The notes below the pieces were generated by a model, which ran no database searches, had not been told where the DNA came from, and saw nothing but the letters and a program-made list of their open reading frames with translations. A stretch of DNA of 64,000 nt from an uncultured Clostridia bacterium (lineage in GTDB: Bacteria; Bacillota; Clostridia; TANB77; CAG-508): assembly GCA_944386175.1 (NCBI GenBank), contig CALXAB010000001.1:47645-111644 (forward strand), in the 5' to 3' direction. Positions within the stretch are counted from its first letter, which is position 1. Every line of letters starts with the position of its first letter. Of the stretch, positions 1 to 64,000 are shown in pieces. The position numbers and the translations under genes were made by a program.

Positions 1-113
1 AATTCCAAAGATTGTTTCTATTATGTATCCAAAGAAACTATAAATAATAAAATAGAAAAATATTTTCCATATGCTGTTTCCTAATATTGTTTTTTCTTTT
101 TTAGTTTCCATAT
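1..113 (-). CDS. 5' end of a membrane protein gene running off the window (N-term METKKEKTILGNSIWKIFFYFIIYSFFGY)
   Basis: Found by reading the reverse complement by hand. RBS gaggggaat precedes the ATG at 113. Hydrophobic N-terminus. Truncated by the window edge. Confidence 0.3.
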
Positions 114-199
114 TCCCCTCATTTCTTTTTTAGATTATATTATATTTAAAATGTAATGACAAGATATTATTATTAAATATTTTATAAAAAATTATTTTG

Positions 200-235
200 C
201 GAAAAACTTTATTTACATAATATCATATTATATAT
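200..235 (+). promoter_or_regulatory. Candidate sigma-K-type promoter upstream of dpaB (AC at 206-207, 16-nt spacer, CATATTATA at 224-232)
   Basis: Matches the sigK consensus -35 AC / -10 CATAnnnTA. spoVF is sigK-dependent in Bacillus. Identified by eye only. Confidence 0.3.
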
Positions 236-264
236 AAAGGTTGATTGAAAGGAGGAATGTATTC

Positions 265-843
265 TTGGACTTAAAAGGAAAAAAAATAGGATTTGTACTT
301 ACTGGCTCGTTTTGCACATTTCAAAAAGTAATACCTAAAATGAAAGAATTAAAAAAATTAGAAGCGGAAATAATTCCAATTATGTCCTATAACAGTTATA
401 CTTTAGACACAAAATTTGGTAAAGCTAAAGATTTTATACAAGAAATCGAAAATATTAGTGAAAATGAAATAATTCATACAATACAAGGAGCTGAACCAAT
501 TGGTCCTAAAAAAATGACTGACATAATGATTATTGCTCCATGTTCTGGAAATACTATGGCAAAATTGGCTTGTGATATAATAGATACTCCAGCGGTAATG
601 GCTGCTAAGTCTCATTTAAGAAATGAAAGACCATTAGTAATTGCACCTTCTACTAATAATGGTCTAAGTGGAAATGCTGAAAATATAGGTAAATTATTAA
701 ATAGAAGAAATTATTATTTTGTGCCTTTCAGGCAAGATAACCCAATTACTAAACCTAGGTCTATAGTTTTTGATTCAGAATATATAATTAGAACTATAGA
801 GAGTGCTTTAAATGGAGAACAAATTAGTCCTATATTATTATAA
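265..843 (+). CDS. dpaB: Dipicolinate synthase subunit B (flavoprotein, SpoVFB/DpaB)
   Basis: About 195-200 aa flavoprotein. The motifs KKIGFVLTGSFCTF, MIIAPCSGNTMAKLA and VIAPSTNN are typical of the DpaB/HFCD flavoprotein family. The likely start is the TTG at 265, 9 nt after the aggagg RBS; the ORF track's 241 start is a less likely TTG. No dpaA lies upstream in the window. Confidence 0.75.
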   Translation: MDLKGKKIGFVLTGSFCTFQKVIPKMKELKKLEAEIIPIMSYNSYTLDTKFGKAKDFIQEIENISENEIIHTIQGAEPIGPKKMTDIMIIAPCSGNTMAKLACDIIDTPAVMAAKSHLRNERPLVIAPSTNNGLSGNAENIGKLLNRRNYYFVPFRQDNPITKPRSIVFDSEYIIRTIESALNGEQISPILL

Positions 844-891
844 AATCTGTGCCAATTTTACGAAAATCAAAATTGTGTGCAATGGATTTTC

Positions 892-927
892 TCTATTAGG
901 AAAAGTCAGCATGACTTTCCTAATAGA
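892..927. terminator. Bidirectional rho-independent terminator hairpin between convergent dpaB and the GH25 gene
   Basis: Near-perfect 16-bp inverted repeat TCTATTAGGAAAAGTCA-gc-TGACTTTCCTAATAGA in the 100-bp gap between the convergent genes. Confidence 0.55.
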
Positions 928-941
928 TATCAAATCATTTA

Positions 942-2198
942 TTAAATTTGTAATAACTGTCCTGGATAGATTATATTAGGATTTTGAATCCCATTTATTC
1001 TAACCAAATAATTTACTGAAACTCCATATCTCCTTGCTATTGATGTTAAGGTATCTCCTCTTTTTACTACATATGTACTACTAATATTTTGTATAGGATT
1101 TAAATCCTGTATATTACTTTCTGTTATTCTAAGTTTTTGACCTGGATAAATTAAATTTGGGTTTTGTATGTTGTTTAATTCTACAATATGATTTACTGTT
1201 ACATTGTATGATTGTGCAATTCCTGACAATGTATTACCTCTTTGTACTGTATAAATTATATCGCCTGTACCTCTTGTTTCTTCTCCTCTAACTGTTGAAT
1301 TAGTTAATATTCTGATGGTTTGACCTGGAAAAATTAAATTTGGATTTTGTATATTGTTTATATTAGCAACCTCTTGGACAGTTGTTCCATATTTTCTTGC
1401 TATTTCCCATAATGTTTCTCCTCTTTTTATTGTATAATTTATAGTTTTAGTATTTGTTATTTCCTTTGGATTTTCTATTACAGGTATTTCTGAAACTTCA
1501 TCTAAAAATATTTCTTCTGAATATTTATCCATATCTACAAATCCATTTATTCCGCGTACTCTACCTCTATCTGAATATTGAATTCCTAAAAATTTTTCCC
1601 AGTTTGTTTGAATATTTTCTAGCTCTCTATAATCTCCATAATATGCAAGCCATAATCCATAATTTTCTGATAATTCTCTTCCAAATAAATTTTGTGCATT
1701 ACTTAGATCACTATACAAAATAACTTCTTTATTTGTTAGTCTTTTTGTAGTTTCTAAAAATACCTCTGCAATTTGGTTTATTTCTTCCACTCCTACTCCA
1801 CCAAATACTTCATAGTCTAATACTAATTTACAATCTGGAGCTTTATTAGCTATTACAGAAACAAAAAACCTCGCTTCTTCTATAGCTTGTTCTGTATTTG
1901 TCGCAGTTAAAAAATGATAAAATCCTACTTTTAGTCCATTAGCTTTTGCATTTTCATAGTTTATATCAAAATATGCATCTTTTATATTTGAACCTTGGCT
2001 TGCTTTTATATATACAACATCTACACCATCACTTTTTACTCCTTCATAATCTATGTATCCTTGCCAGTTACTAACATCAATTCCTTGATATTCTAAAGTT
2101 GATATTGGAGTTATTGCATATACAAAATTAGTATTCATGAATAATATGACTGTAATAATTACTAGAAAATTTAAAATAATACTTATTTTTTTCCTCAT
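942..2198 (-). CDS. Secreted GH25 muramidase (lysozyme) with three C-terminal LysM peptidoglycan-binding repeats
   Basis: N-terminal signal peptide. The GH25 signature GIDVSNWQG...[11 protein letters not shown]. Three repeats of about 44 aa each with the YxVxxGDTLxxIAxxYG...PGQxLxI pattern of LysM. Confidence 0.85.
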
Positions 2199-2365
2199 AA
2201 AAAACCTCCATTACACATATTTAATTTATTATATGTAATAAAGGTTTTAGTGTTAATTTGCTGTATTAGTATTTGTAATATTTCATCAAATAAATCAATA
2301 CTATTTTTAGTTAAATTAATAGTTCTTTTTTTACTCATTTTATAATAATATTTAATGGTGATATT

Positions 2366-3877
2366 TTGAGAAAAGCTAAAGTTTTATTAATAAATGGATC
2401 AATACTTACAATATCAGCGCTTTTTATGCGTTTTGTTGGATTAGGTTTTAATGTTTATTTATCTAATAAATTAGGTGCTGAAACAATTGGAATTTTTACA
2501 TTAATTATGTCTGTTTATTTATTTTTCGTAACTATTGCTACTTCTGGCATTAGCATGGCTACTACTTGTATTGTGTCAGAAGAATTAGAAAAAAATAATA
2601 AACAAACAGCTTTTCAAAGTCTAAGAACTTCAATGAGTTTAAGCCTAACACTAGGTATAATCTCAGGTATTTTAATAATGCTTTTTTCCGATTTTATTAT
2701 TTCAGTTTGTTTAAATAATTTAGTTAGTAAAAAAATACTTTTCTATATAGCTATTGGGCTTCCTTTTATTGCTATGTCATCTTGCATTAATGGATATTTT
2801 TCTGCTATTAGAAAAGCTTATAAAACAGCTTTTGTGCAAAGTTTTGAACTTGTTTTTAAAATTATTGTAACAATAATTTTATTACCAAAATCTATTTCAA
2901 AAGGTGTTGAAGATATTTGTATTTCTTTAATTTTAGCTGATGTTATTGCTGAGATTGCTTCTTTTACTGTTATATATATTTGCTATTTATATGAAAAAAA
3001 TCGCTATTTTTCTTTTAGAAGTAGCTATGGCAATTTTAGAAGAATTGCTAAACTGTCTGTACCTGTTGCTTTGACTTCATATATACGTTCTGCTTTATCT
3101 ACAATAAAACAATTAATAATACCTACAAGACTTGAAAAATCTGGTCTTTCTTCTTCAATGTCTTTTGCTAGCTATGGAATTATCCAAGGTATGGTAATGC
3201 CTATTTTAGTTTTTCCTAATATATTTATAACTTCATTTAGTAATTTACTTATACCTGAATTTTCTAGATTTCATGCTACTAGCTCTAATAATAGATTGTC
3301 CATTATATGTGATAAAATATTTAAATTAACTTCTGTTTTTTCTATATGCGTATCTTTCATCTTCCTATTATTTGCAAATGAACTAAGTTTAGCAATATAT
3401 CAGAATTTAGAAAGTGCTACATGGATTAGGTTTTTATCACCTTTAGTATTTTTTATGTATATGGATACTGTAATAGACGGCGTTTTAAAAGGTATGCAAA
3501 AACAAGTTTTTGTTATGTTTGGAAATATTACAGATTTAATTGTTACTATTATTTTATTATACTTCTTACTACCTGTATTAGGCATTTGGGGATTCATCGT
3601 GTCTATCATAGTTAGTGAATTGTTGAATTTTACTATAAGTTTTATACAATTATGGAAACTTATAAAATTTAAAATAGATTTTAAAAATTATCTTTTAAAA
3701 CCTATTTTTGCTGGATTATTTAGTTACTTTATATTACATATATTTTCTTTAGTAAATACTAATTCTACTTTTACACTAATTATTACTATCGCATTTTTTT
3801 GTTGTTTTTATTTTATTGCATATATCTTACAAAATTTAAAGGATTTACCAATTTGGGGACGCGTCCAAAATTGGTAA
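2366..3877 (+). CDS. spoVB: Stage V sporulation protein B-like polysaccharide/lipid-II flippase (MOP/MurJ superfamily)
   Basis: 503 aa with about 14 TM helices. The N-terminus KAKVLLINGSILTISALFMRFVGLGFNVYLSNKLGAETIGIF is typical of SpoVB. It sits in a sporulation context, convergent with spoIIIAH. Confidence 0.7.
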   Translation: MRKAKVLLINGSILTISALFMRFVGLGFNVYLSNKLGAETIGIFTLIMSVYLFFVTIATSGISMATTCIVSEELEKNNKQTAFQSLRTSMSLSLTLGIISGILIMLFSDFIISVCLNNLVSKKILFYIAIGLPFIAMSSCINGYFSAIRKAYKTAFVQSFELVFKIIVTIILLPKSISKGVEDICISLILADVIAEIASFTVIYICYLYEKNRYFSFRSSYGNFRRIAKLSVPVALTSYIRSALSTIKQLIIPTRLEKSGLSSSMSFASYGIIQGMVMPILVFPNIFITSFSNLLIPEFSRFHATSSNNRLSIICDKIFKLTSVFSICVSFIFLLFANELSLAIYQNLESATWIRFLSPLVFFMYMDTVIDGVLKGMQKQVFVMFGNITDLIVTIILLYFLLPVLGIWGFIVSIIVSELLNFTISFIQLWKLIKFKIDFKNYLLKPIFAGLFSYFILHIFSLVNTNSTFTLIITIAFFCCFYFIAYILQNLKDLPIWGRVQNW

Positions 3878-4612
3878 TTATTTAGTAGCTATATGTATAT
3901 TTTCAATTGCTGCCTTCATTTCTCTTGAAATAATATTTTGAATTTGTGCAACTTCTTCTTGTTTTAATTCTTCTGCTTCAATTATTACACTTATACTATC
4001 TCCATTTACAAATACAATGTTATTTGAAAATCCCTTTGTTGTTATTAAATTTTCACAAATCATTATACTATTTTTAGTTTCATTTATTTTTGTTATTTCT
4101 TGTGTAGCTGTTTGTTTCTGAGTTTCTAATGAATTACTACTATTTAATACATTTTCATATGTTTCTATCATTTGTGAATACATTGTGTCTCTTTCTAATT
4201 TTGATTTTACAAAATAGTCATTATCATTATTATTTTGTTGAGTAGTACTTGTATTTATAGTTGTTTCATTTGTAGTTGAATTAGTATTTCCATCTGTATT
4301 TATAGTATTTTGATTCAATTGTGTGTTTTCTGTTAGAGCTGTTTCATTCGTACTATTTGATATTGTGTTTGTTTCTTCTTTTGATACTACATCATTACTA
4401 CTTACTAATTGTGCATCTCCTATATCCGCTAACTGTGTATCATCATTTGATTCCATTTGCATACTTGTTTCTAAATCTGTATTTTTTGTGTTTGTTGTAT
4501 AATTTAAATATCCTGCTGTAACTAACATTAAAGCTATAATATAAATAATAACTTGATTCTTTTTTAATATTTTTTTCATAGGCTTTCTCCTTAAAATATA
4601 TTTTTTGTTCAC
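3878..4612 (-). CDS. spoIIIAH: Stage III sporulation protein AH
   Basis: Last gene of the spoIIIA operon. N-terminal TM anchor, a polar low-complexity linker and a C-terminal YscJ/FliF-like domain (VFVNGDSISVIIEAEEL). Confidence 0.75.
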   Translation of the reverse strand: MNKKYILRRKPMKKILKKNQVIIYIIALMLVTAGYLNYTTNTKNTDLETSMQMESNDDTQLADIGDAQLVSSNDVVSKEETNTISNSTNETALTENTQLNQNTINTDGNTNSTTNETTINTSTTQQNNNDNDYFVKSKLERDTMYSQMIETYENVLNSSNSLETQKQTATQEITKINETKNSIMICENLITTKGFSNNIVFVNGDSISVIIEAEELKQEEVAQIQNIISREMKAAIENIHIATK

Positions 4613-4684
4613 TTACATATATAGAATTTGTTCATAAAATTTTTTTTTCTTAAATGAATTCTTATTTTTATTTTGTTTTTAATA

Positions 4685-5323
4685 TTAATTCATTTCAAAA
4701 ACTTGAATTTTATGTGTGGCAAGTCCTGTTACTGCTTCAACAGCCTGGATAATGCTTGTTTTTACTGTTGCGTCATTTGCTCCTTTTGCAGTAACTATTG
4801 CACCTTCAACTTTTGGCTGGACTATTTTTTGGGTTATGGGTGTTTTTTCTCCATTTTCTTCTTGATATATTACTTCTTTTTGTGAATCTGTTTCTTGAAT
4901 TTTCCTTGTCCCCCCTGATGTATCACTTTCTTCTGTGTTACTTACTTTTGAATTTTCATTATACATCGGTACTATTTCGTTTGATTCAGAATAATTTATA
5001 AAAACTTGTACATCTCCTACCCCTTTTATTTTTGTAAGTATTTGTTCTAGGCTTTCTTTTAGATTGCTATTAGTAGTGTTCTGTATATTATCATTCATGT
5101 TTATAGTATTATTAGTGTTATTTGATGCTAATTGTTTTGTAGATGTATTGTTAGTATTTTTACTGGTGTTTTTATTTCCATTCCATATTATATTTATTGC
5201 TACAATTGTTATTATAAGTATTATTAAAAATACAACTAAATTTTCAATTTTTCTTTTATTATTTCCTTCTTTTCCTTCCCCTTCTTCTTTGTTAAAGACG
5301 TTTTTTAATTTATCTCTAAACAT
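4685..5323 (-). CDS. spoIIIAG: Stage III sporulation protein AG
   Basis: Position in the operon. N-terminal TM. C-terminal ring-building motif domain (EGAIVTAKGANDATVKTSIIQAVEAVTGLATHKIQVF). Confidence 0.75.
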   Translation of the reverse strand: MFRDKLKNVFNKEEGEGKEGNNKRKIENLVVFLIILIITIVAINIIWNGNKNTSKNTNNTSTKQLASNNTNNTINMNDNIQNTTNSNLKESLEQILTKIKGVGDVQVFINYSESNEIVPMYNENSKVSNTEESDTSGGTRKIQETDSQKEVIYQEENGEKTPITQKIVQPKVEGAIVTAKGANDATVKTSIIQAVEAVTGLATHKIQVFEMN

Positions 5324-5955
5324 TTTTCACTCACCCCATATTCTTCTATTAAAAATTTTTTTATATTTTGAATATCTGCATTGGTAATTTTTATTGTATT
5401 TTCACTATTATTCGTTGTTTCATTATTATTTGTACTTTTACCATTATTTTCTGTTTTAGTTTCTATTGGTTTTATTTTTTGGACTTCTACAACTATTTTA
5501 TCTTCTATTGTATTATCTTGTTCTTTTTCGTTTTTCTGATTGTTTTCTCCTTTTTTTACATTTAATTTGATTTTTGTTATTTTTGTTTCTTCTTCTTCAT
5601 TTCCTATTTTAGCTTCTACATCACATTCTGTTACATCATATCCTTTTTCTTGCATTTTATTTTTTATATCTTTTTCTAATTCTTCTGAATATAATTGTAT
5701 TATTCTTTTATCCATAGAAGTTTGATCTACAGGTGTTGCTTGTGTTGTTTTATAATTTTCTAAATCTATATTTCCTATGTCCAATATTTCCTTATTCTTT
5801 ATGAATGGTGATATTATACTAAATAATATATATATTCCCATTATCATTCTTATATATTTTTTTGTTTTATTATTTGGTAACAACATTTCTAAAATAGACA
5901 CTATAACTATGGCTACTCCTAAACTTTTTGCCCATGAACTTAAAAATTCTACCAT
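5305..5955 (-). CDS. spoIIIAF: Stage III sporulation protein AF
   Basis: Position in the operon. Two N-terminal TM helices and a charged C-terminal domain. Size 216 aa versus 206 aa in B. subtilis. Confidence 0.7.
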   Translation of the reverse strand: MVEFLSSWAKSLGVAIVIVSILEMLLPNNKTKKYIRMIMGIYILFSIISPFIKNKEILDIGNIDLENYKTTQATPVDQTSMDKRIIQLYSEELEKDIKNKMQEKGYDVTECDVEAKIGNEEEETKITKIKLNVKKGENNQKNEKEQDNTIEDKIVVEVQKIKPIETKTENNGKSTNNNETTNNSENTIKITNADIQNIKKFLIEEYGVSEKCLEIN

Positions 5956-5964
5956 TTTCTCTCC

Positions 5965-7137
5965 TTATCTATACATCATCCCTGTATTTGATATTTTTAA
6001 TACTAAGGCTGTTCCAATTATTAACAATACAGAAAGTGAGCATAATATTGCAAGAAAGATTTTAAATATATCTCCTATTTGTTCTAGTAAATCAACTATC
6101 TTGCTATCCGCTATTGGTTCTGTTACGGCCGACAGAATTTTGTATGCTATAGTAAGGATTGTAAGTTTTAATATTGGTATTATACATATCCCAACTACAA
6201 TAATTACTCCTACAAATCCAACTGCATTTTTTAATATTATTCCACATCCTAAAACTGTATCCACTGCGTCTCCTAATATTTTTCCTACTACAGGTATTGC
6301 TGAACTTACTACTGCTTTTGTAGTCTTAGCCGTTATTCCATCAACACTACTTGATAGAGTTCCCTCTAATGAAACCATTGCTACAAATACTGTTAATATA
6401 ATTCCTAGAAACCACACTATTCCTGATTTTAAAAATTTTGCAATTTTTCCTATTTGTACTTTATCAGATATTTTTGAAATTATTACTAAACTTACAACAA
6501 CTAGAACTAATGGTATTAAGATTGTTTGTATTATATTTCCTATAAAGTTTATTAGAAATAATGTTATTGGTTCTAATATTGTAGTTGTAGCTATACTTCC
6601 TGTATATATCATTAAAGTCATTAATAGTGGGACTAAAATATTCATAAATCCTACTAAATTATTGCTTGTATCTTGTACAATTTTTACTATGTCAGAAAAA
6701 TTGGACATTATTATTGTTATTATTAATATGTATTGAACATAATATATTATTTTTGATATATTATCATTTTCTAAGCCATCACTTATGGATTTTAATATAC
6801 TATGTATAATTATAATTGCTAATATTCCAGCTATTGCACCTAGTGCTGATGTGAATTCTTTTCCTAATAAATTTAATATTTTATTTATAATTGTATTGTT
6901 ATTTATCTCTCCTTTTAATGCATCTTGTAAAATTTTATTTATATCAATATCTTCAAAAAAATCTCCTGTGTATTGTTTTGACTCTTGTATAAAATTATTA
7001 ATTCCAAATTCTTCTTGTTGCTCTGTTAATGTCTGATTTTGATTATCAATTTCATTTGTATTTTCATTTGCATATATTTTTTGCATTGGAAAATTTATTA
7101 GTATTATAGTTATAAATAAACAAACTATTTTTCTCAT
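5965..7137 (-). CDS. spoIIIAE: Stage III sporulation protein AE (polytopic membrane protein)
   Basis: 390 aa with a signal sequence and multiple TM helices. Matches SpoIIIAE in size and position. Confidence 0.8.
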   Translation of the reverse strand: MRKIVCLFITIILINFPMQKIYANENTNEIDNQNQTLTEQQEEFGINNFIQESKQYTGDFFEDIDINKILQDALKGEINNNTIINKILNLLGKEFTSALGAIAGILAIIIIHSILKSISDGLENDNISKIIYYVQYILIITIIMSNFSDIVKIVQDTSNNLVGFMNILVPLLMTLMIYTGSIATTTILEPITLFLINFIGNIIQTILIPLVLVVVSLVIISKISDKVQIGKIAKFLKSGIVWFLGIILTVFVAMVSLEGTLSSSVDGITAKTTKAVVSSAIPVVGKILGDAVDTVLGCGIILKNAVGFVGVIIVVGICIIPILKLTILTIAYKILSAVTEPIADSKIVDLLEQIGDIFKIFLAILCSLSVLLIIGTALVLKISNTGMMYR

Positions 7138-7149
7138 TAGTAGCTCCTT

Positions 7150-7554
7150 TTATGGTAATATTTTTAATACTATTTCTAACAATGCTGATATTATTGGAAT
7201 AGACATAGCTATAATTATTATTTTGCTTCCTATTTCTACTTTACTTGCAATTGCTGCTTCTCCTGCATCTCTACAAATACTTACTGCAAATTCTGCTAAA
7301 AATGCTATTCCTGTAATTTTTAATAGTAATGCAAGAAATTCTGTATTTATTGACGCCTTATTTGCTATAGAATTTAATAATTGTACTATGTCTGCTAGTT
7401 TGTCTGCAATTAATAAGATAATTACTATTCCTGTTAATATACTTACATATATAGCAAATTCTGGTCTATATTGTTTTAAAATTATAATTATTATTAGAGC
7501 AATCAGAGCAATACCAATAATTTTTATAATATCCATTTTGCTTGCTCCTTTCAT
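7150..7554 (-). CDS. spoIIIAD: Stage III sporulation protein AD
   Basis: About 130 aa with four TM helices, at the expected position. The true start may be the internal MDIIKI. Confidence 0.75.
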   Translation of the reverse strand: MKGASKMDIIKIIGIALIALIIIIILKQYRPEFAIYVSILTGIVIILLIADKLADIVQLLNSIANKASINTEFLALLLKITGIAFLAEFAVSICRDAGEAAIASKVEIGSKIIIIAMSIPIISALLEIVLKILP

Positions 7555-7604
7555 ATACTGCTTTTATCTCGTATAAGAAGAATCAAAGATTGTTATTACA
7601 TTTA

Positions 7605-7799
7605 TTATAGATTAAATATTGTCCTTACTGTATCAAATAATCCACTTATTTCTTTTATTACCATTGTTAATACTATTACTAATCCAGCTAAAGTCGTCAT
7701 CATTGCTTGGTCTTCTCTTCCCGCTCTTACTAAGACTTGGTGTAATACTGCTACTAGTATTCCTATTGCCGCTATTTTGAATAATAAATTTATATCCAT
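7605..7799 (-). CDS. spoIIIAC: Stage III sporulation protein AC
   Basis: 64 aa with two TM helices, at the conserved position. Size matches SpoIIIAC (68 aa in B. subtilis). Confidence 0.75.
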   Translation of the reverse strand: MDINLLFKIAAIGILVAVLHQVLVRAGREDQAMMTTLAGLVIVLTMVIKEISGLFDTVRTIFNL

Positions 7800-7970
7800 A
7801 AACTTCTCTCCTTTGTAGGTTCTTTGTGAATTTTACTTATCATATTGACTATTTTCTTTTTGATTTTCTTTATTTTTGTTTTATATATTCTTTGATTTTT
7901 TATATTTTTGATTTACTAAATTTACATTAAAATTATTACTATTACTAAACCAATTGTTGTGCCTAATCTA

Positions 7971-8501
7971 CTATATAATTTTTCGTTTTTTACTTTTTCT
8001 TCTCCGTGCTTCTTTTATTTGACTCTCTAAGAAATTTTGTGTTATTTCTATTTGACTAACTTGTCCTTCTACATCTGTTTGTCCTAGTAATTTAGATAAG
8101 CTTTTTAATATGTTTATATCTTCTTTTTTTAAGTTTGTTTTATTTTCTTCAAGTATTTCATCTAATGTTTCTTCCCACGCAATAGTAGCTGTTAGAGTAT
8201 TCATTTTTTCTTTTGCTTTTGAAAAAATAAGACCTATATTTTTTCTTGTATTTTGTGATATTTCTTCAAATATTTCTGGTATTGGCTCATATGTAAATTT
8301 TATTTTGCTTTTGAATATGTTTAATGAATTTTGTATTTCTTCTAACTCTTCTAATCTATATACATATTTTTTTGATAAAAACTTTCCTATTAATGCTGAT
8401 ATTATAAATACTAAAAATAACATAAATATTTTTATCATTTCCATTTTTATCTCATTCCTTTCTGATGTATACTCTTTACTGGTTGTCCTTTTATATTTCA
8501 T
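7971..8501 (-). CDS. spoIIIAB: Stage III sporulation protein AB
   Basis: Membrane-anchored protein of about 170 aa directly downstream of spoIIIAA. The real start is probably the internal MEMIKIF. Confidence 0.7.
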   Translation of the reverse strand: MKYKRTTSKEYTSERNEIKMEMIKIFMLFLVFIISALIGKFLSKKYVYRLEELEEIQNSLNIFKSKIKFTYEPIPEIFEEISQNTRKNIGLIFSKAKEKMNTLTATIAWEETLDEILEENKTNLKKEDINILKSLSKLLGQTDVEGQVSQIEITQNFLESQIKEARRRKSKKRKII

Positions 8502-8534
8502 ATATATTATATTCAGTTAATATTCTTATAGAAC

Positions 8535-9404
8535 CTATAAAAATATTATTTTTTCTATTTGCTTATTTTCTATTAATTTATATATTTCTTTATTATTTTT
8601 AACATCTTCTATATTTCGTCCATGCATTGTAAAAATTCCTTTTATTCCAGCTGTTGTTGCTTCTTGTATTGCTTCTATATCTTCTTTTGAGCCTATTTCA
8701 TCACATGCTATTATCTCTGGTGCCATTGTTCTTATCAAAATTTTCATTCCTTTATATTTAGATACATTTTCTATTACATCTGTCCTCATTCCTACATCAT
8801 TTTGTGGTATTCCTTTATACATTGCTGCAATTTCTCCTCTTTCGTCTACAACTCCACATGTTTTACCTTTAAAATTCAGATTTTCCATTCCATTGCTTAG
8901 TCTTCTTATTGTATCCCTTAATATTGTGGTTTTTCCTTTTCCTGGTGGTGATACTATTAATGTTGTAAAAATTGTATGATTTTCTATATCTAGTATTTCT
9001 TTTATAATTTTATTACTACAATTTAGTATTTGTCTTGCTATTCTAAAATTTAGACTTGTTATATATTTTAAATTTATTATTTTCCCATTTTCTTCTACTG
9101 CTGTTCCTGTAATTCCTACTCTATGTCCACCTTTTACAGTTATAAAACCTTCACATATTTGATTTTTGTATGCATATATGGAATTTTCACATATTTTTTC
9201 TAAAGTTTGAAGTATTTCTCTTTGATCTACTATATGATTTATTACAACATCTTCATATCTTAATTTTAAAATTATTGGTTTTTGTACTCTTATTCGTATT
9301 TCCTCTATGTTTTCTCTTATTATTTTATTGTCTTCAAATATATTTTTTAATATATTGTATATATCTATTGGGAAATACCTTATTACTTCATATATTCCAC
9401 TCAT
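8535..9404 (-). CDS. spoIIIAA: Stage III sporulation protein AA (secretion-type ATPase)
   Basis: 289 aa with the Walker A motif VSPPGKGKTTILRD. First gene of the operon. Confidence 0.85.
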   Translation of the reverse strand: MSGIYEVIRYFPIDIYNILKNIFEDNKIIRENIEEIRIRVQKPIILKLRYEDVVINHIVDQREILQTLEKICENSIYAYKNQICEGFITVKGGHRVGITGTAVEENGKIINLKYITSLNFRIARQILNCSNKIIKEILDIENHTIFTTLIVSPPGKGKTTILRDTIRRLSNGMENLNFKGKTCGVVDERGEIAAMYKGIPQNDVGMRTDVIENVSKYKGMKILIRTMAPEIIACDEIGSKEDIEAIQEATTAGIKGIFTMHGRNIEDVKNNKEIYKLIENKQIEKIIFL

Positions 9405-9553
9405 TTTTTCTCCTATTTTTTATTTATTTTATGTTTTTTTATATAACAATTTATTTATATGATATAAATTATATTTCATCACATTTAACACAAAAAAACA
9501 TATAATATTATTTTTCATAATATTATATGTTTTAGATTTTATTTTTAGAACTA

Positions 9554-11422
9554 TTATTTTTTATTTATAACTACTCTATATATAATTCCTGTGTCTGTAT
9601 CTTTTTCAAATTCTATTCTATAATAACTTTCTGGTTCTATTGAACTTTTTATAAATACTATATTTTGATCTGTTACTTCATATTCTGTACCATCAAAATT
9701 TATCTCTTTTATTTTTTGAGTTCCTTCTTCTTCATTATTTGTTTGAATTACTGTCAATAACCCTCTTGTTGTTGTTCCCATAGAGTTTGTACTTTGATAT
9801 GGTTCAAATTTAGCATTAAATGCTGATATCTCTATTCCTTCTAATTCTGATATAGAACTTTCTGCTATACTATTTGCAGAATTTAAGATTGACATAGTTG
9901 GGATAAATTTTAGTAATGGATTTTCTGTCTCACTAAGTCCTAATTCTTCCATTTGCTCTTTGTTTACTTGTGTAATCCTTTCTATTATTGAACTCATTAA
10001 ATTATCTACTTGTGATTGGTCATATTCACTTAATATTATCGCATTTCTGTTTGTCAATTCTTCTATATTGGCTGTTTCTACAAAATTTACTTTATTATTT
10101 AACTGATATTTATATGCTATTTTTTGTGTTTCTTCATTATCATTTTCACTAATGTTTGTGTTATTACTTTCAATTTCGCTACTTTCAGATCCATTTTCTA
10201 TATTTGTATCTTCTTCATTAGAAGTATTAGTATTTTCAAGTTCTGCATTTATATCCTCTTCGCTATTTAATTCATTATCTGTTGATTCATTCTCATCTTG
10301 ATATGATGTTTCTATATTTTTAGTTTTTGAATTCATAATATTTAATTCTAAAGTGTAAGTCTCTTCAATATTTTGTAATGAATTTAGTCCTTTATATTCC
10401 ATAGTAAAAACTATATTCTCATTATCTTCTATATTTGCTAAAGTTATTGAATATTTTAAATTTTCATCATCACTATTTTTTTCTATAATAAATGAGTTAT
10501 CATTATCTTTTATTTCAATCTTAGATAAACTATTATTGCTTGTATATAAAATAATATCAATACTATCATTTTGGTTGTTTGTATCCTCATTAAGCTCTAC
10601 AATAATATTATCTATATCAGCTGATGTAAGATTTGTAGAAAACATTTCATTTATATTACTTAATAATTGTTGATCATTTTTCAAATTTTCTAATAAAACA
10701 ATTTCTAAATCATTTAATTCTTGGTATGTTAAAGTCAATTTGTATCCATTATCAACTTTTGAAAATTTATCATCTGATAATCTCGAATTTATTATTTCAA
10801 TATATTTATCTAACTCAACTTTTAGTTGTTCTTTGTTAATAGTTTTTGATAATTCTAAATTCCCAATATTATTTGATAAATTACCTTGTACTTGTATATC
10901 TGATATATTTTCAGCTATATATTTACTTCCAATATATTTTGTTTGCACTCCCATAGTATCTGATAATTTTCTTACTGTAAGAGGGAAAACAACATCTGGA
11001 GAATAATTTATATTTATATTTTGTTCAAAATTTTTATTTTTTAAATCTAATATACCATCAAAAGATATGTTCATTTGATTTAATATTTCATATTCACTTT
11101 GATTTGCTTCATTTGTTACATTACACGTTAAATCTCCACTATTTTCATATGGTTCACTTATTATCTTATTATAATATTCTATTATATCATTCGAAATAAA
11201 TCCCTTTTTTTCATCTATTATTTGTGAAGCATACTCAAAAAATATTTGTTTTTTACTTCTAATTAAATCTGTTGCAAAATACATATATGCAACACCTGAT
11301 AAAATTAATATTAATAGTGTAACTATTATTAAAATTATCACTATTTTTTTGCTTTTGTTTGATTTCATAAAAAACCTCCATTGGAACAACTTATTATATT
11401 TTGATAATTTTATTCTTCCCAA
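9554..11422 (-). CDS. Hypothetical membrane-anchored or secreted protein with an acidic low-complexity region
   Basis: The likely start is the internal MKSNKSKK at 11368. One N-terminal TM/signal anchor. An Asn/Glu/Ser-rich acidic stretch. No family recognised. Confidence 0.4.
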
Positions 11423-12129
11423 TTATGATAAATGTTAGCAACATCATCTAAGTCTTCTAATCTTTCAATTAGTCTTTCCATTTTTTCTACACCTTTTTCA
11501 TCAAGAGTAACTGTTGTTGTTGGCACCATTTGAACTTCTGCTTCCAAAAATTTCAATCCTGATTCTTCTAGTTTTTCACGGACAGATGTAAAATCTGATG
11601 GATCTGTTGTAATTTCATATATTTCTTCTGATGTTTGAAAATCTTCTGCCCCTGCATCTAATGCTAACATCATTAATTCCTCTTCATCCATTGAAGTTTC
11701 TGCTTTTTCTATTATTATAACTCCTTTTTTGTTAAACATATATGATACACAACCTGTTGTTCCTAAATTTCCTCCTGATTTGTCAAATGCATGTCTTACA
11801 TCTGCTGCTGTTCTGTTTTTATTGTCTGTTGCTGCTTCTACAATAACTGCTACACCATTTGGTCCATATCCTTCATATGTAATTTCTTCATAGTTTTCGT
11901 TACTTGTTGATGCTTTTTTTATTGCATTATTTATTGTGTCATTTGGCATATTTGCTGCTTTACATTTTGCAATTACATTTTTTAATTTTGAGTTTCCTGC
12001 TGGGTCTGGTCCTCCTTCTTTTACTGCTATTAATAATTCTCTTCCTAGTTTTGTGAATATTTTTCCTCTTGCTGCATCTGCTTTTCCTTTTTTGGCTTGT
12101 ATGTTGTGCCATTTTGAGTGACCACTCAT
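11410..12129 (-). CDS. yebC: YebC/PmpR family DNA-binding transcriptional regulator
   Basis: [31 protein letters not shown]... is the invariant YebC N-terminus. Size 239 aa. Confidence 0.9.
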
Positions 12130-12310
12130 TTTATTTCCTCCTTCATTTTTCTTTTATTATTAATATCTATTTTTTAGATTAAATAAACTTTCTAGGTTAT
12201 TCTATCATATTTTTTTAGTTTTGTGTAGTATTTTTTTATATTTTTACATTTACGCAGTTAATTTGCATGTTATTATTTTATTATTTAAATTGTAATTTAT
12301 CTCCTACCTA

Positions 12311-12430
12311 TTAAATGAAATGCAAAACAATAGGAATAAGCAGAATTAAAATTACACCTACTGCACATATAGCAATCACTTTTTGAAAACTTCGTTTTTG
12401 TTGTTCACTCATATTATTATACCATTTCAT
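12311..12430 (-). CDS. Small membrane protein of 39 aa (MKWYNNMSEQQKRSFQKVIAICAVGVILILLIPIVLHFI)
   Basis: Not in the ORF track because it is under 60 aa. A strong RBS aggaggtaatagtgt precedes the ATG. Single TM helix. Confidence 0.35.
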   Translation of the reverse strand: MKWYNNMSEQQKRSFQKVIAICAVGVILILLIPIVLHFI

Positions 12431-12488
12431 ACACTATTACCTCCTAATAAATCAAACAAAAAATTACTATTTTTGTTTAACTATTGCC

Positions 12489-12692
12489 TCATCTTTTTAC
12501 TAATTTCTTTACTTCTTCAAACTTTCCAAATCCCACGTCACCTAAATGATATACCGTATCTGTATTCTTAACGACGGAATTCCATCTTTCAATTATACAT
12601 TTGTTCATTTCTTCAATATTTTTAAATGGTCTATTACAGTATTTAATTATATTTGTATGATTAAAATGTGTATCAGCTATAAAATATATCAT
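12489..12692 (-). pseudogene. Truncated metallophosphoesterase (N-terminal 67 aa only)
   Basis: [12 protein letters not shown]...[10 protein letters not shown] are the calcineurin-like phosphoesterase motifs I and II. The ORF ends after 67 aa, whereas homologues are 150-180 aa. Confidence 0.5.
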
Positions 12693-12709
12693 ACACTCTC
12701 CCTTTCTGC

Positions 12710-13564
12710 TTAAACAGTTGAAACTTCTATATCTAAACTTGAAATAAATTCTTTTAGTTCTTTTATTATTTCTTCAAACTTAATATCATTTGCATATTTA
12801 TTCTTTTTAGCATATCCATTCCATAAACTTACAATTCTATCATATGAAGATATATTATCTAAAATCTGTTCATAATCCTTTAAATATCCAAGCGATTCTC
12901 TTTTATCAAATGTATTTTTTATTGATAGTTTTAAATTCTTAATATCAATATTATCTTTAAATTTGCTTAAAAACATATGTACATCATAGTAATCCTTCAT
13001 TCTGCTATTATACTATCCTCTTCTTAAAATGGTTTCAATTTTTTCAGATATGATTGTTTCAGCGTTATATGTATAAATTAATATCTTTTTATTTTCAAAT
13101 AATGATGGATAACTATACTCCAACTCTTTTGGTACAACTTTATCTCCTGTAGAAATATCAATATCTAAATTAATTTTAACATTTTCTAATTTTCCAATTA
13201 AATGATATTTATTTCCACCATATTCATCATCTTCTCTTATATCAGTTATATCAATTAATTCAAACTTCACTCCATCTTTTAAATCAATATTTAATATTTC
13301 GTTTAAAACTTTTGCCATCTGTTCTTTAGAAATATCTAAACCCTTGATTGTTGTATCCATATCTCTTGTAGTTCTATTATTGATTCCAAATAGTGCTGAT
13401 AACAGTAAACCACCTTTTAATATAAAATTTTCTTGATATTTTGAAAGTGAAATTCTTTCTAAGATTCTTTCAAACATAAATCTTTGTAACAATTCATAAT
13501 GATTTAGTTGGTATTTTTTCTCTAGTTCCTTTGATTTTTGTTTAAGTTCTTTATATTTTATCAC
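12710..13564 (-). pseudogene. AbiEii/DUF1814 nucleotidyltransferase toxin (type IV TA), interrupted by an in-frame TAG at 13013-13015
   Basis: The 183-aa and 96-aa ORFs are in the same frame, separated only by a TAG and four codons. Both halves align colinearly with the intact AbiEii at 53266-54111. Confidence 0.75.
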
Positions 13565-14153
13565 TCATCAAAACCTCCATTATAATAGTTAATTTCTCAT
13601 ATACATTAAATATTTTAGCATATTCATCTAATAGTTTTAAATTTTTATCCTTTAAATTAAAATAACTTTTCAAAATTTTATTATATAATTCTATATCGTA
13701 CTCATCTTGTTTTTTTAGCATATCACATATACATCTTTCTAAATTATATACAATTATAGGATTACCATATGGACTTGTTATAGTAATTTTACCTATATTT
13801 AACTTTTCTTTAGATACATAGTGAATTTTTACATTTTCTCTAATTCTTTTATGAGAATATGTAGTAACATCAAGTTCATATGGTACTCTTTCACTAATTC
13901 CCAGCAAGTGAAACGCAGTATTGTATGAATAAATAATATTGTTATAACGTTTTTGCAAAATATAGTATTCATCTTCAATTAATTTATTATCAATATATAA
14001 ACCTCTTGATACTCTTCTAATTATTCCTTTTTTAATTAATTCCGGAATATATATTCTTTGAATTCCGTTTTGCTCTATTTCACTAGATGTTATATAACCA
14101 TTATTTCTTTTTAAAAATTTTTCTATTTTTTTTATATTCATATTAACCTCCAT
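13551..14153 (-). CDS. AbiEi family antitoxin/transcriptional regulator
   Basis: About 200 aa, overlaps the downstream AbiEii. Homologous to the paralogue at 54108-54701 (GYITSSEIEQNGI vs GVIETYQVEDIGI; RVSRGLYI vs RVARGVYI). Confidence 0.75.
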   Translation of the reverse strand: MEVNMNIKKIEKFLKRNNGYITSSEIEQNGIQRIYIPELIKKGIIRRVSRGLYIDNKLIEDEYYILQKRYNNIIYSYNTAFHLLGISERVPYELDVTTYSHKRIRENVKIHYVSKEKLNIGKITITSPYGNPIIVYNLERCICDMLKKQDEYDIELYNKILKSYFNLKDKNLKLLDEYAKIFNVYEKLTIIMEVLMSDKI

Positions 14154-14391
14154 TACAAACGTACTACCATTTTATCATATTGTTGTACGTTTGTAAATGT
14201 TATACTTGAAATTTATTAAATTTCTTATTAACCAATATAGTTTATAGTGTATTTTTACACCATATCATATCATTTTGAATAACAATACATTTTATATCAA
14301 TAATTTACTTGTTTCAATTTTACTTATTTCTTTGTTATAAACTTACTTTGAAATTTACAAACATTTACATTTTTTAGCAAAAAAATATAGC

Positions 14392-14435
14392 CAATAGTGG
14401 AATATTTTTATTCCACTATTGACTACTTTTTTATC
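14392..14435. terminator. Perfect 12-bp-stem hairpin (CAATAGTGGAAT/ATTCCACTATTG) flanked by T-runs on both strands
   Basis: Seen directly in the sequence. It lies in a 900-bp ORF-free gap. Confidence 0.4.
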
Positions 14436-15049
14436 TATTTTTTTCATTTGTGTAGTATTTTTACAAATATTTTTTGTATTTTACTTATGTGAGTTGTACA
14501 TTTTTTATTGTTTAAATTTATTTATAATCTTAATCTCATTGATCTTTCAAAAAACATTATTAATTGTACAAAAAGCTTTGAATGAAAAAAATTCAACCTA
14601 CTTTTTTGTTACCTATATTAAATATATTTTTTTATAAAAGCCATAAAATAAATTTTATTTATAAATTCATTTTATAGCTTAATTCTAATCAATTTGCTCT
14701 AAATTAATTAATTCATTTTCTTTAAATGTTAATTTTAGTAAACATGGTGATTTTATATTTAGTATTTTTTCATTTTATAAACAAGTGTAAATGTTAAAAT
14801 AAGATTTTTAGTTTATCAAAAACATAGGAAATGGAGAAACCACAAAGTGGTTTGTCTATTGAAATATGAAAAATACATCTACAACAGTCAAATTACAGAG
14901 GTGTTTTTCTTTTGTTGGTTATTTTTGTTTGCTAATATTATTACTAATGCAATAATTAAGGCAAACGTAATGATAGTTAACCCTATTAATGAATAATATA
15001 GTTTGTATAGCACCTAAAATAATTCCAAGTTCTGTTAGAGTTCTTGATA

Positions 15050-15877
15050 TTATTCACTTATTGTATATCCCGTAGTATCTGGTTTCGTAATATCTGTATC
15101 TTTAACCACACCAAATTCATATTTATAATCTGTTGTTCTATTATTTTGATTATCTATCATCTTTATTGCTAATCCAGTATCTACATCAATAAATTTTTCT
15201 GTATTGCCATCTCTTATTAAATAACATTCTTTTCTATTAAGTTCTATTTTATCTATACTTGTTGTAATTGCCATAAATAAGTTTTCGAATATATTTTGAC
15301 CAGTAAAGTAAACAGGATTAATGGTTATATCCGTTGAATTATTCAAAGTTTTTGTTGTCCCATTATCTATTAATGCTATTTTTTCTGTTTCCGACTTATA
15401 TAATATTATGTTAATAGTATCGTTTACTTCTGAAAATATACTCATTTTTCCCAAAGTTACGCCATTCTTATTAAATGATTCTAAAATACTCATTTGCCCA
15501 TTAGAATATGTTTCTGTTTTGGTATGATAATTTGTTTGATTTTTCATATCATTTGCTCGGTTTGATAAATTCATAAGTATCATTGTTTTTCTTCCTACTA
15601 CTATAATGAATAATATAACTACAATTAGTAAAATATTTCTTAAAAGTTTAAGTTTTCTGTTAAATTTTTTAATATATTTAACTTCTCTATTATCTCTTTT
15701 TGAACTATTTAGTTTTAAATCCTTTTGCATATTTTCAAATATGTTTTTACATTCTGTACATTCATTTAAATGTTCTTCAATGTATTTGTTTGTTTCTTCA
15801 TTTGTAAGTTTTTCTATATAATTTGGCAATAAATCTTGGATAATTTTACAATCTTTTTTTTCTTTCATACTAATCAA
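15050..15877 (-). CDS. Anti-sigma factor with a zinc-finger (zf-HC2-like) N-terminus and one TM helix
   Basis: Contains HLNECTECKNIFENMQ (CxxC...H). Co-located with, and overlapping, the ECF sigma gene. A single TM helix follows the cytoplasmic domain. Confidence 0.6.
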   Translation of the reverse strand: MISMKEKKDCKIIQDLLPNYIEKLTNEETNKYIEEHLNECTECKNIFENMQKDLKLNSSKRDNREVKYIKKFNRKLKLLRNILLIVVILFIIVVGRKTMILMNLSNRANDMKNQTNYHTKTETYSNGQMSILESFNKNGVTLGKMSIFSEVNDTINIILYKSETEKIALIDNGTTKTLNNSTDITINPVYFTGQNIFENLFMAITTSIDKIELNRKECYLIRDGNTEKFIDVDTGLAIKMIDNQNNRTTDYKYEFGVVKDTDITKPDTTGYTISE

Positions 15878-16418
15878 CCTCCTTTAATTGATTTTTTCCA
15901 CGATAAAATGTTACTCTAGCCCAGTTTTCTGTTTTATTCAAAATAATTCCTATCTCTTTAAAACTTAGTTCTCCAGTTATCCTTAGATACATTACTTCTC
16001 TTGTTTTATCATCTAAAGTTTGCATTTTTTTATATAATGAAATTTTTTCATCATTTGCAATAACTTGTTCTTCTACTGTATCTAATGCTTGTACATTTAT
16101 TAAATATTTCTCTTCTGTATTTATAACTTTTTTATTCTTTCTGCATTCATCATACCATAGATTTTTAGCTATCTGACATAACCATACTGCCATTTTACAT
16201 TCGCCTTTGTATGTATTTATTTTCTTTACAGCTTTATAAAAAGTTTCTTGCGTAAGTTCTTCAGAGATATCATTATTATGACTTAAACAGAATAGATATT
16301 TGTTTACTATTTCAAAATACTCTTCGTATATTTTTTCGATATCCTGCATAACTTTTGTCCCCCTTATATATGACGTATAAAAATTCGATTCGTTACAAAG
16401 TTTGTTAAATTTTTTCAT
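15870..16418 (-). CDS. ECF-family RNA polymerase sigma-70 factor
   Basis: Region 2 (ELTQETFYKAVKKINTY) and region 4 HTH (LSFKEIGIILNKTENWARVTFYRGKNQL). The likely start is MQDIEKIYEEY at about 16349. Confidence 0.75.
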   Translation of the reverse strand: MKKFNKLCNESNFYTSYIRGTKVMQDIEKIYEEYFEIVNKYLFCLSHNNDISEELTQETFYKAVKKINTYKGECKMAVWLCQIAKNLWYDECRKNKKVINTEEKYLINVQALDTVEEQVIANDEKISLYKKMQTLDDKTREVMYLRITGELSFKEIGIILNKTENWARVTFYRGKNQLKEVD

Positions 16419-16649
16419 TTTTTTATTCTATTATATCAAAAATAGCAGATTTTTGTACTTAAAATGAAATCTCCTTATTAAACTTTTTTGTCTAATAATT
16501 TGAGTTCACTTCATTTTTTTCTGCTATTAATTAGAACTATAAATTATTATTTTGTAATTACAATATGTTGACTATTTAAACACATTTTATAACTAGTTAA
16601 GCTTACTAAATGGCTAATTTTGTATTTATTATTATATGTTTTATCTTTA

Positions 16650-17355
16650 TCACAACTCCATTTCTTGACTATCTAATATTTTTGTACATTTTTCTCTTTC
16701 TTTTTTTATTCCTTCTTGTATTGATGTTTTTATCAATGCTTTTAAATGTTCTGGTTCTGGATAATCTTTCTTATCTAAGGCTGCAAGAACAAACTTGTCT
16801 CTTATACTAAACCTTGTTATTTTTCCTTGTTCATTAGTAACTCTTAAAAGTTGATCTAATAAAATTCCAATATCCATAGGAAAACCATGCTCTCTTGAAT
16901 ATCTCTCAGCAAAAGCAAGTGTTGTTCGTGTATTACCATCTCTAAAAGGATGTACTCTCCACATTTTTACAATATTGTCTGTAAATTCTGCTGTTACTTC
17001 ATCAATATTTTTACCTGACCAATTAGAATTATTCAGTACAGTAAGAACTTTATCTAACTCTCCGCTCAATATTTTGTGGTTCAGAATATTCTAAGCTTAG
17101 ACCTGGAATAACTACTTCTTCTTTGTATATAGGAACTGTTCTAAACTCTCCTGCCCATTCAAATATATCTTCAAAAATATGTTTATGGAGTCTTTTTATA
17201 TAATCAATATCATATTTTTACTTAAATTCTTCTCCTACATCTATTAATTTTACAAAACCTATATCTTTTTCAGCACTATTTAACTCATCATATTCTTTAA
17301 TTCCTAGTTTATTTTTTAGAGTTCCGTTATCTTGAATATATGGATCTTTCATATT
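16650..17355 (-). pseudogene. Fic/DOC family protein broken by stops and frameshifts
   Basis: The Fic motif HPFRDGNTRTT lies in the 139-aa ORF. The N-terminal part (MKDPYIQDNGTLKNKLGIKEYDELNSAEK..., then ...FEWAGEFRTVPIYK...) lies at 17070-17355 in other frames with intervening stops. Confidence 0.65.
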
Positions 17356-17398
17356 TTATTACATTCCCCCATTAACAAAATTATAATTTAAAATCATC

Positions 17399-17596
17399 TT
17401 ATTTGTTCTTATTATATCTATTAATTACTCTTTCTTGCAATTCCTTTAGTTCTATTTCTCCTTTTATATATTGTTTAGCTAAAGCGATTGTTTCGTCTGT
17501 AGGTATATCCGCACCTGACATTGAAATACCTAAAGCTTTTTTTAATAGTTCTTTTCTCTCTTCAACACTTGTTTCATTAACTTTATAACTACTCAT
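17399..17596 (-). CDS. Small antitoxin-like protein resembling the VbhA family (class I Fic antitoxin)
   Basis: 65 aa, immediately upstream of the fic pseudogene. The C-terminal GEIELKELQERV resembles the VbhA GEITLDEL motif. Confidence 0.45.
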   Translation of the reverse strand: MSSYKVNETSVEERKELLKKALGISMSGADIPTDETIALAKQYIKGEIELKELQERVINRYNKNK

Positions 17597-17736
17597 ATTA
17601 ACTTTCCTTTCTCTTTCGGATATATTTTATCACATTTTATTTATTTTGTGTAGTATTTTTTCTATCTATGGTCTTACATATATTGTGCATATGTAAATCT
17701 ATCATTATCAATATTCATTATCTTTTACTTTTCTAA

Positions 17737-18819
17737 TTATTTTTCTACTCCTAACAAAAAATCATCAAATAATTTTTCTATGTATTCGGAAGGAATATCT
17801 TTATCCTGATTTTCTTTTTTATTTTTTAGCATAGTTATCAAATCATTCTCATTTAATGTTAATATTAATTGCCCCTGGTCTCTTAAAATTCCTTTGCATA
17901 TGCTTTTAGCATTTTTATTAATTCCTTCCCTACTTATCACTATTGCAACTGTTCGTAATGTATTTTTATTTAAATATTTATTTGTAGTCTCAATTTGGTC
18001 CTGTGTAATTTTACTATTGTAATTTTTAAATTCAAATATAATATATCTAGATTTATATATTTCATACAACATTTTCCAAAATCCATCTTGCTGTTTTACT
18101 TTTCCTAATAAATCTATTCTATGCAAATTATTATCACAATTTATCTGTGATTTCCAACCATATATATAATCTCCAAATAGATATTTTAATACTTTTTCTC
18201 CTATTTTTTCAAATTCTTTTGAGCCTTCTTTTCCTTTTTTTATATTCTTTATCTCATTTATATATTTGTCTTCTATGTTTATACATTTCTCTTTTTCTGG
18301 ATTTTCTACATAGTTCATATATTTTTCTAAATCTATTTTTTGCGGAACATAATCTATAATTGAAAATGTTAACATATTCTTTAGCTGTTCCAGTAGATCT
18401 TGATTGTTCTTTATCAAGTACATAATATTAGCAATATCTATTATAATTATATTGTCTTTTTTATAATAATCCTTTTGTTGTTCATCAACACTTCCAAATA
18501 TAATAACAAATGAATACTTATTTAGTTTTTCTTTTGGATAAATTTCTCTATAACTTTTCAATTGGTTTATTGCACTAATAATAGTATTTTTTGAATTGTT
18601 CTTTACTTCTTTTATTTCTACTAATATATCAAGATTATTAGCACTTTTTAAAACAAAATCTATTATTTTATTTTTGATTCGCAATTCTTTTTTATATTCA
18701 ATACTTAAATATTGAAACATTTTTTCTATAAAATCATCTACTTGTTGAAAAAAGAAAACAAACATATTCATTCCTTCATCTCCTATCTCTATATATAGAT
18801 TATTTTTCGATATTTTCAT
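17737..18819 (-). CDS. Hypothetical protein with two tandem PD-(D/E)xK nuclease-like motifs
   Basis: IDFVL...LDILVEIKEVK at the N-terminus and IDLLG...IIFEFKNY in the C-terminal half both fit the hydrophobic-D...ExK restriction-endonuclease fold signature. Confidence 0.4.
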   Translation of the reverse strand: MKISKNNLYIEIGDEGMNMFVFFFQQVDDFIEKMFQYLSIEYKKELRIKNKIIDFVLKSANNLDILVEIKEVKNNSKNTIISAINQLKSYREIYPKEKLNKYSFVIIFGSVDEQQKDYYKKDNIIIIDIANIMYLIKNNQDLLEQLKNMLTFSIIDYVPQKIDLEKYMNYVENPEKEKCINIEDKYINEIKNIKKGKEGSKEFEKIGEKVLKYLFGDYIYGWKSQINCDNNLHRIDLLGKVKQQDGFWKMLYEIYKSRYIIFEFKNYNSKITQDQIETTNKYLNKNTLRTVAIVISREGINKNAKSICKGILRDQGQLILTLNENDLITMLKNKKENQDKDIPSEYIEKLFDDFLLGVEK

Positions 18820-19154
18820 TTATCTTTTTTTAATTTATTAACAGCTTTAATAAATACACTAAAAAACATACTCTAAAAATACTATTCCATCTAAATGATT
18901 ACATTCATGTTGCACTAATCTTGCAAAAAATCCATTTAATTGTTTTTGTATTTTTTCCCCATTCTTATTATAATAAGTTATTCTTCATCACATTTTTTGT
19001 TAAGAATAGGCTCTCCTACTTCTCTTACTTTTAAGACTTTTTCCATGTATATTTTCCTCTTTTAAAATAATATTTCTTTATAAATTTCTACTTGTTGTAG
19101 TATAAACTAATATTACATTTAATTTTTTCATTTATAATCTTCTCCAAAATTTTT

Positions 19155-19991
19155 TTATATATTATCAGTATTAATTCCTAATTTTTTAAAATTTGCATTA
19201 ATTCTTGTCATGTCTCTATATCTTCCTTCTTTTAGTTCAAATCTGTAATTTTCTTTTTCTATATTTATCTTCTCATCATTCAGTTCTTTTTCTATATTAT
19301 ATGGGAGTTTTATAAATTGAAAAGAAATCTCTGATGTATAATCTTTACTTCCATATTCTCCTTCAATAATTAAATAAAAAGCTTTTGTTGTTTCTAAAAC
19401 ATTGCTATCTTTATTCCTATTTCTAATAACATCAAAAGAATTTCCTACACTTCCAACATTTATTATTGTTTTATTATATATTTTGTCCATATATGGGTGA
19501 TGAATATGCCCATATATTACAACATCTGCAATATTTTGTGATACTGTTTTTTCAGTTGGTAAAAACATTTGATATTTAGTATCTATACTATCAACATTTA
19601 ATATAGCTTTATTATTTACTTTTGGTGTTGCATGAAATACCCTCACTAAACTTCCACTCATATAAAACTCATAACAAAATGGTAGGTTTAATAAGTATTC
19701 TTTATCTTCTTTAGCTAATAATGACTGATTCCATTTAATTCTTTTTTGCTCTTGTTTAGGCATATTTCCTATATTTTCATGACTTTTTGAAAAATGTTCA
19801 TCACAATTTCCTTGTAATACCACATCACAGTTTTCTTTTATCAATTCAACACATTCTTTTGGATGTACTCCTTTGGCTATAATATCACCTAAACATATAA
19901 TCTTATCTACATTTCTTTTTTCTATATCTTTTAAAGTTACCTTTAATGCTTCTAAGTTGCCATGTATATCTGAAATTATTGCTATCCTCAT
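19155..19991 (-). CDS. Metallophosphoesterase (calcineurin-like) with a C-terminal extension
   Basis: Contains MRIAIISDIHGN...LGDIIAKG...GHIHHP motifs. 278 aa. Confidence 0.75.
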   Translation of the reverse strand: MRIAIISDIHGNLEALKVTLKDIEKRNVDKIICLGDIIAKGVHPKECVELIKENCDVVLQGNCDEHFSKSHENIGNMPKQEQKRIKWNQSLLAKEDKEYLLNLPFCYEFYMSGSLVRVFHATPKVNNKAILNVDSIDTKYQMFLPTEKTVSQNIADVVIYGHIHHPYMDKIYNKTIINVGSVGNSFDVIRNRNKDSNVLETTKAFYLIIEGEYGSKDYTSEISFQFIKLPYNIEKELNDEKINIEKENYRFELKEGRYRDMTRINANFKKLGINTDNI

Positions 19992-20094
19992 ATTTAATTC
20001 GACCTCTTTTCCTTATAACCAATTTATATCACAAAAAGCTAAATTTTCATAGTATTTTACCAATATTTCCAAACATATTTATCCTTAAATTTTA

Positions 20095-20345
20095 ATATAA
20101 TTTTATAAGTACACTTAGTGAACTTTTTCTTAAAAATCACTTCTTTTTTGTTCATTTAGTGAACTTTTGCACTCTAAAAAGCGTTTTTTATCCATTCACT
20201 CGGTGAATTTTTGCATCAGATCTGCATAAAATTTTTGTTTTTTTATTAACTCTTGAAGGCTTGCCCTTCAATGTGTATATGCGTTGCGTAATGCACGCTA
20301 TCCTGCCTTTAGTATTCACTTTAGTTCACCTTATCAAAATTAATT
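20095..20345. repeat. Remnant (right half) of the parS-like palindrome array family, with no recombinase attached
   Basis: About 85-90% identical to the distal 210 bp of the arrays at 36380-36890, 43200-43625 and 50940-51350, including the shared terminus ...TTAACTCTTGAAGGCTTGCCCTTCAATGTGTATA...CCTGCCTTTAGT. Confidence 0.7.
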
Positions 20346-20452
20346 TATGTAAATTGTTGAATTATTTCCTTTTTTATGCTATATTAACTGTATCGTTTCA
20401 AAATCTTCTTTATAAAATTTCTACTCAAAATTATTTCAAAGGAGGTGTATTT

Positions 20453-20791
20453 GTGGATTTAAATCTATTGGAACCTATTATTAATAATCTTGATAAAGCA
20501 ATTCATAAGACTAACTTAAAAGACTCTTTTATAGACGAGTTTATTCATGATTTACAAAGAAGTATTTTAAGGCAAAACCTTGATTATGATTATAGTAAAT
20601 TACCTAAAAATACCATATTTGAAGTCGACTATATTGAAAATGGATTTGCTTCTTGTTTAGATACTGCACAAAAACATTCAGAAAAATATTATATTCCAGA
20701 AGAGTTACTTGATGAAACTGCCAAAAATGCAGATTATATTCAACTTGACGGTAACAAATATACTGCTGTTTCTAATCCATATAAAAATTAG
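20453..20791 (+). CDS. Hypothetical protein of about 112 aa
   Basis: The GTG start lies 7 nt after the aaaggagg RBS. The upstream part of the ORF-track ORF (20261-) runs through the repeat and is not coding. Confidence 0.45.
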   Translation: MDLNLLEPIINNLDKAIHKTNLKDSFIDEFIHDLQRSILRQNLDYDYSKLPKNTIFEVDYIENGFASCLDTAQKHSEKYYIPEELLDETAKNADYIQLDGNKYTAVSNPYKN

Positions 20792-21758
20792 TTTCTGCAT
20801 AAAAATAAGAACATATTTGAAACATGCTCTTATAACTTATCTTATTTGCTCCATCTAAATTTAAATCTTTTCTTTTTTCTATTATAATATTATTTCCATC
20901 ACTCTTTAGCCATATAGTTCCATCATCTTTTGTTATAAATATATTATCTTCTTCTATTCCAATATTTTTTAGTCTTTCTAAAACATTTAAGTTTGGATGA
21001 TTATACCCTTCATTATTTCCAGCAGATATGATTGCATAAGTAGACTTTACTATATTTAAAAATTCACTAGATGTAGCATCTTCTGCTCCATGATGTGCAA
21101 CTTTTAATACATCAATTTTTTCTAAACCTTCTATTTTACTGTCTAAGTTATTTGTTAAATCTCCTGTAAATAAATATTTTGTATTTATATATTCAAGTTC
21201 AATTACTATTGATGTATCATTTAATTTATTTTTGTCAGTTGGATCTGAATTATCAACATTTAAACACTTCCACTTTGCTTTTCCTAAACTATATTCGATG
21301 TCTTGCGATTTCTCTATCTGTTGCTTGTTAATATTATTTTCTTTTATATAGTCTTCTAATTCAGTATAAAATCTTTTTCCTTGATATGTACTATATGGCA
21401 TATACAATGTTTTTACATTTATATTTGTTAATACTTCTTGCATCCCACCAATATGGTCTTCATCTATATGTGTTCCAATTAAATAATCTAATTCAACTAT
21501 TCCCTGTTCTTTCAAAAATTTTGATATATATTCTCCATCAGAGCCATTTCCACAATCTATCAACATATTGACATCATTATTCGTGACTAATATACTTTCA
21601 GCTTGTCCTACATTAAAAAAAATTATATTTAATTCTGAACTATCAATTCCAATATTTCCATATTTATTATTTAAGTTCACTTCTATAAATATTAAGAAGA
21701 TTAATACTAGTATAATTAATAATACTGTTAAAATAGATTTTAAGTTTTTCTTATTCAT
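20772..21758 (-). CDS. Membrane-anchored MBL-fold metallo-hydrolase of the ComEC/Rec2-related family
   Basis: N-terminal TM. HIDEDHIGG metal-binding motif and KVAHHG later in the sequence. 328 aa. Confidence 0.65.
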   Translation of the reverse strand: MNKKNLKSILTVLLIILVLIFLIFIEVNLNNKYGNIGIDSSELNIIFFNVGQAESILVTNNDVNMLIDCGNGSDGEYISKFLKEQGIVELDYLIGTHIDEDHIGGMQEVLTNINVKTLYMPYSTYQGKRFYTELEDYIKENNINKQQIEKSQDIEYSLGKAKWKCLNVDNSDPTDKNKLNDTSIVIELEYINTKYLFTGDLTNNLDSKIEGLEKIDVLKVAHHGAEDATSSEFLNIVKSTYAIISAGNNEGYNHPNLNVLERLKNIGIEEDNIFITKDDGTIWLKSDGNNIIIEKRKDLNLDGANKISYKSMFQICSYFYAETNFYMD

Positions 21759-21767
21759 ACTCTCCTC

Positions 21768-22589
21768 CTATACATTTGCAACTTGTAATGTTTCAAAATA
21801 ATCTAGTACACTTTTAACTACCTCTTCTATTGGTAGTTCTAGCCAATTGTTTTTAGCAGTATTTAAACTCTTCAAATAATTTTTGTTATGTAATATTCTA
21901 TTTAATCTTTTAAATATATCCTCTAAGTTATTTTCTTTCATAGTTTCATCACTAAATATAAAAGTATTAAAACATTTTATCAATTTATTCTTATTTAAAT
22001 TTTCATTATTTATTAAATAATAGAAATCAAATATATCTTTGTATCTTGTAGAGATAAAACCAAATTTTAATAATGATTTCAATTTTTCTGAAAAAATTTG
22101 CTCTTTAGAATTTATTAGTAAAGTAACACTTTCTTTGATATTATTTAGATCAAAACAATATTCTTCTTGTTCAATATCAAAATTTTTATGCACTCCTATA
22201 TCTAATTTTGTTTCAATTTTATTATGTCTTTTATCTTTTAATTCAATATATACTCTTTTTCCATTATAATCTTGATGACTTAATTCTTCAATTGGAGCTA
22301 TAATTTTTATTGTTATATCTGATTCTTCATGATTCAACTTATCTATAAAATTTTCTATGGACTCATTTGATAAAGAATACTTTATAAAATCTAAGTCTAA
22401 ATCTCTTGTAGCTCGACGACTATCTTTAGAAATATTATGCATAACTACTCCACCTTTTATAGTTATATTTCTATTTAAAGAACTTTTGGATATTTTGGCT
22501 AGTATAATATCTTGACATACTTTGGCAGATGCATCTAAATGTTCATATCCATCTTTAATATAGTTATCTCTCATTTCTTTTAAATTCAT
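21768..22589 (-). CDS. AbiEii/DUF1814-like nucleotidyltransferase toxin (divergent second family)
   Basis: 273 aa. KGGVVMH...RATRDLDLD fits the nucleotidyltransferase GG...D.D motif. Overlaps the upstream AbiEi-like gene by 1 nt. Confidence 0.6.
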   Translation of the reverse strand: MNLKEMRDNYIKDGYEHLDASAKVCQDIILAKISKSSLNRNITIKGGVVMHNISKDSRRATRDLDLDFIKYSLSNESIENFIDKLNHEESDITIKIIAPIEELSHQDYNGKRVYIELKDKRHNKIETKLDIGVHKNFDIEQEEYCFDLNNIKESVTLLINSKEQIFSEKLKSLLKFGFISTRYKDIFDFYYLINNENLNKNKLIKCFNTFIFSDETMKENNLEDIFKRLNRILHNKNYLKSLNTAKNNWLELPIEEVVKSVLDYFETLQVANV

Positions 22590-23140
22590 TAAAACACCTC
22601 TCTTTGTAATGATTCATATATGTGTTCTTCATGTGGGAACATTTCTATATATTCTTCAATTTTACTTATATCTAAGCTATTTATAATTTTTCTGTAATTA
22701 GAAATTATTTCTTTGTAATAGTCAAATGCAAGTTGTTTTTTATTTCTGATTAGTTCTATTAACATTCTTTCCTTATCATATATATTTACTGTTACACCTT
22801 CTATATCAATTTGAGCTTTACCAATTTCAAATAATTTTTCTGAAACAAAGACTTGTACAATTTTATCGTCCTTAATTCTTAATGCATTTCTTTTTGTTGC
22901 TAAGTTTAATTTAGTTGGGATAACATCTGTTAAATTATGAAAATAAAATGCACTATCCATTGTAAAAATTGCATTTTTATACTTTTTTGATAATATTTCT
23001 AAATAATTTACATTTTTTGTATCTGAATATATATTTTTTTCAATTTTATATATTTCTTCTCTTTGAATTGCTTTCCTTATTTGATAGTCTGATTTGTATT
23101 TTTCCTTTATTTCTTTATGATTATATATCATTTTTACCAC
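22589..23140 (-). CDS. AbiEi-like antitoxin partner
   Basis: 183 aa, overlaps the toxin-like gene by 1 nt. Similar size and architecture to the other AbiEi copies. Confidence 0.5.
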   Translation of the reverse strand: MVKMIYNHKEIKEKYKSDYQIRKAIQREEIYKIEKNIYSDTKNVNYLEILSKKYKNAIFTMDSAFYFHNLTDVIPTKLNLATKRNALRIKDDKIVQVFVSEKLFEIGKAQIDIEGVTVNIYDKERMLIELIRNKKQLAFDYYKEIISNYRKIINSLDISKIEEYIEMFPHEEHIYESLQREVF

Positions 23141-23203
23141 CCATATGTATTTTAAACTAAAAACTCACACTTGTCAAGTTTGTGTGAGTTTTTAGTTTAA
23201 TTT

Positions 23204-23755
23204 TTATAAATAACTTACTATATCTTCAAATGTATCATGTCCACTTTCACTATTGATATGCCCACCATTTGGTATCAGAACTTGTTCTGTAGCAATTTTA
23301 TTTGCAAAATCGTTTTCTACTTCATATTTTACATATGGATCATTGTCTGAGTAGAAACATATAATTTCATTAGCATATTTTTTTACATTTTCTAAATTAT
23401 CAAAATACATTGTTCTATTTACTGTGTCATATTCTTCATTTATTCCTAAATAATTGTTAAATCCACATACAAATATTAATTTTTTAACTTTTACTTTATT
23501 TTGGGCTAAAAATTTGGATATAAATACTGGTGCAATACTATGCCCTATTATTGTTGTGTTTTCGTTTATTAATCCTAAATCTAAGTAATTTTTCAATAAT
23601 TTGCTCCAATTCTCATAATTTTGAAATCCTACTCCAATTGGAAAGTCTGGTACATATACTTGTTTTCCATCATCTTCTATAAAATCATGTAACCAACCAA
23701 ACCAATTTGAGTATGGGCTTCCAAATGATCCATGTATTATAAAATAATTTTCCAT
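23204..23755 (-). CDS. Alpha/beta-hydrolase of the RBBP9/YdeN (DUF1234) serine-hydrolase family
   Basis: The nucleophile motif IIGHSIA within a 183-aa alpha/beta fold. Confidence 0.6.
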   Translation of the reverse strand: MENYFIIHGSFGSPYSNWFGWLHDFIEDDGKQVYVPDFPIGVGFQNYENWSKLLKNYLDLGLINENTTIIGHSIAPVFISKFLAQNKVKVKKLIFVCGFNNYLGINEEYDTVNRTMYFDNLENVKKYANEIICFYSDNDPYVKYEVENDFANKIATEQVLIPNGGHINSESGHDTFEDIVSYL

Positions 23756-23768
23756 TTACTTTTCCTCC

Positions 23769-24008
23769 TTAATATGTTGCATCTTGTATTCTATATTCTG
23801 TATAGTCAACAAGTTCAACCAATTCATCTAATATTTTTTCTTTTAATTCGTTGTAATCTTTTTTATTGATGTACGAATCTTCTCTTTCAAACTCATTTTC
23901 TGCTGGGTTTATATTATTAATTTTTATATCATTATTGCATAGCAATTGTTCTACTTCATATAAAATTTCTTCTGCTATTTCTTCACACCATGAATTACTA
24001 ACTAGCAT
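23769..24008 (-). CDS. Hypothetical acidic protein of 79 aa
   Basis: The ORF overlaps the upstream 135-aa ORF by 11 nt, suggesting a co-transcribed pair. Confidence 0.35.
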   Translation of the reverse strand: MLVSNSWCEEIAEEILYEVEQLLCNNDIKINNINPAENEFEREDSYINKKDYNELKEKILDELVELVDYTEYRIQDATY

Positions 24009-24405
24009 TTTTTAATACCTCCACATCATAACAATATTTTTTTAAAATTTTTAAATCTAGTTCTATTACAGGTAACAAAATTAATTTAACAGCAATTCTT
24101 TTAACTATTTTCTTCATAATACCTAGTTCCAACAAAACACTTATTAAGTTTGTATTTGAATAGCTGTCTATTACAACTTGATTTTCTGGTAAATCTTCTT
24201 CTACATCAACTGTTACATTTGAAATTTGTGATAAGTTTGTATCATCTTCTATATAACCATATATACATAAACTCATTTTTCCTTTTCTGTATTCTCCTTT
24301 ATCAAAAAAACAGTTTTTGTATTTTACGCAATTTGATTCATAGTTAAATGTTTTCAAATAACTCCCTCCTTTTTTATAAATTTTTATTATTGTATTCAAA
24401 AACAA
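23998..24405 (-). CDS. Hypothetical protein of 135 aa
   Basis: ORF preceded by a ggagggag RBS. No recognisable domain. Confidence 0.35.
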   Translation of the reverse strand: MFLNTIIKIYKKGGSYLKTFNYESNCVKYKNCFFDKGEYRKGKMSLCIYGYIEDDTNLSQISNVTVDVEEDLPENQVVIDSYSNTNLISVLLELGIMKKIVKRIAVKLILLPVIELDLKILKKYCYDVEVLKNAS

Positions 24406-24765
24406 TAAACTACCCTCCTTTCTTTTTAAAACAAAAAAATAACAAGTTAGATTTCTCTTTCCTGTTATTTTATCTTGTTATATTTACTTTTAAGCACAAT
24501 TCCCCTATAGCCATGTTAAAACTATAAGAGACATTTTATAAAGTGCCACTTACTTTACCTTTGCTTGTAAGCAAAGGTATGCTGATAAATCAGCTTACCC
24601 TATTACTAGGTGTTACTTCATCAGTAACTATTTTTGAATACACATATATTATAATACATAATTTTTTTTTGTACAATATATACATATAATTTTTTTAATT
24701 GCTTACATATCAACTATTTAAAGTCTTTTTTATATCCACAATATTTTGAAGTAAACTTTTTATAA

Positions 24766-25515
24766 CTATTTCTTAATCAATTTTTTACTATAAAATTCAT
24801 AGTACTTATCATCTATGTTTTGGATCTTTTCTATCAATTTATTATATTTTTTTCTTCTTACTCCTATTTTTAAAGGTTTAACTATTTTCAATTCCTCTTT
24901 ATCCATACCATCAGATTTATAAAATCTCAATATTTCATACCTTATTGTGTCAAATTCACTTTGTGTATATATTTTATTCTTTTCTATTTCTATCCCTAAT
25001 TTTTTTAATATTTTTAATTCTTTACTATTTAACTCATCATATAAACTTATAATTTTTTTATTAGTGTATTCTTCATACCATTCTTCATATTCCATACTTA
25101 TCTCTCCTTTAATTACTTTATCATTTTTAAGTAGTTTCTCTATTTTTCTTATCTCTTCTATTATTATTGTATCATCATAATACGGTTTTTCTATATATCC
25201 TCCTATTTTTAATTTTTCATCTTTTTTAATAATATAATCTTTTTTGTCTGATGAAATAATCAAAAAATATGGTGAATATTGATTTTTACTATATTTTTTA
25301 ATTATGTCTAATCCTGTATATTTATAGTTTTTTCTCATTAAATCTGTAATAACTATGTCTGGTTTTAGAGTATCAATCATTATAACTTCATCATAATCAT
25401 TATTAGCAAGTCCTACTATCTCTATTTCTTCAAATTTACCTAAATATTTAGCAATTTGGTTACATATTGTTGAGTTATCATCTGCAATCAATACTTTTAT
25501 TGTATCATTTTCCAT
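24766..25515 (-). CDS. Orphan response-regulator receiver-domain protein with an atypical C-terminal half
   Basis: KVLIADDN...DIVITDL receiver signature. No recognisable output domain. No histidine kinase adjacent. Confidence 0.55.
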   Translation of the reverse strand: MENDTIKVLIADDNSTICNQIAKYLGKFEEIEIVGLANNDYDEVIMIDTLKPDIVITDLMRKNYKYTGLDIIKKYSKNQYSPYFLIISSDKKDYIIKKDEKLKIGGYIEKPYYDDTIIIEEIRKIEKLLKNDKVIKGEISMEYEEWYEEYTNKKIISLYDELNSKELKILKKLGIEIEKNKIYTQSEFDTIRYEILRFYKSDGMDKEELKIVKPLKIGVRRKKYNKLIEKIQNIDDKYYEFYSKKLIKK

Positions 25516-25626
25516 ACTTTCTCCTTTCTCGTATAAATTTTAATTTAACATTTTTATATAGACCATGAATATGGTCTATATTTATGAAAAAAATTGCTAT
25601 ATTATAAAAAGAAAGGATTTACAAAT

Positions 25627-25884
25627 ATGTTATTAAATGATGCAATTAAAATACGAATAGAATATTTTTTAAATAGAAATGGATTATCTTCATTATGGGA
25701 TTTATATAAAGTATCTGGTGTACCTAAATCAACTATTAATTCATTGTTTTCTTCACAGACAAATTCTCTCCCACGTCTTTCAACATTACTGCATTTATGT
25801 GAAGGTTTAAATACAAACTTGAAAGAGTTTTTTAATGATGATATATTTCTTGATGTTGAAGATTATACAGAAGATAAAAAATAG
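25627..25884 (+). CDS. XRE-family HTH transcriptional regulator
   Basis: The HTH is LYKVSGVPKSTINSLF. Start chosen at MLLNDAIKIR. Confidence 0.5.
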   Translation: MLLNDAIKIRIEYFLNRNGLSSLWDLYKVSGVPKSTINSLFSSQTNSLPRLSTLLHLCEGLNTNLKEFFNDDIFLDVEDYTEDKK

Positions 25885-26064
25885 TTTTCTGTATTGTCTT
25901 TTTTTTGTAAAATTTCTTTATTTTATATTTTTATAGCACTTTTTATTTTATTCGAATTTTATCATTTTTTTATCAATACTTATATTGTATTTTTGCCATA
26001 ATATCAATATAAGTTTGTTCTGTTTGACTTAAAATTCCTATATTATTGATAAAAAAGGAGATTT

Positions 26065-26424
26065 TTGATGAAAAAAAATGACAACTTAAAATTTATTGGA
26101 AATAATATTCAACTTGCAAGGCTAAAAAGAGGCTTAACTCAAGAGACTTTAGCAGAAAAGTGTGATGTTTCTACTAATTATATTAGCTCTTTAGAACGTG
26201 GTCTTACTTCTGGTAGTATTCCTCTTATAATAAGCATTTGTAATGTTTTACAAGTTACTCCAAATTATTTATTTAATTATTCATCTAATACTGAAAATTT
26301 TAATGATAATGTTGATATAATTAATCCTGAAATACTTATTTGTTATTCTAAATTAAAGGATGAAAATAAAATATTTGTAAATCAAACAATACGCCATCTA
26401 TATGGTATGCAAAAAAAGAGATAA
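26065..26424 (+). CDS. XRE-family HTH transcriptional regulator
   Basis: LTQETLAEKCDVSTNYISSLERG is a canonical Cro/C1-type HTH. Confidence 0.7.
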   Translation: MMKKNDNLKFIGNNIQLARLKRGLTQETLAEKCDVSTNYISSLERGLTSGSIPLIISICNVLQVTPNYLFNYSSNTENFNDNVDIINPEILICYSKLKDENKIFVNQTIRHLYGMQKKR

Positions 26425-26488
26425 ATAAAATAAAGAGGGAGTAGTATATATTTGTTAAATCAACATTTATATCTACTCCCCTTTCAAC

Positions 26489-27163
26489 TTAGTCTTTCGG
26501 GTCTTTAATAACAATTCTAAAAGAGATGTCTGGACTTTCTCTTTCTGGGTCTGCCCATGTTCTGAAAATAGGAGAATGTTTTTCACCTGTGTTAAAGCAT
26601 GAGCCATGTCCTCCCCTAATAATTCTATGATGGTCATACAGTTCAGATTTTTCTGTTGTCCATGTATATGCATTTCCCCAGAAACAATCTAAACGGTTAC
26701 GCATCCAATTAGGATTTGAGCCTGTTTTCTTTAAAATAAATGGATTGGTATAATTCCCAATATCATCATTTCCTTTAATAAAAACTTCCTCAAAAGTTGC
26801 TGCACCTGTTTGTACTAACCACATAGCAATTCGGTTATATTCTTCGTTTCCTATTACAGTTCCATCCATCTTTTTTGCTAATTCCATTGCATCAGGAAAT
26901 TTAATATTTACACATGGATATTTTCCTGCAATTGAATATGGATTTCCTTTGTTGTCTATAGATATCTCATATCTTGAAATCCAAAAACCTCTTACATATA
27001 ACCCATCTGCTGTGTACCCTGATGGAATTCTTAAAAGATGATTTCCATTATCATCTTCTATTACATATCCATCATTAATAGTTCCTTCTTTGAAGTGATA
27101 TTTCTCTAAAACATCTACTTCAATCCGATCACCATCACAATACTCTACAAATCTTTCTCTCAT
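26489..27163 (-). CDS. Formylglycine-generating-enzyme (SUMF1/EgtB/PvdO) family protein
   Basis: FGE-sulfatase-like C-type-lectin fold, with motifs including RGGHGSCFN...RTW and WGNAYTWT. 224 aa. Confidence 0.55.
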   Translation of the reverse strand: MRERFVEYCDGDRIEVDVLEKYHFKEGTINDGYVIEDDNGNHLLRIPSGYTADGLYVRGFWISRYEISIDNKGNPYSIAGKYPCVNIKFPDAMELAKKMDGTVIGNEEYNRIAMWLVQTGAATFEEVFIKGNDDIGNYTNPFILKKTGSNPNWMRNRLDCFWGNAYTWTTEKSELYDHHRIIRGGHGSCFNTGEKHSPIFRTWADPERESPDISFRIVIKDPKD

Positions 27164-27291
27164 GTTAATGACCTCCTATATAAAGACTTGTTAATAAGAT
27201 ACCAATTAGCTTTTGCTAATTGGTATTATTATATATTATGGTATTGATTTTGTCAACATAATTAAATTTTAATCAATTTATACTTTTAAAA

Positions 27292-27975
27292 TTACTTTCC
27301 AAAAATTCTACTTGCTTCTACTTGATTATATAATGCTTCTTCATTATCATAATAGAAAGCCCATTCTTTATCTCCATATGAAAAGTGCCACCACTCACCA
27401 TCATATGGAGCAAATCCTTCTTTCATCATAATTTTTCTTAATAATTTCCTATTATTTTTTGCTTCCTCTGATATATTTTCAGTTTCATAATAGCATTGTA
27501 TAGTACTATAATCTAATATATCTGAACCAAAATCTAATATTTTATTTTCAACATCATCATATATAGCTGCATCAACTGCTCCACCTGTCGGATGTCCTGA
27601 AACAACTGGTACAGCAATTTTCTCATGTATGTATTCATACATCTCTATTTCATCTTCAAATTTATCCTTTACTTCTTCTAGGATTTCATTAAAATATTTC
27701 TCTTGTTTTTTCATATCTCTAAAACCATATACTACTATTATTTTATAATTTTCATTTACTTCTTTTAACTTTTTTGCAACATTTATAAGTTTTTTATAAA
27801 CAGTTTTTCTTACAGCTATTTGATGTCCATATTCCAACATATTTCTTCTTTCTTGATATTTTCCAATCACTAGGTCATCTTCTAATGGAAGTAGTACAAA
27901 TTCTTCTTTGTCTGTTTCTTCATTAAAGTTCTCAATAGTTATCAAATCTTCATATCTTACAAAATTATTTGCCAT
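27292..27975 (-). CDS. D-alanyl-D-alanine dipeptidase (VanX/DdpX, peptidase M15D)
   Basis: SGHPTGGAVD and EWWHF match the VanX zinc-binding and catalytic motifs. 227 aa. Confidence 0.8.
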   Translation of the reverse strand: MANNFVRYEDLITIENFNEETDKEEFVLLPLEDDLVIGKYQERRNMLEYGHQIAVRKTVYKKLINVAKKLKEVNENYKIIVVYGFRDMKKQEKYFNEILEEVKDKFEDEIEMYEYIHEKIAVPVVSGHPTGGAVDAAIYDDVENKILDFGSDILDYSTIQCYYETENISEEAKNNRKLLRKIMMKEGFAPYDGEWWHFSYGDKEWAFYYDNEEALYNQVEASRIFGK

Positions 27976-27997
27976 TTGTATATTTGTCCTTTCTTTC

Positions 27998-29317
27998 CTA
28001 TTTTTTATTTTTTTGTAGTATTTTTATAGTTTCATCTAGCGTTATAGTATTTTGTTCCCCTGAATTCATATCTTTTAATGTTATTACATTATTTTTTATT
28101 TCTTCATCTCCTATAATTATTACATAATTTGCATTAATATTATTAGCATACTTGAATTTTTTTCCTATCTTTTGTTGTTCAATATTAATTTGTACATTTA
28201 TACCCTTTTCTCTTAGTTTTGCAGCTACTTTTGCACACATTTCACAGTCATCTGTCATTGAAATTATTAATACTTCTGCAATTGTTTCTTCAGTTGCTGA
28301 AATTATTTTATTATCTATTAGTTGAAAAAATAGCCTTGATAATCCTATTGAAATCCCTACTCCTGGCATTTTTCTATCAGTATAAAATTCTGTTAAATTG
28401 TCATATCTTCCTCCTGAACATATACTTCCTAAGTTTTTATATTGATTTAAAAATGTTTCATAAACTGTTCCTGTATAATAATCTAACCCTCTAGCAATAC
28501 TCAAATCAATTTTATAATTCTCTTCTGGAACTCCAAATATTTCAATAAATTTAGAAACTTCTTTTATTTCTTTTATACCTTCATTAAATATTTCATTATT
28601 AATTTGCATATTTTCTAATTCTTTTATTTTTTCTTCATTGTTTCCTCCTATACCCAAAAATTTAATTATAACATTAGCTTTTTTTTCTGGCATAAGTACT
28701 AATAATTCTTTTTTTACTTCTTCTTTTCCTATTTTTTCTATTTTATCAATTATTCTTAATATTTCAGATGATATATCTTCAAGTTTTAAACTTGAAAAAA
28801 GTCCATTTAATATTTTTCGATTATTTATACATATTGTAAAATCATCAAATCCTAACTTTTTAAAGGTATTATATATAATAGATGGAATTTCTGCATCATT
28901 TATTATTGACAATTCACCATCTCCAATAATATCAACATCACATTGATAAAATTCTCTATATCTTCCTCTTTGAGGTTTCTCACCACGATATACTTTTCCT
29001 ATTTGGTATCTTTTAAATGGAAAACTTAATTTATCATAGTATTCAGTTACATATTTAGCTAATGGTACTGTTAAATCAAACCTCAAAGCTAAATCTGTAT
29101 CTCCTTTTTCAAATCTATAAATTTGTTTTTCCGTTTCTCCTCCAGCTTTGGCCAGTAAAACATTTGCATCTTCTATTATTGGTGTATCTAATGGTACAAA
29201 ACCATATTGTTCGTAAGATTCTTGTATTATCGCTCTCATTTTATTAAATAATATTTGTTCATTAGGTAATAATTCCATAAATCCTGGTAAAGTTTTTGGT
29301 TGTATTTTCCCTTTCAT
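27998..29317 (-). CDS. hisS: Histidyl-tRNA synthetase, second copy in the window
   Basis: 439-aa class II aaRS. Motif 1 region ...GFVPLDTPIIE, the HisRS histidine-binding region GGRYD and a C-terminal anticodon-binding domain. Confidence 0.85.
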   Translation of the reverse strand: MKGKIQPKTLPGFMELLPNEQILFNKMRAIIQESYEQYGFVPLDTPIIEDANVLLAKAGGETEKQIYRFEKGDTDLALRFDLTVPLAKYVTEYYDKLSFPFKRYQIGKVYRGEKPQRGRYREFYQCDVDIIGDGELSIINDAEIPSIIYNTFKKLGFDDFTICINNRKILNGLFSSLKLEDISSEILRIIDKIEKIGKEEVKKELLVLMPEKKANVIIKFLGIGGNNEEKIKELENMQINNEIFNEGIKEIKEVSKFIEIFGVPEENYKIDLSIARGLDYYTGTVYETFLNQYKNLGSICSGGRYDNLTEFYTDRKMPGVGISIGLSRLFFQLIDNKIISATEETIAEVLIISMTDDCEMCAKVAAKLREKGINVQINIEQQKIGKKFKYANNINANYVIIIGDEEIKNNVITLKDMNSGEQNTITLDETIKILQKNKK

Positions 29318-29329
29318 TCTAACTCCTCC

Positions 29330-29980
29330 TTAATAATCTCCTTTAATATTTTTTTTCTTTTTATTTCCTTGTTTTTTATGTCTTTCAATTAATTTATCTT
29401 CTATTTCTTGTATTGAAACATTAGATTTAAACATTAATACTAGTGTATGATATATTAAATCAGAAATTTCTCCTATCAATTCTTTTTTATCTATGTTTTT
29501 CGCAGCTATTACTGTTTCAGTTGCTTCTTCACCAACTTTTTTGCATATTTTATCTATTCCTTCATCTAATAAATAATTAGTATATGAATTTTCCTTTGGA
29601 TTAATATTTCTATCAATTATCTGATTATAAATATCCTGTAAGATATTTGTATCATCATTATTTTCATAAGAAACTATTTCCTTAAAAAAGCATGAATAGT
29701 TACCAGTATGACATGCTCCTTTTCCTTCCTGCTTTACATAAATCAACAATGTGTCGTTGTCACAATCTAAATACATGCCTTTTATTTCTTGAATATTTCC
29801 TGATGTTTCTCCTTTATGCCATAATTCTTTTCTACTTCTTGAATAAAAACATGTTTGTTTGTTTTCTATCATATATTTATAACTATCTTCGTTTACATAT
29901 GCTAACATCAATACTTCTTTTGTTTTATAATCTTGTACTATTGCTGGAATTAACTCCATCTTTTTAAAATCTGGCTTCAA
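29330..29980 (-). CDS. hisI: Bifunctional phosphoribosyl-AMP cyclohydrolase / phosphoribosyl-ATP pyrophosphatase (HisIE)
   Basis: HisI N-terminal domain ([27 protein letters not shown]...C...C zinc ligands) plus a HisE C-terminal domain. Confidence 0.85.
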
Positions 29981-30082
29981 TATTCTTCAACTCCTAAAAT
30001 ATTTATATTACTTATATATTGTTATTTTTATTGTGGGGAAAATAATACAATTATTTTCCCCTTTGATTAAACACTTTAAATC

Positions 30083-31447
30083 TTAAAGCTCTTTATCAAG
30101 GTAGATTTTTAAATCTTCCTCTTTTCTCTCTTTCTGTAATCTTCTCATCTTGTCAACACTACTTACACCTTCAAGTAATTTAAATCCTAATTTCACGGCA
30201 ATATTATAGGACATAGATTTACCTATTTCGAGAGTTTTCATATATACTCTTTCATAACCATCCTCTTTCATTACTTCAATAGCATATTTCATTAACTCTG
30301 TCCCAATTCCTTTTCCACGAAACTCTTGTAAGACTGTTATATCAGCAAGATATGCTGTTTTTTCTGGATTATCATAATGGACAGGATGCCTATCTTTTAA
30401 TAACATTTTTCTAAAAGTTACTGTTCCTATACATTCATCTCCAATATAATATCCATAAACATGACCGTATTTTGTTAGTTCTTCATATTCTTCTTTGATT
30501 AAATCATCTGTCCAATCCTCACAATATGGGGGATTACAAAATACTTTATATGCTTTTATAAAGTCTTTTATTTTATCTGGTGTTATTGCTTTGATTCTCC
30601 GTGCCATCATAGTTTTTTCCTCCTCTAATTCAATTGAATATTTTTTTCCATCAGTTTCAACATTGCCTAAAATAGTAGCCTTTTCAAAATTCCCTTCTTT
30701 ATAGATTATGTCTGCTGTAATAATCAATCCAGAAGGCTGTAAAACATCAATTTTTACACTTTCATTTTTTAAATAAGCTTCTACAATACATGTAGCTGTT
30801 GTCCCAGACCCACATGCTGTTTCATAGAAAAGTGTATGAATTTCCTTAACCCATACAATTGGATTAATCTTTATTACACCTTTTTCTTTTTCGCAGAACA
30901 TAACTCCTACTGCTTCACTATATTCAAGATGATATTTATGAATATAGTGCATCCCCATTGCTTTTAAATCCTTCTTATTAATAAGATATTTTTTAGCAAT
31001 TTCATCTTGAATAACTACAGTTACCATACCATTCATTTTTACAATAAAAATTCCTGGCTCTTTTTCAGTGATTACATCATCACCATGATAAAGTGGAATT
31101 TCGCACCATGCCTTTCCTTCTTCATCAACTCCTGCATTAATCAAATCTTTAGAATTTACAAACATTTGTAAATTCCCTGATTTACCATTTAAATAAATGG
31201 TTGCTGCACTTCTTGTTGCATTACCACAAAACTCTCCCCCTGCCATTTGCAATTCAGGTTTATGATTTAATTCAATAAACCCAACCTGCTCAACATTAGA
31301 ATGTTTTGCCATAATCAAATCGTTGATTTTCTTTCTCTGTTTTTGTGTATATTCCAATCCATAAACGAATGCTGTATCATTACCAGCTGGTCTATAAATT
31401 GAATATTCCACATTAGTTACAGATGCTTTGCAATGTTTTTCGTTCAT
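30083..31447 (-). CDS. Fusion of a DapF-family PLP-independent amino-acid racemase/epimerase with a C-terminal GNAT N-acetyltransferase
   Basis: AGNDTAFV, GGEFCGNATRS and TACGSGTTA correspond to the DapF/HisR-type GNDF, CGNG and ACGSG two-cysteine motifs. C-terminal ...FRGKGIGTELMKYA... is the GNAT acetyl-CoA-binding motif A. Confidence 0.6.
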   Translation of the reverse strand: MNEKHCKASVTNVEYSIYRPAGNDTAFVYGLEYTQKQRKKINDLIMAKHSNVEQVGFIELNHKPELQMAGGEFCGNATRSAATIYLNGKSGNLQMFVNSKDLINAGVDEEGKAWCEIPLYHGDDVITEKEPGIFIVKMNGMVTVVIQDEIAKKYLINKKDLKAMGMHYIHKYHLEYSEAVGVMFCEKEKGVIKINPIVWVKEIHTLFYETACGSGTTATCIVEAYLKNESVKIDVLQPSGLIITADIIYKEGNFEKATILGNVETDGKKYSIELEEEKTMMARRIKAITPDKIKDFIKAYKVFCNPPYCEDWTDDLIKEEYEELTKYGHVYGYYIGDECIGTVTFRKMLLKDRHPVHYDNPEKTAYLADITVLQEFRGKGIGTELMKYAIEVMKEDGYERVYMKTLEIGKSMSYNIAVKLGFKLLEGVSSVDKMRRLQKERKEEDLKIYLDKEL

Positions 31448-31579
31448 AATGTTCTCCTTTCTTTGAATTGAAGGTAAGTATAAAATATTTATACTTAGTA
31501 ATGAATAAATTACATTAATTATTATATATTCATTTTATGTAAAAGTCAAGAAAATCCAGTATATTCAAGACTTTTACGG

Positions 31580-32206
31580 TTATTTATTATTTTGTTTTTC
31601 TATTAAATCAATTAAATTTAAAATTTCTTCCTTCTTATACTTAAATTTAGTCTTATTACAAATTAATCTTGTACTTACATCTGCTATTTTCTCTATAACT
31701 TCTAAGCCATTCGCTTTCAATGTTGCTCCTGTTTCTACTATATCTACTATTGCATCTGTTAATCCAACTACTGGTCCTAATTCAACTGACCCTTCAAGTT
31801 TTATTATTTCAACATCTTCATCTTTACTTTCAAAATAGTTTTTAGCAACACTAGGATATTTTGTTGCTATCCTTTTTCTTCTATTTAATTTTAGATTTTT
31901 ATATTCAGGATAACTACAGACTGCAAATGAGCATTTTCCTATTTCCAAATCTAGTAATTCATAATAATTTTTAAAAGAATTTTCCAGTAATGTATCACTA
32001 CCTACAATTCCTATATCAACAATACCATGTTCAATAAAGGTAACTACATCGTTTGACTTTGCAAATATTATTATCATTTTATCTTCTACGTTTATTTGTA
32101 ATTCTCTTTTTTTATTTATCATAGATTCTACATTATATCCTAATTTTTCTAACATTTCTGTCATCTTTTTTTCTATTCTACCCTTTGTTAAGGCTATCTT
32201 TAACAT
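31580..32206 (-). CDS. hisG: ATP phosphoribosyltransferase, short form (HisG-S)
   Basis: About 205 aa HisG short form overlapping hisZ. Start taken at [10 protein letters not shown]. Confidence 0.85.
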
Positions 32207-33176
32207 TTTGTTCACCTGCTCTTTCTACTGCTTTTAATATATTATCCATATAATAAGCCATTCCTATGGCTGGTACATCCTTTCCGAAATTGTTATATAA
32301 TTTGTCATATCTTCCACCACTTATTATAGGTTCTTCTACAAATTTACTATATACTTTAAATATAATTCCTGTATAATATTCCATATTAGGAACACAAGCC
32401 AAATCAAACAAATCTTGTTGTTTCATATTCATGGTTTCATACAATTCTTTCAATTCTATTAGACTATTCTTTAATTCATTATCTCTTAATTTTTCTATGG
32501 TTCTTACTAATATTTCTATATTTCCATTAAGTCTTGGTAAAGATATTAAAAAATTGCTTATATTTTTATCTATATTATATTTATCACAAAATTTTTTTAA
32601 TCCACTTATATTTTTTTGTAGTAATAGCTGCGAAAACTCTTTCTTTTTTTCAGATCCAACTATTTGGCATAATCTATTATAAAAACTAGCTGAACCAAGT
32701 TCTATCTTTAAATCCTTTAATCCAAAAAGTGGTAAAGATTTTTGTAATAATGATATACACTCTACATCTCCTTCTATTGCTTTTTTTCCAATTAATTCTA
32801 TCCCTACTTGGTATATTTCGCTATTCTTTCCTTTATGTTCCTTTTCTTTTCTATATACTTTTCCAAAATAGCAATACCTTTTTATTTCATCTTTTTTTTG
32901 TGATACATAGTATCTAGCTATTGGAACTGTAAAATCCCATCTTAAAGCAACATCTTTTCCTTCTTTATTTATATATTTGAATAAAGTACTCTCATCTAAA
33001 TTCTTATATACACTTTTATATAATTCCACATATTCAAATGTTGGCATCAGCATTTCTATATATTTTTCATCATAGAATATCTTTCTCAATTTACTTTCAA
33101 AATTTCTTAATTTATTAACATTCTCAGTAATTACCCCACTACTTTCTTCTGGTATTGAAAATTTGTATAATTCCAT
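32178..33176 (-). CDS. hisZ: ATP phosphoribosyltransferase regulatory subunit HisZ
   Basis: A 332-aa HisRS-like catalytic core ([16 protein letters not shown]) without an anticodon-binding domain. Directly upstream of the short-form hisG. Confidence 0.8.
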
Positions 33177-33482
33177 AAAAATTCTCCTTTCACATTAAAA
33201 AGCTATATAGTTAAATAATATCTTTCTATGAATATTATCTACCTATATAGCTTTATATTTTTATATAGGCACATCAAAATCGACTTGTGCCTATACATTA
33301 TATTAGACACAAGTTTAAAAATGATGATGCACTTTATTTATATTTTTAGTTATATTCTTCATTTTTATTCCTCTTTTTTCTTATTTTTAATTATAATACA
33401 TTATTTTTTTATATATGTCAAGTACAAAATTCATTTTTTTTAACATGCTATAACCAATTATGATTATAGCATGCTTTAGATT

Positions 33483-33767
33483 TTACTTAGAGAAAGATAT
33501 AATTGCATAATGTCGCTTTGCATCAATTTGATAATAAGAATGCCCCCTAATATTAATTGGCTTTTCTATTGTTTTAATAGAAATTTTCAGCCCATTACCA
33601 TTTGCCCAGCTTGTTAGTTCTCTTTCCATAGCAACATCTACATCCCTTTTTTCTTTTTCAATCTGAACTTTCTTGAAAAATACTAATGCTACTTTTACTT
33701 TGAACTTAATCCATTCCGTATCAAACCGTGACCTTTCTCTTCTTTTTCTACTTTCAAATTTTGACAT
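33483..33767 (-). CDS. Hypothetical basic protein of 94 aa, possibly a gene fragment
   Basis: ORF only. Arg/Lys-rich N-terminus. No recognisable domain. Confidence 0.3.
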   Translation of the reverse strand: MSKFESRKRRERSRFDTEWIKFKVKVALVFFKKVQIEKEKRDVDVAMERELTSWANGNGLKISIKTIEKPINIRGHSYYQIDAKRHYAIISFSK

Positions 33768-33873
33768 ATAGATTTACCTCCTACTATTTATTTTATTTAT
33801 TTTATCACATACACTTATATTTTTCAATTAAAATTTTAGGAAGCCATGCATTATACACAGCTCCCTATGATTT

Positions 33874-35205
33874 TCAGTCCTTATTATTAGTTTCGATAAA
33901 TTGCATAATCCCTTCATAGTCAAAGATACCGAACTCTCGATTGTTTCCAGTTTCCATATCCTTGACTTGGATTTTTTGCTGTTTGATTTCATCTTCCCCA
34001 ATAATAATAACGTAAGGAATGTTCATTTTGTTGGCATAATTCATACTTTTTTTCAGTTTCTGAGTCTTTTTTTCCATTTCTGTTTTGATTCCAACTTCAC
34101 GCATTTTAGTAACAAACTTAAATGTCTGTTCTTCTGTTCCCATTGGAATCACAAACAAATCAACGGTAGAAAACTTTTTGTCAGAATTCTTTAAGACTAA
34201 AATTTCATATATAACATCTAATCCAAAAGACATTCCAACTGCTGGATATTCATTTCCATCATCAATGAATGTTGTAATAATTTTATCGTATCTGCCTCCT
34301 CCTCCTATGCTCATGTTGAAATCTTGTACACCAACTTTTCTGTCTTTCAGGAAAATCTCCCAAACTGTACCAGTATATATATCAATCCCTCTTGCCAAAT
34401 AAGGAGCAAATTTCATGCATTTTTCGGCCTCTGTTCCTGACAGATAATCATATAATGCATCAATTTCTTTTATCCCTTCGGCAATCATTTCATTATCATA
34501 TACTGATAATAATCTTTTTAATGTTACATAATCAGAGTTTAGAACATTTTTCAATGCCTCCACTTTATTGGCATCAATACCAATAGCTGCAAACTCTTCA
34601 AATAATTCTTCCTCTGTGAGTTTGGCAAACTTATCAATCAACATGATTGATTTTCTTAATATTTCTTCCGAAACATCACCAAAAATAGAGAAGATGATAC
34701 CACTCAATAGCTTTCTGTTGTTGAATTCTATTTCAATGTCAAGTCCTAGCTCTTTATATGCTTCGCTTGTCATTGTCATGTATTCTGCTTCTGCTAAAAC
34801 ACTTTTAACTCCAACAACATCAACATCGCATTGGGTAAATTCTCTGTTTCTACCTACCTTAACTGGACCATCTCTAAAAACTTTTCCAATCTCATACCGT
34901 TTAAAGGGTAAGGTAACTCCTTTATTTGAACTAATCAATTTAGAAAAAGTGATTGTCAAATCATACCTTAAACCCAGTTTTCTTTTTCCTTGATCACTCA
35001 ATTTGTACATCTCGTTCAGAATATCTGCACCTTCTGAATATTTAGATGCCAATAAGTCATACATACAAAGAATTGGTGTTTCGACTGGTGAAAATCCGTA
35101 CTTTACAAAGATGCTTTGCAATACACTTTTGATTTTTTCCCGGATAATTTGTTTTTCCGGCAAATAATCATAAGTCCCCTTTAAGTTTTCAAAATTTCTG
35201 CTCAT
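33874..35205 (-). CDS. hisS: Histidyl-tRNA synthetase
   Basis: 443-aa class II HisRS with an anticodon-binding domain (GGGGRYD...FVIPMG). It is a paralogue of the copy at 27998-29317. Confidence 0.85.
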   Translation of the reverse strand: MSRNFENLKGTYDYLPEKQIIREKIKSVLQSIFVKYGFSPVETPILCMYDLLASKYSEGADILNEMYKLSDQGKRKLGLRYDLTITFSKLISSNKGVTLPFKRYEIGKVFRDGPVKVGRNREFTQCDVDVVGVKSVLAEAEYMTMTSEAYKELGLDIEIEFNNRKLLSGIIFSIFGDVSEEILRKSIMLIDKFAKLTEEELFEEFAAIGIDANKVEALKNVLNSDYVTLKRLLSVYDNEMIAEGIKEIDALYDYLSGTEAEKCMKFAPYLARGIDIYTGTVWEIFLKDRKVGVQDFNMSIGGGGRYDKIITTFIDDGNEYPAVGMSFGLDVIYEILVLKNSDKKFSTVDLFVIPMGTEEQTFKFVTKMREVGIKTEMEKKTQKLKKSMNYANKMNIPYVIIIGEDEIKQQKIQVKDMETGNNREFGIFDYEGIMQFIETNNKD

Positions 35206-35450
35206 AAAATTACTCCTTTCTGAAAATCATGGAAAATCATACTTTTAATTTTCCTTAGTCTATATGAACATTCTTCGCAATTATTATACTGTATTTTACT
35301 AAATTTGTCAATTATTTACATAATTTTTTCACCTAAAAAAGCACATTATATCAATACTTTTGATACAATATGCTTTAATAATTTTAATATAAATTATTAT
35401 TTTATATTTAATTATTTATATAGTATTTATAATTTTTATATGTTACATTA

Positions 35451-36125
35451 TTAAAATTCCCTTATATCATATCTAAAATATAGTCCATCCATTTTTATTT
35501 TATGAAAATCTTTTATTATATTTTCTTTGACTTTATTAAAATCTTTTCCTACTCTTCTTAATGCAAATACTCTACCTCCTGAAGGATATAGTATATTATT
35601 TTTTGATATTATATGTTCCCCTATAATATCTGTTGTATTTTTTACTTTGTTCATACCTAAAATTGGTTCATCAAAACTACTTCTTTCTACTTCTGGATAT
35701 CCTGCTGAAAATCCATACATTGCTATAGAAAAGCAGTCTTTTTTCCAACAATTATTTATCTTTTCTACATCTTCATAAAAGAAATTTATTATATCTATAA
35801 AAGGTTTATTCAGTAACCCTAATAAAGCTAACCACTCTGGATTACCTGTTCTTGTATTATATTCTAATACATATACTTTTTTATCTTCGGTAACCATTAT
35901 TCCTATATATAAAATATAGTTATATTCCATATTTTCTTTTTTCATACCTCTTATAGTTGGTTCTATTATATCTTTTTTTAATTGTTCTTCTTTTTCTGTG
36001 CTAACTCTTGCATAAGCACATACTCTTAAATTACCTTTTATAACTTCTCCTGTTGTTCTATTAATTCTTCCTTTTTTCTTCTCTATTACTTGTACTTTCA
36101 AATTTAACCTCTCTTTCTCAAGCAT
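35451..36125 (-). pseudogene. purD: Chimeric ORF: the first 48 codons of a large serine recombinase, including the catalytic RVST, fused in frame to the C-terminal ~175 aa of phosphoribosylamine-glycine ligase (PurD)
   Basis: The N-terminus MLEKERLNLKVQVIEKKKGRINRTTGEVIKGNLRVCAYARVSTEKEEQ is identical, apart from one I-to-N substitution, to the start of the intact recombinase at 48681-50573. The remainder (VLEYNTRTGNPE...YGFSAGYP...SGGRVFALRRVG...GLYFRYDIR) aligns with the PurD ATP-grasp C-terminus. Confidence 0.7.
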
Positions 36126-36168
36126 AGAGAATCTTTATGTTTGTATTATATACTAAAATTTTATATTT

Positions 36169-36354
36169 TTAAATACCTATGTGGATTAAATTATATTCTT
36201 TTAAAATATTTTGTTTTAGTTCTAAATATCTTTTCTCTTTAATTAATCCTGCATTATATGTTTTATTTAGAATTGCTATTTTAATGCTACAATTAAAAAT
36301 ATTTTCATTTAGTTTTACATTTTTCGTATTATCAAATTTTACTTCGTACAACAT
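36169..36354 (-). CDS. Small conserved protein of 61 aa encoded immediately upstream of the serine recombinases
   Basis: A strong RBS agaggagga precedes it. It is paralogous to 50617-50802 and, more distantly, to 42882-43058. Confidence 0.5.
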   Translation of the reverse strand: MLYEVKFDNTKNVKLNENIFNCSIKIAILNKTYNAGLIKEKRYLELKQNILKEYNLIHIGI

Positions 36355-36379
36355 AAAAATCCTCCTCTGCTTGAATTAA

Positions 36380-36890
36380 ATTTCAAAAAAGAGCGACAAA
36401 AAAGCCAGCCGGCTAGCTAGACTGACTTCTTTGTCTTACATTTTTTGATAATACAATTATATTATGCTGTTCTATAAAGTTCAATTCCCGTTTTTTTCCC
36501 TTTTTTCTATTTTAATTGATAAAGCGTTGACTTTTTAGTTAGTACACTAAGTAAACTTGTGTAAAAATTTTTTTAATTATTTTTTACTTTATTATTTTTG
36601 AGTTCACTTAGTGTACTTTTTGTTTTGTATTTAAAAACCTTAGTTCACTTAGTGAATAAAAAACTAACTTTCAAGTACACTTGGTGAACTTTTTCTTAAA
36701 AATCACTTATTTTTCGTTCATTTAGTGAACTTTTGCACTCTCAAAGGCATTTTTTAGCTGTTCATTCGGTGAATTTCCGCATCAAATTTGCTTAAAATTT
36801 TTGTTCTTTTGTTAACTCTTGAAGGCTTGTCCTTCAATGTGTATAGGCGATGTGTGCACACTCGCTTTCCTGCCTTTAGTATTGTTTTTT
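36380..36890. repeat. Array of parS-like 15-bp palindromes (GTTCAC-N3-GTGAAC and variants, 6 sites) plus a conserved hairpin
   Basis: Sites TAGTACACTAAGTAAAC, GTTCACTTAGTGTAC, GTTCACTTAGTGAAT, GTACACTTGGTGAAC, GTTCATTTAGTGAAC and GTTCATTCGGTGAAT. The region is about 95% identical to 50940-51350. Confidence 0.8.
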
Positions 36891-36891
36891 A

Positions 36892-38670
36892 TCATATATT
36901 AATTACTTTTTGTTGACTCATATATAATTTATAATAATTTCCTTTTATGCTCATTAATTCTTCATGAGTTCCATATTCTACTATTTCTTTATCTTTAATA
37001 AAAAATATTCTGTCACTATCCACTATTGTAGATAATCTATGAGCAATCGTTATTACAGTTTTATTTTTAACCATTTCTTTTGTTAGATTTTGTAGCATTT
37101 TTTCTGTTTTTACATCAATCTTACTTGTTGCTTCATCGAAGATTAATATTTTAGGGTTATTAATAATTGTTCTTATATAGCATAATACCTGTTTTTCTCC
37201 ATCTGATAGATTTTTTCCATTACTACTTAATTTTGTATTGTATCCATCTTCTAAACTCATTATCCAATTATGTACATTCAATCTTTTACATATTTCTATT
37301 ACTTTATCATCAGTTATATTTTCATTTCCATATTTTAAATTTTTCATAATGCTTGTACTAAATAAGTAATTTTCTTGTTGCATAATAGCTATCTGTTTTC
37401 TAAGTCTATTTAGTTTTATATTTCTAACATCTTCTCCATCAATAAAAATATTTCCTGAATCTATATCATAAAATCTTCCAATTAGATTTGTAATAGTGGT
37501 TTTTCCACTTCCTGTACTACCTACAATAGCTACTTTTTCTTGCGGTTTTACTTTAAAAGATATATTATTTAAAACTTTATTATTTTCTATATAAGAAAAA
37601 CTAACATTTTTAAATTCTATTTCACCTTTTATTTTGATGTCTTTAGCATCTATTTTATCTTTTATATCTATTTTTTCATCCATTGTTTCAAATATTCTCT
37701 CTAAATATGTAATTGAATTAATAAAATCATCTAATGTTTTAAATAAGTCTTCTATAGGTTGCCAAAAGTTAGATGAATAACTTCCCATAGCAACAATAGT
37801 TCCAACTGATGTAGTTGGATATAAAAACATCGCTCCTACAAAATATATTGTTGCAGTTACCCAATGTGACATTGTTTGTACACTACACCATCCAATATTG
37901 CCAAATTTTATTTGTTTGCAACTTGCATCTTTCCAACTTCTACTTAAATCATTAAATATATCTTCATTCTTTTCTTCTCTATTAAATGCTTGGGTTATTT
38001 GCATTCCTTTTAATGTTTCTAATAGATATGCATTAGTATTAGAATTTTTATTATTAATTAGTAATTTATTTTTTCTCTTTATCTTAGCTGTTGAAGCAAA
38101 TATAAAAATAAGTATTACTATTCCAACTAATGCGATTAATGTTAGTTTCACACTTGTTAAAAACATAAATATCAGAATAATAAGCATATTAAATATGTTT
38201 AAAAATGTTGTTACTAATTTATCTGTAATTAGAGTAGAAACATCTTCTGCATATTCTGTTAGTCTAACTAGTATTTTTCCATGAGGTCTTGTGTCGTAAT
38301 AATTAACTGATAAATACTGAATATGTGAAAACAAATCATTTTTTATATCTTCTACAATATTTTGATTTACTTTAGCCAACATTTTTTTATACACTTTAGT
38401 TACAATAATAGACAATAATACTAAAAATAATGCTAATAATATTATGATAAACAATTTTTCATAATCGCTATTAGGAATAACATCATCGATTACATATTGT
38501 AGTATTTTAGTGATAAATAAAGTAGCTATAATAGATATACAATTTAAAATAAATATAATAATCAATTTTGATTTATATTTTTTTATGTATGTTAAACCTC
38601 TTTTATAATTAGAAAGACTGAATGAAGTATTTTTTTCATCTTGGTCATATTTGTTTACACTCATATACAT
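36892..38670 (-). CDS. ABC exporter, fused permease-ATPase subunit (type I exporter half-transporter)
   Basis: Six TM helices followed by an NBD with Walker A GSTGSGKTT, signature LSDGEKQ and Walker B ILIFDEA. Confidence 0.85.
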   Translation of the reverse strand: MYMSVNKYDQDEKNTSFSLSNYKRGLTYIKKYKSKLIIIFILNCISIIATLFITKILQYVIDDVIPNSDYEKLFIIILLALFLVLLSIIVTKVYKKMLAKVNQNIVEDIKNDLFSHIQYLSVNYYDTRPHGKILVRLTEYAEDVSTLITDKLVTTFLNIFNMLIILIFMFLTSVKLTLIALVGIVILIFIFASTAKIKRKNKLLINNKNSNTNAYLLETLKGMQITQAFNREEKNEDIFNDLSRSWKDASCKQIKFGNIGWCSVQTMSHWVTATIYFVGAMFLYPTTSVGTIVAMGSYSSNFWQPIEDLFKTLDDFINSITYLERIFETMDEKIDIKDKIDAKDIKIKGEIEFKNVSFSYIENNKVLNNISFKVKPQEKVAIVGSTGSGKTTITNLIGRFYDIDSGNIFIDGEDVRNIKLNRLRKQIAIMQQENYLFSTSIMKNLKYGNENITDDKVIEICKRLNVHNWIMSLEDGYNTKLSSNGKNLSDGEKQVLCYIRTIINNPKILIFDEATSKIDVKTEKMLQNLTKEMVKNKTVITIAHRLSTIVDSDRIFFIKDKEIVEYGTHEELMSIKGNYYKLYMSQQKVINI

Positions 38671-40379
38671 TCCTCCATATTATTTACTTGAATATCATAA
38701 ATTTCTTTATATTCTCCATTCTTATTCAATAATTCTTCATGTGAACCACTCTCTATGATTTCTCCGTTTTTCATTACAAATATGACATCAGCATTTTTTA
38801 CAGAAAGAATTTTTTGTGCAATTATAATTTTTGTACATCTATATTTCAAATTATTAATATTTTCAGTAACTTCTAATTCAGTTTCAAAATCTAGTGCGGA
38901 AGTTATATCATCTAATATTAATATACTAGGTCTCTTAGCTAATGCTCTTGCCAAAGATAAACGCTGTTTTTCACCTCCTGATAAACTCACTCCATTTTCT
39001 CCTATTATTGTATTAATATCCTCTGGTAAATCAAATACATAATCAGCTTTAGCCAATTTTAAACATTTTTTTATTTCTTCTTCTTTTAAATCTTCATTTC
39101 CAAAACTAACATTATTGGAAATAGTATCAGAAAACAGAAAAGGAGTTTGAGAAACATAACCGATATTTTTTCTTAATGATTTTAATGTATATGTATTTAT
39201 TAAATTATCGTCTATTTCTATCTTTCCACTTGAACATTCTATCAGTCTTAACATCAGTTTTCCAATAGTAGATTTTCCACTCCCTATTTCTCCAATAAAT
39301 GCATAAGTCTTATTGGGCTTTAAATCTAAATTAATATTTTTTATAACTTTCCTATTATTAAGTTTGACATTAACCCCTTTAAAAATAATATTTTCCCAAT
39401 TATTTAATATTAAACTTCCTTTATCTTTTATTTTAGGTTCAGTTTCTAATAATTTTCTTACTTTTGATACAGATACTCTAAATTGTTGCCATTCATTTAT
39501 AAAACCACTTAATTCTATAAACGGTTTTCTTATAGTGCCTATAAAAGAATTAATAATAATAAATTGTCCCATTGTCGTGTAACCTTTTATAACAAATATT
39601 CCCCCAAATAAAGTTAATAATATTTGCATACAATATGATAAAAATGTGACTATATTGTCATAAGAGATATTCATATTTTGTATTTCTAAATTCTTATTTT
39701 TCAAATTTCTATTCTTTACTTTAAAGTTATCTATTTCTTTTTGTTCTGTTGCAAATGTTTTGATTAATCTATTTCCTTCTATATTTTCTTGTATATAATT
39801 ATTTAGGTTTGACAAACTTTCTCTTTGATCTTTATATAATTCCTTTGATTTTTTTATATGTTTTTTAGATATAACTGCAATTATAGGAGTAGGTATTAAA
39901 ATAATTAGTGTTAAAATTGGGTTTATATATAGGCAGTAAATTGTAGTTAAAATACTAGTAGTTAACATGCTTATAGATTGTTTTATCACAAAACACATAT
40001 TATGATGAATAATGCTATTATCTGTTGTTAAAAGCGTGCTTATTTCTCCCAAAGTTTTTTCTTCGTAAAAATCTTGATTTAATTCATTCAATTTTTTATA
40101 ACATTCAACTTTTAACTTATGTGCTAAATTAAATCTAACATGATCCATTATTAATATTCCAAAATAAGTTATCAGCCTACCTATAAAATACATACTAATA
40201 GATATAATAAAAAGGTATGGAATAATAGAAAAATTACTCTCATATATACCTTTATCTATTATTTCTCCTAATAGTATAACTGGTAATATTTTAGAAATTC
40301 CTCCACCTAATATTATCATTAAATTTGAAATCCAATATCTAAAATTATATTCTTTAATAAATTTTAATACCCATCTCAT
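38661..40379 (-). CDS. ABC exporter, fused permease-ATPase subunit (heterodimer partner)
   Basis: Six TM helices followed by an NBD with GEIGSGKST, LSGGEKQRLSLARAL and ILILDD. Confidence 0.85.
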   Translation of the reverse strand: MRWVLKFIKEYNFRYWISNLMIILGGGISKILPVILLGEIIDKGIYESNFSIIPYLFIISISMYFIGRLITYFGILIMDHVRFNLAHKLKVECYKKLNELNQDFYEEKTLGEISTLLTTDNSIIHHNMCFVIKQSISMLTTSILTTIYCLYINPILTLIILIPTPIIAVISKKHIKKSKELYKDQRESLSNLNNYIQENIEGNRLIKTFATEQKEIDNFKVKNRNLKNKNLEIQNMNISYDNIVTFLSYCMQILLTLFGGIFVIKGYTTMGQFIIINSFIGTIRKPFIELSGFINEWQQFRVSVSKVRKLLETEPKIKDKGSLILNNWENIIFKGVNVKLNNRKVIKNINLDLKPNKTYAFIGEIGSGKSTIGKLMLRLIECSSGKIEIDDNLINTYTLKSLRKNIGYVSQTPFLFSDTISNNVSFGNEDLKEEEIKKCLKLAKADYVFDLPEDINTIIGENGVSLSGGEKQRLSLARALAKRPSILILDDITSALDFETELEVTENINNLKYRCTKIIIAQKILSVKNADVIFVMKNGEIIESGSHEELLNKNGEYKEIYDIQVNNMEECI

Positions 40380-40511
40380 TTATATTTTTTCTCCAATATT
40401 TATTATATTTTTATATTACTTTTCATATTCTATCATAATTTTATTTCTTTCTCAATAAAATTATAAAGTTTCAAAATATATTTATCCTTACATTTGCTTA
40501 ATTATGAAAAA

Positions 40512-40586
40512 ATCCGCAATAGAAATAATGTCAAGAGCGAGTGATAATGAGTTTATTTACTCTTGATATTATTTTTATTGCAGATT
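40512..40586. promoter_or_regulatory. Long palindromic operator (24-bp arms, 22-bp spacer) with inward-facing TTGACA boxes and divergent promoters
   Basis: CTCCAATAGAAATAATGTCAAGAG ... CTCTTGACATTATT. On the + strand, TTGATA-N17-TAAATT. A near-identical copy at 57947-58026 has TTGACA-N17-TAAAAT. Confidence 0.6.
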
Positions 40587-40821
40587 AAATTTACCCTGCA
40601 AATGTATGAGGCAAAAAATAAGTATCAGTACATATCTACCGACACTTAAATTTATAAAGATTCTCTATTACTTATTTCATAAATTCTTTCTAGCAATTGA
40701 AATAACTGATAATTTTACATATCTACAATTAAACACAACCTATATATGTCATGCTTATCATAGACACAATCTCAAATTCCCTAGTATTTCAAACACTTCT
40801 ATCAATTTTCTAAAATTTAAT

Positions 40822-41004
40822 TTATGTGTTTCCACTTACCACATCTGCAACTACTTTAACTTTCACATCTGAATTTTGATGTTTTTCTCTTCCATATCTT
40901 CCTTTTTTCTCGAAAGTTATAATCTCTGAAAACATATCAAATTCAAGTATTACCTGTCCTGTTTTAGTTGTAGCACTGCCACACATTCCACATGTGTTGG
41001 TCAT
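40822..41004 (-). CDS. Questionable small ORF (60 aa, MTNTCGMCGSATTK...) inside the conserved transporter leader
   Basis: A paralogous sequence at about 58370-58560 is conserved in translation, but that copy has no start codon. It could be a leader or regulatory RNA rather than a protein. Confidence 0.2.
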   Translation of the reverse strand: MTNTCGMCGSATTKTGQVILEFDMFSEIITFEKKGRYGREKHQNSDVKVKVVADVVSGNT

Positions 41005-42679
41005 CTCTGGTTGCAGTAAGTTTTAAATGTTGTTTATCTCCTGTTGCAGTAAAATTGTCTTTACAATTTATTTCTGTTCCGTTTTTACAAATAAACCTTA
41101 TTGTATATGGATTTATTGTACCATTTTCTAATGTTTCCCCAATTATTACTTTCTCTATTATACATTCAAAAATATCTTTATCAAAATTTTTCATTATTTC
41201 CATATCTTTAAATAAACCTTTAAACTTGTTTAATCTATGTTTAATACTTTCATTTCTGTTTGTGTCTTTTAGTAGGTTTTGTATTTTCTGTTCTACTTTT
41301 AATAGTTCTATGTTTAGCTCATCATATTTTAAAGTATATTGTTCTTTATTTATTCTGCCTTCTAAGTTTAGTTCTAATAGATTATTAAGTTTCTTGTTTA
41401 TTTTCTCTTTGTCTTTTTCTAGCTTATTTACTACTGTTTCTGTAGTATTTTCTTTTAAGACATTTTCTATTTTTTCTAAAAAATCTTCTACTACTTTTTT
41501 ATTGTTGTTACAGAGTATTCTATATCCTTGTACAAAACAATCTTCTAGTATTTCTTCTGGTATTGCTTTACAGTATGGGCATTCTTCTTTTCCATGTTTT
41601 GCTCTTTTGATACATTGCCATACTGCTTTTTCATATTTTCTTTTTGAGTTCCAGTTTCTTCTTGTAAGTAAGCTACCACAAAATCCACAATATAATTTAC
41701 TACTAAAAGCATATTTCTTACTATAGTTATTATTTCTTCTTCCTGTTTCTCTTGTTCCTACTCGTTTTATTCTTATTTCTTGTACTCTATCAAATAACTC
41801 TTTACTAATAATTGGCTCATGATGTTCTTTTATATAATGCTTTTCTGCTTCTCCTAAATTGCTTAATCTTTTATGTGATATTGGATCTATTGTAAATGTT
41901 TTTCCCATTAGCACATCTCCAATATATTTTTCATTTTTTAGTATTCCTCTTATTGTTGATTCGTTCCAATTATCATTACCTTTTGGGGATTTAATGCCTT
42001 TTGCTTTTAGTTCTTTTGCTATTGTACTTGAACCTATTCCGTCTACATATCTTTCAAATATATATTTTATAACTTCTGCTTGTTCCTCATTTATAGTTAT
42101 CTGTTTTGTTATTAAATCATAGTTATAACCGTAACAACCATTATAGCCAATTAACTCTCCCCTGTCTTTCTTCATTTTTAGTCCAAGCAATACATGTGAA
42201 GATATGTTCTCACTTTCTTGTTGTGCCATAGCACTTAATACTGTTAGTAGCATTTCTCCTGTTCCTGATAGAGTATTTAGATTTTCTTCTTCAAATAAAA
42301 CTGCAATGTTCTTTTCTTTTAGCATTCTTACATATTTTAAAGTATCTAATGTGTTTCTAGCAAATCTTGATATGGATTTTGTTAAAATCATATCAAATTT
42401 TCCAGACATTCCATCTGTTATCATTTTCATAAAGTCTGTTCTTTTAAAATCTAATGTGCCACTTATAGATTCATCTGCATATATTCCTGCAAATTGCCAT
42501 TCAGATTTGCTATTGATTTTTTCATCATAATACTTTAATTGTGATTGGTAACTATTTAATTGTTCTTTATTTCCTGTACTAACTCTACAATATGCACATA
42601 CTCTTAATCTTTCTTTGATTGTTGTACCTGTTACTCTGTTAATTCTTCCGTTTGTTTTCTCTATGACTTGAATTTCCAT
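40964..42679 (-). CDS. Large serine recombinase (resolvase domain plus recombinase and zinc-ribbon domains), 571 aa
   Basis: Catalytic RVCAYCRVSTG...YQSQ motif near the N-terminus, a C4 zinc ribbon (CGFCGS...C..C) and a coiled-coil C-terminal region. It is 60-70% identical to the recombinase at 48681-50573. Confidence 0.85.
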   Translation of the reverse strand: MEIQVIEKTNGRINRVTGTTIKERLRVCAYCRVSTGNKEQLNSYQSQLKYYDEKINSKSEWQFAGIYADESISGTLDFKRTDFMKMITDGMSGKFDMILTKSISRFARNTLDTLKYVRMLKEKNIAVLFEEENLNTLSGTGEMLLTVLSAMAQQESENISSHVLLGLKMKKDRGELIGYNGCYGYNYDLITKQITINEEQAEVIKYIFERYVDGIGSSTIAKELKAKGIKSPKGNDNWNESTIRGILKNEKYIGDVLMGKTFTIDPISHKRLSNLGEAEKHYIKEHHEPIISKELFDRVQEIRIKRVGTRETGRRNNNYSKKYAFSSKLYCGFCGSLLTRRNWNSKRKYEKAVWQCIKRAKHGKEECPYCKAIPEEILEDCFVQGYRILCNNNKKVVEDFLEKIENVLKENTTETVVNKLEKDKEKINKKLNNLLELNLEGRINKEQYTLKYDELNIELLKVEQKIQNLLKDTNRNESIKHRLNKFKGLFKDMEIMKNFDKDIFECIIEKVIIGETLENGTINPYTIRFICKNGTEINCKDNFTATGDKQHLKLTATRDDQHMWNVWQCYN

Positions 42680-42699
42680 CTTTCCTCCGTTCCGCCTAG

Positions 42700-42770
42700 A
42701 GATAAAACTTAATAATTTTATTTTATAGAAAAGTGCATTTTAATGCATCTTTTCTATAAAACAAGGTTAA
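42700..42770. promoter_or_regulatory. Perfect 13-bp inverted repeat (TTTTATAGAAAAG / CTTTTCTATAAAA) plus two more hairpins in the leader between the small ORF and the recombinase start
   Basis: Seen directly in the sequence. It is absent from the paralogous module at 50574-50617. Confidence 0.35.
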
Positions 42771-42881
42771 TTTACCTATATTTGCCCGAGCTTTAGCTCG
42801 TGGCATTTGAGCCTAGAAATCTTTGATTTCGTTAAGGCTCAATTATCTTATATCATTTTTTAGATAAAAAGTAAATTGTTC

Positions 42882-43058
42882 TTACAAAAGTTTATAATCT
42901 TTTAAGATTTTTCTTTTTATTTCAATATATTCTGAATCTAGTATTAAGTTTTCTCTAAACAAATTATTTAAAAACAATAATTCCATGCTACAGTCTAGCA
43001 TATTATTATCTTTTAGTTGTTTAGAGTTATCTACTTCTATTTTATAATTATGTAGCAT
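42882..43058 (-). CDS. Small conserved protein of 58 aa upstream of a serine recombinase
   Basis: Start taken at MLHNYKIEVDN. It is colinear with the 61-aa paralogues (ML.E.K.DN.K...N.F.C...Y.E.K..IL.EY.L). Confidence 0.45.
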   Translation of the reverse strand: MLHNYKIEVDNSKQLKDNNMLDCSMELLFLNNLFRENLILDSEYIEIKRKILKDYKLL

Positions 43059-43199
43059 GAAATTGCTCCTTTTCTTTAAATTTGAAAAGAAAAAGAACAA
43101 AGAAACTAGAATCTTTCTAATCCCTTTGCTCTTTCTCTTTCATACTACCATTATATTATCGTGTTTTTATATAGTCAATTCCATTTTTATTCCCTCTTT

Positions 43200-43625
43200 T
43201 CTATTTTTGATATAATTCTAGTATCTAATTTTATAAGTACACTAAGTAAACTAAAAATTGTATAATTTTAAATTGCAGTTCACTTGGTGTACTAGAAAAA
43301 TATAACAAAAGTTCACTAAGTGTATTTGTAAATTTTGTTTTATTTTCACATTCACTTAGTGAACTAAATTCAAAAATATTATTCAATATCAAGTACACTT
43401 GGTGAACTTTTTCCCAAAATAAGTGAATTTTTTTAATTTTTTAATTCACCATTTTTAATTTTGAACGAAGAATAGCGGGTTTGAGCCAGTTCACCGAGTG
43501 AATTTTTACATCATATTTGCATAAAATTTTTGTTTTTTTATTAACTCTTGAAGGCTTGTCCTTCAATATGTATAGGCATTTTGTTAAGAATGCTATCCTG
43601 CCCTCATTTTCAATGAGGTATTTTG
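43200..43625. repeat. parS-like palindrome array (GTTCACTTGGTGTAC, GTTCACTAAGTGTAT, TTCACTTAGTGAAC, GTACACTTGGTGAAC, AGTTCACCGAGTGAAT)
   Basis: Same family as the 36380-36890 array. It ends with ...TTAACTCTTGAAGGCTTGTCCTTCAATATGTATAGGC. Confidence 0.75.
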
Positions 43626-43788
43626 CTCTTAAAATGTACTTATTCTACTTAATTAAATATACTTATCCTTAAATCCTCTTAATCGAAAAACAATGTGCTT
43701 TTAAAAATAAGTCAAGGTTGTGCGATAGCACATTTATTTAAACCTTGACTTGTTTTTATAAAGCACATTATACTTTTCTAAAAGGATT

Positions 43789-45240
43789 TTAACTATTTAT
43801 AAAAAATTGAATTATTGCAAATATTCCCATATCTGAAATTGTTTTTATTGCATCTACATTAGCAATAACTTTATAAGGGTGATGAATTACTAAATCTAAA
43901 TAGTTTTTCATTCCTTCATTATTAAAACATGTCTCCCATGCTCTTGAAATAGTATCGTCATCAATAAGATTTTGTTTATCTATTGATATTTTATTTATAA
44001 TCTTCTCTAATCTCAAGTCCAAATTATTATTTGCAGATTTCCATTTTTCCCATTTTCCTTTGTTTATTAAAAAATAGATGCTTGATTGTTCTAATAATGA
44101 GCGGATTAAAAAGCAATATGATATTGGGTAATTTTTATATAAATTTCCAAATGATAAATGCTGAATTTCATAGCATAGATTTTTAATCCCTTTAGCTCTA
44201 TCATTACTATATTTTAGTTTGCTACAATTAATATTTTTAAATAAAATACTATTGTCTTTTCTTGTTAATCTGATTTTATTAAATGCTATACTTTCATTTA
44301 TTTTATTTTTTACTATTTCACTTTCATTGGCATTATTATGTTTTTCTTCTCTACCATTAGAAAATATCTTCATTTGTTCATTTTTATTTTCTAAATTTTC
44401 ATTTATTTTATCTTTGCTGTCAAACCTTTCACTAACATTATTTTCTATATTGCCATACAAATATTTTTCTATATTAGCATTATTTTTTATTGTGTTACTT
44501 GTAATCCTACCACTTACAATATCTTGAACAATTCGTAATACTTTCTTGTCTAATTCATTTATTGAAGACAATGGCATTAAAACATTGTTATTAAAAGAAA
44601 TATTCAGATATTCTTTACCAACTTTTGAAGAAACAATCTTTTCAAACTTATTTACTGAAAAATTATTGTCAACTCCATCAAATGCTTTTTTACAAAATCC
44701 TTGTAATTGTGAAAATATATTTTTTACTCCCATTTTATCTTCAAATCTTTTTATTGAAGCTGTATCCCATTTTAAAGCTCCTGTATCAGTTGTATGTACA
44801 TTTCTTATATATCCAGCACAATCTTCAAATGAAGTGGCCACATAACAAGGAATTTGAAAATATTCTTCTCCTTGAATTCCTGCACTCATTGCATATATGC
44901 TTCTTATTTGTGTATATGAAAAGTATTTAAAAGATTCTACCAATTTAGGATTTTTTAAGATTTTCATTGCTGTTAATCTTCTATTACCATCCCATGCCAC
45001 AAATTTTTCTTTTTTCTCATCATAAGTGACTGTAACTATTGATTGTGGATACCAACCATTTGTGTAAATATCACTAATTAACTTATGCATTGCCTTCGCT
45101 TCTTTAGAATTTCTCACCAATTGTTGCATTATAAAAAGTTCATCCGCTATCATAATTTGTGTATGTCTTGGATTCTCTGGATTTACTAATATTTTTTCTA
45201 TGTCTATTAGTTGATGTTCTCTCATATATAATTCCCCCAT
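43789..45240 (-). CDS. ParB/Srx-superfamily (DUF262-like, DGNRR motif) protein with a long C-terminal extension
   Basis: LVNPENPR and VAWDGNRRLTAM are the ParB N-terminal-domain boxes. A possible His-Me/HNH-like DLVIHHP lies near the C-terminus. Confidence 0.55.
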   Translation of the reverse strand: MGELYMREHQLIDIEKILVNPENPRHTQIMIADELFIMQQLVRNSKEAKAMHKLISDIYTNGWYPQSIVTVTYDEKKEKFVAWDGNRRLTAMKILKNPKLVESFKYFSYTQIRSIYAMSAGIQGEEYFQIPCYVATSFEDCAGYIRNVHTTDTGALKWDTASIKRFEDKMGVKNIFSQLQGFCKKAFDGVDNNFSVNKFEKIVSSKVGKEYLNISFNNNVLMPLSSINELDKKVLRIVQDIVSGRITSNTIKNNANIEKYLYGNIENNVSERFDSKDKINENLENKNEQMKIFSNGREEKHNNANESEIVKNKINESIAFNKIRLTRKDNSILFKNINCSKLKYSNDRAKGIKNLCYEIQHLSFGNLYKNYPISYCFLIRSLLEQSSIYFLINKGKWEKWKSANNNLDLRLEKIINKISIDKQNLIDDDTISRAWETCFNNEGMKNYLDLVIHHPYKVIANVDAIKTISDMGIFAIIQFFINS

Positions 45241-45294
45241 TTTTTACCTTATAAAGTCTTTCGTAAATCCCTCATCATTCTTAAGTATATTATT

Positions 45295-46812
45295 CTATTT
45301 TTTTGCAATATATTTTTGATTTTTAGTATTTGGTTTATCTGGTATAGTCATTTGCAATTTTCCACTATCTAATAATGGTCTCATGTATTTTAAATAGAAA
45401 TTTCTTCTGTCTTTTAATCCTAAATATGCCATTATTTCTTTTGTTGTTTTTGGTTCTCTACAAAATTCTAATATTTTATCTTGATGGGTATCTTGGTGGA
45501 TATCTTGGTGGGTTGTTGGTCGGTCTTTTATCTCATTTTCAAATCTATCATGTATAAATATTGTTGTAATAAAATAATCTCTTGTTTCATTTGTTTCAAA
45601 CTCTGGTTCTTTTGAGCCATTATTTTTCAATGCTCTTTTTATTTTTGGAATACCTGTATTTCTACCTTCTGTTAATTTTAATTCTTTTAAAAACTCTCCA
45701 ATTCTACGATTTCTATATTTTCTTGCTATCATATTTTTATCTTCAATTGATTTTTCGCTTATTGAACGGTCTGGTCCTGGATAACTTACAATATGAATTC
45801 TATCTTCCATTATTCTTACTTCTACTGGTTCCCTTACATCATATCCTCTATGATAAACTGCATTTACTAATGCTTCTTCTATTGCTTGATATGGATAATT
45901 AAAAAATCTTACAGCCTCCGCTTGTCCATCTATCTTTAAAATTTTTTCCATAATAACAGTATTTTTAATATATGTTAAAGCACTTTTTATCATAGTATCA
46001 ATAGGTCCTTTAAATATTTGCTCTGTCATATCATCACCTTCTGGACCGTTTCTTAAATCTACTACTTCTATTTGTGAATATGGAAAGAATTTTTGTGGCT
46101 CATCATTAAAAAACATTAACCCTACATTTAAAGGTTTCATATATTCTGGTGTTCCATCTACTATTCTCATACTTTTACATAAATCTATAAAACTCATTGT
46201 TTCGGATTCTTTTAATAGTTCACTCTTTATCTCATATAAGTAATTTTGAATTAGTGGTAGTTTTAAATCTTGAATTTGTGCCTCATGATTCATTCTATCA
46301 TCGAATGGTATTACTCTTGCCATATCATATAATTCTTTTTGCTCTACTTCTGTAGCTTTTACTGTACTGGACATTTTTCTAATATAATATGAATATCCTT
46401 TTGAAAAATCTTTATCTAGTGTTGTTGGACATTTGTATGGTCTATTCTGACCACCAAAACACCATACTACTAGTATATTTTTACCTTTATATTGAGCAAC
46501 ATCTACAATTGGTGTATAGGCTGGCTGTATCATTTTACATTTTGTTAGCAATTCTTTTTGAATTTTATCTATTTCAGATAATTGTAGCCCTTCAAAATCT
46601 TTCTTAGGTCTACCATTTGCTTCTTCAACACCTATTAAAATATATCCTCCACCCCAGTTATCTATATCATTTGCAAAAGCACAAATTGTATGTAATATTG
46701 GTTCTGGATTCCAGTTTCTCTTTAATTCTAATCTTGCATTTTCTACAATGTTTTCATTTAGTATATTTTCTATACTTGTAGGTAATCTCATCTTCTCACC
46801 TTTCTTTTTCAA
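45295..46812 (-). CDS. COG2865-type Schlafen-like (AlbA_2) ATP-binding / HTH protein
   Basis: An N-terminal AlbA_2/Schlafen-like DNA-binding domain (LELKRNWNPEPILHTICAFANDIDNWGGGYILIGVEE), a central HATPase_c_4-like region and a C-terminal HTH. Confidence 0.55.
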   Translation of the reverse strand: MKKKGEKMRLPTSIENILNENIVENARLELKRNWNPEPILHTICAFANDIDNWGGGYILIGVEEANGRPKKDFEGLQLSEIDKIQKELLTKCKMIQPAYTPIVDVAQYKGKNILVVWCFGGQNRPYKCPTTLDKDFSKGYSYYIRKMSSTVKATEVEQKELYDMARVIPFDDRMNHEAQIQDLKLPLIQNYLYEIKSELLKESETMSFIDLCKSMRIVDGTPEYMKPLNVGLMFFNDEPQKFFPYSQIEVVDLRNGPEGDDMTEQIFKGPIDTMIKSALTYIKNTVIMEKILKIDGQAEAVRFFNYPYQAIEEALVNAVYHRGYDVREPVEVRIMEDRIHIVSYPGPDRSISEKSIEDKNMIARKYRNRRIGEFLKELKLTEGRNTGIPKIKRALKNNGSKEPEFETNETRDYFITTIFIHDRFENEIKDRPTTHQDIHQDTHQDKILEFCREPKTTKEIMAYLGLKDRRNFYLKYMRPLLDSGKLQMTIPDKPNTKNQKYIAKK

Positions 46813-46842
46813 ATGTCCGTTTTTTCGGACTTATAAAATTTT

Positions 46843-47259
46843 TTATTTCATATAATCTCTAATTTTAAATAATAACTCATCATCTAATATCTCTGTTGAG
46901 GCAAAATTATTTAAAGTATTATTATCTTCCCAATCTATATCAAATAAATTTATCACTTTATCATATCTTGGGAAAGCATGATAATGAACAAATGGATCAT
47001 GCATCATCATAATCATATAATTAAACTTTATTGCTCCAAACCTGTCTCTACATAGTTCTTCATACCATTTTATTACTTTTGGAAATTCAGCACCTTCATC
47101 TTGTAACATTCCACTTACATTTTGTGTTTCTCTTTTCAATAAAATAACTACATCTCCTAATGTTGTTTGTTTTTGCCTAACACAAACAATCCAATACTTA
47201 AACTCTTTAATACAAAGTTCCTCTGGTCTAAATTTTTTCATAAATTCTAAATTGTCCAT
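46843..47259 (-). CDS. HIT-like small hydrolase (tentative)
   Basis: 138 aa with DPFVHYHAFP, which resembles the histidine-triad HxHxH motif. Confidence 0.3.
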   Translation of the reverse strand: MDNLEFMKKFRPEELCIKEFKYWIVCVRQKQTTLGDVVILLKRETQNVSGMLQDEGAEFPKVIKWYEELCRDRFGAIKFNYMIMMMHDPFVHYHAFPRYDKVINLFDIDWEDNNTLNNFASTEILDDELLFKIRDYMK

Positions 47260-47282
47260 TGATAAGACCTCCTCTTACATTT

Positions 47283-47920
47283 TTATTTTTTAAACATATC
47301 ATTTAAATTATGTGATATTAATTTTAAATTATCTATATTTTCCCCTTCAATAACATAAGGCGTACAATGTTGTATTTGCAATTCAAATACTCTTTCTCTT
47401 GGTTCAATCTTAAACATATTTAAAAATAAGCACCTTATTGCATGATAATGTGAGAATATTCCTATTGTTATATCATCATTAAAATCTAACGAATCAAGAA
47501 ATCTTTTACATCTTATACTAACATCAGTATAGTTTTCTCCTTTTGGTGCTTTTTGTACGAAATCTGTTCTAAATTTATTAAATTTTTCATCTGTAATATA
47601 TTCATTATATTCATTAGAAGCTAATAAATCCTTCTTTTCCTTCAAATATTCCTAAACATCTTTCTCTTAAATCTTTACTTAAATTTAGTTCATATCCTGG
47701 TTTAGCTAATTTTGCTGTTTGTATTGCTCTCATTAAATCTGAAGAATAAACTTTTTTAATACTTTTAATAATATCATTTTTTGCTAAAATACTTGCTTGA
47801 TTCTTTCCTTATTCTGTTAAACTCGTCAATTCATTATCTAAAGTTCCTGTGTATAAAGCTGTTCCTTCATCATTTATCACGTTTGCCATTGTTTGTCCAT
47901 GTCTAATTATAACTATTCTC
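47283..47920 (-). pseudogene. Histidine phosphatase (phosphoglycerate-mutase-like) gene broken by frameshifts
   Basis: The N-terminus MRIVIIRHGQTMANV (RHG catalytic motif) at 47920 runs into a stop after about 37 codons. Downstream pieces in other frames end with the 120-aa ORF. Confidence 0.55.
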
Positions 47921-47921
47921 A

Positions 47922-48506
47922 TTAATTGTTACCTTCCTTTTTATTCTTTATTGTTTCAATATATTCTTTAACATATGCGTTCATATCTCTATCAAATAGT
48001 TCTTTTGAATATTCTAATCTTAATAGTTCTTCTCTTAAGATTGGCAAATATACTTCTATAATTTCATCTAACGCCTCTGGTTCTTCTTCAATACATCTTT
48101 TCCATCTATTTTTTCCGATATAAGCAATTTTGTCTGCATCTCTTACAATTTTTCCTTCAACTGTTGGAGGAATACATTTTCTCTTATGATTTACTACTGC
48201 TGAATAACATTGTTCTATTATTTCATTACTATAACTTAACTTTTCCATTTCTTCTTTTAGAATTCTTCCGCTTTCTTCTTCATGTCCTTTATCTGTAACA
48301 GACCTTCCAACATCATGCCAATATGCAGCTATAATACATATTTCTTTATTAGCTGGTATCTCTTCTAATAATTCTTTTACATAGTTTACGACATCAATAG
48401 TATGACCTATAAAATGTAGAGGATCATTTTCACATACTTTCATTTTTTCTATAGCTATATCAATTAATTTTTTATTTTTATTATATATTTCTTCGTAAAT
48501 ATCCAT
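47922..48506 (-). CDS. HD-domain phosphohydrolase
   Basis: H...HD signature (IGHTIDVV...AAYWHDVGR). 194 aa. Confidence 0.65.
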   Translation of the reverse strand: MDIYEEIYNKNKKLIDIAIEKMKVCENDPLHFIGHTIDVVNYVKELLEEIPANKEICIIAAYWHDVGRSVTDKGHEEESGRILKEEMEKLSYSNEIIEQCYSAVVNHKRKCIPPTVEGKIVRDADKIAYIGKNRWKRCIEEEPEALDEIIEVYLPILREELLRLEYSKELFDRDMNAYVKEYIETIKNKKEGNN

Positions 48507-48680
48507 TCTATCTAAATTCTCCCTATCTCTATTCTTTTATATTTTGACCATATTTTACCATAAAACAATAAAAAAATAAAGCATATAACAAATTAAATTA
48601 TTACATACTTTACCTTTCAAGTTTTATCTCCAAACATTTTTATTTTTCGTTGACAAATCGTTGACATTATCAACAAGAAA

Positions 48681-50573
48681 TTATACTACTCCGCACACCA
48701 TGTCAACTTCTATCGTTACTTTAATTTTATGATTTTCTGTTCTTTTAACCTTATTTTTGCCTTTTCTATCAAAACTAATAAAATCTTCAAAAGCAGTAAA
48801 TTGGGCTATTGTATCGAATCTTTCAGACATAGCACCGAGCAACACTCCACATGGCTCACACCCAGTCTGTAGATAGTTTTGGCTTACCTCGTATGATGAC
48901 TGTTGCAAACTACCTTGATTTTTATCTTTTTGACATTTGATTTCGTTTCCAGATTTTAGGATAAATGTTATTACTCTTGGATTTACATCTCCATTTTGTT
49001 CTTTTTCTCCTATTATAACTTTTTCTATCATTAATTCAAAAACATCTTTATCAAATGTTGGCATTATTTCATCATCTTTAAATAGACTTTTAAACTTGTT
49101 TAATCCTTGATTTAAACTAATTGAATCTTCTAACTCTAGTTGTAAATGTTCTTGCTCTTTTTCTATTTTGTTTATCTTGTTTTGTAATTTTGCCTTTTTA
49201 TCTTTTAATGTTTCAAGTGTTATTGTTCCATTCAAGTTTAAATCAATTAACTTGTCTATCTTTTCTTTTAAAGTTTGTTTTTCTTCTTCTAATTTTTTAA
49301 TAGAACTTTCATTACTTTCTTCTTGTATGATTTCTTCCATTTGTTTTAAGAATGTTTTGATTAGTTTTTTGTTATTATTACATAAAAGTTTATAACTTTC
49401 TGTAAATGCTTCTTCTATAATGTTTTCTTTCATTGCTTTACAATATGGGCAATTTTCTTTTCCATGTTTTACAAATTCCATACAATGCCATACCGTAATA
49501 CTATTTTTTGTTCCAGAGTGCCAGTTTCTTCTTGTTAATAAACTTCCACAAAAACCACAATATATTCTACTACTAAAAGGATATTTTCTGCTAAAGTTTC
49601 CTTTTCTTCTTCCAGAGCCTCGTACTCCTCCTCGCTTTTGTAATATTTCTTGTGCTTGATTAAACATTCTTTCTGAAATAATTGGTTCATGATGTTCTTG
49701 TATGTAATACTGATTTTCTTCTCCCATATTGACTACTCTTCTATGTGAGATTGGATCTGTTGTATATGTTTTTCCTTGTAAGACATCTCCTTTGTATTTT
49801 TCGTTTTTCAAAATACCTCTTATAGTTGAGTCATGCCATTGTTTCTTTCCTGTTGGTGTTTTATATTTCATAGCAGTTAGTTCTTTTGCAATTGTTGTGC
49901 AACCTACTCCTTGACAGTATCTTTCAAAGATATATCTTACTATTTCTGCTTCTTGATAATTTACTGATATTTTCTTTGTTTCTTTATCATATACATATCC
50001 TAAACATCCATTATATCCAATTAATTCTCCTCTTTTTTGTTTCATCTGTAATCCTAGTTTTACATGAGAAGATATATTTTCGCTCTCCTGCTGTGCCATT
50101 GCACTCATTACTGTTAGCATTACTTCGCCAGATAATTCTAAAGTATTGATGTTTTCTTCTTCAAAATAAATAGTGATTCCTTTTTCCTTTAATAATCTTA
50201 CATACTTTAAAGTATCTACTGTATTTCTTCCAAATCTTGATATTGATTTTGTAATTATCATGTCAAATTTGTTTTCTGTTGCATCTTGCATCATTCTCAT
50301 AAAGTTATCTCTTTTATAGTCAAGTGTTCCTGTTATCCCTTCATCTGCATAAATCCCTACATAAGTCCAATCACTTCTTGATTTTATTTTTTCTTCATAA
50401 TATTTTAGCTGAGAATTATAACTATTTATTTGTTCTTCTTTTTCTGTACTAACTCTTGCATAGGCACATACTCTTAAATTGCCTTTTATAACTTCTCCTG
50501 TTGTTCTATTAATTCTTCCTTTTTTCTTCTCTATTACTTGTACTTTCAAAATTAACCTCTCTTTCTCAAGCAT
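48681..50573 (-). CDS. Large serine recombinase, 630 aa
   Basis: Catalytic RVCAYARVSTEKEEQ...YNSQ motif, a zinc-ribbon CGFCGS...CPYC and a coiled-coil. It is paralogous to 40964-42679. Confidence 0.85.
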   Translation of the reverse strand: MLEKERLILKVQVIEKKKGRINRTTGEVIKGNLRVCAYARVSTEKEEQINSYNSQLKYYEEKIKSRSDWTYVGIYADEGITGTLDYKRDNFMRMMQDATENKFDMIITKSISRFGRNTVDTLKYVRLLKEKGITIYFEEENINTLELSGEVMLTVMSAMAQQESENISSHVKLGLQMKQKRGELIGYNGCLGYVYDKETKKISVNYQEAEIVRYIFERYCQGVGCTTIAKELTAMKYKTPTGKKQWHDSTIRGILKNEKYKGDVLQGKTYTTDPISHRRVVNMGEENQYYIQEHHEPIISERMFNQAQEILQKRGGVRGSGRRKGNFSRKYPFSSRIYCGFCGSLLTRRNWHSGTKNSITVWHCMEFVKHGKENCPYCKAMKENIIEEAFTESYKLLCNNNKKLIKTFLKQMEEIIQEESNESSIKKLEEEKQTLKEKIDKLIDLNLNGTITLETLKDKKAKLQNKINKIEKEQEHLQLELEDSISLNQGLNKFKSLFKDDEIMPTFDKDVFELMIEKVIIGEKEQNGDVNPRVITFILKSGNEIKCQKDKNQGSLQQSSYEVSQNYLQTGCEPCGVLLGAMSERFDTIAQFTAFEDFISFDRKGKNKVKRTENHKIKVTIEVDMVCGVV

Positions 50574-50616
50574 AGAGAATCTTTATGTTTGTATTATATA
50601 TTAAAATCTTATATTT

Positions 50617-50802
50617 TTAAATACCTATATGAGTTAAATCATATTCTTTTAAAATATTTTGTTTTAGTTCTAAATATCTTTCCTCTTTAATTAGTCCTGC
50701 ATTATATGTTTTATTTAGAATTGCTATTTTAATGCTACAATTAAAAATATTTTCATTTAGTTTTACATTTTTCGTATTATCAAATTTTACTTCGTACAAC
50801 AT
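50617..50802 (-). CDS. Small conserved protein of 61 aa upstream of a serine recombinase
   Basis: About 95% identical to 36169-36354. Start at MLYEVKFDN. The upstream extension in the ORF track is not supported. Confidence 0.5.
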   Translation of the reverse strand: MLYEVKFDNTKNVKLNENIFNCSIKIAILNKTYNAGLIKEERYLELKQNILKEYDLTHIGI

Positions 50803-50939
50803 AAAAATTCTCCCTTGCTTAAATAAAATTTCAAAAAAGAGCAATAGAAAAAGCCAGTCGGCTAGCTTCGACTGACTTCTTTGTCTGACATTTTTTGATA
50901 ATACGATTATATTATGATGTTCTATAAAGTTCAATTCCC

Positions 50940-51350
50940 GTTTTTTTCCCTTTTTTCTATTTTAATTGATAAAGTGTTGATTTTTTAGTTAGTACACTAA
51001 GTGAACTTGTGTAAAAATTTTTTTAATTATTTTTTACTTTATTATTTTTGAGTTCACTCGGTGTACTTAGTTTTTTATTATATCAATTTTTAGTACACTT
51101 AGTGAACTAATTATAAATTATTTCATAAAATTTAGTACACTTGGTGAACTTTTTCTTAAAAATTACTTATCTTTCGTTCATTTAGTGAACTTTCACACTC
51201 TAAAAGAGATTTTTTAGTCATTCATTCGGTGAATTTTTGCATCAAATTTGCTTAAAATTTTTGTTCTTTTATTAACTCTTGAAAGCTTGACCTTCAATGT
51301 GTATATGCGTTGCGTGATGCACGCTATCCTGCCTTTAGTGTTCACTTTAT
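50940..51350. repeat. parS-like palindrome array (the full copy, contiguous with the intact recombinase module)
   Basis: About 95% identical to 36380-36890 over roughly 0.9 kb when the small ORF and the recombinase 5' end are included. Confidence 0.8.
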
Positions 51351-51355
51351 ATCCT

Positions 51356-53209
51356 TTAATTAGTATTAGATTCTGATGTAGTTTTATTTACAACACCCAA
51401 GTTCTTAATACTATCTTGTAAACTTTCATCTGGAATAAAGTTTCTACAATTTTCTAATTTATAAAATTCCCCTAATTTATCTATATCTTTATATAAGAAA
51501 TAAAAATAGTTTTTTAATGCATTTTCTGTTGTTTCTAATCTAGGTCTTAATGAGTATGCTCTTTTCTTCTTATAGAAATAGTTTTCATTAAATAATTTAT
51601 ATAAATTATTTAGTTCATCACTATCTAATGTTATTTTGTGAAATCTCGTTTCTTTGAAAATATAATTTATTTTATCAATGTCTATATTTAAATCATCAAC
51701 ATATTCTCTAATGTTATTCTTGCTTATTATAGTTATTATAGATAATGTAATACTCATAATTATATAATCCATAAATTCTTTTGATAAATTCATTGTCCTA
51801 AATATTTTTATTGATCTAATATCATTGTTTTCAATCATTTTTAAAAACATTATAATGATTGGTTCACCCTTTATAAGATATGGTATAAATATTTCTTCTT
51901 CATGTATATTTTTTCTTTGCAGAAAATCATTAATACTTCTATCTGGAAATTTTTCCCTATGTTCCATTAATCTAATATTATCGTATAATTCTTCTAGTAC
52001 TCTGTACTTTTCATTTTTAGTTAAATTCTTATTTTCAATAACACATGTATATACAGATTCTAAATATCTATTACTAGTAAACATATATATAGAATCATAT
52101 TTATATAATCTACAATAGCTAAAATCTATAACATTTTCATATAGAAAAATTAAATACATATCTAATTTAATAATTCTCCATACAAGATTTATATATTCTT
52201 TTTCTTGACTTTCAGTTTGAATATATTTTATTTTATCTATTAAATTTGCAATATTTTGCATTTTATAATCATCATGAACAGGCACAAATTCATAATAAGC
52301 AAACATTGTATAAAGTTTACAATATATATTTGCAGCCTCTATATGTTTATTATATAAAATCAAATGCGAAACTATTTCATGTATAGCACTAATCAAATCA
52401 CTTCTAAAAATCATTTCTGTATAATATTCTTGAAGAATTTTTTTGTTATTAAATAAAGTTAAATCTATAAGATTCATTATGTTGTGAATATTATAATTAT
52501 AATCATTATCATTTTTTTGTATTAATACTAATGTTTGATTCTTTAAGTCTGTGATATCTTTGCACCCATGGCTATTTAGAGGAATCGCCTTTTTTATATG
52601 CTTCTTTTGTTTCTCTAAATACATACATAGTAAACTGTTTCCAAACCAATTTTTATGAGTGTAAAACCAAATCATTTTAATACACATATAAAATATAACT
52701 ACAAGAGAAAGCAAAAAATTTATTAATATTAGTATTTGACTACTGCCTTTTAGGCATTGTATAATATTTACAAATAATAGGAGAACTAAAATTATAAAAA
52801 TTTTTAGCAATGATAAAAAACTATTGTTAGGGAAAATAACATTAATATGTTTTTTTCCCAATATATAACTTTCAGACAACCCAGATAATAAAGATATTAC
52901 TGAAATTATTATCAATGTATTACTAATTTGAGCTACTAATATATCATTTGAATCAATGTTAAATTCTTTATTCAAGTCTAATATATTTTCAATTTTGTAA
53001 TCATTAATAGCATAAAAAATTACAAACATACTAAATATAACTATACTAAACATAAAAATAATCATTAAAAAATTCATAATTTTTTGTTTAACTACAAAAT
53101 ATTTTTTATTATCATATATTTTATACCATTTTAAAAATTCTTTTATTTTATAATTTTTATTTAAAATAAATCTTCTTATTTTTTTTAATTTACCATTAGA
53201 ATCTTCCAT
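51356..53209 (-). CDS. Hypothetical polytopic membrane protein of 617 aa with a large cytoplasmic C-terminal domain
   Basis: About five predicted TM helices in the first 200 aa. No recognisable domain. Adjacent to an AbiE pair. Confidence 0.4.
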   Translation of the reverse strand: MEDSNGKLKKIRRFILNKNYKIKEFLKWYKIYDNKKYFVVKQKIMNFLMIIFMFSIVIFSMFVIFYAINDYKIENILDLNKEFNIDSNDILVAQISNTLIIISVISLLSGLSESYILGKKHINVIFPNNSFLSLLKIFIILVLLLFVNIIQCLKGSSQILILINFLLSLVVIFYMCIKMIWFYTHKNWFGNSLLCMYLEKQKKHIKKAIPLNSHGCKDITDLKNQTLVLIQKNDNDYNYNIHNIMNLIDLTLFNNKKILQEYYTEMIFRSDLISAIHEIVSHLILYNKHIEAANIYCKLYTMFAYYEFVPVHDDYKMQNIANLIDKIKYIQTESQEKEYINLVWRIIKLDMYLIFLYENVIDFSYCRLYKYDSIYMFTSNRYLESVYTCVIENKNLTKNEKYRVLEELYDNIRLMEHREKFPDRSINDFLQRKNIHEEEIFIPYLIKGEPIIIMFLKMIENNDIRSIKIFRTMNLSKEFMDYIIMSITLSIITIISKNNIREYVDDLNIDIDKINYIFKETRFHKITLDSDELNNLYKLFNENYFYKKKRAYSLRPRLETTENALKNYFYFLYKDIDKLGEFYKLENCRNFIPDESLQDSIKNLGVVNKTTSESNTN

Positions 53210-53265
53210 ATTTTGCTCCCATTTTCATATATTCATTTAATTATTCTATGTATGTAGTTATTAGA

Positions 53266-54111
53266 TTATTTTTTTAATTCATTCTTTATTTCTTCTAATA
53301 CTCCCATCGTATCTTCATAATTAATATCTTCTGCATAACTAAATTTAGATTGATAATTCTTCCAATGCTCTTTCAGAACATCACTTTCTTTTATAACTTC
53401 CATTATCTCATTTATATTATTTAATTTATCCATTGAACCTCTATATTCAAATTTCTTCAATATAGCTTGTCCTAATAATTCTTTATTAAAATTTTGTTGT
53501 TGAGTAGTCCATAATATATAAATATCATAAAAATCTCTCGCTCTTGTAGTATCTATATTTCTTGATATAATTGTTTCAAATTTATCAGCTATTACTGTTT
53601 CCATATTATATGCTAATATTTCTATTGAACGATTTTCAAACATTAAATCGAACTTATAATTTACTTCTTTTGGAACAATTACATCTCCTGTTGTTATATC
53701 TAATTTCATTGGTACAACTAACTTATCAAATTTAGCATCTAAAGCTACTCTGTATCCTCCATATTCATCTTCTTGTCTTATTTCTTTTATACTTCTAAAT
53801 TCAAATGCTACTCCATCATCTAAATCTATATTAAAAATTTCATTTAAGATATTTTCAAGATTATCCTTTTCTAAATCAAATCCTTTTATCGTTGCATCCA
53901 TATCAAGAGTATTTCTCATGTCTATTCCAACTATTGCTGTTATTAACATTCCTCCTTTTAATACAAATTTATATTTGTATTTTGATACCGAAATTCTTTC
54001 CAATAGTCTTTCTAGCATATAGTTTTGTAAAATAATGTTTTCATTCACATCTACTTTATCTGACATATTCTTTATCCATGCTTTTAATTGTGCTCTATTT
54101 TTTGCTATCAC
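53266..54111 (-). CDS. AbiEii/DUF1814 nucleotidyltransferase toxin (type IV TA), intact
   Basis: 281 aa. The GG...D.D region (KGGMLITAIVGIDMRNTLDMD). Overlaps the upstream AbiEi gene by 4 nt. Confidence 0.8.
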   Translation of the reverse strand: MIAKNRAQLKAWIKNMSDKVDVNENIILQNYMLERLLERISVSKYKYKFVLKGGMLITAIVGIDMRNTLDMDATIKGFDLEKDNLENILNEIFNIDLDDGVAFEFRSIKEIRQEDEYGGYRVALDAKFDKLVVPMKLDITTGDVIVPKEVNYKFDLMFENRSIEILAYNMETVIADKFETIISRNIDTTRARDFYDIYILWTTQQQNFNKELLGQAILKKFEYRGSMDKLNNINEIMEVIKESDVLKEHWKNYQSKFSYAEDINYEDTMGVLEEIKNELKK

Positions 54112-54701
54112 AATAACACCTCCAAGTATTTTCTTACTTCATCTTCAATATTAAATAATTTTGCATATTTGTGTAGTTTAATAGAGTTTCTATCTTTTCT
54201 TTCAGCATATCTTTTCATCGCATCTGTAAATAAGGCAATTTCTATTTTTTTCTTATTTCTGATAATGTCACATATTGTTCTCTCTAAATCATAAACTTTA
54301 ACTTTGTTTCCATATGGTGTATTCATTTCTATTATTCCTAATTCATATAATTCATCTTTTAAATAGAAAAATTGATAGTTTCTATCTTTTAGTAATTTAG
54401 TATTATAGTAACTAGGTATAGTCAATTGATATTTTATGGGAGTTCTATCACATAAATCATGAAAATACAAAGCTGTCTCATGAGAGAATATCCCTTTTTT
54501 ACAAATTGCTTGTGTGATAAAATAATTATCTTCAAATGTATCTGCTCCAATATATACTCCTCTTGCTACTCTATCTATCAATCCCTTTTCTATCATCCTT
54601 GTTAAAATCTTATTATTTATCCCAATATCTTCTACTTGATATGTTTCAATCACTCCATTATTATTTTTTAATAATTTTTCTACTTTTTCTATATCATCCA
54701 T
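54108..54701 (-). CDS. AbiEi family antitoxin
   Basis: 197 aa with an N-terminal wHTH (RVARGVYI). Overlaps AbiEii. Confidence 0.75.
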   Translation of the reverse strand: MDDIEKVEKLLKNNNGVIETYQVEDIGINNKILTRMIEKGLIDRVARGVYIGADTFEDNYFITQAICKKGIFSHETALYFHDLCDRTPIKYQLTIPSYYNTKLLKDRNYQFFYLKDELYELGIIEMNTPYGNKVKVYDLERTICDIIRNKKKIEIALFTDAMKRYAERKDRNSIKLHKYAKLFNIEDEVRKYLEVLL

Positions 54702-54810
54702 AAATTTTCTCCTTTGCCGTTTTCATTCGTAAATATTATATCATTTACGAATAAAAACGGCAACAATATTTAAAAAATTAATAGCACAAAATTAAAATTT
54801 GTGCTAAAAT

Positions 54811-55296
54811 CTAACTTTCAAAGTAAAATGCTAACCTTGAATTATTTCTAATATATTTCTCCTCAAAATTATTATTTGTAAAATTTTTTATAGTCTTTCT
54901 CCAAAATTTTTGAGCTCTTTCATTTTTTAATAATGTTCTAACTTCCCATTTTCCTTTATATAACTCAAACATTTTATTTGCCATATATGTACCTGCTCCC
55001 ATTTTTCTATACTTGTTAAGAATAAAAAATTCAGCTATTTCGTTCATATTTTCTTCATTAAATCTATGTAAAACAAAACCTGCTAATTCATTATCACATT
55101 TTAATATATATGGATGTCTATTTTCTTCTTGCCAGTATCTTTCAACATATTTATTCATTACATATAATCCAGAATCTAGCATTGTAAATGTTGCTGTCTC
55201 ATCTTCAAAAAAGCTAAGCTCATATGTATATAATTGCATTAAATTATATATTATATTTTTGTCTTTTTCATCAACTTTTATTAAATCAAATCTCAT
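54811..55296 (-). CDS. GNAT family N-acetyltransferase
   Basis: 161 aa. The NKYRKMGAGTYM motif A. Confidence 0.6.
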   Translation of the reverse strand: MRFDLIKVDEKDKNIIYNLMQLYTYELSFFEDETATFTMLDSGLYVMNKYVERYWQEENRHPYILKCDNELAGFVLHRFNEENMNEIAEFFILNKYRKMGAGTYMANKMFELYKGKWEVRTLLKNERAQKFWRKTIKNFTNNNFEEKYIRNNSRLAFYFES

Positions 55297-55325
55297 TTTC
55301 TTCTCCTTATTTAAATAATAAAAAA

Positions 55326-55949
55326 CTATTTTTCAATTTCATTATCATATATACTTTTATATTCTTCAAACTTAGCCTTTGCTCTTGGTAGTCCTGCATC
55401 CACTGCCATCTTTAAATAATATTCTGATAATCTTAAATTTTTCTCTGTTCCAACTCCATTATAATAAAAATTTGCTCCTAAATCATAAATTGCTGGAAGA
55501 TGTCCTTGTATTGCACAGTCATGTATTAATTCAAATGCTTTCTTTTCATCTCTTTCAATATTTCCAAATCCAAAATAGTAATAAGCTCCTAAACAAAATT
55601 TTGAAAATGCTTGTCTTCTCGGTGTTTCTTGTTCTTCATTTATAAGACTTAATAGTGATTCATAAGCCTCAATATGTATCTGTTTTGCTTTTTCTTTATC
55701 TTGTTCCACTCCATCTCCAAAATGATAGCAAGCACCAACTCCATATGCACAACGAGGATCTCCTAAGTCTTTTCCTTTTTCATACCAGTACATTGCTTTT
55801 TCAAAACTTTGCTCTGCTCCATTTTCTTGACTATCATAACTTCTTCCTAGAATATAGCACGCAAGTCTATCTCCATTTTTAGCTTTCATTTCTAAATCTT
55901 CTATGTTAAATATCATTGGCTTTATTATATTATTCACTTTTAGCTTCAC
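55326..55949 (-). CDS. Sel1-like / TPR repeat protein
   Basis: Repeated AxxGxxYxxGxGVxxDxxKA units. Confidence 0.6.
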   Translation of the reverse strand: MKLKVNNIIKPMIFNIEDLEMKAKNGDRLACYILGRSYDSQENGAEQSFEKAMYWYEKGKDLGDPRCAYGVGACYHFGDGVEQDKEKAKQIHIEAYESLLSLINEEQETPRRQAFSKFCLGAYYYFGFGNIERDEKKAFELIHDCAIQGHLPAIYDLGANFYYNGVGTEKNLRLSEYYLKMAVDAGLPRAKAKFEEYKSIYDNEIEK

Positions 55950-56481
55950 CTAATTTCTTTAATAAAATATATCTTTTTATATTTTCATCTTTTTTATACC
56001 AAGTTTGTTCCTCATATCCTAAGTCTTTTAAATTTCTTAAACTATAAATATTTCCAAAAGTTACTTCTGCAATAATGTTACTTATTCCTTTTTCTTTAGC
56101 CCTTCCTTCAAGATATTTTACTAATGTTTTCTGTAATCCATATCCTCTATACTCTGGTAATACAATAACTCCATCTATATCAGCACAATTACCTTTGATA
56201 TTTGTAATCATTTGCTTTAATTCTTTCATTCTGCTTGAAACTGATAAAAAAATCCATGCAATCATTTTATTATCTATAAAAGCACCATATATCTCTCCAT
56301 CATTTATAGGGTTGTTTAATATCCTTAAATATGTTTCTTTTTTAAAAGGTAAAAAATAACCTTTTTCCTCCTCTTTAAAATTATCTATTACAATATTTTG
56401 AATATTATATATGTCATCAACGTCATTCGAATTGCATTTTCTAATTTTTAGTTTTTCCTTAGAAAATTGATTAATTTCCAT
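55930..56481 (-). CDS. GNAT family N-acetyltransferase
   Basis: 183 aa. The RGYGLQKTLVKY motif A. Confidence 0.65.
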   Translation of the reverse strand: MEINQFSKEKLKIRKCNSNDVDDIYNIQNIVIDNFKEEEKGYFLPFKKETYLRILNNPINDGEIYGAFIDNKMIAWIFLSVSSRMKELKQMITNIKGNCADIDGVIVLPEYRGYGLQKTLVKYLEGRAKEKGISNIIAEVTFGNIYSLRNLKDLGYEEQTWYKKDENIKRYILLKKLGEAKSE

Positions 56482-56498
56482 ATTTTAATTCACCTTCG

Positions 56499-57494
56499 TT
56501 ATTTTGTTTTTTCAAAAATATCACTCCAAAAGTCATTGTTGCTAAATTCTAATCCTTTTTCACTTTCATAATACCAAAATTTATCTTCTTCCGATATTTC
56601 TCCTTTACTCATCAAATGACTTAACTGTAAAATTCCCATTGCATTTGCAATATCAAATAATATTGGAAATACTTCTTTTTCATAGCTTGTCAATTTATTA
56701 TATTTCTCATACTCATTTAATATCATCCTTATCTTGTTTTTGGTATCTTCAGTATCATTTGGGTTTAAACATAAGTTACAACTACTTACAGCTAAATCAA
56801 TAATTCTAGGAAGATAATTTGACACTGCAAAATCTATTATCCATAATTTTCCATTATTATCTTTCATAACATTTGTACTTATTATATCTCCATGTGTAAA
56901 AGCATGTGGTAATTTTTGCATATCAATATTTTTAAATTTTACTATCAATTCATTTAACCTTGTGTAATCATTTTCACTTAAATGTTGTTTTTTATCCTCA
57001 AACTCTTGTGCAAAATTTATAATTGCCCATTTGTCATAAATAAACTCTGAATCTAATTTTTGGTTATGTATAATCGCCATTTGTCTTATAATTTCTTTTA
57101 TTTCTTCTTCACTTGGAATAATTCCTAAATCAAAAAAGCTATTACCATTTATGTACTGAAATACACATAATCTATATTTGATATTTTCTATTTCAATTAC
57201 ACATTCACTTTCATTATTTACTTTATACAGTTTTGGTGTATTTATTTCTGTTTTTTCTGCTAATTCAATTCTCTCAATATAGTTTTTACAATCTGTATCT
57301 GTTCTTTCTTTATGAAATATTTTTACACAATATTTTCCTGTTGTTGTCTTTAATATATAATTGAAATCTTCATACCCAACTGTAATAATCGTATCTGATA
57401 CATATTCTCCTAAATTATACATATTACATATATGTTTTGAAACTGTACTTAAATCAGTGTTTAGATTAATCCTATCTTTAAATTCTTCTTCCAC
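56499..57494 (-). CDS. Phosphotransferase-family (APH/choline-kinase-like) kinase
   Basis: HGDIISTNVM...IIDF matches the APH catalytic loop HGD...N and the DFG-like motif. Confidence 0.65.
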   Translation of the reverse strand: MEEEFKDRINLNTDLSTVSKHICNMYNLGEYVSDTIITVGYEDFNYILKTTTGKYCVKIFHKERTDTDCKNYIERIELAEKTEINTPKLYKVNNESECVIEIENIKYRLCVFQYINGNSFFDLGIIPSEEEIKEIIRQMAIIHNQKLDSEFIYDKWAIINFAQEFEDKKQHLSENDYTRLNELIVKFKNIDMQKLPHAFTHGDIISTNVMKDNNGKLWIIDFAVSNYLPRIIDLAVSSCNLCLNPNDTEDTKNKIRMILNEYEKYNKLTSYEKEVFPILFDIANAMGILQLSHLMSKGEISEEDKFWYYESEKGLEFSNNDFWSDIFEKTK

Positions 57495-57500
57495 TAATAT

Positions 57501-57833
57501 TTATACCTCCATGTACCATTGTTTAAGAAATATACATTTATTGCTCTTATTTAATTTTATTTGATATATCATGTCATATAATATTGTATCTTTCAAAATA
57601 AAATTAACTATACAACATTCATCATTTTCACATAGTATATTGAACTCAATATCATTTGTGTTTTGCCCTTTTATTTCTTCCCATATTTCTCTAATTTTTT
57701 TCATGTTATTTATTTTTTCTATAGGCGACTCATAATACTCCACTTTTTCATCAAATAAGTTAATTATCTTGTCTATATCTTTCTGTTTCCAATTATTTAG
57801 TAATTCATCACACCATTTATAATAATCTCTCAT
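57501..57833 (-). CDS. Hypothetical protein of 110 aa
   Basis: ORF only. No recognisable domain. Confidence 0.35.
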
Positions 57834-57939
57834 ATTCTATTCTCCTAATCTTTACTGTATATAATATATCATAAATTCCTTAATTTTACAATGAAATCGC
57901 CAATATTTTAATATTACATATATCTTTACATTTGCTTAA

Positions 57940-58545
57940 CTACCCCAAAATCTCCAATAGAAATAATGTCAAGAGCGAGTGATAACAAGTTCATTTACTC
58001 TTGACATTATTTGTATTGGAGATTAAAATTGCTTTGCAAATGTATAGCACAAATTTTTCGCTTTTTTCGTGATATAAAATTCCATCGGACGAAAATTTCA
58101 ATTTTTTCGTCCGATAAATTTTTATAAGCCGAATTTCATTAAATTTTCGTCCTATAAAAAATAAGCATCAGCAGATATCTACCAACACTTAAATTTATAA
58201 AGATTCTCTATAACTTATTTCATAAATTCTTTCTAACTATTAAAATAACTAATAAATTCACATATCTACTAACCACCTCAACCTATATATGTTTTTCTTG
58301 CCATAGATACAATCTCAAATTTCCTAGTATTTCAAACACTTTCATCAATTTTCTAAAATTTAATTTATGTGTTTCCATTTACCATATCTGCAACTACTTT
58401 AACTTTCACATCTGAATTTTGATGTTTTTCTCTTCCAAATCTACCTTTTTTATTAAAAGTTATAATCTCTGAAAACATATCAAAATCAAGTATTACCTGC
58501 CTTTCTTTAGTTGTAGCACTGCTACACACTCCACATGTGTGGTCG
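57940..58545. promoter_or_regulatory. Second copy of the conserved transporter leader (palindromic operator at 57947-58026), with an extra ~110-bp insert carrying three TTTTCGTCC repeats
   Basis: About 90% identical to 40508-41002. Identity ends at CCACATGTGT-GGTC (58531-58544). Confidence 0.6.
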
Positions 58546-58597
58546 CTTATAAATTCAATTACAAAATTTTTTTTTGAATATTAAAAATTTTTTATGT

Positions 58598-60187
58598 TTA
58601 TGCTCTTAACTTAAATGTTTTTGGTGCATATTTATATGCCACAAACAATGAAATCAAAGAATAAAGTATGCAAAAAACAATTGTTGCTATTCCAAAAGAA
58701 AATGTAGGTAGTTGTATTTGTATCATATACCAACATACAAAATAAGTTATTCCTTGTACCACTGTATATGTACTACTTTTCATTTCTGTGCTAACATTAT
58801 AAGGTTGAAGTAAATAGTACATTACTAAATAGTGGACTGAAAAAAATACACTCATTGCTATTATAGATATTATCAAAATAGCATAATTTAATGAATTATT
58901 TGTTCCACCAGATAAGTATAGTAATAAAGCTAATCCTAATCCTATTAGTGTTGCTGGTAATAGATTTATTACTATTAAAGTTTTTAATCTTTCTTTAAAT
59001 ATTCCAAGTATAACTTTTGGTGTTCTATATATTCTATATGTAAGCATACTGTAGTCGCAATTCATGAACATTGCTTGGGTAACAGATGAACTCCTATTTA
59101 TACAATACATGATAAACACAAAATATGGCAAATATACCATTAATATTTTATTTATTCTATCCTTAAGTCCGTTATTTATCAAAATCCCAATAATTAGTGC
59201 AATAAAAATAAATAATATAACAATCGATTGTTTTTTTACTGCTTTTGTTAAAATCTTGCTATGTCTTTTTACAAATAAATCATGAAAATATGCAAATCCA
59301 GATTTATTACTTGTATAGTTTTCATTCAATTCTATTTGTTTTAGACTTACATTTTTTATAGCTTGTGTTCCAGTATTTTTCTCTTGCATATATACATTGT
59401 TTTCTGTCAATATTTGTTTATACATCTTTTTATAATCTTTAAAATTATGTATTTTTATTAAACTGTAAATTCCTATTATTATTGAAATAATAAATATAAC
59501 TAAGAAAATATTCTTGTTTAATACTATATTTATAGCTGGTAATCCATAAGCTAATAATAGACACACTCCTACAAATCCCCAGACAAATTTTGTTGGTAAG
59601 TTTTCATTTGATGCCTTGTTTGTCTTCTTAAAGTAATATATGCTGTAATTCATTACAATTAGCTTTATTGCTACCACAAAAAATGGTAATACTATTTGAA
59701 TCCACAAGGGTACTTCTGTTATCATTCCAAATAAAATTGTAAATGGTAAAAAGCCAATAATCAGTTTTAATAATTGATAATAGTAATTAGATAAGCCATA
59801 TTCTCTTGCATTTATATTCATTAAAACTATTGCATAATATTTGTCTTTTGTTGGATTTAACATATATGTGTTTAAAACTCCTCCACATAGTGTTAAAAAG
59901 GTAAATAAATGTATAAACATATCTGATTGATTTGTTTTATACCATGATAATGCCATAAATATCATGGCTACAATATATATGATTTTTCCAATAAATATAC
60001 TTAATATTTCATATAATATACTTATAATATTTGCAAATATTTTTAATCCTTTATTTTTATATAAACTATTTGGCAATATTTTTTTAATAATTGGGAGTTG
60101 TTTTATAGAATAAATAATACTATTTATTCTATATGTATTTTTTAATTTAAAGGATGTTATAAATGTTTCTATCATATTAAATTTCAT
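58598..60187 (-). CDS. ABC-2-type polytopic membrane permease of 529 aa (putative)
   Basis: About 12 TM helices. Immediately downstream of an ABC ATPase gene. Confidence 0.5.
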   Translation of the reverse strand: MKFNMIETFITSFKLKNTYRINSIIYSIKQLPIIKKILPNSLYKNKGLKIFANIISILYEILSIFIGKIIYIVAMIFMALSWYKTNQSDMFIHLFTFLTLCGGVLNTYMLNPTKDKYYAIVLMNINAREYGLSNYYYQLLKLIIGFLPFTILFGMITEVPLWIQIVLPFFVVAIKLIVMNYSIYYFKKTNKASNENLPTKFVWGFVGVCLLLAYGLPAINIVLNKNIFLVIFIISIIIGIYSLIKIHNFKDYKKMYKQILTENNVYMQEKNTGTQAIKNVSLKQIELNENYTSNKSGFAYFHDLFVKRHSKILTKAVKKQSIVILFIFIALIIGILINNGLKDRINKILMVYLPYFVFIMYCINRSSSVTQAMFMNCDYSMLTYRIYRTPKVILGIFKERLKTLIVINLLPATLIGLGLALLLYLSGGTNNSLNYAILIISIIAMSVFFSVHYLVMYYLLQPYNVSTEMKSSTYTVVQGITYFVCWYMIQIQLPTFSFGIATIVFCILYSLISLFVAYKYAPKTFKLRA

Positions 60188-60296
60188 TCCTTTCTCGCTT
60201 TACTATAAAGGCACAAATAGTTATGAAAGTAATTTTATTTCAAACTAATCTTATCCCTTTCTAGTAAAAATTTAATTAGAAATTAATCTTATAACT

Positions 60297-60995
60297 TTAC
60301 TCTTCTTTTAATGCTTCTATTATTTTATTTTTCAAATGTTGATTATCTAAATTATTTTTATCTATTTCTTCTAACATGCCTTTATTTAAAATAACAATTT
60401 CATCACATAAATCTAGTGCTAATTCCATGATATGTGTAGAAAATATAATAATATGGTCTTTTTTTATTTCTCTTAGCATTTGTTTCATTTCTTCTGCAAC
60501 AACTACATCAAATGATGTTAAAGGTTCATCTAATAACAATACATTTGGACTTGCTATTATATTAACAAGCATTTGCATTTTATTTTTCATACCATGCGAA
60601 TAATCTTTTAATAATTTATCCCTATCTTCTTGCTCTATCTTCATAAAGCCAAAATATTCATCTATTGTTTTCTCATTTTTTATTCTATTTTTATTGATAT
60701 CTATGAAAAATTTTAAAAATTCTCTTGCTGTTAAAAATTCTGGAACATTTGGAGTAGATAATACATATCCTATGTCTTCTGCTTCCATTTTTCTTTTATT
60801 ATTATTGTCTTCTATATAAAATTCTCCTGCATCTATTTCTATATCTTCATTTAAACAATTAAAAAATGTTGTTTTTCCTGCTCCATTTCTACCAAGTAAA
60901 CCATAAATTTTACCTTTTTCAAATTCAAAATTTATGTCTTTTAAGACTTCTTTTTTTTCAAAACTTTTTTTTAGATTTTTAACGACTAATTTCAT
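60297..60995 (-). CDS. ABC transporter ATP-binding protein
   Basis: Walker A GRNGAGKTT and Walker B LLLDEP. 232 aa. Confidence 0.8.
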   Translation of the reverse strand: MKLVVKNLKKSFEKKEVLKDINFEFEKGKIYGLLGRNGAGKTTFFNCLNEDIEIDAGEFYIEDNNNKRKMEAEDIGYVLSTPNVPEFLTAREFLKFFIDINKNRIKNEKTIDEYFGFMKIEQEDRDKLLKDYSHGMKNKMQMLVNIIASPNVLLLDEPLTSFDVVVAEEMKQMLREIKKDHIIIFSTHIMELALDLCDEIVILNKGMLEEIDKNNLDNQHLKNKIIEALKEE

Positions 60996-61097
60996 ACACT
61001 TCTCCTTTAATTCTATCTTTAATTATTTCGTCAATAGAATACCATATATATATAAATTAGTCTAGTATCTTTTATTATAATTTTTTCATTTTTCAAC

Positions 61098-63194
61098 TTA
61101 TTCCTCCTCTTTAATAATATTTTTACTTCCAAAATATGTTGCTAAAAAATATATTCCATAAATTACTCCTATAATAATTGCTGTTGCTATAGTAGAAGGC
61201 AACAATTCGTCTGGTGAAGCAAGTACAGCAAGCATTGATAATATAAATTTAATTCCAAATATTGAATGTACTATTGCTAAAACAAGTGGCAACATAAAGA
61301 AAATAAATATCTGCCTAAATAATGCTTTATTTATCATTTTTTCATCACAACCTATTTTTCTTAAAATTGTATATCTTTGTTTGTTATCAGAACTTTCAGT
61401 TAATTGTTTTAAAGCTAAAATTGCTGAACTTGCAATTAGAAATACAATTCCTAAATAAATTGCTATAAATATGATAATTGTTGCTAATCCTTTACTTGCT
61501 TCTTTTAAACTAATTTTAGATGTTCCATCAAGGTTAATTCCTTTTTCTTTTATATTATTAATAAATTCTGTGTCTCCATTTCCTATTAATGTATTTTCTA
61601 TTTCTTGTTTACCCGCTTCTGTATCTGCATTATAGTTTGCTACTAAAAGGTATTGTTCTGTATATTGATTTTGTACCTCAAAACTATCTGGTACTAATAT
61701 AATTCCTGCATTCATATTACTTGAAGACATAAATATAAATCCATATTTACATTCATTATATTTTGAATGATATCTTTTGCCATTTATTTCTATATCTGAG
61801 TTATTTTTTAATGCTTGATTTCTTAAATTGGTCATTTGGTCAAAATCGCAAAGTACCATATATTCATCATCATTTAAACTATATTGTTCTTCTCCATATA
61901 ATGTAGCTATTTTGTTATAATCAGAAAGTTTTATAACTGATTCTGGTGTATCATAAGTTAGCATTGAAAATTGATTTTTAGCTGTTTCGTAATAATCTCC
62001 CAAACTAGTTTTTAAAGTCCATTCTGGTATTGCATAAATTGGAACTTCTACAACATCTTTTAATGTATTCATATCATAGCCATTTGTTTCTAAAGTATAG
62101 CTTACAGGATGTTTTGAATCTTCTATTTGTGTTTGCGTATTATATATTGTTTTTCCACTATATGAACTCACATAACTTTCTGGAAGATATGCTGTTTTAT
62201 ATAAATTTACATCTACTGGTGTAAGTTCTTCTAGTTGTGAATCTAATGCCGATTTTATAGATAGACTTCCAGATAATACACTTATTGTCATAAATAACAT
62301 TAAACAAATGATACTCATACTGATTATATTTGTATTAACTTTATTATTTAATTGCCTTAATACAAACATATTTGTTCCTTTTAAATATACTTTTTTACTT
62401 GATTGTATCATTCGTAATATAAACCCTGATAATGACCAAAATATGCCGATTGTCCCTATAATGCCCATTAGTATAGGTTTTAATAATTTATCTGCTGTAT
62501 TTAATTCATATACTCCGCCTGTTACTCTCCAATACGCATATCCTAGTATTCCAGCTGATATTAGAAATACAAGTATTGAAATAATTGGATTTTTCATTTT
62601 TACTTTTTCATTTTTTCTTATAGCAGTTAATAAATTAATTAATTTATATCTTGAAATTGTTAGTGTGTTAAAAATAATAACTGCTAAATACATAACTGCA
62701 AAATAAATACATGTTTTTATGCAAGCATCTTTTGAAAATACAAAAGTAAATTCGCTCATATCTGCTTCAAATAGTTTTGCAACTAAAATAGACATAAATT
62801 GTGAAGCAAATACACCTATAAATATACCAACTGCTAATGATAAAATTCCAATTAATATAGTTTCTAAAAGGATAATTCCTGATATTTGCCTTCTTCCCAT
62901 ACCAAGTGTCATATATATTCCAAATTCTCTTTTTCTTCTATTTACTAAAAAGTTATTGGCATATACAATTAAAAATCCTAATACGATTGCTACAAAAACT
63001 GACATCATTCCAAGTAAATCAACTAATAGAGTTATCATTTCTCTTGTTGAAGTAGATACTTTTATCATTGCTTGTTGACTATCTAATGAGTTAAACATAT
63101 AGAAAATTGCTACTCCTAATACTAATGTTAAAAAATATATTGCATAATCTTTAAAACTTTTTTTCATATTTCTTATAGATAATTTAAATAACAT
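61098..63194 (-). CDS. FtsX-family permease (BceB/MacB-like, 10 TM helices with a large extracellular domain)
   Basis: 698 aa with two FtsX domains. Overlaps the upstream ABC ATPase. Confidence 0.75.
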   Translation of the reverse strand: MLFKLSIRNMKKSFKDYAIYFLTLVLGVAIFYMFNSLDSQQAMIKVSTSTREMITLLVDLLGMMSVFVAIVLGFLIVYANNFLVNRRKREFGIYMTLGMGRRQISGIILLETILIGILSLAVGIFIGVFASQFMSILVAKLFEADMSEFTFVFSKDACIKTCIYFAVMYLAVIIFNTLTISRYKLINLLTAIRKNEKVKMKNPIISILVFLISAGILGYAYWRVTGGVYELNTADKLLKPILMGIIGTIGIFWSLSGFILRMIQSSKKVYLKGTNMFVLRQLNNKVNTNIISMSIICLMLFMTISVLSGSLSIKSALDSQLEELTPVDVNLYKTAYLPESYVSSYSGKTIYNTQTQIEDSKHPVSYTLETNGYDMNTLKDVVEVPIYAIPEWTLKTSLGDYYETAKNQFSMLTYDTPESVIKLSDYNKIATLYGEEQYSLNDDEYMVLCDFDQMTNLRNQALKNNSDIEINGKRYHSKYNECKYGFIFMSSSNMNAGIILVPDSFEVQNQYTEQYLLVANYNADTEAGKQEIENTLIGNGDTEFINNIKEKGINLDGTSKISLKEASKGLATIIIFIAIYLGIVFLIASSAILALKQLTESSDNKQRYTILRKIGCDEKMINKALFRQIFIFFMLPLVLAIVHSIFGIKFILSMLAVLASPDELLPSTIATAIIIGVIYGIYFLATYFGSKNIIKEEE

Positions 63195-63951
63195 CGTTCA
63201 AATCACCTCCAAGAAGTGTTTGCACCTCAATTATTTTTTCAAAGAATTGTTTTCTTGTGTCTTCACCTTTAATTAATTCATTAAATATCTTTCCATCTTT
63301 TATAAAGATAATTCTTTCTGCATAACTTGCTGTGAAAGCGTCATGTGTAACCATTAAAATGGTTGCTCCTAAATTTTTATTTAAATGTTCAAACGTTTCT
63401 AGTAATTGTCTTGCTGATTTTGAGTCTAATGCTCCTGTTGGTTCATCCGCTAGAACTATTTTAGGGTTTGTTATAATTGCTCTGCTACTAGCCACTCTTT
63501 GTTTTTGTCCTCCTGATATCTGATATGGATATTTATTTAAAATATCTGATATATCAAGTTTTTTTGCTACTTCTTTTACTTTTTTATCTATTTCATGAGA
63601 ATTTACCTTTTGAATTGTTAATGCTAGTGCAATATTTTCATAAGCAGTTAAAGTATCTAGTAAATTAAAATCTTGAAATATAAAGCCTAATTCTTCTCTT
63701 CTAAACTTATTTAGCTTATTTCCTTTTAATCTTGTAATGTCTTGGTTATTAATTATAATTTTTCCGGCTGTTACTCTATCAATTGTTGATATACAATTTA
63801 ATAATGTTGTTTTACCAGATCCGGATGCCCCCATTATACCAACAAATTCTCCTTCTCCTACATTAAAACTAATTCCATCTATTGCTTTTGTTAAATTTGA
63901 TTTGTTACCATAGTATTTTTCTATGTTTTTTACCTCTAATACATTACTCAT
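63184..63951 (-). CDS. ABC transporter ATP-binding protein (BceA/MacB-type)
   Basis: GASGSGKTTLLN, QISGGQKQRVA and LADEPTGALD. The KYYG motif near the N-terminus is typical of BceA. Confidence 0.85.
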   Translation of the reverse strand: MSNVLEVKNIEKYYGNKSNLTKAIDGISFNVGEGEFVGIMGASGSGKTTLLNCISTIDRVTAGKIIINNQDITRLKGNKLNKFRREELGFIFQDFNLLDTLTAYENIALALTIQKVNSHEIDKKVKEVAKKLDISDILNKYPYQISGGQKQRVASSRAIITNPKIVLADEPTGALDSKSARQLLETFEHLNKNLGATILMVTHDAFTASYAERIIFIKDGKIFNELIKGEDTRKQFFEKIIEVQTLLGGDLNDVI

Positions 63952-64000
63952 TATAAAATTTTCCTCCTTTTTCTTAGTTAAAATTGTAATTGTTTTTCGA

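What the first reader, a model, noticed from the sequence alone, without database searches (positions are those of the whole stretch)
43789..48506. Candidate accessory (defence or nucleotide-metabolising) cargo cluster between two serine recombinases
Five co-directional genes sit between the two intact LSR modules: a ParB/DUF262-like protein, a COG2865 Schlafen-like ATP-binding HTH protein, a HIT-like protein, a frameshifted histidine phosphatase and an HD phosphohydrolase. Schlafen-like and DUF262 proteins are recurrent in defence islands. HIT, HD and histidine-phosphatase enzymes all act on nucleotides or phosphoesters. The combination is not a named system. One member is already decaying.
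Basis: inference. Interest (0 to 1): 0.7.

Follow-up and report, generated by a model that had tools for sequence, protein, structure and literature searches.

The report
Mosaic cargo of a serine-recombinase island
The five genes are real, but they are a patchwork of three independently swapped modules (two stand-alone phage-defence-type genes and a decaying trio of small hydrolases) carried by a small mobile island, not one new defence system.

Summary
Five co-directional minus-strand genes lie between two intact large serine recombinases (LSRs): HD hydrolase, broken histidine phosphatase, HIT-fold protein, Schlafen-type protein and ParB-like protein.

The reading as one unnamed system is not supported.
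- The ParB-like protein is a ParB/HEPN protein of the named PD-lambda-5 family (component A). Its methyltransferase partner is absent here and in every relative of at least 40% identity.
- The Schlafen protein belongs to the commonest published class of bacterial Schlafens (nuclease + HisKinase-like ATPase + HTH), with an intact Ex4ExK motif.
- A sister island (L043-45) keeps HD, phosphatase and HIT at about 95% identity but carries a small cytidine deaminase exactly where the Schlafen and ParB/HEPN genes sit. Another (L016) keeps those two genes behind different upstream genes.
- Close homologues of each gene occur alone in unrelated contexts.
- The phosphatase was inactivated independently in two lineages. 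The four intact genes are under purifying selection (dN/dS 0.07-0.35).

The stretch is the whole cargo of a 7.9-kb unit, bounded by att cores that match the 3' end of rumA/rlmD. Serine-integrase elements are known to target that gene.

Verdict: ordinary accessory and defence cargo on a known kind of element. Interest is low to moderate.

The parts
47922..48506 (-). E: HD-domain phosphohydrolase, 194 aa. It is the first gene of the unit and sits behind a conserved promoter-like region.
   Evidence: Pfam HD E=7e-13. PDB 2pq7 HD hydrolase E=1e-6. 95% aa identity to L043 and 80% to L009; dN/dS 0.14-0.15.
47283..47921 (-). D: histidine phosphatase (branch 1) pseudogene, with a CAA>TAA nonsense codon and a 5-bp deletion. 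The start is translationally coupled to HD (TAATG).
   Evidence: The L043 copy has a different nonsense codon (GAA>TAA seven codons earlier) and no deletion, so the inactivations are independent.
46843..47259 (-). C: HIT-fold protein, 138 aa, with the conserved motif VHYHAFPRY.
45295..46791 (-). B: prokaryotic Schlafen, 498 aa, composed of an Slfn/AlbA_2 nuclease, a GHKL/HisKinase-like ATPase and a C-terminal wHTH.
   Evidence: Pfam PF04326, PF13749 and PF21247. PADLOC match to the N-terminal part of a Schlafen-pAgo model, E=1e-22. The sequence reads VENARLELK, i.e. Ex4ExK. More than 7,900 homologues.
43789..45225 (-). A: ParB/HEPN protein of the PD-lambda-5_A family, 478 aa, without its methyltransferase partner.
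43690..43788 (-). Terminator-like hairpin just after A (AAGTCAAGGTT...AACCTTGACTT followed by a T-run). Homology with L043 resumes here, after the swapped segment.
   Evidence: Sequence read. Inverted self-match 43671-43789. Conserved in L043 after its deaminase gene.
48507..48856 (-). Left end of the unit: att core (CATGTGGAGTGT, reading HVEC in the rumA frame), the last 57 codons of the LSR2 ORF, and a promoter-like region for E.
   Evidence: Identity to L043 jumps from about 55% to over 93% at about 48850. HVEC motif at 48853. Core alignment with the rumA 3' end of L011.
40964..43602 (-). Right end of the unit: conserved leader (43138-43602), small SHOCT-like ORF (42882-43100), LSR1 (40964-42679), and the att core at about 40994.
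   Evidence: Identity to L043 falls from 93% to 50-70% exactly at the core.
48681..50573 (-). LSR2, the recombinase of the neighbouring upstream unit. Its body ends at the core that begins this unit.

Best explanation
The 4.7-kb stretch is the complete cargo of one roughly 7.9-kb recombination unit (about 48853 to 40994). The unit lies in a tandem array of large-serine-recombinase islands of the rumA/rlmD-targeting kind.

The cargo is a mosaic of three modules that move and are exchanged independently.

1. HD hydrolase, dead histidine phosphatase and HIT-fold protein. This is a leftover set of small nucleotide or phosphoester hydrolases, read from a conserved promoter-like region. Its middle gene is no longer needed.
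2. A stand-alone prokaryotic Schlafen protein. It most likely acts alone as an infection-activated tRNA nuclease. The ATPase and HTH parts would serve as sensor or regulator.
3. A stand-alone ParB/HEPN protein of the PD-lambda-5_A family, present without its usual Dam-like methyltransferase. It most likely acts alone as a nucleic-acid-targeting abortive-infection-type effector.

What is shown: gene content, domain and fold assignments, unit boundaries, module exchange between relatives, and purifying selection. What is inferred from family membership: the biochemical activities and any anti-phage role.
For: Boundaries:
- Three copies of a rumA-3'-end-like core, '(T)HVEC..VL.LK..*', lie at 58537, 48853 and 40994. 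They share their core DNA with the 3' end of an intact rumA/rlmD gene in L011.
- Identity between the window and L043 switches at both cores.
- This is the arrangement published for rumA-targeting single serine integrases, with the att site inside the integrase gene and exchange of the 3' ends (PMC4701971).

Modularity:
- L043-45 carry LSR - E (95%) - D - C (93%) - a 133-aa dCMP_cyt_deam_1 gene - leader - small ORF (87%) - LSR1 (95%). The difference from the window runs exactly from the C stop codon (46841) to the A stop codon (43789).
- L016 carries the same left-end sequence, then a radical-SAM fragment, a CYTH gene, B (88%), A (49%) and the leader. Between the window and L016, dS is 0.37 for B but 1.08 for A.
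- L009 has an NTPase_I-T gene upstream of A (88%) and HD (80%) downstream of A. Homology with the window starts right after the position of the B stop codon.
- L001-4 and L010 have a 112-codon remnant of B beside an intact A.
- B homologues of 80-94% identity lie in four other contexts without A.
- C homologues lie in about nine contexts, for example next to thyX and DUF5680. None of the 46 metagenomic loci has E or D beside C.

The methylase partner:
- PD-Lambda-5_B (D12 class methyltransferase; PADLOC E=5e-123, Pfam PF02086) lies directly downstream of all five distant A homologues (about 25-34% identity, L030-34).
- It lies beside none of the A homologues of at least 40% identity, and there is none in the window.

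Selection and decay:
- dN/dS is 0.07-0.35 for A, B, C and E.
- D carries different nonsense codons in the window and in L043.

Family knowledge:
- pSlfn HisKinase-HTH fusions make up 19% of 5,930 bacterial Schlafens, and pSlfn proteins cleave tRNA on phage sensing (PMC13056530).
- PD-lambda-5 gave broad protection in E. coli (PMC9519451).
Against: - B and A are adjacent in three related contexts, and relative to L043 they differ as one block.
- The consensus scan found no minus-strand terminator between E and A, and a hairpin only after A. All five genes could therefore be one transcript.
- The neighbourhood sample is small. It consists of short MAG contigs from related gut Clostridia, so absence of partners within 10 kb is not absence from the genome. 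A compatible methylase could lie elsewhere.
- The two HisKinase-type Schlafens tested in E. coli gave no protection against the phage panel (PMC13056530), so a defence role for this class is still unproven.
- How the tandem array arose is not resolved. The rumA body is not in the window, and LSR1 is out of frame with both tails.
Confidence: 0.68

Rival explanations
1. B and A form a two-gene defence module. The Schlafen nuclease and the ParB/HEPN protein would work together, as a split analogue of the DUF262-Schlafen fusion EcoSlfn7. One would be sensor or regulator and the other effector.
For: - B and A are adjacent with a 69-bp gap and no terminator between them.
- The adjacency recurs in L016, and as a B remnant plus A in L001-4 and L010.
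- B plus A replace the deaminase of L043 as one block.
- A fusion of the ParB-superfamily DUF262 domain to Schlafen defends E. coli against T7 and other phages (PMC13056530).
Against: - About 20 other A loci lack B.
- Four contexts of B homologues at 80-94% identity lack A.
- A stays intact and under purifying selection beside a truncated B.
- The 69 bp upstream of A travel with A into a B-less context in L009.
- B and A have very different divergence between the window and L016 (dS 0.37 against 1.08).
Confidence: 0.13
2. All five genes are one operon-encoded nucleotide-based defence system. The HD, HIT and phosphatase enzymes would make or degrade a nucleotide signal, or deplete nucleotide pools, for the Schlafen and ParB/HEPN effectors.
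For: - The genes are co-directional and tightly spaced, with one promoter-like region upstream and one terminator-like hairpin downstream.
- The neighbours swapped in by relatives are again small nucleotide enzymes: cytidine deaminase, CYTH and NTPase_I-T.
Against: - The set is not conserved in any other locus examined.
- The phosphatase is dead in both lineages that have the trio.
- C, D and E have no PADLOC match beyond a generic HD similarity to Cas3.
- C is a widespread, highly conserved gene, often in housekeeping-like contexts such as thyX and nrdD.
Confidence: 0.03
3. The orphan ParB/HEPN gene is an inactive relic of a PD-lambda-5 system that lost its methylase, and the region is simply a decaying island.
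For: - The methylase is missing.
- D is a pseudogene.
- Truncated LSR modules and solitary att tails elsewhere in the window show ongoing decay.
Against: - More than 100 full-length orphan homologues exist.
- The residues invariant across orphan and methylase-linked proteins are all kept: GNRR, H144, W153, R375-LLEQ380 and KDYxDxxxH448xP.
- dN/dS is 0.16-0.35.
Confidence: 0.08

Closest known systems
PD-lambda-5 (Vassallo et al. 2022, E. coli ECOR7; ParB/HEPN protein plus methyltransferase)
   Same: Gene A matches 20 PADLOC PD-Lambda-5_A models (best E=8e-43 over 417 of 466 positions). It has the same ParB-plus-HEPN two-domain build (supplement of PMC9519451).
   Different: The D12-class methyltransferase (component B) is missing here and in the whole clade of at least 40% identity. 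It is present next to the distant homologues L030-34. The putative HEPN motif reads Rx4Q, not the usual Rx4-6H.
Prokaryotic Schlafen proteins, HisKinase-HTH class (Perez Taboada et al. 2026, PMC13056530)
   Same: Slfn/AlbA_2 domain with Ex4ExK, fused to a HisKinase-like (GHKL) ATPase and an HTH. It lies within 10 kb of known defence genes (AbiEi/AbiEii at 53266-54701; PD-lambda-5_A next door).
   Different: No member of this particular class has a demonstrated phenotype; the proteins that worked were Ig-like and DUF262 fusions. The wHTH tail here is exchangeable: L016 and L036 have other C-termini.
rumA-targeting single serine integrase elements of streptococci and C. difficile CTn5 (Ambroset et al. 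2016, PMC4701971)
   Same: The att core lies inside the 3' part of the recombinase ORF and equals the conserved 3' end of rumA/rlmD. Different recombinase bodies are joined to different tails at that point.
   Different: These units are only 8-10 kb, with no conjugation or mobilisation genes seen. They are arranged in tandem. The rumA body is not in the window.
SCC-type tandem cassette arrays and defence islands on mobile elements
   Same: Several recombinase-bounded units sit side by side at one att type. They carry variable accessory, toxin-antitoxin and defence cargo, with remnants of older units.
   Different: The recombinase subfamily and the target differ. The cargo is exchanged at single-gene resolution between close relatives.

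Membership tests
PD-lambda-5 defence system | ParB/HEPN protein (component A) | tested here: met
PD-lambda-5 defence system | Adjacent DNA methyltransferase (component B, D12 class) | tested here: not met
   tblastn of five PD-Lambda-5_B proteins against the whole window gives nothing below E=0.26. None lies beside any A homologue of at least 40% identity. One is present beside L030-34.
PD-lambda-5 defence system | Protection against phage | not testable with these tools
   Needs expression and phage challenge.
Prokaryotic Schlafen (pSlfn), HisKinase-HTH class | Slfn/AlbA_2 nuclease domain | tested here: met
   PF04326 E=2.7e-14, residues 24-153 of the TTG-start ORF. PDB 2kyy E=1e-9.
Prokaryotic Schlafen (pSlfn), HisKinase-HTH class | Catalytic Ex4(E/D)xK motif | tested here: met
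   Read from the sequence: V-E-NARL-E-L-K at residues 16-24 of the ATG-start protein. The motif is as defined in PMC13056530.
Prokaryotic Schlafen (pSlfn), HisKinase-HTH class | Fusion to a HisKinase-like ATPase and an HTH | tested here: met
   PF13749 HATPase_c_4 E=3e-13 and PF21247 Fic-like_C wHTH E=2.9e-14.
Prokaryotic Schlafen (pSlfn), HisKinase-HTH class | Phage-triggered tRNA cleavage | not testable with these tools
   Biochemical and phage assays are needed.
HIT superfamily | HIT alpha+beta fold | tested here: met
HIT superfamily | Histidine triad H-x-H-x-H-x-x | tested here: inconclusive
   The sequence reads F-V-H-Y-H-A-F-P-R. Two invariant histidines, H92 and H94, are kept. Aligned from memory to Fhit HVHVHVLPR, the first histidine is Phe and the nucleophile position is kept. 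No Pfam HIT model matches.
Histidine phosphatase superfamily, branch 1 | Intact ORF carrying the RHG catalytic motif | tested here: not met
   The RHG motif is present (IIRHGQT), but the ORF is cut by a TAA codon and a 5-bp deletion.
rumA-targeting serine-integrase elements | att core shared by the integrase gene's 3' part and the rumA 3' end | tested here: met
   Description in PMC4701971.
rumA-targeting serine-integrase elements | One end of the element lies in the rumA gene itself | tested here: inconclusive
   No rumA body in the window. Intact rumA lies 1-2.5 kb upstream of A in L001-3, L010 and L011.
Single multi-gene defence system comprising all five genes | Conserved co-occurrence of the components in other genomes | tested here: not met

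The most novel reading that the evidence does not exclude
In gut Clostridia, the ParB/HEPN effector of PD-lambda-5 has become a methylase-independent, single-gene immune protein. It sometimes teams up with a Schlafen-ATPase-HTH protein as a split counterpart of the DUF262-Schlafen fusions. If so, the methyltransferase of the canonical system would not be a self-protecting modification enzyme, and ParB-like plus Schlafen would be a recurrent functional pairing.
Probability: 0.12. Interest if true: 0.6.

Novelty: new member of a known kind. Interest (0 to 1): 0.3.

Why it matters
As a system, it matters little. The cluster is an ordinary mix of accessory genes on a known type of integrative element.

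Three points have some value.
- A large clade of PD-lambda-5-type ParB/HEPN proteins lives without the methyltransferase yet stays under purifying selection. This constrains models of how that uncharacterised system works.
- The locus gives natural 'swap' variants of a very small LSR island: the same backbone with different single-gene cargo. These could serve as a compact model for cargo exchange and for rumA-directed LSR integration in uncultured gut Clostridia.
- It supplies a Gram-positive gut example of the most common, still phenotype-less, Schlafen-HisKinase-HTH class for testing.

Tried and rejected
- Exact-sequence look-ups of window proteins A and B found nothing. I used the ORF listing starts, which are probably too long, and the closest database cluster is only 96% identical.
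- NCBIfam gave nothing for A, B or C.
- Pfam gave nothing for A or C even at E up to 5.
- Viral-contig scans for A and E found no relatives.
- tblastn of A against plasmids and phages gave only distant N-terminal hits. One is in a Vibrio prophage, where the record itself labels the gene PD-Lambda-5_A.
- Rfam found no family in 35-59 kb at the gathering threshold, and only chance hairpin matches at the E-value threshold.
- I considered integron-like gene cassettes as the cause of the exact gene-boundary swaps. I rejected this because homology simply ends at stop codons and no repeated attC-like site lies at the junctions.
- I considered that the att site lies in the 5' part of the LSR gene, because of the fusion of LSR residues 1-49 to a purD-like gene at 35451-36125. 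This does not fit the identity breakpoints with L043, which lie at the 3' cores. The fusion remains unexplained.
- I considered that E-D-C-B-A are native chromosomal genes downstream of rumA rather than island cargo. The conserved block shared with L043 is bounded by att cores on both sides, and different recombinase bodies and tails are joined there. This favours cargo, but old islands that have decayed into 'chromosome' (L001, L011) blur the distinction.


Full report
**Setting.** The window has about 25% G+C, and almost all genes lie on the minus strand. It is chromosomal: hisS, a HisRS-like paralogue (hisZ-type), hisG and ABC transporters lie nearby. The closest relatives of every gene come from uncultured gut Clostridia MAGs.

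**The five genes (in order of transcription).**
- E (47922-48506) is an HD-domain hydrolase (Pfam E=7e-13).
- D (47283-47921) is a branch-1 histidine phosphatase. Its start overlaps the HD stop codon.
  - It is broken twice: a CAA>TAA nonsense codon and a 5-bp deletion.
- C (46843-47259) has no profile hit in Pfam, NCBIfam, PADLOC or PHROGs.
  - The motif VHYHAFPRY is invariant in H92 and H94.
- B (probable start 46791) combines SLFN_AlbA_2, HATPase_c_4 and a Fic-like_C winged helix.
  - It carries the Schlafen catalytic motif Ex4ExK (ENARLELK).
  - It matches the N-terminal Schlafen-ATPase part of a pAgo model in PADLOC.
- A (probable start 45225) has no Pfam hit. It matches 20 PADLOC PD-Lambda-5_A models (best E=8e-43).
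  - Its model has a ParB/sulfiredoxin-like N-terminal domain and a HEPN-fold C-terminal domain, joined by a disordered linker.
  - The paper that discovered PD-lambda-5 lists it as 'ParB/HEPN, methyltransferase' (supplement of PMC9519451).

**Is it one system? Gene A.**
- Among 27 distinct genome loci and several metagenomic contigs with A homologues, the only recurrent neighbours are LSRs (eight loci) and, rarely, B.
- The five most distant homologues (about 25-34% identity, L030-34) all have a 272-298-aa gene at their 3' end. In four it is co-directional; in L030 it is on the opposite strand.
  - This gene is PD-Lambda-5_B, a D12-class adenine methyltransferase (PADLOC E=5e-123, Pfam PF02086).
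- None of the homologues of at least 40% identity has this methylase within the contig, and the window has none.
- The orphan clade keeps every residue that is invariant across both groups. It evolves under purifying selection (dN/dS 0.16-0.35).

**Is it one system? Gene B.** B belongs to a huge family, with more than 7,900 hits at E below 1e-20. Its closest relatives (80-94% identity) lie in four unrelated contexts:
- next to an RNase H-like gene and a DUF6847 gene;
- between DUF4362 and LytR genes;
- between an aldo-keto reductase and a GNAT;
- beside RhuM and a DUF87 ATPase.

**Is it one system? Gene C.**
- C has 232 very conserved homologues.
- In about nine contexts and 46 metagenomic loci, none has E or D beside it. 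One frequent context is chromosomal: thyX, C, DUF5680, ComB-like, and further on nrdD.

**Natural swap variants.**
- L043-45 carry the same unit as the window. E is 95% identical, D 98% in its C-terminal part, C 93%, the small ORF 87% and LSR1 95%.
  - A 133-aa cytidine or dCMP deaminase-family gene sits exactly where B and A are.
  - Homology stops at the stop codon of C (46841) and resumes at the stop codon of A (43789).
- L016 has the same left-end sequence and the same downstream leader. Its cargo is a radical-SAM fragment, a CYTH protein, B (88%) and a 49%-identical A.
  - Synonymous divergence between the window and L016 is 0.37 for B but 1.08 for A, so even this pair has been re-assorted.
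- L009 has an NTPase_I-T gene upstream of A (88%) and the HD gene (80%) downstream of A. Homology to the window begins immediately after the position of B's stop codon.
- L001-4 and L010 have a 112-codon remnant of B beside an intact A.
- D carries a different nonsense codon in L043 (GAA>TAA, seven codons upstream of the window's) and lacks the deletion. It was therefore inactivated independently in two lineages.

Together these results say that the five genes are three modules (E-D-C, B, A) that happen to share a cargo slot.

**What carries them.**
- Each LSR is preceded by a conserved leader of about 450 bp and a small SHOCT-like ORF.
- Each LSR body ends at a short core, CA(C/T)GTGGA(G/A)TGT. 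In another frame this reads (T)HVEC(V/C)..VL.LK..stop.
- The same sequence is the true 3' end of an intact 23S rRNA U5-methyltransferase gene (rumA/rlmD) in L011.
- Identity between the window and L043 jumps from about 55% to over 93% at the core at about 48850, inside the LSR2 ORF. It drops from 93% to 50-70% at the core at about 40995.
- The conserved unit is therefore tail - E D C (cargo) - leader - small ORF - LSR1 body. In the two genomes it is joined to different recombinase bodies on the left and different tails on the right.
- This matches the published behaviour of single serine integrases that target rumA. The att site lies inside the integrase gene, and integration exchanges the 3' ends of rumA and the integrase (PMC4701971).
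- A third core at 58537 delimits a neighbouring unit. Its cargo is an APH-family kinase, two GNATs, a Sel1 protein, AbiEi/AbiEii and a 617-aa unknown protein.
- How the tandem array formed is not resolved, and the rumA body is not in the window.

**Mechanism.**
- For B, family knowledge (PMC13056530) points to a sensor-controlled tRNase that stops translation on infection. The intact Ex4ExK motif and strong purifying selection (dN/dS 0.07-0.20) fit an active enzyme.
  - HisKinase-type members tested in E. coli showed no phenotype, so this remains inference.
- For A, the ParB-like domain (GNRR) and the HEPN-fold domain suggest a nucleotide-dependent nucleic-acid-targeting effector. Its conserved residues are Rx4Q plus a conserved His on another helix.
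  - The canonical system was read as a compact 'RM+Abi' (PMC9519451).
  - Because the orphan clade lacks the methylase but is conserved, A presumably acts, or is kept in check, without linked modification. This too is inference.
- E and C are intact and conserved, but D between them is dead. I read the trio as small-molecule or nucleotide hydrolases carried along as accessory genes, not as part of the defence genes' mechanism.
- No terminator was predicted between E and A, and a hairpin follows A. Co-transcription is therefore possible and is the main point in favour of functional linkage.

**Verdict.** This is accessory and defence cargo between LSRs, but not a new five-gene system. It is a new member of a known kind: a small rumA-type LSR island with mosaic cargo. 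The cargo includes an incomplete PD-lambda-5 and a common-class bacterial Schlafen. The residual novel possibility has low probability. It is a methylase-independent ParB/HEPN effector, perhaps cooperating with Schlafen.

Noticed in passing
window 58537, 48853, 40994 (minus strand); L011:1466-1644: Three copies of a rumA/rlmD 3'-end-like att core lie in the window, each at the end of an LSR body or, at 58537, of a deleted one. They divide the region into tandem units of 9.7 and 7.9 kb. The roughly 300 bp at 58244-58544 and 40701-41002 are 89% identical.
   Followed up: yes
window 43138-43602, 50894-51333, 36444-36874, 20107-20307; L043:9038-9600; L016:11610-11724: A conserved leader lies upstream of the small ORF and LSR. 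It has a near-invariant core of about 100 nt (GGCAGGAnAGC...TATACAnATTGAAGGnCAAGCnTTCAAGAGTTAA). It contains one hairpin with compensatory changes between copies (GCATT/AATGC, GCGTG/CACGC, GCGAGTGTG/CACACATCGC). Three to five GTTCACnnAGTGnAC palindromes follow. There is no Rfam match. It could be an unrecognised regulatory RNA or a protein-binding region. Only six sequences of three types were compared.
   Followed up: partly
window 35451-36125 (minus): This ORF consists of the first 48 residues of an LSR (96% identical to LSR2, including the catalytic serine) fused to the C-terminal roughly 175 residues of a divergent purD-like (GARS) protein. It is preceded by a complete leader and small ORF. 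The 5' half of the purD-like gene is not in the window. The origin of the fusion, whether deletion or recombination, is not explained.
   Followed up: partly
window 53266-54701; also 21768-22589 and 12734-13549: A complete AbiEi/AbiEii pair (PADLOC AbiEii E=3e-96) lies in the neighbouring LSR unit. Two more AbiEii-like genes lie elsewhere in the window.
   Followed up: partly
window 51356-53209 (minus): A 617-aa protein between AbiEii and the LSR2 leader has N-terminal hydrophobic segments. It has no match in Pfam, NCBIfam, PADLOC or PHROGs.
   Followed up: no
L025:8250-11793: A related MAG carries a truncated copy of gene A. It is wedged between segments 81-88% identical to window 55324-56456, 23189-23773 and 56501-57524. 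Cargo genes of different window units are thus re-shuffled at gene resolution in relatives.
   Followed up: partly
window 42882-43100 and 50617-50934 (minus): Each intact LSR is preceded by a small ORF with a weak SHOCT_2-like C-terminus (E=0.012). A third copy lies at 36172-36414.
   Followed up: no
window 48681-48856 against 40822-41004: LSR2 reads in frame through the att core into a 57-residue tail. LSR1 is out of frame with the homologous tail and stops 10 codons after the core, and the L043 homologue is also short. Two length classes of recombinase therefore exist, as described for integrated and excised rumA-type integrases.
   Followed up: partly
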